Below, piece after piece: positions 1 to 64,000 of a stretch of 64,000 nucleotides of DNA. The DNA is from Macrostomum hystrix. Taxonomy: Eukaryota > Animalia > Platyhelminthes. The translations under genes and the position numbers were made by a program. The stretch covers positions 496,001 to 560,000 of the forward strand of contig CATNEN010000011.1 in the NCBI GenBank assembly GCA_950097015.1, written 5' to 3'. How positions within the stretch are numbered: position 1 is the first letter of the stretch; the number at the start of each line of letters is the position of its first letter. A model generated the notes under the pieces. The model was not told the DNA's origin, searched no databases, and was given only the letters and a program-made list of their open reading frames with translations.

Positions 1-598
1 GATTATGTTGTAGAGAGAAGCAAAAACCATGCTTAAAGGCTTTGACAGCTGCTTATTCCCATCGCATTAATCCTCGCACCGCTTTTCTGATAATTTATTT
101 AAAAATGCAAATGAGAGATGAGAAAAATCTGTTTTATTATTATTTTTTGACTGAGTTAAAATGACGCGGAAAATTGACAATGGAAAGATATTATTTTCGC
201 TTGCATCTGAACTGACGGCTTAAGGCTCTTCAGTTGAACTACACGATTTTATTTGAATTTAACTGATGGATTAAAGCGAGACGAATTGTAGAAAAAGAAA
301 ATCTGCATTTGATTGATTGTGATTCTATAGAGGCTGATTGGGACAGATTAGACTATTTCTTCTACAATATAAATGCTAATTTAGTTTGGTTTAGTTTAAA
401 TTTATTCATTGATTTTTGCCTGCTTAGCCTGATCTAATTGGTATTTGATTTTAGCGAGCCTCCATTCGTAGTAGTTTTTAACCTCTTTCGAACTTATCTA
501 GTCTAGTCCACAGTTATAGTAGCACTTTGGTTTCTTTGTGCTTGTGCTTGACATTCAAATTGCATAATAATAGGTGAAGGGACGCAGTGAAACATAGT

Positions 599-1275
599 AA
601 GATGCAAGGAGAGGTATTGAGATGCGGGGAGAGGTAGTGAGATGCAGGGAGGGGTAGTGAGATGCAGGGAGGGGTAGTGAGATGCAGGGAGAGGTAGTGA
701 GATGCGGGGAGAGGTAGTGAGATGCAGGGAGAGGTATTGAGATGCAGGGAGGGGTAGTGAGATGAAGTGAGAGGTAGTGAGATGCATGGAGAGGTATTGA
801 GATGCAGGGAGAGGTAGTGAGATGCAGGGAGAGGTAGTGAGATGCGGGGAGAGGTATGAGATGCAGGGAGAGGTAGTGAGATGCGGGGAGAGGTAGTGAG
901 ATGCAGGGAGGGGTAGTGAGATGCAGGGAGGGGTAGTGAGATGCAGGGAGAGGTAGTGAGATGCGGGGAGAGGTAGTGAGATGCAGGGAGAGGTATTGAG
1001 ATGCAGGGAGGGGTAGTGAGATGAAGTGAGAGGTAGTGAGATGCATGGAGAGGTATTGAGATGCAGGGAGAGGTAGTGAGATGCAGGGAGAGGTAGTGAG
1101 ATGCGGGGAGAGGTAGTGAGATGCAGGGAGAGGTAGTGAGATGCGGGGAGGGGTAGTGAGATGCAGGGAGGGGTAGTGAGATGCATGGAGAGGTATTGAG
1201 ATGCAGGGAGGGGTAGTGAGATGCAGGGAGGGGTAGTGAGATGAAGTGAGAGGTAGTGAGATGCAGGGAGAGATG
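599..1275. repeat. Minisatellite, 20-bp unit (GAGATGCAGGGAGAGGTAGT), about 33 copies, intronic
   Basis: Unit visible directly; it explains the repetitive HLTTSPCISLPLPASHY ORFs at 503-1536. Confidence 0.95.
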
Positions 1276-1371
1276 CAAGGATACGGGGATATACATAGAG
1301 GGTAGGGAGATTCTATTAGAAAGCCATTTTAGTAAGCTTATAAAGTTTCCCTTCGTTCTCGTAATTCTCAG

Positions 1372-4300
1372 GTGAAAATCTCCACCCTGGAAATATCTCC
1401 GGACGCTCCCAGCTCCCAGCAGCAGCAGCGCCAGTACCTCCTGGCCTCCGGGCCGGGCAACGCGAACACTCGTCGCAGCCTCCAAGCGGCTCGAGTGATC
1501 TGGCAGGTGGGCTGCGGCTCCATCGATGCCAGGCATCTGAGAGCGCTGGAGAGGCTGGAGAGATTAGCCATCACTGGCGAGCTGACACCTGAGCCTGTGC
1601 TGCTGTGGTACGTTGCCGACCTTATCGAGCCGGAATCCACAGCCGCAGCCATGGATGCTGCCGGCTCTCTGTCAAGCAGCCGCCTACGCCGCAGTGCCTA
1701 CGCCTATCCCAAGCGCAGAGCAGACGCCTCCTTCTTGTCTGTCTACGCCTCCGATCAGCTCTCGTCGGCCGCTCTGATTGGCTCGCCTGGCGCGTCAGCG
1801 CCGGCGTCGTCGATGTCTTCAGGTTTGTCGTCGCCACCGTTGCCAACCGGGGACACGCCGGCGAGGCCGCCGCCACCGTCGGATAATTTGAAACCAATCA
1901 CTCTGCCTACTACTACAGCTTCTACTACTGTTAGTAGTACTACAGTCACTACCACACTGAAGCCAGCCACCACTGAGCCGGGTCTGCGCCAGATATTCCA
2001 GATGAGCGCAGAGCCCTACAGTTTCCCAGTTGGCGTCCTGACTCGCATTGTTCTAATGCCCAGTAGAGATACGGCGGCGGATTTGAAGAATTTGAAAACT
2101 GCCGTGGTCGGATGCGGACACAACAATGAATTGGGCGTCTTCGGGCGATACTATCCGGCCCAGATGGTGCTAGAGGGGCATCCCAGTGAGTGCTGAATCA
2201 TGGCTTCCATCTATTGAGATTTTTGTCCTCAAACGTTTATCATCAGGGAGTCTGTTTAGAAACAATATCGTTTATGCCTATAGGGAAACTTTTTACTTTA
2301 TCAGTGTATCAATCTAACGAATTTTCAGGAGCAATCCGTCGTGTAATTTTTCCGACAATAATCCTTAAGATATTCACATTTTACAGGACAGTCTTCAATG
2401 GTATTTTCTCCTGAACAGTGGTAGGATTATTTTTTATGATTTATGATGATCTATCTACAATCCATCGTATCTTCTATAATGATCATTTTATGATTAATCC
2501 ATCAGTTGTATCTTCTCAGTATCAATCCCTCAGGTGTATGTTTCTCAGTATCAATCCCTTAGTTGTATGTTTCTCAGTATTAATCCCCCCATGTGTATGT
2601 TTCTCAGTATCAATCCTCTCAGGTGTATCTTTTCAGTATCAATCCCCTCAGGTGTATCTTTTCAGTATCAATCCCCTCAGGTGTATCTTTTCAGTATCAA
2701 TCCCCTCAGGTGTATCTTTTCAGTAGCAATCCCTCAGGTGTATCTTTTCAGTAGCAATCCCTCAGGTGTATCTTTTCAGTATCAATCCCTCAGGTGTATG
2801 TTTCTCAGTATCAATCCCTTAGTTGTATGTTTCTCAGTATCAATCTCTTAGTTGTATGTTTCTCAGTATTAATCCCCCCATGTGTATGTTTCTCAGTATC
2901 AATCCCCTCAGGTGTATCTTCTCAGTATCAATCCCTTAGTTGTATGTTTCTCAGTATCAATCTCTTAGTTGCATGTTTCTCAGTATTAATCCCCCCATGT
3001 GTATGTTTCTCAGTATCAATCCCCTCAGGTGTATCTTCTCAGTATCAATCCCCTCAGGTGTATCTTTTCAGTATCAATCCCTCAGGTGTATCTTTTCAGT
3101 ATCAATCCCTCAGGTGTATCTTTTTAATATCAATCCCCTTAGGTGTATCTTCTCAGTATCAATGCCCTCAGGTGTATCTTTTCAGTATCAATCCCTCAGG
3201 TGTATCTTTTCAGTATCAATCCCCTCAGGTGTATGTTTCTCAGTATCAATCCCTTAGTTGTATGTTTCTCAGTATCAATCCCTTAGTTGTATGTTTCTCA
3301 GTATCAATCCCTTAGTTGTATGTTTCTCAGTATTAATCCCCCCATTTGTATGTTTCTCAGTATCAATCCCTCAGGTGTATCTTTTCAGTAGCAATCCCTC
3401 AGGTGTATCTTTTCAGTATCAATCCCCTCAGGTGTATCTTCTCAGCATCAATCCCTCAGGTGTATCTTTTCAGTATCAATCCCTCAGGTGTATATTTTCA
3501 GTAGCAATCCCTCAGGTGTATCTTTTCAGTATCAATCCCCTCAGGTGTATCTTTTCAGTATCAATCCCCTCAGGTGTATCTTCTCAGCATCAATCCCTCA
3601 GGTGTATCTTTTCAGTATAAATCCCTCAGGTGTGTCTTTTCAGTATCAATCCCTCAGGTGTATCTTTTCAGTAGCAATCCCTCAGGTGTATCTTTTCAGT
3701 ATCAATCCCCTCAGGTGTATCTTTTCAGTATCAATCCCCTCAGGTGTATCTTCTCAGTATCAATCCCTCAGGTGTATCTTTTCAGTATCAATCCCCTCAG
3801 GTGTATCTTCTCAGTATCAATCCCTCAGGTGTATCTTTTCAGTATAAATCCCCTCATGTGTCTATTTCTCATTAACAATCCCCTCACGTGTATCTTCTCA
3901 GTAACAATCCCTCAAAAACTCCACTGTAACAATCAATGAAATGTTTCAGCTGCCAAGGACATCGGCTCCCAGCACAAGTGCAGCCTCCACGTCACAGACA
4001 GCCGCGGCAAGCAGGACTTCTTCGGCTTCACTATTCGCGTGCCGGAGCCGGCGCCGCCCAAGCCGCTGCCAACCGCCAACGCCGACAATCGCCTATTCAG
4101 TTTGCTGCTTGGCGTTCGCTACAATCGTCAGTTAGATCCGGCTGCTTATTTTGCCAACGCTTTGGAGCACGATATTCGCCTGTGCGTTACGCCTCTGGCT
4201 GATCGTTGCGTCAGCTTTGCTCCAGACTCGCCTCTGCAATTCAATGCGGCTACCTGCCGAGTCTACGGCTTGGCCTGGCGCAGGAACCAGCTGACACAGG

Positions 4301-7300
4301 TGCGCCCTGTCTACCTGTTGGCTACAAGCAAGTATAATAAGACTGCCATCCTTACAGCTGGTTACTCTGTGACTGAGCCACGGCCAGAGGATGCCGCACA
4401 TCAGAATAAGGTAATCCTTTGCTCTATTGGCTTGCCCACATTGGCTAACTGTTTTGAGCTGCTAATCCTGTGTGTTTGCTGTTTATCCTGTCAGTTCGCT
4501 GTTAATCCTCCCTGTCTGTTTGTTGCTAATCCTTCCGTCTGTTTTGTTGTTAATACTTTTGTCTGTTCAACGATAATTCTTAATTCTGTTGGCTGTCAAT
4601 CCTTCATTCTGTTAGCTGTTAATCCTTTGCTCTGTTAGCTGTTAATCCTTCATTCTGTTAACTGTTAATCCTTTGCTCTGTTAGCTGTTAATCCTTCATT
4701 CTGTTAGCTGTTAATCCTTCATTCTGTTAGCTGTTAATCCTTCATTCTGTTAGCTGTTAATCCTTCATTCTGTTAGCTGTTAATCCTTCATTATGTTAGC
4801 TGTTAATCCTTCATTCTGTTAACTGTTAATCCTTTGCTCTGTTAGCTGTTAATCCTTCATTCTCCTTTTTTGTTGATTGTCTATAAATGACAAAAGCTGT
4901 CATTGTTTTTTATATTCGTGTTCTTTTGACAAGATTCCCTATTCCGTTGACAATAATCCCAGATCAATCATCAGTACCAGCTGCACATTGAAGCAGACAT
5001 TGACTACCTTCGTCAGCTGGAGACCCATACCAAGCCCCTGTACGACCTGACTGACCAGATAAACTCCTTCTTGGAAGGCAGCAGCAACAGCAGGCCAGCC
5101 ACTGGCCTTTTAGAAGACGCTCCGGGCCTGCATTTGAAATGGTTGAACCGTACGGACACCAGATCGAGAAGCATGGTCCTAGTGTTTGGTTGCATCATCA
5201 ACTACGGCTTGCGCTATTGTCCGAGAATGTCCATCATCGATGTGGCCAAGAAGATGTTTAAGTACTGCGGCAGCACGCAGCCGGAGGGTCGGCCTTGGCC
5301 GGAATTTTCAAACGCCCTGGCGCCGAGTCTGACGCCGGTCCAACTGATTACAACTCCATTGGGCACCTGCACCTCAGGCAGCTACCTGTTTCCAATGCAA
5401 TTCTACATGGCCCCGTCAAGCTCCTGTCCCAACAACAAATCATCCGGCGATAGTACTACTCCACAGCCGCAGCCACTGGCGCCGCCACTCTGGCCTCTGA
5501 TGCCAACAGCTGCCCCAGATGGTCCCACAAGATCTGGGCTCACGGTCAACTATGCAACTTCCAAGGAGCACGGAGTTTACTGCCTGCTGCCGTTCTCAAC
5601 TAGTGTTGGCAGCGGATTTCAACGGCCTATTAAACGACCGGAATGTGTGACCGACTCTAGCGGCAGAAATCTTCTATCGCTGCCGTTGCAGTTGTGCACC
5701 TCAGCAAACGATGACGGCAGCGATTGCGTCAATGAACACCGTTTCATTAGCTGGAATGCCACTATTAGAGGCTTTGAGGTGCGGCTAGCCTGGGTTCTGT
5801 GTGGCGCTTGATTCTGTGGATTTTAACTTTTCAGCCTATTCGCATTACTTTAAGGCGAATGATAAGCCGATAATCCGAGAAAACATTACCCAAATTTCAG
5901 ACTGGGATTAGACAAGATTTCAGGCTGGGATTTGACAAGATTTCAGGCTGGTAATCAGACAAGATTTCAGGCTGGGAATCAGACAAGATTTCAGACTGGG
6001 GATTAGCTAAGATTACAGACTGGGGGTAAGCCAAGTTCTCCTTGATCCCCGCAGGGCATTCCATTCGACGCCGACGTGGGTGCCAAGCATTTCACAGTGC
6101 TGGTGCGGAACTCGGACCCAGCCTCGCTAGCTCCGCCAGCCCGCTTCAACCTGTCTGTTGTGGTGGAGCAGCCGCAGTGGGGCCCGTTTCGTTTCCACCG
6201 GGTTCGCATGAGCTTCGAGGTTGATCGCTGGCGCGTTGCCGACCTTGATCGGCAGTACGCCTTCTTTCGCTTCCTCAACGACCTGCTGTCGACCATTTTG
6301 CCTAGAAACAAAATCTACATGCGATTACCGCCGGATAATCTGCGCAGACAGCTCGAGCTACCTACTGTTAATACTCTCAACCTGACTCTAGACTGGACCG
6401 TTGTCGCGTTCGATAGTGACGGCGCTGTCATTGACGGATATGGAAAGTAGGTTCTGCTGTTTAACGACCGCCTTTTGCGCGGTTTATGAGTTTTTGAGCA
6501 GAATGTGTGATGTGTTATCCCATCTCAGCCCTTAGGTGTTAAACAGCCAGTTCATCTTAGCACTCAGGTGTTAGACAGCCAGTTCATCTTAGCACTCAGG
6601 TGTTAGACAGCCAGTTCATCTTAGCACTCAGGTGTTAGACAGCCAGTTCATCTTAGCACTCAGGTGTTTGACAGCCAGTTCATCTTAGCACTCAGGTGTT
6701 AGACAGCCAGTTCATCTTAGCACTCAGGTGTTTGACAGCCAGTTCATCTTAGCACTCAGGTGTTTGACAGCCAGTTCATCTTAGCACTCAGGTGTTTGAC
6801 AGCCAGTTCATCTTAGCACTTCCCACTTTATACCCCAGATACCAGGTGTTCTGTCCAGTCAACCAGCTGCTCATGCTTCGCAGAATCCTTGATTCGGAAC
6901 TGATGAAGTTGCTAAAGCGGCATGCCATTACCTTGCAAAGTCAAGCCGTTCTGCTTGAGGGCAACTGTAGCAGCTACAATTTCGGGGATCTTCACAGTTT
7001 CTACATGCATACTCGCCAGCCAATTAATAACATTGTGACAGATTATTCCTTTTATCCTAGCGGAGATGGAAACAGCGGTGGCAGCGTCGTTGGCAACGGA
7101 GGTAGCAACGGACTTCCCAATGGTAATAATAACGGTATCGACACAGCATCGGTTGGCGATTCCAATGTTCTGCTCATCACAGTGGCTCCCGCCTGCGGAC
7201 TGGTCCTATTGGCTCTGCTTGTAGCTCTGCTAGTCGCTTGCTGTCTGTACCGCAGAAAGCCAGCTAGCAATGGCGGCGCTCACATCCAGCAGCAGCAGCA

Positions 7301-7832
7301 GCAGCAGGGATCTCGAAGTAGGCACGTTTCCTATCAGCCGCAGCAACAGCAGCAGCAGCCGCAGCAGTACCACAGTTCCAGCATGTCGCGTGGCGGTGCC
7401 ACAGCTGACTTCAGCCTAACTAGCAAGCACGTGCCAATCATCTTCGCCGAAGAGCTGGAAGAGCGGCCGTCCGCGCCCACCAAGCCGCTGATTCTGCCCA
7501 ATGAAAAGCCGCCACTGCCGCCACCTGATTTGGACGGCTACGACCAGGACGAGCTGATCATGGAGAGAACGCCGCTTAACCCGCAGCAGCAGCAGCAACA
7601 ACAATTAATGTTGATGCAGATGCAACATATTCAGCAGCAGCAGCAGCAATTTGCCACTCTTGGCCGGTCAAATGGTCACAATATCAATGGCGGTGGAGGT
7701 GGTGGCGGAGGCGTCGGTGGAGTCGCTTATAGAACTTTACCCGGTAATCAGCAGCAGCAGCAGCAGCAGCAGCGCCATCTACAGACGGGGTATGCTGACA
7801 AATTTGTACTTGAATACTCGAATCAAGGTTGA
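1372..7832 (+). CDS. DAG1: Dystroglycan-like type I membrane protein, 5' end outside the window. Exons 1372-2185, 3950-4410, 4963-5778, 6055-6446, 6839-7832
   Basis: All junctions are GT-AG with matching phases (1,0,0,2). Features include an alpha-DG N-terminal-like WQVGC motif, a short Thr-rich mucin-like tract, cadherin-like (CADG) motifs LEGHPTAKDIG and FEGIPFDADVG, a TM helix followed by YRRK, and the beta-DG cytoplasmic signature KHVPIIFAEELEE...PLILPNEKPPLPPP. Confidence 0.88.
2503..3912. repeat. Minisatellite, 28-29-bp unit (TATCAATCCC(C)TCAGGTGTATCTTTTCAG), in dystroglycan intron
   Basis: Direct inspection; source of the repetitive YQSLRCIFSVSIP ORFs. Confidence 0.95.
4606..4862. repeat. 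Minisatellite, 23-bp unit (CTGTTAGCTGTTAATCCTTCATT), intronic
   Basis: About 11 tandem copies visible. Confidence 0.93.
5895..6022. repeat. Minisatellite, 23-bp unit (TTTCAGRCTGGGATTAGACAAGA), intronic
   Basis: About 5 tandem copies visible. Confidence 0.88.
6532..6820. repeat. Minisatellite, 32-33-bp unit (AGACAGCCAGTTCATCTTAGCACTCAGGTGTT), intronic
   Basis: About 9 copies, ending just before the acceptor at 6838. Confidence 0.93.
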
Positions 7833-9623
7833 GCTAACTCCAATTCTGCTTACTTTGGAAACTCATTGTTAAAAGGCTTAAGAATTGTGTGTACGTAGTT
7901 TCTCAACTGGCAGAATAAAACATTTCTAGCATTGTTGCTGTATACAAACCTCATCTTCATTCTGCTTTTTTACAGTCTAATGAGATAAAAAAAATAGATA
8001 AAATGCATAATACATACTGACTGTGTTTTGTGTTGTGATATAGTTATGCACTTACAACTGAATTGATATTCTGCGCAGATATACTTACTAGCAATTTCTT
8101 TCGATTGCGCGCAATGATCCATTTTTTACTTATTCATTCGGCACTCATTCCTTTTTCTAAGCGGTGAGCGCTTGTTTTTGCTTACCTCAATTCGCAAATG
8201 AAACTGATATTTTATCTTACAGAAGGTTGTGCTGCCCGATTACGTGGTTTATTTCCTAGTTGGTTTTTATTTTACTTTTATATTCTTCTAGTCAAACTCT
8301 AGTCAACGAAAATATATTCTAGTTTTTTTCTTTCATTTTTCTTACTATTTTTAGCCTTGCTACTCACAGTAGCGCTAAGCGTGTTGTGTTAGTAGTTATT
8401 TGCCCTTTTTTTATTGTCGAAAATATAGAACTCGCACAGTGGGCGGCACTGCATTTTTAACACAAATAACATTTGAGATCAAACTCTCTCTCACGTACTA
8501 TTAATTTAATTTGTGCTAACTTGTTATTGACTGCAATACTGTTGTAAATTTTTATTCAGTGCAAGGCTAGCTAAAGTTGATCACATTTTTCACAGATTTT
8601 TTCTAGTCACATTACACAGGAAGTGTAAAATTTGATGCTTTAAAATATGCTTCGAAAACTCTGCTTAATGCAAACACATTAATGTTGTGATTGTACTTTA
8701 TTTCTGTCGTTTTCCTAATGTTTTAATATCTTGAATTGTAAATTTTTTTTTCTCTTTTTAGCATTACTCGTACTTAGTAAATGAAGCATAGTGTTTTTTT
8801 CTTATTGCAAACTGTAAGACCTTAATATTTAAATCGCTTTCATATGTTAAAAAGCGAGACATGAAAATAAACGCATAACAATGAGCGGAGCGGACTACCG
8901 ATTACAGTTTCGTTTAGTTCCTACCTGTATAGGTGACTTTGGTCTATTATGATTACTAGTGTACCATTTTAAAGAACCATTTTAGCTTGTAGTCTAGCAT
9001 CCAAATAGGTTTTCACAATCTATTAATTTAGTACAATTTTGAGACACTAGTTAGCAAACTGAATGAATCTTGTGATTAAAAAGTAAGGCCAAAATTTAGA
9101 TTTAGTTTTTTGTAATAAAAATTGGCTCTCAAAAAGTCAGTTCAGGGTAAAAATATTTGGCTTGCAGCTCTCTGATTGGCTAAGAAGCATTGATTGTCAG
9201 ATTGGTTAATGATTTTAGGCTATGATATAGAGACGTTGAAGAACTAGCTATTATCTGATTCGCTGAGACCTTAAAATTTACGGTGCGATATGGAAAATTA
9301 ATCTTAAGGGATTAATCTAAAGCTAGTAAATCTAAAGGGATTGAATGTTTTTCTGATGGGCTGACATTTTTGATCTACAAAGCATAAAAAACTATATTTT
9401 TGTTAAATCAGTTAAACGTGAGATGTTAAGATTGCAGTTTTTAAGAACGTAACCCATTTACCTCATGTCCTTGACTAACCCCACCCCGCCTACATGCGGA
9501 CGGAAACGCAGCTAAAGGATGTAATGCAATAATGAAATTTGAATATGAATATATTTCAGCGGAAACAAGAAACAAAGTGTTTCTATCACCAACCGTCTGT
9601 ACACTAAGCACATCTCGGCTGAC

Positions 9624-12600
9624 ATGGCCAAATCAATCGACACCCGCTCAATCGGTCAGAGCAGTGTGGCTTCCAGCACTACAAATATGTCCGGCCAGTC
9701 GCCGCCGAAGATCACAGACTTTCGCAAAGCCGAGCGATTGCACAATTATAGGCGCGACTATTACATACCAGGCAAAGGCGGCGGCTACATACCTCAGGAA
9801 ATCCTTGACGAGGAGCCGCAGTTCTTCTCGCACGAACAGGAGCAGGACGCTTATTTCTGTATCTCTCCTAGCGGTGCGTCAAGCGATCCAGACGCCCAGG
9901 TGTTCTCGTCCAGTCCTAGCACTGTGCAGTTTGGTAGCGGCTCACCTGAGAGCCTGACTGGCAGCCTGGCATCCATGGACATTCGGCAGAAGCCCAAGCG
10001 AGTCATGGTTCAGACGCCTTCTAGTAAGAAATTGGAGGCACCCAGGAAACAGGTGGTGCCGGAGAAGGGCCCGGATGTCACCAAGGAAATTGTCAAGTGA
10101 GTACTTCTGCCGCTGCTGCTCCTGCTGCTGTTGCTGCTGCTGCTGTTGCTGCTGCTGCTGTTAATGCTGCTGCTGCTTCTGCTTTTAATGCTGCTGCTGC
10201 TAAATGCTACTGATGCTGCTGTTAATGCTGCTGCTGCTGCTAATGCTGCTGATGCTGCTGTTAATGCAGCTGCTGCTACTGCTGCTGCTTCTGCTTCTCC
10301 TGCTGCTTTTAATGCTGCTAATGCTGCTGCTGCGACTTGCCTACCTACAGATTGTCCTTAGGGAATCAATATACCTACTTACTTGCCAATAAGATGTATC
10401 TGCCTACCAACCTCTACCTGCCTGCATGTTCCACCTTTAATAAGTATCAATCTATCTACCTATTTAGCTACTGATAGATCTGTCTTACATATACATACTT
10501 TATAATCATCTACCTACTTAACTTTTTCATAGTTGTACATACCTGCCTAAAACATTAATTCACTTAATTACCTACCGTTAGTATCTATCTTTTTACCATC
10601 TATCACACCTGACATCCTAGATGCAAGGCTTGCAGCGACACAATTCTCGACCTATCCGGTAATCGGCTGACAGCCCTGCCACCGGCAGTTCGCGATTTAA
10701 ACTGCGTGACGGAGTTGTACCTGTACGACAACAAGCTCACCCAGCTGCCAGACGAGATCGGTGCCATGGTCAGCTTGGAGAAGCTCATGCTGCAGCAGAA
10801 CTGCCTGACCTCCCTGCCGCTGACCATGCAGTACCTCACCAAACTGAGGGTGCTGGATCTGCGGCACAATAGGCTCGAGAATCGCATTCCCCAGGTCATC
10901 TACAAACTGTACGGCCTGACTCAACTGCTGCTAACCTACAATAAGATAGCCGAGATTGACCCGGAGATTGGCAACCTAATTAGCCTCACTGTGCTAGTTT
11001 TAAATCGCAACATCATCCGCATGCCGATACCAAGCTCCATTGGCACTCTGCGGCAGCTGAAGAAGTTGGACTTATCCCATAATAAGATTGTGGAAATTCC
11101 CGATGAGATTGGTAAGCCACTTTTGCACCTGCGGTATTGAGCTCGAATCTTCGACGTTCGGATTACTCGAAATAATAATCCTGAGGTTAGACTACGTGGG
11201 AGATTTTAGTCAAGTGGGGATCGAATCTCAGCACAGGGAAAACTCCCTATTGGCTTCAGTTAATTTATCTCTGTCTGCTCTCTAGCTCTGTATTAAATTT
11301 TAAAGAGTTCAGTGTCCCCTTCAGTCCATGATGGCTGTAACTTATCTGATCCCTAATGAGTTTATAAGAGATCAATAAAAGTACATTTTATCAAACTGCA
11401 GGCAAGTGCATACTTCTGTCGGACGTTAATCTGCAGCACAACAGTCTGATCGCATTGCCAGAGAGCATTGGCGAATTGCGCAATCTAACCCGACTTGGTC
11501 TAAAGTACAACCGACTAACTAGCATACCGAAGACCCTAGCCAACTGTCAAAAACTGGACGAGTTCAACATTGAGAACAATGACATCTCTACACTGCCAGA
11601 TGGACTGCTGTCCAGCATGAAACGGCTAACTAGTATTGTGCTGTCGAGAAATCAGTTTGTACATTTTCCACCCGGGGGCGCTGCTCAGTTTACCAACTGC
11701 CTGTCTGTTGCTATGGACCACAATGAGATTAGTGCTATTCCAGTTGGCGTGTTAAGCACCGCTCGGCACCTGACTAAATTGGATCTTAATACTAATGATA
11801 TACAGGTATTTTTTGTTTCTTTGCTTTTTTGACCATTAGGGCTAGCTAATGAACTCACTGAATCATGAGGGCTAGCTACTGAACTCACTGAATCATGAGG
11901 GCTAGCTACTGAACTCACTGAATCATGAGGGCTAGCTACTGAACTCACTGAATCATGAGGGCTAGCTACTGAACTCACTGAATCATGAGGGCTAGCTAAT
12001 GAACTCACTGAATCATGAGGGCTAGCTAATGAACTCACTGAATCATGAGGGCTAGCTACTGAACTCACTGAATCATGAGGGCTAGCTACTGAACTGACTG
12101 AATCATGAGGGCTAGCTACTGAACTCACTGAATCATGAGGGCTAGCTACTGAACTGACTGAATCATGAGGGCTAGCTACTGAACTCACTGAATCATGAGG
12201 GCTAGCTACTGAACTGACTGAATCATGAGGGCTAGCTACTGAACTCACTGAATCATGAGGGCTAGCTACTGAACTCACTGAATCATGAGGGTCACCCGTC
12301 TCCCAAAGTGCAAGCAGCCCGCATCCTACTGAATTGCCAGGCCCTGGTCCCGGTGGACATGATCAATCTTCGCCAGCTGGTTGAGCTAGATCTGGGCAAC
12401 AACCGGCTCACCTGTGTGCCAGATGAAATCGAACAATTGCAACGCCTTGAGACCCTGGTACTCAGTCACAATAGCATATCTAAGCTCACAGAGAAAATTG
12501 GCTCCTGCGCCTGTTTGCGCAGATTGGAACTTGAATACAACGAGTTGGAGACTCTGCCAGCCGAGATTGGGCACCTGACCGAACTGCGAGAGCTCAACCT

Positions 12601-12928
12601 GATCTCAAACAAGCTGGCCACTATTCCCCTTGGCGTGACCCTGCTGCCATTGGTTGTACTGCGCCTCAGCGAGAACTGCATCCGCGAGGTGCCGCGTGAA
12701 ATTGGCCACATGGCCAACTTGAAGGAGCTCTACCTGAACGACAATCGAGACCTGGAAAACCTGCCTTCGACATTGTCCCTCTGCTCTAAACTCGAGCTGC
12801 TCAACATTGAGCACTGTCGTTTGAGTCTAATACCAACCGAGATTGTGTCATGCGGCTCCAATGTTGTGATGCAGTTTCTCAAACAGGTTTACAACTATGA
12901 AAAGAATTGTCATGTTCAAGACTTGTAA
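9624..12928 (+). CDS. SHOC2: Leucine-rich repeat scaffold SHOC2/SUR-8. Exons 9624-10096, 10621-11111, 11402-11805, 12341-12928
   Basis: Phases match (2,1,0). Collinear with SHOC2 motifs: DVTKEIVKCK, TELYLYDNKL, VLDLRHNRL, RLGLKYNRLTSIP, FPPGGAAQF, ELYLNDNRDLENLP..LSLCSKL..LNIEHCRL, and C-terminal GSNVVMQFLK. Confidence 0.95.
10108..10335. repeat. CTG-rich imperfect trinucleotide tract in SHOC2 intron 1
   Basis: (GCT)n interrupted by GTTAAT; produces spurious poly-L/poly-A ORFs. Confidence 0.9.
11836..12291. repeat. Minisatellite, 30-bp unit (GGGCTAGCTACTGAACTCACTGAATCATGA), about 15 copies, SHOC2 intron 3
   Basis: Direct inspection; antisense ORF SVSSVASPHD repeats. Confidence 0.95.
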
Positions 12929-13076
12929 CTTCTCTAACTGCTGTTAGATTTATCCTTGATCGGTCTGTCAATTTATCGTCTTTATTATTATTCTAGGTCT
13001 GGTTGGTAGCGCCGATTTTTTGTGTGGCCTTCAATTTTTGAGCCGTCTACATTTTTGTACTAAAGCTATCAGTCAG

Positions 13077-15085
13077 CATTGTACCATGACTACGTGGCTA
13101 TCGGGCGGGCTGATATTCGATTATTGCCATAGACGATGTCATTTTGGCCCGAAAAGTTGGGCCGATAATGGATTATTTTTGTGTATTTTAACGTATTTCA
13201 ACAAAATAAACAAAACATCCAACAAAGCAGTTAGAGTCCAGAGCCAAAGCCTAATTTCGCAAAGCGACCTTTTTGCACTCACATATAAATGTAACATTTA
13301 GCCCCGTTCTTCTCCAAGACGATCGTCGGGCCGGATTTATCAGGCTGGCCAATAGTTGTGACGGCAGTTGGAACGCTGGATGACTTTTCGCAGAGTGCTT
13401 GTGCTTGATGTCTGACCACGCTCGATGTAGAGGCATGTAGACTATCTGTGATAGCCGAAGACAATGCGCGCTTCTGGGCCACTGTTGTCCGCTTTGTATA
13501 ACGGACAACACTATCCACCTTTTTGTGCCCAGAGACGGTTTGAATCGCTTCGGCACTGAATCCAGCAGAGGACAGGTTTGTTATGGTTGTTGCGCGGATC
13601 GAATGGTTGGTGTAGTCCCGCGAGAGCCTGGCCGCTTTCGAGATCGTCTTCATCATGCTGGCCAATGTGTTCTTGCCCAATACATCTTTTGGGCAATACC
13701 ATGCTCCATTCTGCCACTTGACGGCAGGCCTGGGAAACAGAGAGCCGTTCTCAGATGGAAGCTTCGAAAGATACAGTTTGATCGCTTCAACTGGGCACAC
13801 AGATTTGTCTTGCACAGGAAAAATCCCAATCTCGCGATTGGACCGAGGGGCATCGGCGGACACACACTTTTCTTTCTTTTCTTTCTGCAAGTCAACGCAC
13901 GTCATACGTCCGGTGGATTCCCGCAGAATGACATATTTTTTCTCAAGCGCTCGAATTCATTCACGTCCACGAAAGGCAAAGCGTGAGCTCAGGACAAAGA
14001 AGACTTCCTGTTGCAGTTTCTGTGGCGAGCTCCGGTCGAAGTACGCATGCAACAACGCCAAATCTTCAGGCTCCAATGCTCGATACCCACCGTCACCATC
14101 CATCACCGAAACAGGTTTCTTCAGAGAGTACGTAAGAGCAGCTTTGAAAGTCTTCTCAAAAGCGCTAAATTCAACATTGCAGATGATATCCAAACCTCGT
14201 AAATTCTTCAAATACCGGTAGATTCCTGCGCGCATGCATACCAGCGAACTGCAACTGTACGCCGTTCCATCATCCCTTTTAACTACCGAAAAATACAGGC
14301 GCAGATAGTGACATAAATATCGAGTCGGTATTGTCTCAAGTTGCGATGGCAGTCCTCGATCGTCAAGAAATTTTCGGAAACGAGCGGCGTACGTAGCTGT
14401 TGCCTTCTCAGTAGACCAGACTTTGCCTAAGTCCTCCATCTTGGCAATTTCATTCAGATCTTCGTCAGTCAAAGCCTTACATGTGGACACTTCAGCCAGA
14501 AAACTCTCAATCATTTCCGTCTCAAGTACTGGCAGTCCCGTGGACTGATATACAGCTTCTTCCTCGCGCCGTCCATCACTAAGCGTGGTCACGAATTGAA
14601 GTTCGTCCGATGAGAGACCAGAAATTTCTTTCTCTAAAATTGCTTTGTAGTTCAGCATGGTCGATCTAGCATATGACGGTGAAGAATAAAGAAGTCTAGC
14701 TTCTTTCTCTAGTTGTTTGCTTCTCTTTGCTTCATTATTCTTTATCTTATAATTGAACTGTATAGTTTGTGATTAAATCATTTTGTCTATGGCTGATATG
14801 GTTTGTCTTGTTACTCAGCCACATAGTCTATGGTACAATCACAGTATTACCCAGGCTTTGCGGGCGATAATGAGAAATCCCTCGGGCGCCTTCGGCGCCC
14901 TCTGGCTTTCCCATTATCGCCCTGAAAACCTGGGTAATAATATATGTGGCTTATAGTATGTGGCTATACGTTAAAATACACAAAAATAATCCATTATCGG
15001 CCCAACTTTTCGGGCCAAAATGACATCGTCTATGGCAATAATCGAATATCAGCCCGCCCGATAGCCACGTAGTCATGGTACAATG
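13077..15085 (-). mobile_element. Crypton-type tyrosine-recombinase DNA transposon bounded by perfect 120-bp inverted repeats
   Basis: 13077-13196 is the exact reverse complement of 14966-15085. The interior encodes a DUF3504/ZMYM-like YR. No flanking target-site duplication found. Confidence 0.88.
13279..14658 (-). pseudogene. Tyrosine recombinase (Crypton/DUF3504 type), about 459 codons, one in-frame TGA at 13959-13957
   Basis: ORFs 14658-13957 and 13905-13279 share a frame and are joined by 17 sense codons. Catalytic motifs are FRGRE, NHSIRAT, SGHK and VVRY; family motifs CPVEAIKLYLSKLP and LGKNTLASMMK are present. Confidence 0.9.
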
Positions 15086-16928
15086 TACTATTAGCAGTCG
15101 ATTTTTGGTTGTTCTATTTTCAAGTTCGCCCATAGACACCGGTCCTTGGGCTTACATAGCGATGAACGGTTTTTGGCCTTGACGGGTACATCGGCTAGTT
15201 TTTTTATTTGGCTATTCAAGATTGTCATTAGTGTCATGCAGTAAATTTCACGTCTTTGTACCTCACTGCAAAGCTTCATATTAATTAATTTATTTATTAG
15301 TTGGTCAAATCAACATATTAATTGATTTGACCCCGCTTTACTAAACAACTGTACCATCCATTTTGTATCACTTGACCAATATACGTTGTTTTGTAAATAA
15401 GTTTCTATTCTATAAAGCTATGCATATTCATTGCAATATTATATACATAACCCAGTGTCAATGAGCAATAGCATAGCGACACCTGCGTTTAGAAATATAG
15501 CTTGCTTATAATCAGTGATCATTGTTTACTATACTACTAATGTGTAAGCAGCATACCTGTGTGTTATCGATGGTCTGCAAAGGTTTATATTTAGCGGAGA
15601 ACAGTTCTGATTGTGTATTTTTGTCCCAATTTAGAATTTTAGAAGTGTAAGTGGGTTTTCTGTCCCACCTTATCGTCGTGTTCCGTATTGAATGTAATGA
15701 ATAGGTGTTTGTTTTACGATTTCTGCTTATTCTGCCTAGCTAAAGTACAGTATCGCCAAGTAATTGACAAATCTACGCTTTATAATTTTGCTTGTCTGTA
15801 CAAATATAGTTGGCCCTTTGTAATGCTTGTTTGTTTAACCATGTGCAGTTTATATTCGCTTCAGTAACAAAATATTTTATTTAGTTTACACCTGCACATT
15901 GCAACTCATATATAAGGGATTTTTCTGAATTTCTTAACTACTGAAATTAGCGGCAGAACTGTACAAGCTAAAGCTTATTGCACATCTGTATTAATTGATT
16001 GATCAACACAGGCTATGTATTTCGCTATTTGCCTTAACTTTTTATATTTATCGCTTGCAGTTAGTTCTATCTAATCGCGAAATTTACTAACTTTTTTCTG
16101 TAAATTTGACTTCCAAAAGTGACTCTCCTCTGTTTTGCGAAATTTTCCTAATCTTTTCAAGTTTGTTTTGGTACACACACAAACATGCATAGACGCATAC
16201 AAGAGTGAGAACAGAACTAAGTCTTGTCATATTGACTATTGACTGTCATAGTGTCATATTGACTATCAATGATAGCTCGTACATAATTACTAAACAGATG
16301 TAGCAGCTTTGTACAGTAACAAATGCATCAGTGCCCAATCTAACAACTCCTTATTAACGTTTTTTCAACTAATTACCTGTACTTTTTATTTTCCCTTCAG
16401 TTTTGCTGCTTAGATTTTTCTAACTTACAATTTTTTCTTTTCGATATTTTTGTCCGCATATTTATTTTTTACAGGACGGAGTGCAATACAACATGATTTT
16501 TGCTTAAACAGATTAGACAGTATCAAATCAGTTAAGAGCTGAAGATTTACTAAATAAAATTTTATTTTTTTCCTTAAAAGCTGCCCATCCTGGTTTTCTT
16601 TTGCAGCCACGTTTTTTCTGCAGGTTGCAAAAAGATTAAAAAGTTAACGTTGATTTAAAATTAGGCAGATATTTTCTGCCAGCAAATTACTCACCTTCGC
16701 TTTGTTATTTACATTTTTAATGCAAGATAATATTTAAAAATAGATTACTTTTGTAATTTACTTTTTGAACTAATGCCCAATTATGGCTAATACCCAGTTG
16801 GGCCAGATGTACAGCCAGCTACAAAGCACTGCGATTACAAAGACTGTAGAGCTACTCAGTCCATGGACTGGTGTGGCCGCTATATTAGAAAATCATTTTT
16901 TTCTTTTCAGCTAGAAGTTTCGCTCACA

Positions 16929-19900
16929 ATGTCCAATACTGGCAAAGTTTACGGAAAATGCTTCGAATGCGGCTGTATCTGTCACAACTGTTCTGATACT
17001 AAAGAGTGAGTCTTCCTGTGCGATAAATTCTTCCCGTCCTTCAGTTAGTCCCACCCCTTCTTCAGTTATTTCCAAAAATCCTTCAGTTAGTCCCACCCAT
17101 ACTTCAGTTAGTCCCACCGATTCTTCAGTTAGTCCCACCCCTTCTTCAGTTATTTCCAAAAATCCTTCAGTTAGTCCCACCCATCCTTCAGTTAGTCCCA
17201 CCCATCCTTCAGTTAGTCCCACCCATCCTTCAGTTAGTCCCACCCATCCTTCAGTTAGTCCCACCCCTTCTTCAGTTATTTCCAAAAATCCTTCAGTTAG
17301 TCCCACCGATTCTTCAGTTATTTCCAAAAATCCTTCAGTTAGTCCCACCAATCCTTCAGTTAGTCCCACCGATTCTTCAGTTAGTCCCACCCCTTCTTCA
17401 GTTATTTCCAAAAATCCTTCAGTTAGTCCCACCCATCCTTCAGTTAGTCCCACCCATCCTTCAGTTAGTCCCACCCATCCTTCAGTTAGTCCCACCCATC
17501 CTTCAGTTAGTCCCACCCATCCTTCAGTTAGTCCCACCCATCCTTCAGTTAGTCCCACCCCTTCTTCAGTTATTTCCAAAAATCCTTCAGTTAGTCCCAC
17601 CGATTCTTCAGTTATTTCCAAAAATCCTTCAGTTAGTCCCACCCATCCTTCAGTTAGTCCCACCGATTCTTCAGTTAGTCCCACCCCTTCTTCAGTTATT
17701 TCCAAAAATCCTTCAGTTAGTCCCACCCATCCTTCAGTTAGTCCCACCCATCCTTCAGTTAGTCCCACCCATCCTTCAGTTAGTCCCACCGATTCTTCAG
17801 TTAGTCCCACGCATTCTACAGTTATTTCCAAAAATCCTTCAGTTAGTCCCACCCATCCTTCAGTTAGTCCCCCCGATTCTTCAGTTAGTCCCACCAATTC
17901 TTCAGTTATTTCAACAAATCCTTCAGTTAGCCCAACCCATCCTTCAGTTAGTCCCACCCATTCTTCAGTTAGTCCCACCCATTCTTCAGTTAGTCCCACC
18001 CATCCTTCAGTTAGTCCCACCCATCCTTCAGTTAGTCCCACCGATTCTTCAGTTAGTCTCACCCATCCTTCAGTTAGTACCACCCATTCTTCAGTTAGTA
18101 CCACCCATTCTTCAGTTCCTCCATTCTTCAGTACATTCTTCAGTCCCACCCACCCTTCAGTTAGTCCCACCCGCCCTTCAGTTAGTCTCACCCATCCTTC
18201 AGTTAGTCCCACCGATTCTTCAGTTAGTCCCACCCATCCTTCAGTTAGTACCACCCATTCTTCAGTTCCTCCATTCTTCAGTACATTCTTCAGTACCACC
18301 ATTCTTCAGTCCCACCCACCCTTCAGTTAGTCCCATTCATTCTTCAGTTAGTCCCACCCATCCTTCAATTAGTCACACCCATCCTTCAGTTAGTCACACC
18401 CATCCTTCAGTTAGTCACACCCAGTCTTCAGTTAGTCACACCCATCCTTCAGTTAGTCACACCGATTCTTCAGTTAGTCACACCGATTCTTCAGTTAGTC
18501 CCACCGATTCTTCAGTTAGTCACACCCATCCTTCAGTTAGTCCCACCGATTCTTCATTTAGTCACACCCATCCTTCAGTTAGTCCCACCCATCCTTCAGT
18601 TAGTCCCACCGATTCTTCAGTTCCTCCATTCTTCAGTACATTCTTCAGTACCACCATTCTTCAGTCCCACCCACCCTTCAGTTAGTCCCACCCACCCTTC
18701 AGTTGGTCCCACCGATTCTTCAGTTAGTCACACCCATCCTTCAGTTAGTCCCACCTATCCTTCAGTTAGTCCCACCGATTCTTCAGTTCCTCCATTCTTC
18801 AGTACCACCATTCTTCAGTCCCACCCACCCTTCAGTTAGTCCCACCCACCCTTCAGTAAGTCCCACCGATTCTTCAGTTAGTCCCACCGATTCTTCAGTT
18901 AGTCCCACCCACCCTTCAGTTCGTCCCACCGATTCTTCAGTTAGTACCTCCCATTCTTCAGTTCCTCCATTCTTCAGTACATTCTTCAGTACCACCCACC
19001 CTTCAGTTAGTCCCATTCATTCTTCTGTTAGTCCCACCCATCCTTCAGTTAGTCCCACCCATCCTTCAGCCAGTCTCTCGTGCTTCTCCGCAGTCTGGAC
19101 TATCACCGCCAAATCGCTGAGCTGCAGAGCCGGCTGCGGGATCAGCGTCAGAGCCAGGCTCGAGTGGAGGCCGATCTGGCTAACGAGCGCGACTCGCGCA
19201 GAACAGAGTCTGAGCGGCAAACGGATGACATGGCCAGGCTGAGGGATCGCTACGATCGGCTGCTTGAGTCGCACAAGAAGCTCAGCAGAGTCAACGCCGG
19301 TCTGGAAGAGAAGCTGCTGGATTTGGCTGGCCGGTTCGACTCGGAGCAGAGGGCACTGCTGGACAGGCTGGCCAGCGCTGAAACTGGACTAGCTGAATCA
19401 GAGCAGACTGTTGAAAGGCTGAGAGCAGACCGGGAGAGATGCAAGACAGAGTGCGAGATTGCTGTCAGAATGCTCAGAGCCCGGCCTGAGGCTTTTGTGC
19501 CTGACGAAGAAGCCGACGGACTTGAAGAGGCCGCATTAACAGCTAGAAATCTGCATGTTAAGGTGTGCTCTCAACAAAAAAATCTAGGATTATAAGTCTG
19601 CTATTAAAGGATTATCCATGACACTATTTTATCACACAATTATAAGATCCCCATCTCACTATTTTCCCATCACATCTCACTCAACCATCTCTCACTATCG
19701 AAGACTGAACTTGAATCCGTTTCCATGGCAATCGAATTTCAGCCTCCATCAACGTCATCCTACGTGACGGTGCCACTGCCGACATTTCCGCCAACTTTCG
19801 CGCATTTCCCAGCCGCATCAGCGGGCAGTGCCCAGCAGCAGCAGCAGCAGGTGCCGATGCTGCATCGTGCGGCCAGCGTTGGTGACGCCAGAGCTCTGGT

Positions 19901-19964
19901 CGCGGCCGCCGACGCAATGGCCAAGTCTGGCGGAGCCATTAGAAGAGGCATTTTCGATGTTTGA
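16929..19964 (+). CDS. TJAP1: TJAP1/BEGAIN-family coiled-coil protein. Exons 16929-17005, 19094(or 19070)-19562, 19704-19964
   Basis: Phases match (2,0). Coiled coil RYDRLLESHKKLSRVNAGLEEKL...LRADRERCKTECEIAVRML resembles the TJAP1/BEGAIN core; the last exon contains an FPPT motif. Confidence 0.7.
17037..19069. repeat. Minisatellite, 21-bp unit (CCTTCAGTTAGTCCCACCCAT) with variants, about 2 kb, filling the first coding intron of the TJAP1-like gene
   Basis: Direct inspection; antisense ORF GLTEGWV repeats. Confidence 0.95.
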
Positions 19965-20739
19965 GCAGGTATTTTTAGTTTGAGCTTTAATTTACATTTT
20001 GCTGTTTAGCTTATTGAGCTGATAAGCCTAATAGTCTCCTTTGGCGGTGGATCCTAAATGTTTTGTCAAGAAAAATTATTCCAAAAACTGATTGCCATAT
20101 ATTTTGTTTGCCAAGAAATTAAGTTCATATCTGTGCCATTCTACTTCCAGTATCGTGCAAGTGTATCTTAGTAGTAATTAAGTCGCTTTATTGTTTACAT
20201 ATAGAAATAGTAAATATATTTTCTTGCAATTTATTGATTTCCTTACCTTGTTTTGAATAGTTTTCTTGTTCTACTGATCATTGTGTTATTCATCTACCTA
20301 CAATATTGTTCATTTATTTGTCTTGACTTTATTGGTTTTTTGTTCTGTATTTAACTGCTCCTAGTTTACATGAATTGTATTGTGCTCACTCACTTTCATA
20401 CTGCTTGCTGTGATTTTTGGAAATGGAATCTGTAGAACAGGAATTTAAAATACTTTCTTACACTGATAAGTCTCTCGCTAAACTCTATTAAGATGCAGTG
20501 CTTTATAAATGCAGCTGAATAATCCATGCCAAGTGGTGCGTTTCATCGATTTTTTAAAATATAGCGAGCACTACTGTAATTTAATTCCGAAGAAATCTAT
20601 CTACAGGCAGTGCTTGCGGCGGCAGTTATTTTTAAACAAGCCAGGAATTGACTGCCAGGTGTTTGGTTGAAGTTTTGTTGAAGCTGTTCTTTGAATAGTT
20701 GTCTCAATGATTTCATTCATTTTTAGATTAGGCTGTTAA

Positions 20740-20915
20740 TCTACTGGTGGGAGCTTTCAACTTCTAACTAAGAGATCATTGGTTCGAAACTTAGTTGAGG
20801 TAAATTAAATTGTGTCCCCCAGTCCACGGACTGAACAAGCCACAGATTCTATATGAGCCATAAAACGGCATAGCAGAATAGCAGTTCAAGAAATAGGCAC
20901 TTCAATAATAATAAT
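20740..20915 (+). mobile_element. Possible tRNA-derived SINE remnant
   Basis: B-box-like GGTTCGAAAC near 20782 followed about 110 bp later by an (AAT)n tail; no clear A box or TSD. Confidence 0.3.
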
Positions 20916-22300
20916 AATAATAACAACCGCGAGTATTAAAGACTAACGAAGAGAAGTGACATCGCAAGGAAATATAGTTGAACTTTCAATTTAACTATGC
21001 GATATCAGTAAGGGAAATAGACTCTCCAAAAGAGGAGAACGATCGATAAATAAAGTATTTCGCTCATCATGCCTAGGGCTGTCCAGGTCCACCAAGAAAA
21101 CTTGTAGTTATCTGCTTGGACAATTCTACAGCAAAAGTAAATCCTTTGAATAACTGCTCAGAGAATGTACTAACATATCAGGCTCAGTGCTCATGCATCG
21201 GCTTGCTCAGTGTTTGGTAAGATCTATGGAAACTATTAAAGTACATACATACTTTGCATTGGGTGGTGAGTGACAGATTGGTTGACAGACTAGGCGATAA
21301 TTTGTCCTGTGGTCGAGCTGCGCCTAATATTTTGGCTTGATCAGTGAAATTTGAGAAATTGGGTGTCCATAGTTCATATTTCCTAGTTCATTGTACATAC
21401 TGTAGTTCCACCTGTTGTAGTCCTTAAAGGTCCAGCAGTCCGTTTTCATAAAGGTAGGTGTCCACCGAAGCGGAGATGTTGCAGGCACATTCGGGTGACA
21501 TGCTGACAAATTTTGAAGGCCTTGGCAAGGCCGCACTGAGGCGCAGTGCTAATTTGTGTATAGGGGTGTATGAAATACACTAGCTCTTATGGGAAAAATC
21601 GGCCTTTGGCCAGAACCATAGAATATCTCGACGGTCCGAAGAGCTGGCGACTTGATTATTGTTTCAGAAGACGCGCAACAAAAATTTGGCCCTTGTTCTT
21701 GAGTTTCGAGTGCTTGCGTTGCTCCGTTCGTGTGCAGCACAGAAAATTGTCGAAGGGCGAAAATCCACCCTAGGTAGTTTTCATGGAATGGCGTTTCTAT
21801 CGTTTACCTAAACTCATATTAGACTGATTTCTTAGAAATGAGCTGTTGCTCAGAAATCATGTGCCAGTACTCGTATTAGAACTCAGAACTTTCAAATTCA
21901 ATGAATATGCATTTTGATATTCAAACATGAAAATGTTTTGCGCAATTCTCATTCCAGCCTACTAAAGAATGCTTTCTGAACAAATTTCTTTGCACATCTA
22001 GAAGCCAGTAAAAAATTACAAATTGAATTCGAGCATACTGAGAGCAGAGGCCTCCAAAGTGACAATTTTGTCGGACCTGAATGCCTGCTTGAAATTTGAC
22101 AAGTTTGGAATCGTTTGAAAGCGGAGAAATCTTTTCTTTTATTTAACTATATACATTTGTGAGTACGTTTAACTGCAGTGGTCAGATCACAATCAATTTT
22201 GGTAAGCCAAATAAGATTAATGCAGACCCTTATTCGTCTCTTGAAAAAAACCGAGGATATTCAACACTAAGACGTCAGGCCAGTCATCTTTCATCAACGC

Positions 22301-24370
22301 CAGGCCGCACACTGCCCACATGACAAAAGGCGGCGATTGAAGAAGTTCGGTCGGTCTTGGAGCATGCATGTGTGCTGCATTAGGGTGGCCCAGACCGCAC
22401 ACTGCCCACATGACAAAAGACGGCGATTGAAGAAGTTCGGTCGGTCTTGGAGCATGCATGTGTGCTGCATTAGGGTGGCCCAGACCGCACACTGCCCACA
22501 TGACAAAAGACGGCGATTGAAGAAGTTCGGTCGGTCTTGGAGCATGCATGTGTGCTGCATTAGGGTGGCCCAGGCCGCACACTGCCCACATGACAAAAGA
22601 CGGCGATTGAAGAAGTTCGGTCGGTCTTGGAGCATGCATGTGTGCTGCATTAGGGTGGCCCAGACCGCACACTGCCCACATGACAAAAGACGGCGATTGA
22701 AGAAGTTCGGTCGGTCTTGGAGCATGCATGTGTGCTGCATTAGGGTGGCCCAGGCCGCACACTGCCCACATGACAAAAGACGGCGATTGAAGAAGTTCGG
22801 TCGGTCTTGGAGCATGCATGTGTGCTGCATTAGGGTGGCCCAGGCCGCACACTGCCCACATGACAAAAGACGGCGATTGAAGAAGTTCGGTCGGTCTTGG
22901 AGCATGCATGTGTGCTGCATTAGGGTGGCCCAGACCGCACACTGCCCACATGACAAAAGACGGCGATTGAAGAAGTTCGGTCGGTCTTGGAGCATGCATG
23001 TGTGCTGCATTAGGGTGGCCCAGGCCGCACACTGCCCACATGACAAAAGACGGCGATTGAAGAAGTTCGGTCGGTCTTGGAGCATGCATGTGTGCTGCAT
23101 TAGGGTGGCCCAGACCGCACACTGCCCACATGACAAAAGGCGGCGATTGAAGAAGTTCGGTCGGTCTTGGAGCATGCATGTGTGCTGCATTAGGGTGGCC
23201 CAGACCGCACACTGCCCACATGACAAAAGACGGCGATTGAAGAAGTTCGGTCGGTCTTGGAGCATGCATGTGTGCTGCATTAGGGTGGCCCAGGCCGCAC
23301 ACTGCCCACATGACAAAAGACGGCGATTGAAGAAGTTCGGTCGGTCTTGGAGCATGCATGTGTGCTGCATTAGGGTGGCCCAGGCCGCACACTGCCCACA
23401 TGACAAAAGACGGCGATTGAAGAAGTTCGGTCGGTCTTGGAGCATGCATGTGTGCTGCATTAGGGTGGCCCAGACCGCACACTGCCCACATGACAAAAGA
23501 CGGCGATTGAAGAAGTTCGGTCGGTCTTGGAGCATGCATGTGTGCTGCATTAGGGTGGCCCAGACCGCACACTGCCCACATGACAAAAGACGGCGATTGA
23601 AGAAGTTCGGTCGGTCTTGGAGCATGCATGTGTGCTGCATTAGGGTGGCCCAGGCCGCACACTGCCCACATGACAAAAGACGGCGATTGAAGAAGTTCGG
23701 TCGGTCTTGGAGCATGCATGTGTGCTGCATTAGGGTGGCCCAGACCGCACACTGCCCACATGACAAAAGACGGCGATTGAAGAAGTTCGGTCGGTCTTGG
23801 AGCATGCATGTGTGCTGCATTAGGGTGGCCCAGACCGCACACTGCCCACATGACAAAAGACGGCGATTGAAGAAGTTCGGTCGGTCTTGGAGCATGCATG
23901 TGTGCTGCATTAGGGTGGCCCAGACCGCACACTGCCCACATGACAAAAGACGGCGATTGAAGAAGTTCGGTCGGTCTTGGAGCATGCATGTGTGCTGCAT
24001 TAGGGTGGCCCAGGCCGCACACTGCCCACATGACAAAAGACGGCGATTGAAGAAGTTCGGTCGGTCTTGGAGCATGCATGTGTGCTGCATTAGGGTGGCC
24101 CAGGCCGCACACTGCCCACATGACAAAAGACGGCGATTGAAGAAGTTCGGTCGGTCTTGGAGCATGCATGTGTGCTGCATTAGGGTGGCCCAGACCGCAC
24201 ACTGCCCACATGACAAAAGACGGCGATTGAAGAAGTTCGGTCGGTCTTGGAGCATGCATGTGTGCTGCATTAGGGTGGCCCAGGCCGCACACTGCCCACA
24301 TGACAAAAGACGGCGATTGAAGAAGTTCGGTCGGTCTTGGAGCATGCATGTGTGCTGCATTAGGGTGGCC
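22301..24370. repeat. Highly homogeneous tandem array, 90-bp unit x 23 copies
   Basis: 2070 bp = 23 x 90. Only two variable positions seen (CAGG/ACC and AAAGG/AC). Confidence 0.97.
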
Positions 24371-25599
24371 ATTGCCATTCTATTAAATGCCACAAACACC
24401 AGACATGAAGCTGAATTGCCATTTCCTCTTCAGATTGTGTAATGCGCAGTGCACAGCTTTCAATTACAATCCAAAAAGTGTGACACAAGTCGCGTATGTC
24501 ATTGCGATACGTGCAAAATAATACTTAGAAATTGAAAAAAGCAAGGAGTCTTCTTAGCTATGTTTAATTATAGCGAAAATCAATATTAACTACTTTTATA
24601 TTAGCTTTATTAGTTTTTAACAAGCAGCAGGATTCTAGGAAGTGGCCAACATGGGTGTAACAACATTAAATAACAAAGCCACTAAAACTTTCAGTCTAAA
24701 CGACTTTTAATGACTGTGCTAGGCGTTGATTTAACAGAGAACAGGCTTTCAAAAAGAACAATGTAACCGGCGATAAGTAAAAGAGAACAAAAATGTAATA
24801 AATTAATTTATTAAAATGATGTGGAGCAATAAAAGTAACTAGCAGTATTGAATAAATTATTTAAGCAGTATGTTTAATAAATAAGAAAATAAAATTAATA
24901 CAAACATTCTACTGACGTAAAAAAGAAGCAACAAAATTATTTTAGTTAAATTTAGGATTCGATAGGTTAGAGACCGCAAAATACAAATAAAAAGTTATTT
25001 TAATCGCTGATAAAATCGATCTATTGTTTTTTGCAGCCTCTCTACTTATCGTTTGAGTACAGATTAGAAGCTAATTAAAAATAATTTTTTTAGAATCAAG
25101 AGCGCTGAAAATATTAGCGTAAATTATAACTTTTATTTACCAGAAGGTAAAGTATTAACAGTGCTCAATGACTGACTGCAATTATTTATTGCCTATTCTC
25201 AGTGCCATTAGAGAAAAATATGTGCTAAAAATAATCAAGAAAAATAAAAGCAGGTAAAACCTGCCACACTATGGACAAGCGCTTTAAAGCAGTTGACAGA
25301 CTAAGACGGAGAAACAATAGAAAGAAAATTAAAAAGATAAAATACTTGAAAAATCGATACAGGAAAGAATTTAAACGAAAATCGCGCGTGTCTAGTAATT
25401 AAAATTGCTTTGGATCACAACTGAATCAAACTTTGCACTCAAGGTGGTTTGCTAAAATATTATTTATAGAAACAAAGACTAACAATTAATTAAAATATAG
25501 AAATTATTAATCTGAACGCGCAAGAAAACAAGACAGAAATGCTTCCATTGTGTAGACTGCAAACTGCTTAGCTATATGGCATGAACTTAGGACTTCACA

Positions 25600-26445
25600 A
25601 TCAGGATCTGGGATGATGGAAGCCTAATCAGGGGATCTTGGATGATTAATCTGGGAATCTGGGATGATGGAAGCCTAGTCAGGGGATCTTGGATGATTAA
25701 TCTGGGGATCTGGGATGATGGAAGCCTAGTCAGGGGATCTTGGATGATTAATCTGGGAATCTGGGATGATGGAAGCCTAGTCAGGGGATCTTGGATGATT
25801 AATCTGGGGATCTGGGATGATGGAAGCCTAGTCAGGGGATCTTGGATGATTAATCTGGGGATCTGGGATGATGGAAGCCTAGTCAGGGGATCTTGGATGA
25901 TTAATCTGGGGATCTGGGATGATGGAAGCCTAGTCAGGGGATCTTGGATGATTAATCTGGGGATCTCAGATGATTGAAGCCTAATCAGGGGATCTTGGAT
26001 GATTAATCTGGGAATCTGGGATGATGGAAGCCTAGTCAGGGGATCTTGGATGATTAATCTGGGGATCTGGGATGATGGAAGCCTAGTCAGGGGATCTTGG
26101 ATGATTAATCTGGGGATCTGGGATGATGGAAGCCTAGTCAGGGGATCTTGGATGATTAATCTGGGGATCTGGGATGATGGAAGCCTAGTCAGGGGATCTT
26201 GGATGATTAATCTGGGGATCTGGGATGATGGAAGCCTAGTCAGGGGATCTTGGATGATTAATCTGGGGATCTGAGATGATGGAAGCCTAATCAGGGGATC
26301 TTGGATGATTAATCTGGGAATCTGGGATGATGAATGCCTAATCAGGGGATCTTGGATGATTAATCTGGGAATCTGGGATGATGAATGCCTAATCAGGGGA
26401 TCTTGGATGATTAATCTGGGAATCTGGGATGATGGATGCCTCATC
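25600..26445. repeat. Minisatellite, 51-bp unit, about 16 copies
   Basis: Unit GATTAATCTGGGGATCTGGGATGATGGAAGCCTAGTCAGGGGATCTTGGAT; gives a 17-aa periodic ORF. Confidence 0.95.
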
Positions 26446-27252
26446 TAAAGGTTAACATCTGAGCTAGCAATATGGGTAACACTGCTACATAATGAAGCAA
26501 AGCAAAGCCAATTGGAGTACAGGTGCTGCTACTAAAAGCAAGAGAAAGCGCGCAAAAAGCGACAAAAAATTGAGAAATAAACTAAGAAGGAAACCTAAAT
26601 GTGTCGCTAGACAATTAAATACTGCCCTGTCATTTCTGGTCTGCAAGCAGCAAACGAGAAGACAAGAAGCAGCTAATTCATTCTTAAACAACATTGATTT
26701 ATATTCGATGGTCATGAGTGGAAGATGATTGATTTCTGTTTCAATAAAAACTCGTGACTAAATTAAAAAAAAACAATGCCTTTCTTGCGATAGACTAAAA
26801 ACTGTGTACAACGGACAGACAAGGACCTTTAATTTCCATTTTCTCAGAACAAAAAACTGATTTCCTTCGAAGACAAATGAGTCAAAGAGAAAATCTCTAA
26901 GCCAGGAAGCAAGGAATTTTGTAGCCCAAAAATATTATTGAAAAAAACTAACGAACCGGCAACACAAACAAAAACACAAAACTAATATAAAACAAAATAT
27001 ATAAATTACTAGCAGTAGCAGGAAAGCGAGGACATAAAAAGTTTCTCTCTCATTCGCTTACTAAGTCTTTCTACCAGCATAGTGATACATACGCGCTTTA
27101 TTATCACTAGCGGAACCAGACTACTAGCAGTAGAAACGATCGCAATTGTTTTCAATGTTGAAGCAGTCGACTTTGGATTTATTATCTAAATGAAGTTCTT
27201 CTATGAAAATGCTTCTTCTTCTATGAGAAATTTCTGAAAGTCATTGCCCCGA

Positions 27253-30200
27253 TCAGATGACGAAAACAGCGTAGACTGCAGAGACTGCCAGGCCCACAAA
27301 AAATGTGACTAAATACATCTTTAAACCAAAATTGGCTAACCAGAACGAACCAATCAGGGCCAGGGTGAAGGCTGTGGCAGGCAGTGCGCGACTGAGGGGC
27401 AGAGGAGAGACTCGCGATTGGCCGGGGAAGCGGCCGTTCTGGTTGAAGTCCGACATCATTCTGGAATGGGGTGAGGATGGCAAGTATGTATGCAGTGATA
27501 GATAGAATAAATAGATAGATGGACAGGATGCGAATACGAAAGGGGAGACACTAAGACAGGATGTGGAGATGAGAGAGTAGACAGGATAATGAGATAAGAG
27601 AGGAGACAATGAGGTATGAGACAGGATTGGGAGGTGAGAAAGGCGACACTGAGATAAGGATAAGGAGATGAAAGGGGAGGCACAGACGGGATGTAGAGAT
27701 AAGAGAAGATAATGAGAGTGGATGGAGAGATAAGAAAGAGCAAAGAGAATTCGATTCCGAACCTGTCCTTCTCAGCGAAGACATTGTGCAGCCAGCTGGC
27801 CACCTCCTCCTGTTTCCGTCGGGGCACCAGATCCATAGGCAATCGGCGCAGGTGAATGTGGAGCCTACGCCTGCGCTTGAACCAGGAGAACAGCTGCGGC
27901 ACATTTACACCACCCGTGAAACCCTCGTAGGCGATCGTGACATCATAGACAGCGTCGAAGTAGTTACTCAGAGCGTTAAGGGTCAGATACGTGCCCTTGA
28001 CTCGTGGAGTCAGATGATAGCGCAACGGTGTCAGGCCGTTGCTAGCGGCAAATTCCTGAGCCTTCTTAATCACATCTGGCTTATCGTAGTTGATCCTTGT
28101 GCCCTCGGGAAAGATGATCACCCAAGAATTCGTGTTATTAGCCTCCAGGGATTGCAGTGACCGAACCGCATGGTCAGCTTTGAATTCGCTGCGATTCACG
28201 AAAACACAACCGTGCTGCGGAGCGCGTTTTGGGCATTAGAGTTTGAAAGAAAGAAAAAAACGCCTCCTACTGATAGTAGTAGAGTTCTTTGTTCCATTAT
28301 TCTTTGTTCTATTGTTCTATAAGATTTATCTTATCTATTGTATAAGAGCGCATGATTAGCAACTAGACCCTTCTTGGTTCGTCATTACCATCACTTCTGG
28401 GTAGTTGGATTGTCATTCACTACCATTATTCGGTGTACTAGGCTAGTCATTAATCTAACTTCTGTGTAATAGGTAAGTCATAACATTCTCTAGTGTGTAC
28501 TAGGCTAGTCCTTACTTTGTCTACTGTGTACTAGGCTAGTCATAACATTCTCTACTGTGTACTAGGCTAGTCATAACATTCTCTACTGTGTACTAGGCTA
28601 GTCATAACATTCTATTCTGTGTACTAGGCTAGTCATAACATTCTCTTCTCTGTAATAGGCTAGTGATAAAATTATATTCTGTGTACTAGGCTGGTCATAA
28701 CATTCTCTAGTGTGTACAAGGCTAGTCATAACATTCTCTTCTGTGTACTAGGCTAGTCATAACATTCTCTTCTGTGTACTAGGCTAGTCATAACATTCTA
28801 TTCTGTGTACTAGGCTAGTCATAACATTCTCTTCTGTGTACTAGGCTAGTCATAACATTCTCTTCTGTGTACTAGGCTAGTCATTAATCTAAATTCTGTG
28901 TACTAGGCTAGTCATAACTTTCTCTTCTGTGTACTGGGCTAGTCCTTGCTTTCTCTTCTGTGTACTGGGCTAGTCCTAGCTTTCTCTTCTGTGTACTGGG
29001 CTAGTCCTAGCTTTCTCTTCTGTGTACTATGCTAGTTATTAACCTATCTTTTGTGTACCAGGTTATCATAAAATTCTCTTTTGTGTACTAGCTAGGCTTG
29101 TCATAACCTTCTCTTTACGGAGCATTAGGAAAAGCTCATTAACCAGTTTTAAAACTACAAACAAGCAATTTAATTAAATTTACTAGGATGTACGATTGCA
29201 CTATTGCATACTTTACTCAAATTTAGATCGCAAAAGTTACTCTTGTGTTCGCTCCCACCTGGTAGAAATAATATCCATAGAACGGAACATATTTCAGTTC
29301 ATTCTTTAACAGATATCGAGTGCGACCTATGCCTCCCTGCCGAGCGATCAGCATATCTGTGATGATCCAATCCACTGAAATGTGAGGCAAGGTGGGCTGT
29401 TGCATCTGGGTTCGAAATTTATTTAGGCCCGTTGAAATATACGCCTAAATATTGTTAGCTAAGTCCAAAATTAGTATAACAAAAATCCCATATGCTAAAG
29501 CATTGAATTCTTGTCAGTTAAAACCGGCTATTGACCAAGGCAGGTGCAAAAAATGAATTGTGAATGCTAGGACAGCACGAAAATGCTACTTATTACTTTT
29601 TCTAATGCAGCTTCAGTAGCAGAGATCTAGCAGCAAATCCGACACGAAAACATTTTTTCTGCGCAGATTAAATCTTTAATTTTAACTGTAAGATTTCAAA
29701 GGTATTTTATCAAACAGAATTCTCAGAGTGACCCTTAAATTGCTTTCTGTATGTACCAACTTGCTTATCTTTTTTGGTCGAGGAAAAAGTTATACTTTTT
29801 TAGAAATAATGCAACTGGAAAGACTGTTTATAGTTTCTTCCAATGAGTAAACTGGTACCTTACTAGCCAAGGTTAAACCAGACCTATGCTGAATTTATTA
29901 GCAAAAAAGCTTTATATTAGCGATACAAACAAGCAAAAAGGATATCTACAAATTAGTTTGTTAAATACCATTTCCGCTTACCAGAAGATTGATGATTAGA
30001 GAAGTACATGACACGCTCTTTCTTCTTCAACAGATCATCGATGCTATCTCCATAGAGAATAATCTAGGAAGGCATGATTTATGATATAGTAATGTATTAA
30101 TTGCAAGCCAAAAAAGTAGCTAATAAGTTGCTCACCTCAGTCTGGGCCAAGTACTCATAGAAGAACAGAACAGTCCATTGGTAAGATGACCACATCTTCT

Positions 30201-30369
30201 CATCAATGTAGTTATACAATCTAAATGGCATAAATATTGATACTAGCCTGATGAGAAACCACAGGAAGAGAAATGGTGGAGCTGCAGGCATCAATATTGT
30301 AACTGCTAGCATTAGGAGGCAGAATGACTTAGCATTCCAAGTCTCTGCATTGGGCTTGCTTGATGACAT
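27253..30369 (-). CDS. AGPAT5: 1-acyl-sn-glycerol-3-phosphate acyltransferase epsilon. Exons 30369-30136, 30063-29982, 29374-29259, 28214-27763, 27460-27253
   Basis: Phases match (0,1,0,2). Acyltransferase motifs NHQSSVDW, RYLLKNELK, FVNRS, IFPEGTR, LTPRVKG and AVYDVTIAY are collinear with AGPAT5. Confidence 0.95.
28475..29095. repeat. Minisatellite, 31-bp unit (CTGTGTACTAGGCTAGTCATAACATTCTCTT), AGPAT5 intron 3
   Basis: About 19 diverging copies visible. Confidence 0.92.
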
Positions 30370-30541
30370 TATCAAAAGATAAAGAAAGAGAGAAGTTTTA
30401 TGTACTGAAAAATAAAGTTATTTACATGTGTAACCCATTGTGTAATTTAATTTGAATCTAAAAATGACAAGATCCGAAAGTTAAGCCTTAAAAACCATTA
30501 TATTTAAGTTCAGTGAGAAAACTTTCTATGCCTAACTACTG

Positions 30542-31177
30542 ACCAAAGACCACTAGAAGAAGGACAGGACACTATTTTCTTGGAAAATTTATTAAAGGCT
30601 GATTTTCATGCAAAAATGCACTTAGTGAGATAGGAACTTTTCATGTTTTTTTGCATAAAAATGTTGATAACTTTTTTATTGGAAACAAATCCAATGCTGC
30701 TCTTTTAATATATCTAATAAAACATGTTGCTTTATAAAGCTATACTCATAAAAATTGATCATCCATATTTTTTTACTTTATTTATTATGAAGCACAATAG
30801 CTACTTAAGAGCTATCAAGAGACTAACCCAATTTTACAGTCACCTTCTAATCATGTATAGGTGTACCATGAGAAAAAAAACCAAGCCATGGGCTAACTTT
30901 ATGGCTGATTGGTTACTATTGTGCTTCATGATAATTGAACAATATAAAATGATCAATTATTTATGAATGAAGCCTTCTAAAATTTGGTCAAGCAACATGT
31001 TTTGCAAGATATATCAAAAGAACAGCATTAGATCTGCTACCAATAAAAAGTTATCAACATTTTAATGAAAAAACATGAAAAGTTTCTTGCTAATAATTTT
31101 TTTTCACAGAAATCTGCTTTTAATAAAGTTCCCATAATAATAAGTGTCTTATCCTTCTTCTTCTAGTGGTCCTTGCT
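30542..31177. mobile_element. MITE-like element with about 33-bp imperfect TIRs (AGCAAGGACCACTAGAAGAAG...)
   Basis: 30542-30573 matches the reverse complement of about 31143-31177; the interior is AT-rich and non-coding. Confidence 0.6.
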
Positions 31178-33644
31178 ACTAATATTATCAATTAAAAGTT
31201 AAATTATCAAATTAATCAAATCAAATCAAATCATATCAATCAAATTAAAATGTTATCATTCAGCATGAATTTATAATACTTTAACAGAAACACTTCAGCA
31301 AGTTAAGATATCAAATAATAAAGCTTTAACTGTTGAAATCAGTTTATCTCCTTTAAAAAAGTTCAAAGGTTAGTATTTTCATTATTTTTTTAATAACAAA
31401 AAAACAATCAATTTATAATTTCAAGCTCTACTTATTTCAATAGCCAGTCTTATATAGATTTTTAAATAGGCTAAGCTAATCATTTTTTCAATGTTATTAT
31501 AAAATACTAATAAACAGCATTTAGCAATACATAGCATAGCAAGTGATTTATACAATTGATATAGTAAACTTATATAGACTTTGCTTGTATTAGCTCTCAA
31601 CTTCAAATTGCTAGGCCTAGCTAATTAGCCTAATTTGGCCCTAAGTAGGAAACAAAATTAAATGTCATCACTTAAAGTTTTTTCCATTATGTATGACTAG
31701 GCAATAAGGCAAAAAGCAAAAAGCAAAAAAGTTTATACACCTATACAAATATTTTTTGTGGTCATGGGATTAGACCAGGGCCAACAATACCAAAAGAATA
31801 TCACAATCGACAATATGAATAATTGTTGTCTTATGGTGCCATATTATCATGATAATTAAATTATCGTGCCATAATTGATATGGCAATTATATTCTTATTT
31901 ATTAAGTTTTACTTCTTTTTGGATCCTATTTCTTTAGTTGCCACAGAAGCGCCAGAATGGGCGCAAGTCCTGTTAGTTGGAGAGGTCAGCGCAGTAGTAG
32001 TAGTTGGTGTTGGTGGCCGTGAAGCAAAGTGTAGTTCTTCGTTTTTTCTAAACTAAAAGTTCAACTATATACTCTTACTTAAAATGTATATATATTAGGA
32101 CAGGCTCATCAGAACCACAAAGTAAGCTTTATATAACATTATTATGAATTATAGTTCAAGAACGCAGAGTGGAAATGGACATGGTTAAGCAATGACATTG
32201 GCGACGATGGCGTGACAACAAACGAAAGTCTGCTACCAAATATCGCACCACCAAAAAATGTCAAGACATTTCCGATAAAAAATATCTACAGATTTAAAAC
32301 AGTTACTTTTTAAAGCAGGCTAGAAGTGTTGGCGCCACTCAGTTTGGGATAATGTAAAGCGACTGTTGTTATATATTTCGTTATTTCCGGTGTGAGGTTT
32401 TTCCGCTTAAAATGCGCTCTCTCTAGGTACTAAGCTTAAAATATTCAAATCGCAGTATATTGTAATACTGATGTAAATTATAACACATTACCCACTGCAA
32501 AAGTTCATTTCAGGGCATATTGATCTTCGACACATTTTATGTACGGGTACTGTACCGTTCCGTTACAGGTGCATTCCATTAAACTACTTTCATTTGCTGC
32601 GGTGCTCCCCTGGGAATTTACAGACTTAATTTCTAGCAAATTTTGGTTGCCCTCCTTATAAGAGCGTCTTCCAGGGGCCCAGCTTCCCCCGGCTAAAATC
32701 CTAGGGCTGAAAACTACTTGGATTGTACAGTTCCGTGGAGATCGCAGGTCCTTGGCCTCTTGTAATCGCGAGTCGGTCCCTATGGAGCACTTGCAGGTCC
32801 TTGAAGTAGGCACTCAGGAATGTTGTTCCCAGAGGCTCAAGCCTGCTTTGTTGCGTATCAGCTGCAAGCAAATAATTTCCTGAATTGTCTCGGGACTCTG
32901 GAGATGGGGGTCCAGATCGATTGTGTCTTGGGGCGGTCCTAAACCGCAGATCACATGGGTGACGCCGTGTCAAGCCTTAGTGTCCTTACAGTCCCAGGCT
33001 TTGGAGAAAAAAAATCCTAGCCTGTTTCCTACCAAGGTTCAATTAACTGCGGCAGAGTCCAGCCATGGACTGATCCGCGGGGAAAACCCAAATCGTATTC
33101 AAAAACGTATATTTTTACATCAGCTGTACAGGTGGCAATATCGTTTGCACTTTTATTAGATTGCATACACTAACACATATTTCTTTAAAATGTTACGTAA
33201 ATATTTTTATATTTCTATATTCTGGCGAATGACTCACAGAAATTGCTTCTACAGTCTACTTCTACATTTTCATTTTCGTATAAATAAATTACAAGTAAAC
33301 ACAGTAGCGCAAAGTTCATCCCCTTGTAATTTCGGAAAAGAAGCTGAAAACAAAACGCTTACGGTAGATAAAAATGGACAAATTTTTAATGAGTGGCAAT
33401 GTTCGAAAGCGTCAAAATAGATGCAAAAAGTATACTTTAGCGTTTACATGCATGGTACATGATTATAACTACTTAAATAGAATCTGCCTATCTAAACCTT
33501 CAGTAAAAATCAAGTTCACATAATTCTATAAAAAAATATTTTTAAAACATAACTCAAACAAACATAAAAACATGAATATTATATGTTAGAGCAGAATTAA
33601 GCCCATTAATCCGGTGCGCTACTATTGGTCAACACCGTTTTCTC

Positions 33645-34537
33645 TCACTTCGTTAACTGCCGCTCCGAAGCAAGACGCTTGCGTTCTATTTCGTCTAATG
33701 TCACCATGCCTTGAGGCATGCTTGTCAGGTCGAATTCATCAACTAGAATGTTCTCAGCCATACCTGCGAAAGCGGAAATATGAGATAGATAAAAAACTTA
33801 AAAACACCTACCTACTTTTACTGTTCAAACTAACTAAAACTAACATTACAACAGAACAACAATAAGTCAGTAAGTAGGCAACTCACGCCTTATGCGCTGC
33901 ATCTTAGTTCCGTAGCACAGGTCATACTGGTAGCCAATGATGAAAGTGAATGGCACAATTGGGATCATGGCCAATCGTTTGCCTTTAGCGGCGGCCGCTA
34001 CCGCACCAACCAAAGCCAATCCATAGAAGCTGGCCGTCCAGTTGAATAGTTCGCGACCGCGAGCAATTTGAGCGGCCATCATTCGTTCGCGCATTGCATT
34101 CTGCATCTCCAGCTGCCGGCACAACTGAGTAGATGTTTGATGAAGTTCGATTCATTTTTAAGTAAGCTTAATTCCATACTTAGTCTATATTCAAAAAACG
34201 GAAAAAATATGGGTCGATATTTAAAACTCATTTTCGCACAAATTTTCTTACTCGTGTTACTCATAGAAGAGTAATAATGTAATACAATTATTTCGTCATG
34301 TATACTTGTGAAAACTGGTATAGTGAAATTTAATTAATGATAGCTGGTAAACTGAAGTGAAATGAGAGATTTATATTTTGCACAGTTCGGTACAATATGA
34401 CAATATATAATGATTCAACACTTTATGGTGTACTCATACTTTAAATCCAAACTTACTGTAAGCTTCTGCATTTCACTCATGGCTTCTTGATTTTTCTTTG
34501 AGAAACCATCCATTAGGCGTGATACTGGATTGCCCAT
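33645..34537 (-). CDS. PLGRKT: Plasminogen receptor KT homologue. Exons 34537-34457, 34124-33887, 33763-33645
   Basis: Phases match (0,1). The spliced protein MGNPVSR...RQLEMQNAMRERMMAAQIARGRE...PIVPFTFIIGYQYDLCYGT...AENIL...MPQGMVTLDEIE is collinear with PLGRKT. Confidence 0.93.
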
Positions 34538-35096
34538 CCTCTTTTATGATGTAAATTAGATAAAGCTGAAAAAATAGAAACAATGATATTATAATCTTAG
34601 GACATTTGGACAAAGTGGCATCTGAAAAAAACAAATAACCAATTAAAAAATAAAATAGATTGCTGTACAAGCATACATATGCAACATTTTTCTTGTGTCT
34701 ATGTAAAAGCTTGTACAAAACAGAAAATGAACTGTTTTGTCTTTTTTTGTAAAAATCTGGCAAAAAAAGAAAACAAAAATAAGTGCCATCACTTGTTTTT
34801 TTAATAACAGAAAAGGATATACTTCTAGAATATGCACTCAAACCTCCTCATACATATGACTATATATGTATGACTATGACTATAGTATATATATATACTA
34901 TTTTCTGTTGAAACCTCAGAACTCCAGTTCTGGATGTGACTTTGTCAAATCATTTCACTTCTAGCAATCTTAATTTACCATTTAATAATAATACATGAAT
35001 ACATGATTAAGTGATACATGATTAAGTCAGTGTTTTAAGTGAAATAACTAATTATGTTCCACCTATTTACATACAATTAATATATATATATATAGG

Positions 35097-35345
35097 CATA
35101 CATGCGCAACACCAGGCTGACCCGGCCGAAATGGCCAGGTGAAACGAGGGCCAAGCAAGGTAAGTTGCAAAAACCAATCAACCAAGTGCAAAAAAATCAA
35201 AGGGGGGACCAAGGGACAAAAAAGGAAGGCGTGAAGAAAAGGAAAAAGGGGACAGAAAAAGAGAGCAAAAGAGAGCACTAAGTCGTAAATAGAGCAAAAA
35301 CTAAGTCGCACGGCTGGCTAAGATTTGGGAGGTTGCGCATATATG
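35097..35345. mobile_element. Small putative MITE with 14-bp TIR (CATAYATGCGCAAC)
   Basis: 35097-35110 versus 35332-35345, one mismatch, in TA-rich flanks. Confidence 0.4.
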
Positions 35346-37762
35346 TATATAGGCCTATAGCGGACCTAAAAGCAAAGATTTCAGTTTCGAAGATTTTGGA
35401 GCTCTAAAGTTATCTGTCTCTCACGTACTTTGCCATGCCACTTGACCATCATTTCCCTAAACCCTTGTTGGCTTAGTTATCATCTATGGTCCTTAGTCTG
35501 ATACACAGTTGCAACTTAGATGAAGCCACTTGTTGCACAAGTTTGGTTGTTTAACTTTCTGCTCGCAAGCTAAAGAGCTACACACAAATAAATGCTAGAT
35601 TTCTAATCCTCTGCAGGCCTATATATATCTATATCTATAAAAGTAAAAACTCTGTCTTATATATATATATATATATTGCTCTGTGCATTAAATAATATAT
35701 ATAATTCCTGATAGGAACCAATTAATAGGGAGTTATTTGGCTATATATCCTGTAGAATTGTTTGTTCAAATATTTTCCCAATATGAATAGGTCTAACTTG
35801 CATCCAACTCTAGAATTTCAAGCAATGTAGGAAAGTAACATTAAAACAACAGAATGTAAACTAGATGTCAAGTTAGTTTGTTTGTTATAGTCATGTCTTC
35901 ACATATTTGACATATTCAAAGTGCATAATAGTGGTCAACCCAGAACAGAAAGTTGCAGAATGTGTTCCGCTGAAACTGTTGCCACCATAAATACTCTGCA
36001 GGTACAATTTGAACTGTCCATCAGCCATCCCATGCATTCAGCAAAACTGAGCCTTGCAGTGAGCCCATGTCCCCTCAATCTGGTTGGTATACTCTGTCCT
36101 TTCTAATTTTTTCTAACCCCAAGCCCATCTCTTTAAGCACATAGAGGTAATGTAATGACTTTGGCCATAAACCTACTTTCTCAAACCCCAGTTCATGTCA
36201 CTTCCCGAGTATGACTGGAATTCACAAAACCAGTGGACAGTATAAAAATGTGTTTTGCCACTTGGACATAATATCAATATTGATACCTTGTTTTACTAAT
36301 ATTGAATTGGAGATAATCTATATGAAATACTATGATTAAAGTTATTGTTAAGTGAAGTGAAATAATTGTTAAGTGAAATAATAAATTGACCTCAATAAAG
36401 CAGTCACCCACTAGCCACTACGAATTCTATGCACCTAATTTCAGTAATTAACATTAACATGTACACGCACACCTGAGAGCCGAGACTGAGGGATTCAGAA
36501 TTATACATCTAAAAAATAAAAAGATTTTAAAATGTGTGAACAGTTATTTTTTAACATCAATATCACTTTAAAAAAGTAAGGAGCCTAAAAAGGAAAACAG
36601 ATCATAAATATTCTGCTTTTTTGCATAAAACTCACAGTCAAACCAGCAATCTCTGATAAGAATCCGTTATTTCCGTTTTTCCGTTGAACGGAATTACGAT
36701 CAAAGTTCTAGATTTGAATTAATGATTTTAAAGAGGTGCGTGTTAGAATATTAAAATGATATTTGTACAACAAATACGCATATTTTAGTTTTAAGGGTAT
36801 TAGTTTGTCAGTCTGGTCATTTTTTAGTATAAAACAAAAGTTTTAGATATAACTATGCATATTTCTTCGTGTAAAATGTTTTCGTTTTTCGCTTTCGCAT
36901 TTTTAAACATTTCGGCCCAATCTCGAATCCTTTTGTAGTGGTAGTAAAAATCGTCTTGGAATTTTAAGGTCCCTCTAATTGTGTTTTATTTCTTTATCTC
37001 AACGCCATCAAGCAGTCTATTTTAACGATTGATTAAGTCATGCTTGGGGTTCTTTCTTATGTTCAGGATCCTCAAGCCAATTAGGTCAAACAATTTTTTG
37101 TCCGAAGTTGCGAGCTGTATATAAGAGCGTAGGTTTGAACAATTCTTAACATGAGTAGGCTAAGCTATATTATTCATGATAATGGTATGCATCTTCAAAA
37201 AGTAAGTTTTTTGTTTAAATAAGCGTGCTGAGCAGAAATGATTGCTTTCTGACATCTAGCAAACACAAAAACTATTATTTGTCATTCGTTATGCATGCAA
37301 ACCAAGTCATGACAAAAATACAAATATTACATAGCAAATAAAATTTGCTTCCTAGCGCAAGGGCCATATACTATTCATTAAAACATAGTGTAAGGAATCG
37401 TATATTTCTAAAATGAATAGGTTTAGGAGCAATTTCTTGTGTTTATTTTTTGTAGCACATTTACACAGACAATATATTAAGTTTCTTTCAATGAATACAT
37501 TAGGTTATATGATAATTTCTTTCTTAAAATTATTTGCTGTAATTTTTATGTGATTTTCGTCTCTTTGTGTTTTTAACTCGCCTAATATTATTATTTTCTG
37601 CAAGAAAAATGGTCATAAAAGCGGAATATATTCGAAAAAAAATTTGCTTTTTTTGGTATTCTGCTTATTGTCATATAAAATTTTAGCTTTTTGCCAGATT
37701 ATCTTTTTATATAATATATTTACAATCTTCACATATAACATACTTTTCAGCAGAGAAGCAAA

Positions 37763-40700
37763 ATGAGCAGTCTCGAATCATTTCCATGGCTTCTAACATT
37801 GAGACAAGCGGCTCCCTCAATTGGACAAAAATATTCTATATGCGACGATCGATTTTACCAGCAGCCATCGAAAATTTTAAATGTTACAACCCAAGAGATC
37901 CAAGATAGAGTGGCTTTGTACAGACAAAGGAGTACCGACTATCTAGAGGACATTATGGAGCCCTAGGCCTGACCAGTGCGCAAGCCATCACTATTATGTG
38001 CAGCCATTTTCCAAAGCATCATGCTGTGTCTGGCATTCTTCGACTCCTCTGGGAAAGGGGAGACTTTCCGAAGTACATTGTCATCTGTACTGTGAACATA
38101 AATGGGGCAGTTGTACGACTACAGGAGACGGGTCAGCACTCTTCTTTAACTGACTCTGCGACTGTTGTCAAGACTTCGCAGTGCCGCATTGTCTATGGCT
38201 TTACAGATGAAGGTCAGTTTACAAGTTACCTAATATTGCACTATCAAATGCACTAGAAGGCATGAACTGAATAGAATTAAGTAATAAATACTCGTAGTTA
38301 TAACATATTGCTCATCAACTCCATCCATTCACAGATATCGATCCAATGGATGAATCAAGGCAAGGAGCTGCCGGAATAACCACTTTCAATTCCAGCGGCT
38401 GCATAAAGACTAGCAACCTAGAAGAATTCAAGCGACTCGCTGAAACAGAGGCCAACAGCAGCGAAAAACCTGTGACAGTTCTGTTCCAGATGAGCGATAT
38501 AGCTGCCGAAAGAAAGAACGAGCAGAACCAGAAGATCTGTCGACTATTGACCGACTTATTACGACACGAGACGGTCTCTTCGACTTCTTGTGCCAGTCAT
38601 AGCAGACGAACTGCTCCAGGATGCAACATTTCTGCGAAGCACTTTACAAGTCGTGAAGCAAAACATTGAGAACAAGTACATAATTAACGACCAGCTATTG
38701 AAGTCCAGCTATGGCAATGGGAAAAGCCTCGCAAAGCTCATTCTCAGACAAACTGGCATCAGCTGGCTTCCTCAGCTCAAAGAATTCGTCTGCGCTCTGC
38801 GCAGCATCGATGCGTTCGCTCATTCCGCAGAGAACACTGAATACCTTCTGGAATGCGAAGTCACATTAGTGTTTCCCAGCCAGTCTCCGAAGGCTCTAGC
38901 TGTCGAGACCTTCTTAAAGCAGTTTGACATGCAACTCATGCTGCAAATGTTGGTTAGCAAGCTAACAATCTTGCACAAAGTTCTGCTGGCCAATGAGCAC
39001 AGAGATGACTTCAGATTCTCATGGCAAGTGGCCCATCTCGAGCTAGAGCACATCGACTACAAGTTTTGCTTGAAGAGGGACGGCAAGGCTGCTTTAAGTA
39101 GCATCGATACGTTTTTGACTCCCGCCATCGTGAAAGTCCAGGACGTGTCGGCAGACTGTGTCGAATTGGTCGCGCAGAGGCCAGCTGTTGAAAGCGCCGA
39201 GAATCCAGTGTTAGGAGTTCGAGTGACTTGGCGCAGCATCAATGAGATTGACTCTCGAGAACTTGAAAGCCTGTTCGGTGATGAGGAAATGACTGTGCTC
39301 AAGTTGAAGCAACTGACCGCCACTACAAAGTACATGATCAGCTTTTCCACGATTCGGGAGCTCGGAAATGGTGAAGTTGTTAATTTGGAGCCAGTTGAGA
39401 CGACTGAGAGCGATGCACCTATTATCACAGCTGCAATTGCAATTTCACCTTTCGCAATTATGGTCGAGATTCAGGAAGGCAAATACAGTTGTGGCTCAAA
39501 TCATACTGGTTACCAGGTCACCGTGACTGATGTCGAGTCGGGTGCGTTTGTCCGAAGCAGGTTCTGCAACCTGAACGAAGCAGCGGCCATTTCCATTGAT
39601 GGAAATGGTCGATACATTGTGAGAGCATCTGCAGTTTACTCTGACAATACAGCTGGCGAGCCCAGTGATGCTAAAAGCGTCAACGTTGAATACTCCGCAG
39701 TCGACGTGGCAAAGTACACTGCACTTCAATTTTCTGAAGCAGTCGACCCTCAAAGCATGCCCGCCGTGTATGAACTGCAAATGGAGCCCGCGATGATTGA
39801 TGCGCAGAACCAGGTGCGCAGAATGGAGTACAAAGGCTGCTCGGATTTACAAAGAGGTCCACAGTCTGAGGAAAAGGTGATCATGATCGTTGGCGAGACA
39901 GGTTCAGGAAAGACGACTCTCATCAACTCGATGGTAAACTACTTGTTCAGCGTTGCCTATGAAGACAACTTTAGGTTCCGTATTGTCGCTGACCCGAACG
40001 AGAAGGAGCTCAGCAGTCAGTGTCAGTCTGCCAGCCAGACCCAATGGGTCACGTCGTACACGTTCCACCGTCACGAAGGGTCGCGTCATCCGTTCACCTT
40101 CACACTGGTGGACACGCCCGGCTTTGGCGACACTGGCGGCATTGTCAACGATCAGAAGATTGTGGACAGGATCCGAGCGTTCTTCTCGTCCGCCAATGGT
40201 GTAGATCACCTGGACGCCGTTGGGTTTGTCGTGCCAGCCAGTGTCTCTCGCTTGACCCCGACACAGCGGTACGTGTTTGACTCCATCTTGTCGTTGTTTG
40301 GCCGTGACATTGGTGGAAACATCTACGTTCTCGTGACCTTTTCCGACGCTAACGAGCCGCCAGTTTTGGAGTCACTGAAGGAAGCGCAAATTCCCTACAA
40401 CCTGCACATTAAGTTCAACAATTCAGCTGTGTTCGCCAAGAAGTCTGATGGTAGCGGCGTAATTGGAAGTTTCAACAAGCTGTTCTGGGACATGGGCATG
40501 GACAGCTTCGCTGAGTTTTTCCGACACCTTCAGGGCATGGAATCCAAAAGCTTGACTCTGACTAAGGATGTCCTGCAGGAGCGCCAGCGCTTGCAGATAA
40601 AGCTTGTGGCAATAAAAAAAGACATCGATTTGAGTTTGGGAGTTCTCAACAGACTCGAAGAAGAGATCGAAGTTATCAAGAAGCACTCAGCAGACCTGAA

Positions 40701-41412
40701 GCGAAGTAAGGACTTTACCTACTGCGTGACGGAAGAGAAAGCTGTTCACGTGGAAATCCCTACAGGAACCTACATAACAAACTGTCTGAGTTGCAATAGG
40801 ACCTGCCACTACCCATGCAAGATTCCAGACGACAAAGATAAGGCCAGTTGTGCCGCCATGACCAATGGGAAATGCCATGTCTGTTCAGACGAATGCGACT
40901 GGTCTTTGCACCGCAACATGTCCTATAGAATTGAGATCCAAAGCGAGCGGGTGACAAAAACCTCACATGAGTTAAAAGCACGCTATAAAGACGCTCATGG
41001 TAAGATGTTGACAGCCAATGGTTTAGCTCAGCAGGTGTACAACGAATACCTTGCCAAAAAGTCTGGACTTGTTCAGCTAATTATAGATAGCAAAAAGTGC
41101 ATTGAAAGACTCAAAGAGATCGCTTTGAAGCCGGACCCGCTGAGCGAGGTGGACTACATTGACAAGCTGATTGAGTCGGAGCGAATGAACCGACGTCCCG
41201 GTTTTAACGATAGAATGCGACAGCTGCATGACATCAGAGAGCTAGCTGTTTGCACCGGCAATCTGCGAGACGACATCATTCTGAACAGCATAGTTGAGAA
41301 TGAGAAACGGGTGTACGACCGCTACCGAAAGTACCTGAAGAAGCCAATTGTTCAGCAGCTGGGAAATCAGTTCAGGCAAGCATATAATTGGGTTGCTCAG
41401 AAATTTCGCTGA
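37763..41412 (+). CDS. Large FN3 + septin/AIG1-like (TRAFAC) GTPase with Cys-rich motif and coiled coil. Exons 37763-38212 and 38335-41412; frameshifts near 37960 and 38580; intact 940-codon frame 38590-41412
   Basis: G1 GETGSGKTT, G3 DTPG, G4-like TFSD; two FN3-like segments; Cys-rich NCLSCNRTCHYPC...CHVC..ECDW. The intron 38213-38334 is GT-AG and phase-consistent. Confidence 0.8.
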
Positions 41413-42948
41413 AATTTATTTTATGGTTTAGTGACGATTATTCGCGTTGTGACAAAATGTGCTTGGTTGCGTGTGACTTTTTTTCGTATATTTTAATTGA
41501 TAGCTGAAGTCTACTACTGAAGATGCCTCGATAGTAGTCACCAGGGCGAATGTTAAGTTCATTATTATTATTAACGCGCTGAAACAATCATGGTGCCATT
41601 TCGAAGCCTCTCAAACCGCTGGCAAACTTTTAAGTAAACATAAGATATAACGTTGATAGGATAATTGCGCAATGAGCATACATTTATTCTTAATCACATA
41701 ATTTTAAGTGGGACTTTTGGAAAACAAAATCTTATGCCCATATTAAATAATAGATTATTCGGATTTATAAACGTGGGTGAACGGAATAATGGAAGAATGT
41801 TTTTTACACAAACTGTTCCCCCGAGGTCCGGATATCCAAAACTTAAAGCTTAATAACTGGATTAGATGCTATATAATAAGTTTGTTTAATTACGGGCCCA
41901 GAATCAAATGATTAATTACAAACAAATTAGCTTCAATGACTATTAAAATAACGTATATACTTATAACGTTATAACACACCACGTTCTGCTTCGCTCGTTG
42001 GCTGCTACGAGTAAAATTTCTACCATAGTTCAACAATTTATATTCAGTAACGTGCTATATGGCACTAGCACTTTGAGCTAGCTTTTTGTGCTCAGAATAA
42101 TTGCTTACTACCTGCTACTCGCATGAACAGTAGAAAGAGCACGGGGTATTTCAAATGCCCAGTTTTTTTCTGTATCTCCCAAAAATATTCAGCCAAGCTA
42201 AGTTCAAATTTTCTACTCTATGCGATAAAAAACTTCCAGAATAAGAACTCATCATCATCGCTTACATTTAGCTTTCTTCAATATTTTCTTCTGTGCACTC
42301 TAAAATTAAAAAACAATGAATTATTTACTAAAATATCTCATTACTAAATCTCATTTACTAAATTACTCATTAAGTTTTACGTTTCAGTAAACACATGGAC
42401 AGTGTTGATTAAATGTGTTATTTATTTATTAGATGATGATTAAAATCATCACTTTAAAGCTTCATTGTTTTTAATGAAACTCAAAGGGAGAAAAATCAAT
42501 TGGATAACGCACCAGATAAAGAAATGATGTAAGCTCAGTAACTGGATATCCAAGGCGAGAAACAATGCCTCTCGTTGCGGCTACGTCAAAAGATAGTGTG
42601 TATTTATTTGTATTTTTGAAAAGCTTTTTTGAACTGCCAAAAATTAAGTTCAGTTGCATGATGACGCTTAGGTAAGCTATAATAGTTCAAGTTATAAAAA
42701 GAATTACATCAACCTTCTAAAGTCAACTAAATTTCACTTCATTTTGGAAGTCTCGTTTACCGGATAAAAAACTGCCGTCAAAGGGATGTTGCAGTACATA
42801 CTACTCAAATATATGAGTAGCATAAATTATAATAAATATCAATTGTTAAAAAAGAGCTATTAGATGCGGAGAATTTTGGACTCGGCAGTATCAAATGTTC
42901 TGATTAAGCGAAAACTAATCGGGTGCCGTCATCAGTGACACTGGATGC

Positions 42949-43918
42949 TCACTTGCAGCCGGCCCGGATCATGCGGCCGCCCAGCAGCAGGGTGTTGATG
43001 AGCAGGCCCAGTAGGCCGATATAACCGAAGGCGCCTCGCATGCGCTTCTTCGGATCGCCAGTTGAATAGCCGCGCGCGTAGGCGATGCGGCCCAGCAGGT
43101 AGAGAGCGCCGCAAGCGGCCGAGCAGCGGGGCGCCTTTAGCGAACGGGATTGAAGGGGGCAGAATAATCTAGTCTACACTAAGCACTTTTGAGTCCTTCG
43201 AACACTTTTGAGTCCTTCGAACACTTTTGAGTCCTTCGAACACTTTTGAGTCCTTCGGTCACTTTTGAGTTCTTTGGACAATATTGAGTCCTTCGAAGAC
43301 TTTTGAGTCCTTCGGACACTTTTGAGTCCTATGGATACTTTTGGGCCTTTTAAACACTTTTGAGTCCTTCGGACACTATTGAGTCATTCGAAGACTTTTG
43401 AGTCTCTCCAAGACTTTTGAGTGCTTCGGAAACTTTTGAGTCCTTCGAACACTTGAATCCTTAGGAAACTTGAGTCTTTCGAACACCTTTAAGGCCTTCG
43501 GAGACTTTTGAGTCTTTCGGAAACTTTTGAGTCCTTTGGACACTTTTGAGTATTTCGGATACTAAAGTTTTTCGGACCCCTTTGAATTTTTCGGACACTT
43601 GAGTCTTTCGGACACTTTTCAATCCTTGGAACTTAGCCTCACCTGAAGACCACCAAAGGCTAGCAGGAAGTAAAAGAACGGTGCATTCTCCAGATAGTTC
43701 TGATGCGATCTTTGCACACAGTTGAACTCCTTGGAGGAATCGCTGTACATTGTCGGATAATCAACGCCGAACTTCTTTCTGGCTATGCCGACCTGCCTGG
43801 CCAGATGCATGTTGACGAAGAAGCCGCCAGTGCCTGCTAGGACTACCCAGCCATAGTCCTTGGGTAGGCCGCCCTGCAGGTGCGGATTCACCGCATTGAT
43901 GGCGTCCAAGAAGCGCAT
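42949..43918 (-). CDS. MGST3: Microsomal glutathione S-transferase 3 (MAPEG family). Exons 43918-43643, 43134-42949
   Basis: Motifs [48 protein letters not shown]; phase-0 GT-AG intron. Confidence 0.95.
43184..43620. repeat. Degenerate minisatellite, about 19-bp unit (CACTTTTGAGTCCTTCGAA), MGST3 intron
   Basis: Direct inspection. Confidence 0.9.
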
Positions 43919-46073
43919 GGTTTGATTTTATCGATGGATCGATTGATTGCTTGCACGTTTAAAAATTAGATTGTGGTATAACGATAGAGCTGAAAATAAG
44001 TGGTTTATTACATTAACTTTTGTTAGGAAATACGAGCATATCACAGAATTATGTATGTGCAATCATCTATTTTGAATGAACTTTTAGGCTATACTCACAA
44101 GTAGTGTTCTGATTATTTATTAAGAGAAAATGTACACAACAATAGCTTGGACTGTCACTGGCAGTATATATTACATAATAAATAGCTTAAGGAATATAAA
44201 AGCCTCAAACAATGTACAAATCTATCTGCTTCGATAGAGTGATACTGCCACAGCCAATACCTAAACTAATACCGTAATGCTTTGGCAGGCCGGACATTGT
44301 GTCAGTCAAGCCAGCACAATTGAAGTTTTATACACCAAGTTGGCAATAGTTGGCTATGTATGGCTCACAAATAAAAGGGAAAAAAGAAATTATGATTTAT
44401 GAATTTAAAATTGGAAAATATTTCACTCAATAGTCCAGATAGTTGTTTTTTTCAAGAACGCGCAAAAAAGCTTTAAAAGCTTTAATGGCCGTAATCCAGT
44501 TTAGTTATAGGTTCTTCTCGTTATTCTCTCGGAGCTGAAGAGATAAAATAATTTAACAGAGCAGAGAGAAGAATTACACTGCTCAGCGCACGAGCAAGCA
44601 AGATAGAAGGGCCGCACACACCGATTTTGTACTCCAGACTGGCAAATTGAAAAGAAGAGAAGAAGTGAATGAGCTCGGAAGGAAAGACACGTTTGCTTTA
44701 GGAGGCCAAGTAGGAGAGAATAAGCTTTGCTTGTTCAATGTTTAGCCACGAAAACGAACTGGCAGAATATTTGAGAAGTGAGGCCCATACATATATTTCT
44801 AGCACGCCTTGCGTATTGCTATTTTATAAAAGAAAAATTCAAAAGGATTTGAGATAAAACAATCTAACAAACGGACGCCCTTCCATGTTATTAAATGATG
44901 GGCATCTTGGGAGATACCAAGCATCAGTTTATTTATTTCATACGATTAGAATTCAAAAGCGGCTTCACATTAGTGCAGAACTGCGGCGAGAAATTAGACA
45001 ACAAAAACTGATGGACTACGACTACAGAAGTGTGATGACGTTAATAAGATCGAAAATTTCAAAACAACAGGATAATTTTAGGTAAATATTTTTGTCAGGG
45101 CAGGATATTTCATTCAATAAAGAAAGAAGGCGACAAGCTTTAGACCAGAAAGCCAAACGCTAAAGCATGGCTTCAACCTGTACCTACTCCGGCCCTCCAG
45201 TCCTATATGTCTCCTATTGGTATGATAGACAGTGACTTTTAAACTTGCTTCAAAGAAGAAAAAGCTACATACAAACTTAGATAAAAACAAGCACAATAAA
45301 ATAATCAAATATAAGCTGCAAGAAGTTACTTAGTAGGGGGACAAAGTAAATATGGTCGATTGTTAGCTGGAAATATGCAAATTCAGAATTTTACTGTTTC
45401 GATTTAAATTAACCATGTAGTAAATAACTAATTTGATTATGATTTTGCTATTTTTTGTCTACTGACGAAAGTCGCATGCTGTCAGAACATAGAATATAGA
45501 AAAGTCGTGCTAATGAACTATGACTCTGCCAGAGGACATTGTGCGTTGCGAGTTTACGTTGGCGAGCATGAGACAGTGGAGCTGTAATCAATTACTGGGT
45601 GCAGAGTATGTAGTAGTGTATACTGTTGTATGTACACTGTTTGCTTAGTGCAATGCAAATATTCCGTGTCGTTTGCTGAGAAGCTATGCCTACTAACTTT
45701 TTGTACAATTAAAAAAGATATGTTTTAAAAAAGTATTTAATCTTCACTATTATGATATTATCAGACAAGTCATGTACATAACACGATTCCGCAAAAAACT
45801 TTACACACTAGGGAGCATATACAGTTAGCTTTACAGAGACCATGAAACAAAAAAGTTTGTTGCAAATAGCGATTCGCAACTAGGAGAGGACAAAGAAGCA
45901 ACGATGAAAAAAATTAAAGATGACTCCACTTGTGTTTTTAAACAGAAAAAAGACTCCGAATCTTGGTAGCCGGAATTAACTAGATATTAATTAACCAGAA
46001 AAACAATGTGCATAGCGCAAGTAAAAACATGGGCCATAGACAAATTGACCCGTGTAAGCCAGTTTTCAATAGG

Positions 46074-49000
46074 TTAGATCGGTGGCAGGGGTGGTCGCTT
46101 GTTGCTAGCGCCTCCGTCCAAACCGTAGCCTCTGACGGCGATTTTCTTGCTGGACTGCTGCTGCTGCTGTTGCTGACTGCTGTTTGACTGCGCGGGTTGA
46201 CCCATCGAACCTATAACAGTAAAAGGGTGAGTGGCAGAGCGGTTAACGCGTCAACCAGGCAATCTATGCCTTTAAGGGCCGACCTCCAAGGCACAGTGAG
46301 AGTGTACACTGCCTGACGATGAGAAAGTCAGGGCAGATGTACACACCAGTGTAAGCGTGTGCCAGCGTACGGTATCGGTGTGCATGTGTACCCAGGAATC
46401 AGCGAAGTAAGCAGAATTGCTAACTCGCAGGGTGCGTGTCTAGTGTCACCAAATGATGTACAATTGCCTCCAGATCACCAGATAATATTAATCTTATTAA
46501 CCAATAACAGTAGAAACTAAAACATTAACTTACTTTCTATTCGTAAATGGCTTGACTAAAATCAAAGAAATGATTTCAATAGCAACAACTCACCAGTGGG
46601 CTTCTGACCGCCACTAACTGTGGGCTTTTCATCAAAGCTAGTGGATGCTGAGCTGATAGCAGCGGCGCCAGAAGCTGCGGATCCAGACGGAGCAACAGAT
46701 CGACTGACTCCAGGACCGCTAGCTGTATTTGTCCCACTGCCACTAGCTACAACAGCGTGCAATTGTTCATTTAGCTTGTTGATGGTGTTCATTAGCATCT
46801 GCTGAAGATCACTCAGATTCGGTGGTGGCTGCTGCGGGTTGCGAGCTGTTGAACCTGATGATGAAGGCAGCTGTTGCTTGTGCTTAACTGTCTGCTGCTG
46901 CTGCTGCACCAGCGGTTGCACAACTTGCACCCGCCGACTCGTAGCCGCTGAACTCGAGGCCTCGCCGCCGTTGCTGCCGCCGCTGCCAGAATGCTGATGG
47001 TGGTGGTGGTGCTGCTGCTGATGGTGGTGCTTTTTCTGCTTCTGTTCCACATAGCGAAGCTGATACATCAGCTTGGTCTTCCTGCGCTCCAGTGCGGCCA
47101 ATTCCTGCATGTCGCGAATCTCCTGGTCCCTTTTGATAATCTCACGCAGGGTCTCCTGTGCGTCCGCCGACGCAACCGAAGCTGCCGCGGCAACTGCCGC
47201 AGACAAATCGTCATCATCTGGCGGCTCAGTGTCCGGCGTCTTTGGCCGATTCGCCGACCAAGAGGCTTCGCCTTCGTCCTCGTCAACACGTTCTATTTGA
47301 TCAATAAATTCTTCGTTAGATAGATTTTGATCGCCCTGATTCGCAGCTTCGACAGCGTCATCGTCATCGTAGGGCGGCGAACTGCAAGGGGTTCTGGGTC
47401 GACCTACACTGTTAACATCGTCTTCGTCGACATCTTCGCCAACGCCTGTCTCGCTAGTTGGTTTCTGTTGAAGCAGTGAAGTTGGCGGTGGCAGTACAGG
47501 AGATAGCACCTGTTGCAGAGGCTGCTCTTGCTGGAGCAAAGTCGGTGACTGGAGCGAGGACGGCGGAGGCAGAGCTGTCAACGCTGCTGTAGACAAAGGC
47601 GGCAGCGGTGGCGGCAGCGAAGGCAAAGGCGGCGGAGGCGGAAGCGTCTTCTGTGTACTGGTTGGCAAGTCTGTCAGAGGTTCAGTCCGATTTGTTAGCT
47701 CCAGTTCGTCTGGCGTCCGTACAGTGCGGACTTCGCTGGATTCGATGGCCGCCAAAGCGGTTTCATCAAGATCGGCATTGGATTCCTTTGCTGACACAGG
47801 CGCAGCTTCCGAAGTCTGTTGCGACTCAGTGGGCGGTGAGACTGCAGACAAAGAGGTGTTTACTATCGCAGCAGCGGAGGTCTCCTCACAGGAATGCACC
47901 GCTCGCAGACGCTTCTTCAAAGGCATCTCGTCCGGCGAGGCTAGCAGAGAAATTGCGGAAGGCGGCGGTGGCGGCGGCGGGGGCATTGGCGGAGGAGACG
48001 AGATCTGCTGCTGCAAGCCAGCGCTACTACTAATATCAGTAGTAGACGCTGACTCTTCGTAGTCTCGAATCGCTTTAGAGAGCCAACGCTTTTTAGCAGA
48101 GGCCGACGCAGCAACAGAAGCAGTCGGCTGCTGCTGCTGCTGTTGCTGCCGCTCACCATCGCCGCCTGATGAGCCGCCAGCGGCAGGCTCAGATACCTGG
48201 CGCCGCATGTGCTTAGCAAACGGATCAACACAATCTTCTGTGTAGATAATGCGATCGCACTGCGGCTCCAGCGGGGTGTCAGATGGTTTTATCGGACTGG
48301 CGAATGCCTGCAATATTATAACGCAGAACTTAATCAAATAATTCTATTTCTATTTCTAATTCTATTCTATTTCCAATAAAATATTAATCACAGGCAAATA
48401 GACTCACCACAGCCAAAGCCTCTTCAGCTAATCGAGCTGATGATGTTTTCATTGGCGATCGGCTGCTAGCAGTCATTGAAGAGGACAAATTAGACAACAG
48501 AGGTGAAGCCAGGATCTGGGGAGGAGGGGGCGGCGGCGGAGGCGGCGGCGGCTGGTGATGCGGTGGCGGCGAATGAAACAGGCGATGCCTCGGCGATTTC
48601 TTAGCTTCGCGACGCTCGCGTCTCTCCCTGGCAATCAGATCGTCATCCAGACAGTTTGTCGAATCGTCATCCGAACTCAACGAGGAGAGATCATCGACAT
48701 CCTTGTTCTTTGATCGCTGCTCGGAACCATCAACGCCGGGTAGATGAGAACTATCGGCGGAGCTGTTTATCAGAGGGCGCGGCTTCTTAGGCGAAGGCGA
48801 GGTCGGACCTGCGGCCGCTTCGCCACTTGTTCCGGCAGCGGAGGTCGACGATTTCTGTCGCTTCCTGGACGTTTTGGCTATCTCCATCTTTTCAATGCGT
48901 TTAATGTACATCTGAAGGATTCGATCTTCGCGCGACTCGCTAGCTGTGGGGCCAGTTATTGCCGAAGACGATGCCGATTCTAACGAATTCGATGGCGTAG

Positions 49001-52000
49001 CCTGGTGCGGCTGATTTGTCGGCGACTTTATTGGCGACGAGGAGGCGATGCTACTTTTTGAACGCTTTGATGGGGTCTGATGTGTGGCGGAATTTTCGAC
49101 ATTTTCAACAGAATGATCAAGCTCTGAAGACGATTCGGCAGCATCTTTGACGATTTTCGACGGCGACGCCGATGAGTGGTCGTCGATGAACTCGTCGAAG
49201 CTGATTTCTTCGATCTTCTGCGCTGCTTGTTTTGCCTTACGGCCCGGGCCGGGCTTTGCGGTCGTTGTCGGCGACTTCAAAGGCGACCTTTTTGGCACAA
49301 CAGCCATGCCATCATCGACATCGTCAGGCTCCTTCGAGTCTGTTTTCTTTACATCAATCTCCGGGCAACTGTCGTCGCCTGGCAACGTCAAAGGTTCGCG
49401 TTGCTCCTCGGTGTCGCCAGATGGAGTCGGCGATGATACTGCTGAAGATTTTGCTCGCTCATCGCTGACACTGCGCTGACGTTGGCGCTTGGCTGCTCGC
49501 TGACGCTTCTCCATGGTTTCGATGCGTTTTAGCATGGCCTGCATCCAACGCTCCTCGCGGTCCTAGTGTATGCGAGTAAACGGGTTAAATATACTCATCA
49601 AATTGTTAATCATAATTAGTATTATTACTACTATAAGTAGTAATGCCATTGTGCGAGTCTGTCATTCGCTTGTTGCGTTAAAAAAAAAAGCAACACCGAT
49701 TGGTAAAGACTCCCTGTCAATTTACTGTCGCTTTTGGTAAGAGCAAGAAAGACGACTGTAGATAGAAAACTTTCTTTGCTGTCTCTCTTGTAGTTTATAA
49801 CCATAAGCTAGTGTTCTACCGGCACCTCACTTGAGTTAAGTAAAATAATATTTTGTAAAAGTCTGTCATTCGCTTGTCGCCACAAAATATTCAAACAACA
49901 ACGATTGGTAGAGACTTTCTTAATCTAGCTTTGAATTAAAAAAGCCAGATGGAAAACAAACATTTTTAGAGTTTATTCTCCAAACTAATTAGGGCTTCTT
50001 CAAAGCATATAACTGTGTTTTTGCAATGAGCTTCGCAAAGCATATGTATCAATACATATCTTACCATATTGGAGACTCCTTGCTGCTGCTGTTGCTGATT
50101 ATTTGATGTCGAAGCAGCGTCAATAGTAGTGGCCTGATCCACTGATATGCTGCGAATATTGGCTGCCATCTGTGGGGATATTGCGATTAGATAGGTGATC
50201 AATAATCATAGCGCAATTATAGAAAAAGGCAATCAACCAGTCCGCACAAAATTATAAAAAAAACATTACTTACAGAAGCTTTCTTTCCACTCTTTTTAAC
50301 CTCCGGCTGAGAAATTTGTCTAGAATGCGTCTTGGTTGAAGCTGGCGAGTCGAATGAGATGCTGCGATTGGCCTTCTAATGAAAGACGAAAGGGAGTGTG
50401 TTCAGAGTAAAGTACATATAAGTACCAACAATTACCCGCCTATACTGGTACTAGATAATTTGTGGATAGCTACCTTCTGACAAACTGGTAGATTGCTACC
50501 CACTACTAACTGACCAACTGGTAGATAGCCACCTACTGAATAACTGGTAGATAGCCACCTACTGAATAACTGGTAGATAGCCACCTACTGAATAACTGGT
50601 AGATAGCCACCCACTGAATAACTGGTAGATAGCCACCTACTGAATAACTGGTAGATAGCCACCTACTGAATAACTGGTAGATAGCCACCTACTGAATAAC
50701 TGGTAGATAGCCACCTACTGAATAACTGGTAGATAGCCACCTACTGAATAACTGGTAGATAGCCACCTACTGAATAACTGGTAGATAGCCACCTACTGAA
50801 TAACTGGTAGATAGCCACCTACTGAATAACTGGTAGATAGCCACCTACTGAATAACTGGTAGATAGCCACCTACTGAATAACTGGTAGATAGCCACCTAC
50901 TGAATAACTGGTAGATAGCCACCTACTGAATAACTGGTAGATAGCCACCTACTGAATAACTGGTAGATAGCCACCTACTGAATAACTGGTAGATAGCCAC
51001 CTACTGAATAACTGGTAGATAGCCACCTACTGACCAACTGGTAGATAGCTACCCACTACTAACTGACCAACTGGTAGATAGCTACCCACTACTAACTGAC
51101 CAACTGGTAGATAGCTACCCACTACTAACTGACCAACTGGTAGATAGCTACCCACTACTAACTGACCAACTGGTAGATAGCTACCCACTACTAACTGACC
51201 AACTGGTAGATAGCTACCCACTACTAACTGACCAACTGGTAGATAGCTACCCATTGACCAAATGCAGAAGCAGATCCCAAAATAATGCAAAGTACCTGAC
51301 TCTTGCCAGTAGAAGCAGAAGCCGATCCGCCCGGCTTCTTAAAGCCAGAGGAGACAGTCGCATCGGATCGCTTTTTAATGGCTGATGCGTGAATGTCGCA
51401 GATCAGATCGTCAAACGCACCGCCAGTAGATGACGTAGCAGATGAAGACGACTGCCGTCTGCGCTGCTGCTTCAGCTCCTGCCGATGATGCTGAAGCGAC
51501 TGTTGCTGCTGCAACTCGTTGTCATTATCATCGCCACTGTCGACGCCGTCATTGATAGCGTCAGTGAATTCTGGCGCATTTTGTTGCAAGCGTTGAAAAA
51601 ACAGCCTAACTGGACAGCCGTGGGGAAGAGAACAGGCGCAGAGCACTGCAGTCTTGCGCAACTGATAGTCGAAATCGAACGGCAGAGTGATCTCAGCGCC
51701 TGGTCGCAGTCGTTCTGTGGCCACAAGAACCAAGTGCGGCCGGCCAGCTAGAACCATGTGCCTCACTGAACAATTCGGCCTACAGGATCGCCTGGCATAG
51801 CGCGCATCGTTGCCAAGGTTACTAGCGTCTATAGCAACCAGCGGCAGGCTGCCAATTTGAGCAATGCCGTCAGCTGACCAGCCCTCATCGAAGCCGTCAT
51901 AGTAAAGTACAAATCGGCTAGCAACAGAGCCCGGCGGCAACTCGTCCGGTAGGCAGACTCGGCCGCGGTATTCAATGATAGGCTCCCCAGGAGCCACACT

Positions 52001-53761
52001 CAGCGTGGCTTCCAGCCTGCCCGGCGGAACAACTCGACAGCGTTGAGCTTGCAGCAGCTCGGCGTGATCTTCCTCATCAATATGATCCAACGGTACGTCC
52101 GCGTCCGCTGCACCGTAGCGGGCAATCATCAGGCGATGAAAGCGCCGATTGAATTTGTCCGTGTAGACGCACTCCCTGGCCTCGCGATATTTGCTAGACG
52201 GACGCGCGGACACCGACGATGAAGATGTCGAAGGCGACGCCGATTGCTGGACTGATGCCTGCTGTCCCGGCTTGATCTTCGCCGACGAAGTGGCCAGATT
52301 GGAAACTGGAATGGTGAAGTATAGCTGAATAATTGTAGGCTTCTGAGCCTAGAAGACACAATAAGTATGACTGTGTACACAAATCAATAATATGCTTACC
52401 AAACCCGGCAGTCTGTCGAGCATCTCTTAATCTTTCTAACTTTCTAGTTTGAATTCGCATAGCTCTGGCCGCATTGACTGGCCTAGGCTGACACTGTTCG
52501 CACTGGTAGCTTAGTAGAGACTCGGATTCGGCAGCCCTCAGCATCATGCAGTCCACGTGCTGCCAGATACTGAAAAATTGATTTAATTATTGTGGTAAGA
52601 TTTTTTGCGACCATAGTGATATGTAGATACAGTTTGAATAAATAATACTTTAAAGACTCACTGGCAGGCCACGCACTGAACGCAGTTGCCATCGTCGTGA
52701 GAATATTGACAAATGCAACGCACAGCGATTGGGCCAGAGTTAATGGAGCCAGCGCTCTGGCCGGAGCCAACCAATGAGGCAGATGTGGCCGTAGTTGAAA
52801 CTGTTGGTATAGCAGCTCTAGAAGGTATGCTCGCAGCTGCATTGCCTTCTAACAGACGTTGCTTTCGTCTACTGCTAGCAGAAGCATTGAATTGCAATAG
52901 CTGTTGCTGAATATTCGAGCTGGTTATTGAATCGGTGGACTGAGCACCAGTTGCTATGCCATTGTCGCCAATAACAACTTCGGGTGCGGCTACAGGCGGC
53001 AAGGACTGCTGCTGAATTGGCTGCTGCGATGCAATGCCAATAGAAGCTGGAGACAATGTCGATGGCAAATAAGACGGCTGCAGTTTGGACGGACGATTAA
53101 TACTAGCAGCATTCGAAGCGCTAGACATTGAAGCAGCCGACGCTGACGAGGCTTGCAAAACCTTCAATGGCGACGGTGGCCGAATTCTGTGCAACAGCTG
53201 GGGATTAGTCTGCTGCTGCTGCTGCTGCAGATAGCCAGCCGATGGGCTGACTATGCGAGTACCGCTCAGGTTGAACTGAGCAGCTCGAGGGCCGCCAATG
53301 ATGATGGTAGGCTTCGGTGTAGTGGACGCAGCACCGACAACGCTAGACGTTGTTGAAGTATTCGAAGCTGTGGACAAACTAAAAACTCTAGTCTGAGGCG
53401 ACGCCGATAATCCAACAGGGGATTCCTTAGTTAATAGAACTATTCCGCCAGAACCGGCTATGGATCCGCTGGTTGATAGGGACGCGTCGCGACTATTGAC
53501 AACAATAATATTAGTACCTGATGCATTTGTTTTTTCTGATGGGCGACTGGTTGCCAGGGTAGAAGCTGGGATCGTATGCGCCACCTGCTGCTGATACACA
53601 GTGATTGGAACAGCACTGCGCCTCTCCATGACAATGGTCTGACCACTGGCAACCACTTCCTTTATGAGGCCAACCCTGTTGCCACTAATGTTTAAAACTA
53701 CTTGTTGCTGCTGCTGCTGAATAGCTGAGGATTGGCTAATGCCATTGGTTGCTGCCTCCAT
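46074..53761 (-). CDS. KMT2E: PHD-finger + SET-domain protein of the KMT2E/MLL5 (SETD5, UpSET, Set3) family, about 1830 aa. Exons 53761-52662, 52569-52400, 52305-51296, 50375-50274, 50169-50065, 49562-48408, 48307-46594, 46210-46074
   Basis: PHD split by an intron (VRCICQYSHDDGNCVQCVAC|HIWQHVDCM...YQCEQCQPR); SET with IIEYRG, GNDARYARRSCRPNC and EITLPFDFDY; DREERWMQAMLKRIE motif. Exon phases close, 5493 nt in total. Confidence 0.9.
50490..51253. repeat. Compound minisatellite in a KMT2E intron: 26-bp unit (ACTGAATAACTGGTAGATAGCCACCT) followed by a related 30-bp unit
   Basis: About 20 copies of the 26-mer (to about 51030), then about 7 copies of the 30-mer. Confidence 0.95.
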
Positions 53762-55109
53762 GATTTATCTCAGTTGCTTTTGATGAAGAAAATGCTGTTC
53801 GCTTAATTTAGAGTAAAATGATTGATTCACTTATTAATGGAGCCACCAGACTTCTGATAGCAAGCTATTGCGAAAGAAAGCTGAAGGCACATTGACCAAC
53901 TGAAATTTGAACAAAATAATGAAATTGATTTTTTTGTCTTAAAAGATCATGGTGCCAGTCATTTTAAACTAGCAAAATAACTATGTATAATGCTGAATGT
54001 TTATAATTATAGAAAGCTCATAGAAAATTACATAAATCACAAACTTTTCACATATTTTTTACTTAAAACGCCCTTAAACAAACTCTTCACTTTTCATTAA
54101 TGCAGTAAATAAATAAATGGTGACCTTCACTATAAAGTTAATACAGACGTGAATTGCTTACTGCTTTGCTTTAAATTTCTGCCCCAAAAACAACGGGCAA
54201 AAAAAGCTAGTATCTATATAAACCACGAGATCTGTTTCTTACTAGCTGCTAACAGACCATTAAAAAGTTATATGCAGAGCTTAGCACAAAGTCCCTAACC
54301 CTAAGCTTGATTCTGTAAATAAGGCCACATTAATTTCAGGCGCAGCCTAAAGAGAAGCCTTAGGGCCTTATCATATCACCCATACTTGTCTCATGATCAT
54401 TTTGTGTGCATTGAAAACTTGTAACACACATTTAACATTAACATAGGACAATTGGAGGGTAGAATACATAGTGACCAAGGCTTGCAAAAATTTCCTTATC
54501 TCTATGATTTATGGCAGAATGCATGTCCAACCAATGCTAGCAAGCAATCATTGTTTAATTTTTATGTTAATGCTTTGTGCAAACTTTGTATTTAGAAACT
54601 TAAGTTTCAAATTGATGACTCAACAATAATTAGTAGCCTAGTAATTTTCTTTGTTATTTACTTCCTTACTAGGCCCTAAGATATCCCTAGTCTGTCTACA
54701 AGCATTACAATGATCCCTATGCTTTATACAACATGAACTTGAATTAGACAAATAAAACAATAGTTTTAATTGAATAAATTTAAACATTTGTAAGTGCCTA
54801 TCTAGAATACTCACAGTTTGCCCTCAGTATTATGCATACTATATGCATTGGCAACTATAAATCAAGTAAACACTATAGTTTCTATTGATATATGATTATT
54901 TGACCTAACCTTAACTTAATATATGCCAATTGGCTGGATAACAAAGTGTCTTATCTGAAAATTTGATGACATAAGTGTAAGATGATGAAAAAGCAAATGA
55001 CTAAACTGTGTCAAGGAACTATATTATACTTTTAGCAGACAAATATTTAATTCAAGGTGGCAACTAATAGGATTCTAAACAGAATGGACGTAAAAAACAC
55101 CTTACTATA

Positions 55110-55758
55110 GGGTAATGTATCATCAACGATCAACCGAACAGTGTATCTTCAAAACCGAACAAGTATTTTGACTCCTTCCTTAGTTTTGTGCAAGACAGAA
55201 ACAAGCTATTGTATTTCACAGATCAACTATTTTGAATGTCAATGAAATTATTTACAAGCTAAGGCATGACATGCAATGAAGCATTAAAAGGAAAGAAAGA
55301 TATGGATGTTTCAGTAGAAATTTTTATCACAAAAGCATACTTTTTAACAGCATTTTTTCAGCATGTACTTTAGACTAAGATTGTATGTGGTTGCTTTCCA
55401 ATTAAATTACCATAAATGTAGTTATTTATAGAGCATGAAAAATGCTTTCAAATGACATAATTCATGATAGATCACTCCTTAAAATAAGATTAAACCACTC
55501 ACTCAAATTTTGAAACTGAACATCAAATTCTCTGTTTGGTTTGAAGATACATGAAAATCATCGTTTGGTTTTAGATGAAAAACATGAATAACTTTTTTCT
55601 ATTTGACAAAATAGCAAAAGCAGATACTATTTAAAAAAACAAAACAGTTTTCTATAACTTGGCTTTTGATTTATCATGATATCTTAAATAGAAAATCTGT
55701 AGCTTAGGTTTGAAGTTAAAAAAATGCATATTCTTGTTCGGTTGATGATACATTACCC
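55110..55758. mobile_element. Non-autonomous TIR DNA transposon (MITE), copy 1
   Basis: TIR GGGTAATGTATCATCAAC...GTTGATGATACATTACCC flanked by TA on both sides; near-identical to 60042-60684. Confidence 0.88.
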
Positions 55759-57104
55759 TAGTAGGCACCTAGAGAGTCTTCTTACTAAACCTCTTGTGAC
55801 TAGATTTCTTAAGTAGAAGTTAAGACTAGCCAAGGCCCAGAGACTCATTATGTTTACATGACAGAAAATTACAAAGAAATTGCAGTGTCTTTGTGTAACA
55901 GGGTATATTTTGTCTTTACTTGTACAATATTTTGTCACTTTTAATATAATTACGGTATGTTAGGCCTATGTCTCTTAGAAAATTGATAAAAATAAGTAGA
56001 TGTTTTAGTTAGTTTAATTGTTTTAAATTCTTCTCTAACTGAGCATGTCCATCCCAATTTTGTTCTATAAATATGTACGATTTTTCCAACTAAAGGGCTG
56101 CAAGGTGAAAGTTTGCTAAATATAGTGTAAGCTAGTATAAGAAGTTCTTTCATGTAAAACTTAACTATGTTCTATCTCTATGTTAGTATTTCATGACAAA
56201 GCAAAAGGCTGATTGGTTAAAAGAGAATACAAGTTACTTATACAAGTAAAGTAATAGAATAGAGAATCTCATATGTTGTGCTTAAGTGGTAACTTCCAAT
56301 CCATTGGAGCCTTTTGAAAGACTGGTTGTACCCAAAAATATTAAAAAAGTATTTCAAAAAATTAAAGTTAAAGTGTCTTAGCACTTGGGCACTTGCGATT
56401 TGTTATCACAGTAATTAAATATATAGACATACATACATAATAAAGTGTTTTACTCCTATTTAAATTGGGCAAATTAAAATATATAACGGAAGTTGATTAC
56501 TAATAATAAGCCTTTTTGCAGCTTGGATGATATAAGTAATTTACAAAAAAGAAAGAGCCCTACAACATGCGCAAATATAGTATATTAAGTTTTATATTTA
56601 ACTTAAAATATTACTTAAATCATATTAGCTTATGTCTAGTGTAGGCCAAGTAGTTATATTTTTTCTTCAATAAAAGTATCAATAAAAAACTAAAAGGTTG
56701 TTCCCTAAATATTAAATCAAAGGGCTTAACTATTATATAGAAAATTCTATTGCCTTACGGAATGCAAGGCTTCTTAATTTTGTTGTTTACAGTTGCTATA
56801 AGAACGGTGGGCTGAGTGCCAAGCGAATCCGTTTTCTAACTTCTAATAAGTTCTTATGTCATGTCACGGGAACGGAATCTCATTCAGTCATTTTTCCTGC
56901 AAAAATGTAAGATTTTGCACTTTTTCAATAAATGTAGTATAACAAAGTATACTATAGTGTTCTAAAAAACTATGCTAAGAATTGAACGTATACAAAAATT
57001 AAATATCGGCTAAAAAAAGCATTATATAACACGCGCAACATTAGTCGTTGGTCAGATTCTGTAATGCGGCATCACCTTATGAATCATTGGGACTAACGTT
57101 TCAC

Positions 57105-57715
57105 TGCAGCTGGGACAGACGGAGGTCCCCTACTGTCAGGAAGTGAAATTTCTAGGTGTCCACCTTAACGCCAATCTCTGCTTGAATAAACACGCCGACA
57201 ACATGGCGAACACGTGCAGGGCCATTGTCATGTCCCTGTGCCGCATCGCCATGCAAGATCACCAATAAGCTTAGCAGCGTCACTCTCAGGATGCTGTACA
57301 GGGCCTATGGTGAGAGTGCTCTCACCTACGGCGCCCCAATCTTGACTCTGATCTGCGTCACCAACCAGATCAAGCTGCAAAAGATCCAGAACCTTGGTCT
57401 GCGCATCTGCTACGGTGTGTGCCTTCTACCTGCATGAGCACCGAATACCTTCACAAACTGGCCGGCATGCCAATGCTCTCAGGCAGAGTCAAGCAGCTCG
57501 GTATGGCCTGGCTGCTCAAGATGAGAGCAGCTCGCCTGCGCGGCTTCCACATCAAGCCGGAGCTGCCTCGCGCTCCGGGCCGAATTCCCATCCTCAATGT
57601 CCTCAATGGGGCGGGGACAAATCAACAGGCAGAACCCACTCCCAATCCAGGGCTGACCAGTCTCTGAGACCCATGGCCCTGAAAGTAAACTAAAATAAAA
57701 TTTAAATAGCTGCCT
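57105..57715 (+). mobile_element. 5'-truncated non-LTR retrotransposon (LINE) fragment, RT C-terminal region, frameshifted
   Basis: Translation EVKFLGVHLNANL...KHAD...LYRAYGESALTYGAP...KLQKIQNLGLR is typical of CR1/L2/Jockey-like RT thumb regions; ends in an A-rich tract. Confidence 0.8.
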
Positions 57716-58367
57716 GAGCTCAAGAGGGCTGGTGAGCTATGCTCAGCTGCTCTGTTATTCCATATTCTTTACGCTCTTTTCCTACTGACTTAATGTCTTT
57801 TATTGCCTATGAGTACTAATAGCTGTATTGTCACTTTGCTCTTTATTCACGAACTCTAGCTTTTTATATACCAGAGTTTTTAATTCCCAAATAAATGCTT
57901 CGTTTTTAGTTTTGCTTATTTTTTTCTACTTTAAATGTGCAGAATTGCCTAGAAATGTTTTTAAATTTGCATTTCATGTTTCATCTACTTTTATTTTCTA
58001 TATTTCTTTAACAAGTATTCAAATAGCTTTTAATTGCGCTCACAAATATTCCTGCATGCATGCCTTTTAGATTTCCCTTTTTTATTAGATCCCTTCTTTG
58101 TGCGGGATTCCCCCTGTATATTCTCCCTTTTTATCTGATACCAATGCATGCCTAAATATTGCCAAATATTGAATTCTTGTTTTATTGTTTTATTGTTTTA
58201 TTGTTTTTTTTCTATTTTCAATATTCGTAAATTATCCAGATCGAATCGCTTGTAAATTTTTAATTAACTCGGTCAAATATATTTTAAAATTCAACGGTAG
58301 AGTCTCTCGAAACTGATCGCGCGCAGTCCTTTGTTTTAACAACAACGTTTCACTAGCGACTCGCTAT

Positions 58368-58412
58368 CAAGGACCACTAGAAGAAGAACACTTCCTCTTC
58401 TAGTGGTCCTTG
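58368..58412. repeat. 45-bp palindrome made of two copies of the 30542-31177 TIR motif
   Basis: CAAGGACCACTAGAAGA - 11-nt spacer - TCTTCTAGTGGTCCTTG. Confidence 0.8.
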
Positions 58413-60041
58413 CTCGCTATAAACCCCACTTTTTTAAAACTCGTTCGTCACAAATGGAAAAGTACTCTATTAGATCTTGATGTAACTCTTATTCGCCACT
58501 AATTGTTTCAAGCAGCGATGTTACTTATAACTTGGTCGGGTCGTTTAAAAAACCAAATTCGGTTTATAACCGGTTTATGAGCGGTTTATAAGCCCCTATG
58601 TTAAGTGATTTATACGAAATCAATCGCCGTTTTAAAATTCTGGTTGAGCACAACTATATACATGTAAAACGTATTTTTTATCACTTTCTGTTGCAAGATA
58701 AATTATTATACGTGTTGAGTATCACACTCAAGATGCAATAGGCCTACCCACGCAATGAGTATCATTGGGTGCGTTCGAGTAGCCAAACTGAATTAAACTG
58801 GGCCAGTTTAGATTTAGCAGAATAACAAGCAAATATACATTTGACACCACTGCTATCTCTATGCAACGAAATAGTAACATTTTAACTGTCAGTAACTGCC
58901 AGTTTATATATTATATTGCAGTTTAGCTATTTTAAATTTTGTTACATTTAAAACATTTATATTTCTATTTCCATTTAGCACATCTCATTTTCATTTCTAT
59001 CGTCGAATTTGCTGTAGTGTCAAGCGTTTGCCTATTTTGGTTTTGCCTATTAGGCCTACCCTAGGCCTATTCTTCAAGCTTCAATCAAAAGCCTATAGTG
59101 CACTTCTAATTCACTTCATATACAAACAGATAGCTATACACTTTATTCACTACTTTCTCAATACAACGCATTTCCACTTTTCCCAGTCAGAAAACGCAAG
59201 TTTTTTGTTTCCATCTAAATAGTTGTTGTACTACTGTGCAAGTGTTTTAAAATACGTTGGCAATTGTTGCAGATTAAATCAGACCATTTTTATAGCACCT
59301 GTGTTTCAATTGTCATAGCATCAAGCTTTAACTGAAAAGTTTGTAGGTGGTAAGTAGGGCCTATTAATAGTTTGAAGCTATTGCTTTAATCTAATCGAAA
59401 GTTGTAAAAGTTGTATATGTAATAGAATAAGTTGCAACTTTTGCTTCAATCTTATCATTTATTCTCTCCATTACCTTAACTGTTCTATTCTTATTGCCTT
59501 ACCTATTTAAGCTTAAGCTTTCATCTGCATAGTTGGTAGTAGCTAGGGCCTATTACTTCAATTGTCAATTAGACCATTTATCATAGCACTAGGCCTAGTG
59601 TTTCAAACAAAAAACATATTTTATACTTCTACAAATATAAATACTATATATATATAGTATTGTATCACTGTATATTGAATAATCTTTTTTGAGCAAAACT
59701 ATTTAAACTTTATGGATTGCTATGTTGCTATAGCACTTTTGTTGCCATATCTATAGGCCTATTATTACCACATGGGGCACTATAAACACATGCCAAGAGC
59801 AAGCTGCAGCTTGACATTGCCTATTCAGGCCTGCTACACCTCTCCTCATGCACTCAATTCTATTAACTACTGGGCATAGCTGAGCACTAGGTTTGTGCTG
59901 GCCAGGCCCTTCCCAGCCTTCATCTTCACAAGTGCTAGCTACCGCTAGTGGGACATGTTCTGGGCAGAATAGTGCACTCCTGAGCTGCTTCAACACCAGA
60001 GCAACACCAGGCACTGTGGCTCTTGACACCATTAACACTTA

Positions 60042-60684
60042 GGGTAATGTATCATCAACCGAACAGTGTATCTTCAAAACCGAACAAGAATTTTGACTCC
60101 TTCCTTGGTCTTGTGCAAGACAGAAACAAGCTATTGTATTTCACAGAACAACTATTTTAAATGTCAATGAAATTATTTACAAGCTAATGCATGACATGCA
60201 ATGAAGCATTAAAAGGAAAGAAAGATATGGATGTTTCAGTAGAAATTTTTATCACAAAGGCATACTTTTTTACAGCATTTTTTCAGCATGTACTTTAGAC
60301 TAAGATTGTATGTGGTTGCTTTCCAATTAAATTACCATAAATGTAGTTATTTATAGAGCATAAAAAATGCTTTCAAATGACATAATTCATGATAGATCAC
60401 TCCTTAAAATAAGATTAAACCACTCACTCAAATTTTAAAACCAAACATCAAATTCTCTGTTTGGTTTGAAGATACATGAAAATCATAGTTTGGTTTTAGA
60501 TGAAAATGTGAACAACTTTTTTCTATTTGACAAAATTGCAAAAGCAGATACTATTTAGAAAGACATGAAACAGTTTTCTATAACTTGGCTTTTGATTTAT
60601 CATGATATCTTAAATAGATAATCTGTAGCTTAGGTTTGAAGTTTAAAAAATGCATATTCTTGTTCGGTTGATGATACATTACCC
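60042..60684. mobile_element. Non-autonomous TIR DNA transposon (MITE), copy 2
   Basis: Same TIRs and TA flanks as copy 1, same orientation. Confidence 0.88.
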
Positions 60685-61262
60685 TATCTGGAACTTTTGC
60701 ATGCTGATATTTCTCACTCTATACCTGGCATGGTAATCAGAAAGCTCACACTGCATTGCACTGTTTAATGCCTTTACTAGATACCCATGTGGCTATTTTT
60801 GTTATTTTGGCTTTTTTGGTATAAAGTAGATACCCTGACTTTATACAGGTCAAGTTCCGGATTTCATCCGGTAGGAGATAGCAGTCCTGCATTGAAAATT
60901 CTGGACAAAAACGGGGCAAGTGTTTAAAACCCGAAATTTCGCCTCCCCGAAACCATTGGTCGTGATTTTAGATCGTGCTGGATCGCTGTAAGGGCGAGAC
61001 GGATGCGATTCAGATTGTTGTTCATTAATCAAAAAAAGGAAATTGAGCTTCTGCTTAAGAATGCTGTTTGGAGGGATCTCCCATATACTTAATTAGCTAT
61101 GTGATACAGGCTTATTTGAAAGTGTAGACGAGAAGTAGAAGTAAAATATTAAAGACACAGTATCCAGGTGCCATAAACCCCAAAACTATTTCATAGGACG
61201 GCGTCTCCTGCATATGCATTATACTTTTGATCTGATCAGATCTCGAGATAATAGTTCATGGG

Positions 61263-62236
61263 TCACCAATCGATCATGGAAGGGAGAAAATGTCTGCGAC
61301 TGCAGGCTAATTTGACATTGACATTTTTCCGATGAGAACAAAACATTTTTCCGTTGTAGCATAAGAGGGAAAAGCGGGAAATGGTCCATTGGCATTTGTT
61401 GGCCTTTTCAGACCCATTTAAAGGTCGTCTACGTCGCTTGCCCACCTTCATGTGCGAATAGGGCGCCTCGGGCGGAGTGTCAGGCATAGCGATTTTCCAG
61501 AAGTCCATGGTTCACCTTCGGCAAGTTGCAACGGTGTCGGCCGTGCTCCTGCAGTCTCCGTATTTTAGACTCGGGAGATAGGTTGGAGAACCAAGCCTCG
61601 CAGTCAGTGCAAGTGCGCGGCTCCAGCTCCTTCCGTTCCGCACGGCGGCGGACTGTGTGGACGAAGGCGTACGGCGGTTTTTTCCTGTCTGGAAGGCGGT
61701 TAAAAGCCTCCCTCGTGACAAGGGCTGCGGCAGCTAGTGGCGACGATGGGCGACTCGACGCCGCAGGGAGACCTGTAGCGGGCACAGTGCCACGAGGATC
61801 CTCGCCCACATGCTGCGTCGATTGAGCTAGCGGCGACGATGGGTAAGTCCACCCTACAAAAAGCTGCTCAGGGCCTTGGGTCTCAGAGCCCTCCTCGTCG
61901 TCGCTCAGCACGGCCTGACTGTCGGGCAGACGGCCCAAATATCCAGGGCCTTGGGTCTCAGAGCCCTCCTCGTCGTCGCTCAGCACGGCCTGACTGTCGG
62001 GCAGACGGCCCAAATATCCAGGGCCTTGGGTCTCAGAGCCCTCCTCGTCGTCGCTCAGCACGGCCTGACTGTCGGGCAGACGGCCCAAATATTCAGGGCC
62101 TTGGGTCTCAGAGCCCTCGTCGTCGCTGCACTGGGTCAGTTCCGTTAGAAACGACGTGGGCATAAGGTCGTCGAGTAGGTGAGCCTAGTCTATTTGTTGA
62201 TTGGAGGGGCCTCCATAATTGCCGTCCAATGTTGCG
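61263..62236 (-). pseudogene. CtIP/Sae2 (RBBP8) C-terminal-domain ORF, with one TAG (62187-62185) and one frameshift (about 61509)
   Basis: YAFVHTVRRRAERKELEPRTCTDCEAWFSNLSPESKIRRLQEHGRHRCNLPKV.. then, in another frame, MDFWKIAMPDTP. This matches the CtIP signature EVVRKKEERRKL.GHTCKECE.YY...SRHR......TPENFWEVGFPST. Confidence 0.8.
61869..62128 (-). repeat. 75-bp coding tandem repeat, about 3.4 copies (SDDEEGSETQGPGYLGRLPDSQAVL)
   Basis: Unit starts at 61869, 61944, 62019 and 62094. Confidence 0.93.
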
Positions 62237-62717
62237 CTGTAAACTTGTGAAAAGTGTTTCAATGTGTAAGTGAGTGAACCGAATAGTGAAGTGCATTGAT
62301 GCATTCATGAAATAATGACAGAAGTGAATACACTTTCGATCGCTAATTCTCAACATCGAATGTTTTATTTATTTTTTATTTTGTATTTTTCAGTAACGGA
62401 TAAACTCAAGCAGCAGAACAGCAAGTTTATAATAATTAAAAAGAGTAATTAAGATTCAACGTTGGAGAAACATGTACTTTATCACGTTGTCAGCGCTGGG
62501 TAACACGGGTCCTTCATAAAGCGGACACACTGCTCAAATCAAGGCGTCATAAACTCATATGCCCAAACTCTACTAGTACCTAGTCATTGAGTCCTTAAGT
62601 TCAAACTGAAAATTCTGAGTTCAAGCAAGTCGCACTGCCGGCAATGCCAAAAAATCATTATCTCGTACAGTATCGTTATCATCCTCGCACAACCGCACCA
62701 CGGAACCATTGGCAGTT

Positions 62718-64000
62718 TTATTGGAACCCCAGCTGTACATGCGGCAGCACAGCGATTTTAGTGCCCGACAATACGCATGCGCCGACTACATCACAAGCCG
62801 GCACACGCATTGTCCGATCGAAATTCGTGCTGCTGTCGAAGGGGTCCGCTAGAAGAGATTGCACATGAGCGAAAGTACAACCACGGTTCGCCGAAGTTGC
62901 AGGAACGGCGCACAGCGATTCCAGAGGGTCGACAAAGGCATCATCTACTGGCAGTATATGAAGCGTCAGCAGCACTTCTTGGCCCTCCTTGTCTATCGCG
63001 GCGACGTGGCCGAAAACAAAGGACCTGTCCTCGACAGACCACCAAACAGCGACGAAGCAGCTGCACAACTTCAAAGCGGCGTAGTTTTCCGCCGGTCGGA
63101 ACACCTCGATCGTCTGTCCAGACGGAATCGTGACTGCAGTCCAGCAATTCAAACTGTTTGTCGGGCGTCGTAAGACAACTTCGCCGCAAACTTCGGTTTC
63201 GAATTGCCTCCTGACACGCTGATCAGCGGCCAAATCACCGACCAGGAGACCCCGCATCTGGAGAGTCCCTAGCTCTCTCTCAACTGCTCCTACTAGTTCT
63301 ACATCGGTTCGTCGAGTTCCATGCAGGCGATCTCGCAATTTCTGGTGCATGGTCTCGAATAAACCTGTTGACAATTTGTGCACAGGTCCGGCCAACTGCG
63401 CACCAGTGAGCAAGTGACAGCACACGTGATGCGCGTTGTATGTCAACGCCCGTTCTGAGTACAAGCGAGACAGGTTGCTGTGGAAATGTCTTAATTACAC
63501 TTCCACGTGCCGCAGTTCACTTCTCGGTGCGCCCTCAAGACCCAGTTAGAAGACTGCAGACGACAGCAGCAGGAAGTGCTCGTAGTGGGCCTGAGGTAGA
63601 AATTCCTCGAGAATAATAGGGCCAACAGCAAGCAGCCACACTTCTAACTCGTGGCCACGGAGGTGACGAAGATCCTTCATGAGTCGCACGGCCTTGCGCT
63701 GGACACAGCTGGGCAGTTTTATTGACTGCAGTCGCAGCTGCACTTCGGGCAGGCTGGCATGCAGATCCGGGCAGTTGGTGTCGCCTCGGTCCGGTTTCTC
63801 AGCCCTGACTAGAAAGAGCTGGAAGACGATGTACCGAACGATCCCGCAACACACCACATGAAGATAGCACGATGGAGTGCCCCGCATAGAATCAAATCCG
63901 CAAAGTCGACTGAGAGGAGTGCATCCGCGCACTCCAAGAGTGTCTGTGCGAAAGTCGCGTCCGTTAAGCGCATGGTTGCGTGCCAAGGTGATGGTGTCGT
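62718..64000 (-). pseudogene. EnSpm/CACTA-type transposase, C-terminal part, two in-frame TAA stops (63548-63546, 63497-63495)
   Basis: Motifs GVRGCTPLSRL.GFD...P.CYLHVVCCG, ELEVWLL.VGP.IL, YEHFLLLS, and Y....TYNAHH..HL.....AGP....STGLFE resemble animal CMC-EnSpm transposases. Both ORFs share one frame. Confidence 0.85.

Follow-up and report, generated by a model that had tools for sequence, protein, structure and literature searches.

Cut-and-paste transposons rely on the host to repair the breaks they make, and the repair pathway used decides the fate of the element, which may be lost, copied back, or leave a scar. In some of them a second element-encoded protein, such as TnpA of En/Spm or ORF1 of PIF/Harbinger, binds the element's own DNA or its transposase. 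Other elements have taken up sequences of host origin or type. The Pack-CACTA and related Pack-type transposons of plants carry fragments of host genes (PMC6379663), and fungal DNA transposons of the CACTA/EnSpm-Mirage-Chapaev-Transib group, including EnSpm and Plavaka lineages, encode a TET/JBP dioxygenase with which they are believed to manipulate a host pathway to their own advantage (PMC12730594). Literature searches that paired CACTA/EnSpm, or transposons generally, with CtIP/Sae2, or CACTA with Macrostomum, turned up no account of an element in which such a transposon and CtIP/Sae2 come together.

The window (the whole stretch of 64,000 nucleotides of Macrostomum hystrix DNA that was analysed) holds, at its far end and on the minus strand, the remains of a transposase-like gene followed by a gene resembling the C-terminal tail of CtIP/Sae2. 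The preferred reading, to which a probability of about 0.4 is given, is that a transposon of the CACTA superfamily has left a decayed copy here, and that the family carries a second gene, taken from the last-exon region of the host's CtIP gene and coding for a putative MRN cofactor. The features, in the direction of transcription, are as follows.

63546-64000 (ORF 63546-63986), minus strand: transposase remnant, piece A, truncated by the end of the window and recognised through protein-atlas leads
63546-63548 and 63495-63497, minus strand: two in-frame TAA stops between pieces A and B, seen in the same-frame translation
62718-63464, minus strand: transposase remnant, piece B, 248 aa, with its natural stop at 62718
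63324-63431, minus strand: DUF4218-like stretch in piece B (Pfam E 0.055)
62164-62717, minus strand: AT-rich spacer from the transposase stop to the CtIP-tail gene, 35-39% GC
61480-62163, minus strand: CtIP-tail gene, first frame, an ORF of 227 aa with acidic SQ/TQ repeats and a linker, then FNRLP, VRRRAERK, CxxC and RHR
61869-62125, minus strand: in-frame tandem repeat, 3.4 copies of 75 bp, 98% alike
61395-61704, minus strand: C-terminal domain of the CtIP/Sae2 type, which aligns colinearly, over the frameshift, to residues 373-477 of M. lignano CtIP
61509-61530, minus strand: interval in which the one frameshift falls, after RHR and before DFW; a single extra base at 61509 would account for it
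61263-61508, minus strand: CtIP-tail gene, second frame, an ORF of 81 aa with DFW, MPDTPPE and GKRRRRPL

Judged by its sequence, the tail is a genuine CtIP/Sae2 C-terminal domain, with a similarity far beyond chance, and the signature that an earlier note had read from the letters is borne out. A phmmer search of 1.84e9 representative proteins gave 13 matches (best E 3.1e-10 and 4.8e-10), and PF08573 (SAE2) was above its cut-off in eight of the ten matches scanned. When bridged by an X at its single frameshift, the tail scored 90.3 bits with a profile made from nine CtIP tails, among which neither the window sequence nor that of M. lignano was included, while the best of 2000 shuffles reached 10.9. 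The unbridged first frame alone remained under the cut-off of the Pfam SAE2 model (13.2 bits, E 0.2, cut-off 19.8, profile positions 1-35), and the second frame alone had no match in Pfam. A protein atlas places the tail among SAE2 clusters (0.91, 208 of 256 features), and a word-indexed protein search with it returned nothing. The subthreshold Pfam score could be taken to favour the view that a short string of motifs looks like CtIP by chance, an explanation of practically no weight: it is already refuted by the phmmer search, by alignments that are colinear on both sides of the frameshift, and by the distance from the shuffled sequences. A plant repeat protein matched in the searches was set aside as irrelevant. 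A Logan contig from another organism has in common with the window only a CtIP-tail pseudogene, and no transposase.

The tail gene has its motifs in the order CxxC, RHR, F-W and P-x-T, the last two being frame-shifted here. VRRRAERK (61630-61653), CTDC (61600-61611) and RHR (61531-61539), all on the minus strand, belong to the first-frame ORF. DFW (61497-61505) and MPDTPPE (61467-61487) are in the next frame relative to RHR and, together with GKRRRRPL, lie within 61419-61505 of the second-frame ORF, likewise on the minus strand. What had been described as a compact ORF therefore proves to be two, since everything from DFW onward sits in the next frame; the motifs are colinear, with a single frameshift near 61509-61530 dividing them. 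That an intron accounts for the break in frame was rejected, there being no usable acceptor before FW. Apart from this one interruption the reading frame is stop-free over about 300 codons, and the second frame runs about 43 codons beyond the end point of the M. lignano protein. The segment just after the frameshift has a counterpart in Ctp1 that has been modelled to contact Rad50. Ahead of the tail domain are 153 ORF residues with acidic repeats at their start, and the ORF is preceded by the spacer and, farther upstream, by the transposase remnant; the N-terminal coiled coil is absent, in agreement with the earlier note. Each 25-aa repeat unit contains a DSQ and an acidic SETQ, and nine S/T-Q sites fall within the first 117 residues of the ORF.

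The nearest named relative of the tail is BOX15_Mlig004387 (g1/g2) of Macrostomum lignano, at about 50% identity. Residues 154-213 of the first ORF align to residues 373-432 of this protein (52%, E 1e-17), and residues 2-38 of the second to residues 441-477 (51%, E 5e-9), both pieces being colinear with it. In a tree, the window tail is sister to BOX15_Mlig004387 (support 87/88), within a three-row clade that has a support of 98/96. The M. lignano gene is an ordinary host gene: it comprises three exons, encodes a coiled coil at the N-terminus, and has ACS and EMP24 beside it on each of two contigs. The two proteins share F/Y-N-x-LP, VRRR..R, C-x-D-C-E-A-W-F, LSPES, GRHR, F-W/F, MP-x-TP and GKRR-x-RPL, as well as the upstream acidic SET motif. 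Every host tail motif is retained, while in the linker all similarity to M. lignano CtIP has been lost. Because the distance from the acidic SET to F/Y-N-x-LP is 66 residues in the window gene and 64 in the M. lignano host, the match is taken to span the last exon of the host gene. It is limited to that region, exons 1-2 being absent, and a proposed homology of the first residues of the ORF to host exon 2 was rejected (E 0.14, order differs). With M. lignano as the comparison host, the tail gene is derived from the part of host CtIP around its last exon.

The window gene also differs from M. lignano CtIP in being single-exon, in lacking the coiled coil, in a 3.4-fold amplification of the SET/SQ unit, and in being frameshifted; it adjoins a transposase remnant and lies outside the ACS-CtIP-EMP24 neighbourhood. 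No EMP24-like neighbour occurs in the 61 kb downstream of the tail gene, as against 5 kb away in M. lignano, and ACS was not found beside it. A comparison of the window with 46 kb of M. lignano DNA gave no nucleotide similarity. Since exons 1-2 and the ACS and EMP24 neighbours are missing, and the tail alone is shared, the window gene is not the host CtIP locus in the form known for M. lignano. The suggestion that the segment is simply the last exon of host RBBP8 holds in so far as it is derived from the region of that exon, but it differs from M. lignano CtIP at about half of its residues.

The tail gene is co-oriented with the transposase-like ORFs upstream, all of them being on the minus strand, as had been noted; it follows them directly, across a gap that is 554 bp (62164-62717) rather than the ∼480 bp given before. 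What had been called a CACTA transposase is a remnant, with DUF4218 and atlas signals, made up of two same-frame ORFs parted by two TAA stops. Piece B resembles Pfam DUF4218 at a score below the cut-off (E 0.055, 13.8 bits, cut-off 27; residues 12-47 to profile positions 38-73), and piece A has no match in Pfam. The named protein-atlas neighbours of piece A are Transposase_21 (0.90), Plavaka (0.89) and DUF4218 (0.85), which are leads only. For piece B the first atlas matches (0.97) are unnamed eukaryotic clusters, and the model of the first such cluster resembles Transposase_21, DUF4218 and Plavaka proteins; a word-indexed protein search with this piece found no homologue. Together these signals are weak evidence that the remnant is CACTA-like, and its DDE catalytic domain would fall beyond base 64000. 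An intron in place of the stops was rejected, as no GT-AG interval divisible by three removes both TAA, the splice sites having been judged by eye on the sequence. This copy is dead: with an apparent frameshift in the tail (unless this is an assembly error) and two stops in the transposase, it cannot work.

Nothing in the sequence marks position 60833, which had been put forward as an element end. No end of the element and no target-site duplication could be found in the window, which counts against the preferred reading, and the partner end would lie outside the window. CACT[AG] sites are many in the window, none of them marked by repeats, and neither subterminal arrays nor GTGACC arrays were found in it. 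A BEN gene is absent downstream of the tail gene. Self-BLAST revealed no second copy in the window, nor was one present in the protein collections searched, and exact-product look-ups of the window ORFs gave no matching record.

In the preferred reading, the second gene, downstream of the transposase, would have been built from the stretch of host CtIP at its last exon. It would have kept the acidic SET/SQ-TQ segment, tandemly amplified here, and the whole C-terminal Sae2 domain with CxxC, RHR, FW, P-x-TP and the basic KRRRRPL patch, and would have shed the N-terminal coiled coil that tetramerises CtIP. We infer that the gene is cargo, retained by the element, and that the product of intact copies may dock on the host Mre11-Rad50-Nbs1 complex, where it could switch on or redirect Mre11 cutting at the breaks made by the transposase, and so bias repair toward results that suit the element. 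In CtIP and Ctp1, Ser-Glu-Thr and SXT motifs are ligands of the Nbs1 FHA domain (PMC8079451). A role in the repair of the element's own breaks is plausible. A stronger form of the proposal is rather unlikely: that an animal family of cut-and-paste transposons has a working tail-only CtIP of its own, with multiplied Nbs1/ATM docking motifs, which processes excision and insertion breaks and raises transposition or survival. The opening by Sae2 and MRX of the hairpins left by Ac excision, which the earlier note took as established, has to be stated more cautiously: with Ac/Ds in yeast, Pso2 accounts for >95% of the recovered revertants, and a direct share of Mre11/Sae2 in hairpin opening could not be told apart from their role in end joining (PMC3299998). 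For the similar hairpins supposed to arise at CACTA excision sites, no source was found that shows them.

Several observations count against the preferred reading. The tail gene lacks both the CDK site and the tetramerising N-terminus. Yeast and human both require the CDK site before FW (human T847, yeast S267) to activate MRN, and full CtIP function in cells requires the N-terminus. The transposase family scores below every curated threshold, and the tandem repeat may be just another neutral minisatellite, a kind of sequence in which this genome abounds.

The serious rival, possible although doubtful, is a neutral passenger: the last exon of host CtIP, caught by an accident of the Pack-CACTA or Pack-MULE type and decaying without use. 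CACTA-related elements do capture and move gene fragments (PMC6379663), and the features of this copy that fit such an origin are the restriction of the match to the last-exon region, the frameshift, the reading on for about 43 codons past the host stop, and the likeness of the 75-bp array to minisatellites found throughout the window. It is harder to reconcile with a frame of some 300 codons that is stop-free save for the one frameshift, and with the preservation of all host tail motifs at about 50% identity when the linker similarity is gone. That pattern implies purifying selection somewhere, possibly in the host before capture, and the retained motifs could reflect selection in the host lineage ahead of a recent capture, which is a further point against the preferred reading. 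The Pack elements described, moreover, have no transposase gene, whereas here the remnant of one immediately precedes the tail gene on the minus strand.

An inhibitory role is improbable. A tail-only CtIP would then sit on the FHA domain of Nbs1, or where CtIP docks on Rad50/MRN, and block host CtIP, with the effect that resection is damped and excision-site repair pushed to end joining, or damage signalling blunted. The missing coiled coil agrees with this, as does the lack of the CDK site, and Nbs1 or ATM could be drawn off by the amplified SET/SQ-TQ motifs; short motifs on the same Rad50 surface inhibit MRN at telomeres (10.1101/2023.03.25.534200). By alignment, however, the CDK site (T-P) is missing from M. 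lignano CtIP as well, so that the element is not peculiar in this respect. It is also quite improbable that the gene is no cargo, but the last exon of host CtIP, or a dispersed duplicate of it, with an unrelated transposon fragment in the intron or spacer upstream. The ends of both gene and element are undefined in the window, upstream exons could lie past base 64000, only the last exon is matched, and adjacency by itself cannot separate cargo from neighbour. A frameshift within the essential domain would nevertheless disable a host gene, unless it is an assembly error, and both the low identity to M. lignano CtIP (only about 50%) and the lack of an EMP24-like gene in the 61 kb downstream argue against it.

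If the element does carry a derivative of the cofactor that licenses Mre11 cutting, it would represent a natural experiment in the steering of repair pathways, and a minimal, tail-only CtIP would be a test case for the C-terminal domain without tetramerisation. Even as a mere passenger, it would be a clean animal example of the capture of a whole domain by a CACTA-type element. The contribution of this copy is a decayed instance and its comparison with the M. lignano host gene, rather than a proof of function. A eukaryotic transposon equipped with a DSB end-processing factor of its own would be the first known to us.

Compared with the described systems, the locus is like the Pack-type transposons in joining a CACTA-related element to a fragment of a host gene. 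Those elements are non-autonomous and hold mostly non-functional, mixed fragments (PMC6379663), whereas the window fragment appears to be a whole domain of functional type, in an ORF of its own, beside a transposase gene and in an animal. With TnpA of En/Spm and ORF1 of PIF/Harbinger it shares the presence of a second protein beside the transposase, but the product of the window gene is homologous to a host repair cofactor, and no DNA-sequence specificity is known for it. The fungal TET/JBP elements (PMC12730594) similarly have a captured gene of host type as a second ORF, and in both cases the benefit to the element is inferred; they belong to another kingdom, and the process involved is DNA demethylation against silencing there, and would be the processing of DSB ends here.

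On the minus strand between 64000 and 61263, the two pieces of a putative transposase remnant are followed by a spacer and by the tail gene, which lies in two frames.

Layout on the minus strand, 64000-61263
63546-63986, open to 64000 (-): piece A of the putative transposase remnant, an ORF truncated where the window ends
63546-63548 and 63495-63497 (-): two in-frame TAA codons between pieces A and B, from same-frame translation
62718-63464 (-): piece B of the remnant, an ORF of 248 aa in the frame of piece A
62164-62717 (-): AT-rich spacer of 554 bp, from piece B to the tail gene
61480-62163 (-): GC-rich tail gene, first frame, 227 aa, with FNRLP, VRRRAERK, CTDC and RHR at its end
61869-62125 (-): in-frame tandem repeat at the start of the 227-aa ORF, 75 bp x 3.4 copies, 98% alike
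61263-61508 (-): tail gene, second frame, 81 aa, with DFW, MPDTPPE and GKRRRRPL at its start

The compact ORF of the earlier note is present but is split over these two frames, and its distance from the transposase, previously put at about 480 bp, is 554 bp. The linker of the tail gene also contains a 28-nt internal duplication (61732-61759 and 61825-61852, 82% alike, 93 nt apart), by which PSSPLA is encoded twice.

The CtIP/Sae2 signature of the tail gene is real, as claimed. An exhaustive phmmer search with residues 120-227 against 1.84 billion representative proteins gave 13 matches (best E 3.1e-10 and 4.8e-10), several of the scanned ones being full-length RBBP8-like proteins. The proposed search with the Pfam SAE2 profile (PF08573) gives a divided answer: it exceeds its curated cut-off in 8 of the 10 scanned matches, but on the first piece, unbridged, it reaches 13.2 bits (E 0.2), short of the threshold, and aligns over profile positions 1-35 only. 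First-frame residues 154-213 align to residues 373-432 of P0014 (BOX15_Mlig004387g1), a CtIP of Macrostomum lignano (52%, E 1e-17), and residues 2-38 of the second ORF to 441-477 (51%, E 5e-9). Since the two frames are colinear on P0014, the domain is whole, although one frameshift divides it between RHR and FW; a single surplus base fits at 61509. When bridged by X at this point, the tail reaches 90.3 bits with a nine-member CtIP-tail profile from which the window and M. lignano sequences were left out, while the best of 2000 shuffles reaches 10.9. In the protein atlas the tail gene falls among SAE2 clusters. A CtIP-tail pseudogene occurs in a Logan contig from another organism (L002, 524-900), with a stop codon for the W of FW and a KRRR-x-PL patch readable in the same frame downstream of it; the DNA upstream of it does not resemble the transposase of the window.

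P0014 has a near-identical partner gene in M. lignano, P0002; both have three exons and an N-terminal coiled coil. They lie on two contigs, flanked by an acetyl-CoA-synthetase gene on one side and an EMP24 gene on the other, with no transposase seen nearby on either contig, and are ordinary CtIP genes of the host. When eleven CtIP tails are placed in a tree, a comparison the earlier note had proposed, the window sequence is sister to M. lignano CtIP (support 87/88), and the three-row clade holding them has support 98/96, both branches being long. Similarity of the window ORF to P0014 is confined to the last-exon region, and the tail gene is a diverged derivative of the last exon of host CtIP. 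The acidic SET and F/Y-N-x-LP motifs are 66 residues apart in the window gene and 64 in the M. lignano host, and in the linker between them all similarity to the host is gone. In a six-frame comparison of the 23-kb M. lignano host locus with the whole window, the tail is the sole match, exons 1-2 and both neighbour genes being absent, so the tail gene is not the host locus in its M. lignano form. At the DNA level no similarity was found between the window and 46 kb of M. lignano, and a protein search with a host-looking ORF of the window gave no matches. The refuting case that the segment is simply the last exon of host RBBP8 thus holds as regards descent, but not for a diverged sequence lacking exons 1-2 and the host neighbours.

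The neighbour of the tail gene is probably a CACTA transposase, as the earlier note had it, although the evidence is weak. Piece B matches Pfam DUF4218 at only E 0.055, where its residues 12-47 align with positions 38-73 of the profile. In the protein atlas it lies closest to unnamed eukaryotic clusters (0.97), the first of which has a model resembling Transposase_21, DUF4218 and Plavaka proteins; for piece A, the neighbours that carry names are Transposase_21 (0.90), Plavaka (0.89) and DUF4218 (0.85). Motifs that we take to be of TNP2 type, familiar from plant CACTA elements, can be seen by eye in both pieces. The catalytic domain would fall beyond base 64000, outside the window. No frame-keeping GT-AG intron removes the two TAA codons, so the transposase of the window copy is dead.

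Nothing sets position 60833, the element end favoured previously, apart from its surroundings. Downstream of the tail gene the window yielded neither a repeat-marked CACTA-type end nor subterminal or GTGACC arrays, nor a third gene; an unrelated MITE-like unit follows, and beyond it a LINE-type fragment. The former (60040-60686, 647 bp) has terminal inverted repeats of 26 nt, which match perfectly and start TAGGGTAATG, and more inverted repeats inside; it separates the tail gene from a GC-rich island at 59750-60040. The latter (57225-57693, plus strand, GC-rich) has a translation that by eye looks like a LINE-type reverse transcriptase in its C-terminal part, with no Pfam match. No second copy of the tail gene or transposase occurs within the 64-kb window, and no close relatives of either were found in the protein collections searched. 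Minisatellites crowd the window (595-1272, 2496-3914, 17033-19069, 22300-24370, 25604-26441, 50509-51253 and others; one is 90 bp x 23 at 99%, another 21 bp x 97), and most of the long ORFs listed mechanically in these window stretches are artefacts of the repeats, being open in several frames and on both strands. Loci L001 and L004 of M. lignano are crowded in a similar way. In a single 940-aa ORF at 38590-41412 (plus strand), residues 431-596 form a GTPase P-loop region of AIG1/septin type.

Every motif of the host progenitor is kept in the tail gene. The tail gene and M. lignano host CtIP both lack the CDK site ahead of FW (human T847), and both have T-P after FW, where most animals have T-Q. 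As the flatworm host itself lacks T-P before FW and has it after, the "rewired phosphosites" of the tail gene are inherited, not new. Its first 117 residues hold nine S/T-Q sites and four Ser-Glu-Thr motifs, each 25-aa repeat unit containing DSQ and an acidic SETQ. A 15-aa C-terminal peptide reportedly stimulates the Mre11 endonuclease, according to the title of a 2021 paper. It almost coincides with the last 17 residues of Ctp1, modelled as the Rad50-contacting part (10.1101/2023.03.25.534200). The Nbs1 FHA domain is bound by pSXpT motifs of Ctp1 and by a Ser-Glu-Thr peptide of human CtIP, with Kd 12 uM (PMC8079451). Given Nbs1 FHA binding and a Rad50-contacting C-terminus, a tail-only protein could in principle work without the coiled coil.

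The preferred mechanism, to which we give a tentative probability of about 40%, is that the protein from intact copies would dock on MRN without the coiled coil and, once docked, switch on MRN cutting. It is somewhat less probable that the tail gene is a neutral passenger of no service to the element. The motif conservation may be older than the capture, and the amplified 75-bp repeat may just as well be another of the minisatellites in which this genome is rich. A role as inhibitor or decoy is improbable. The window copy is a dead instance. Its frameshift sits just ahead of FW and P-x-TP, and the protein made from it would be missing the segment aligned to the modelled Rad50-contacting part of Ctp1. 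Three sequencing runs of unconfirmed type, from an RNA-restricted search, contain 28-50% of sampled tail-gene words and 12-30% of words from a 6-kb stretch, a weak hint of transcription.

Hairpin opening by Sae2 and MRX after Ac excision, which the earlier note took as established, needs correcting: in the yeast Ac/Ds assay zero revertants were recovered without Mre11 or Sae2, but this loss is not separable from their end-joining role, and Pso2 accounts for >95% of recovered revertants (PMC3299998). For the further premise that CACTA excision leaves hairpins, no statement was found in the literature, and the hairpin rationale for a captured CtIP tail is a guess. Overall, the earlier observation is partly confirmed and its interpretation partly supported.

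As the earlier note supposed, no literature report of transposon-borne CtIP/Sae2 was found. Similar carriers are known: Pack-CACTA of plants are CACTA-related elements holding host gene fragments (PMC6379663), and fungal EnSpm, Plavaka and other DNA transposons hold captured genes for TET/JBP dioxygenases, whose supposed role is to counter silencing (PMC12730594). The window copy, as proposed, resembles the former in joining a CACTA-related element to host-derived sequence, and the latter in having a captured gene aboard a DNA transposon. It would thus belong to a kind known in plants and fungi, the CACTA-type element with a captured host gene, and the new part would be that the candidate captured gene is a cofactor of DSB end processing.
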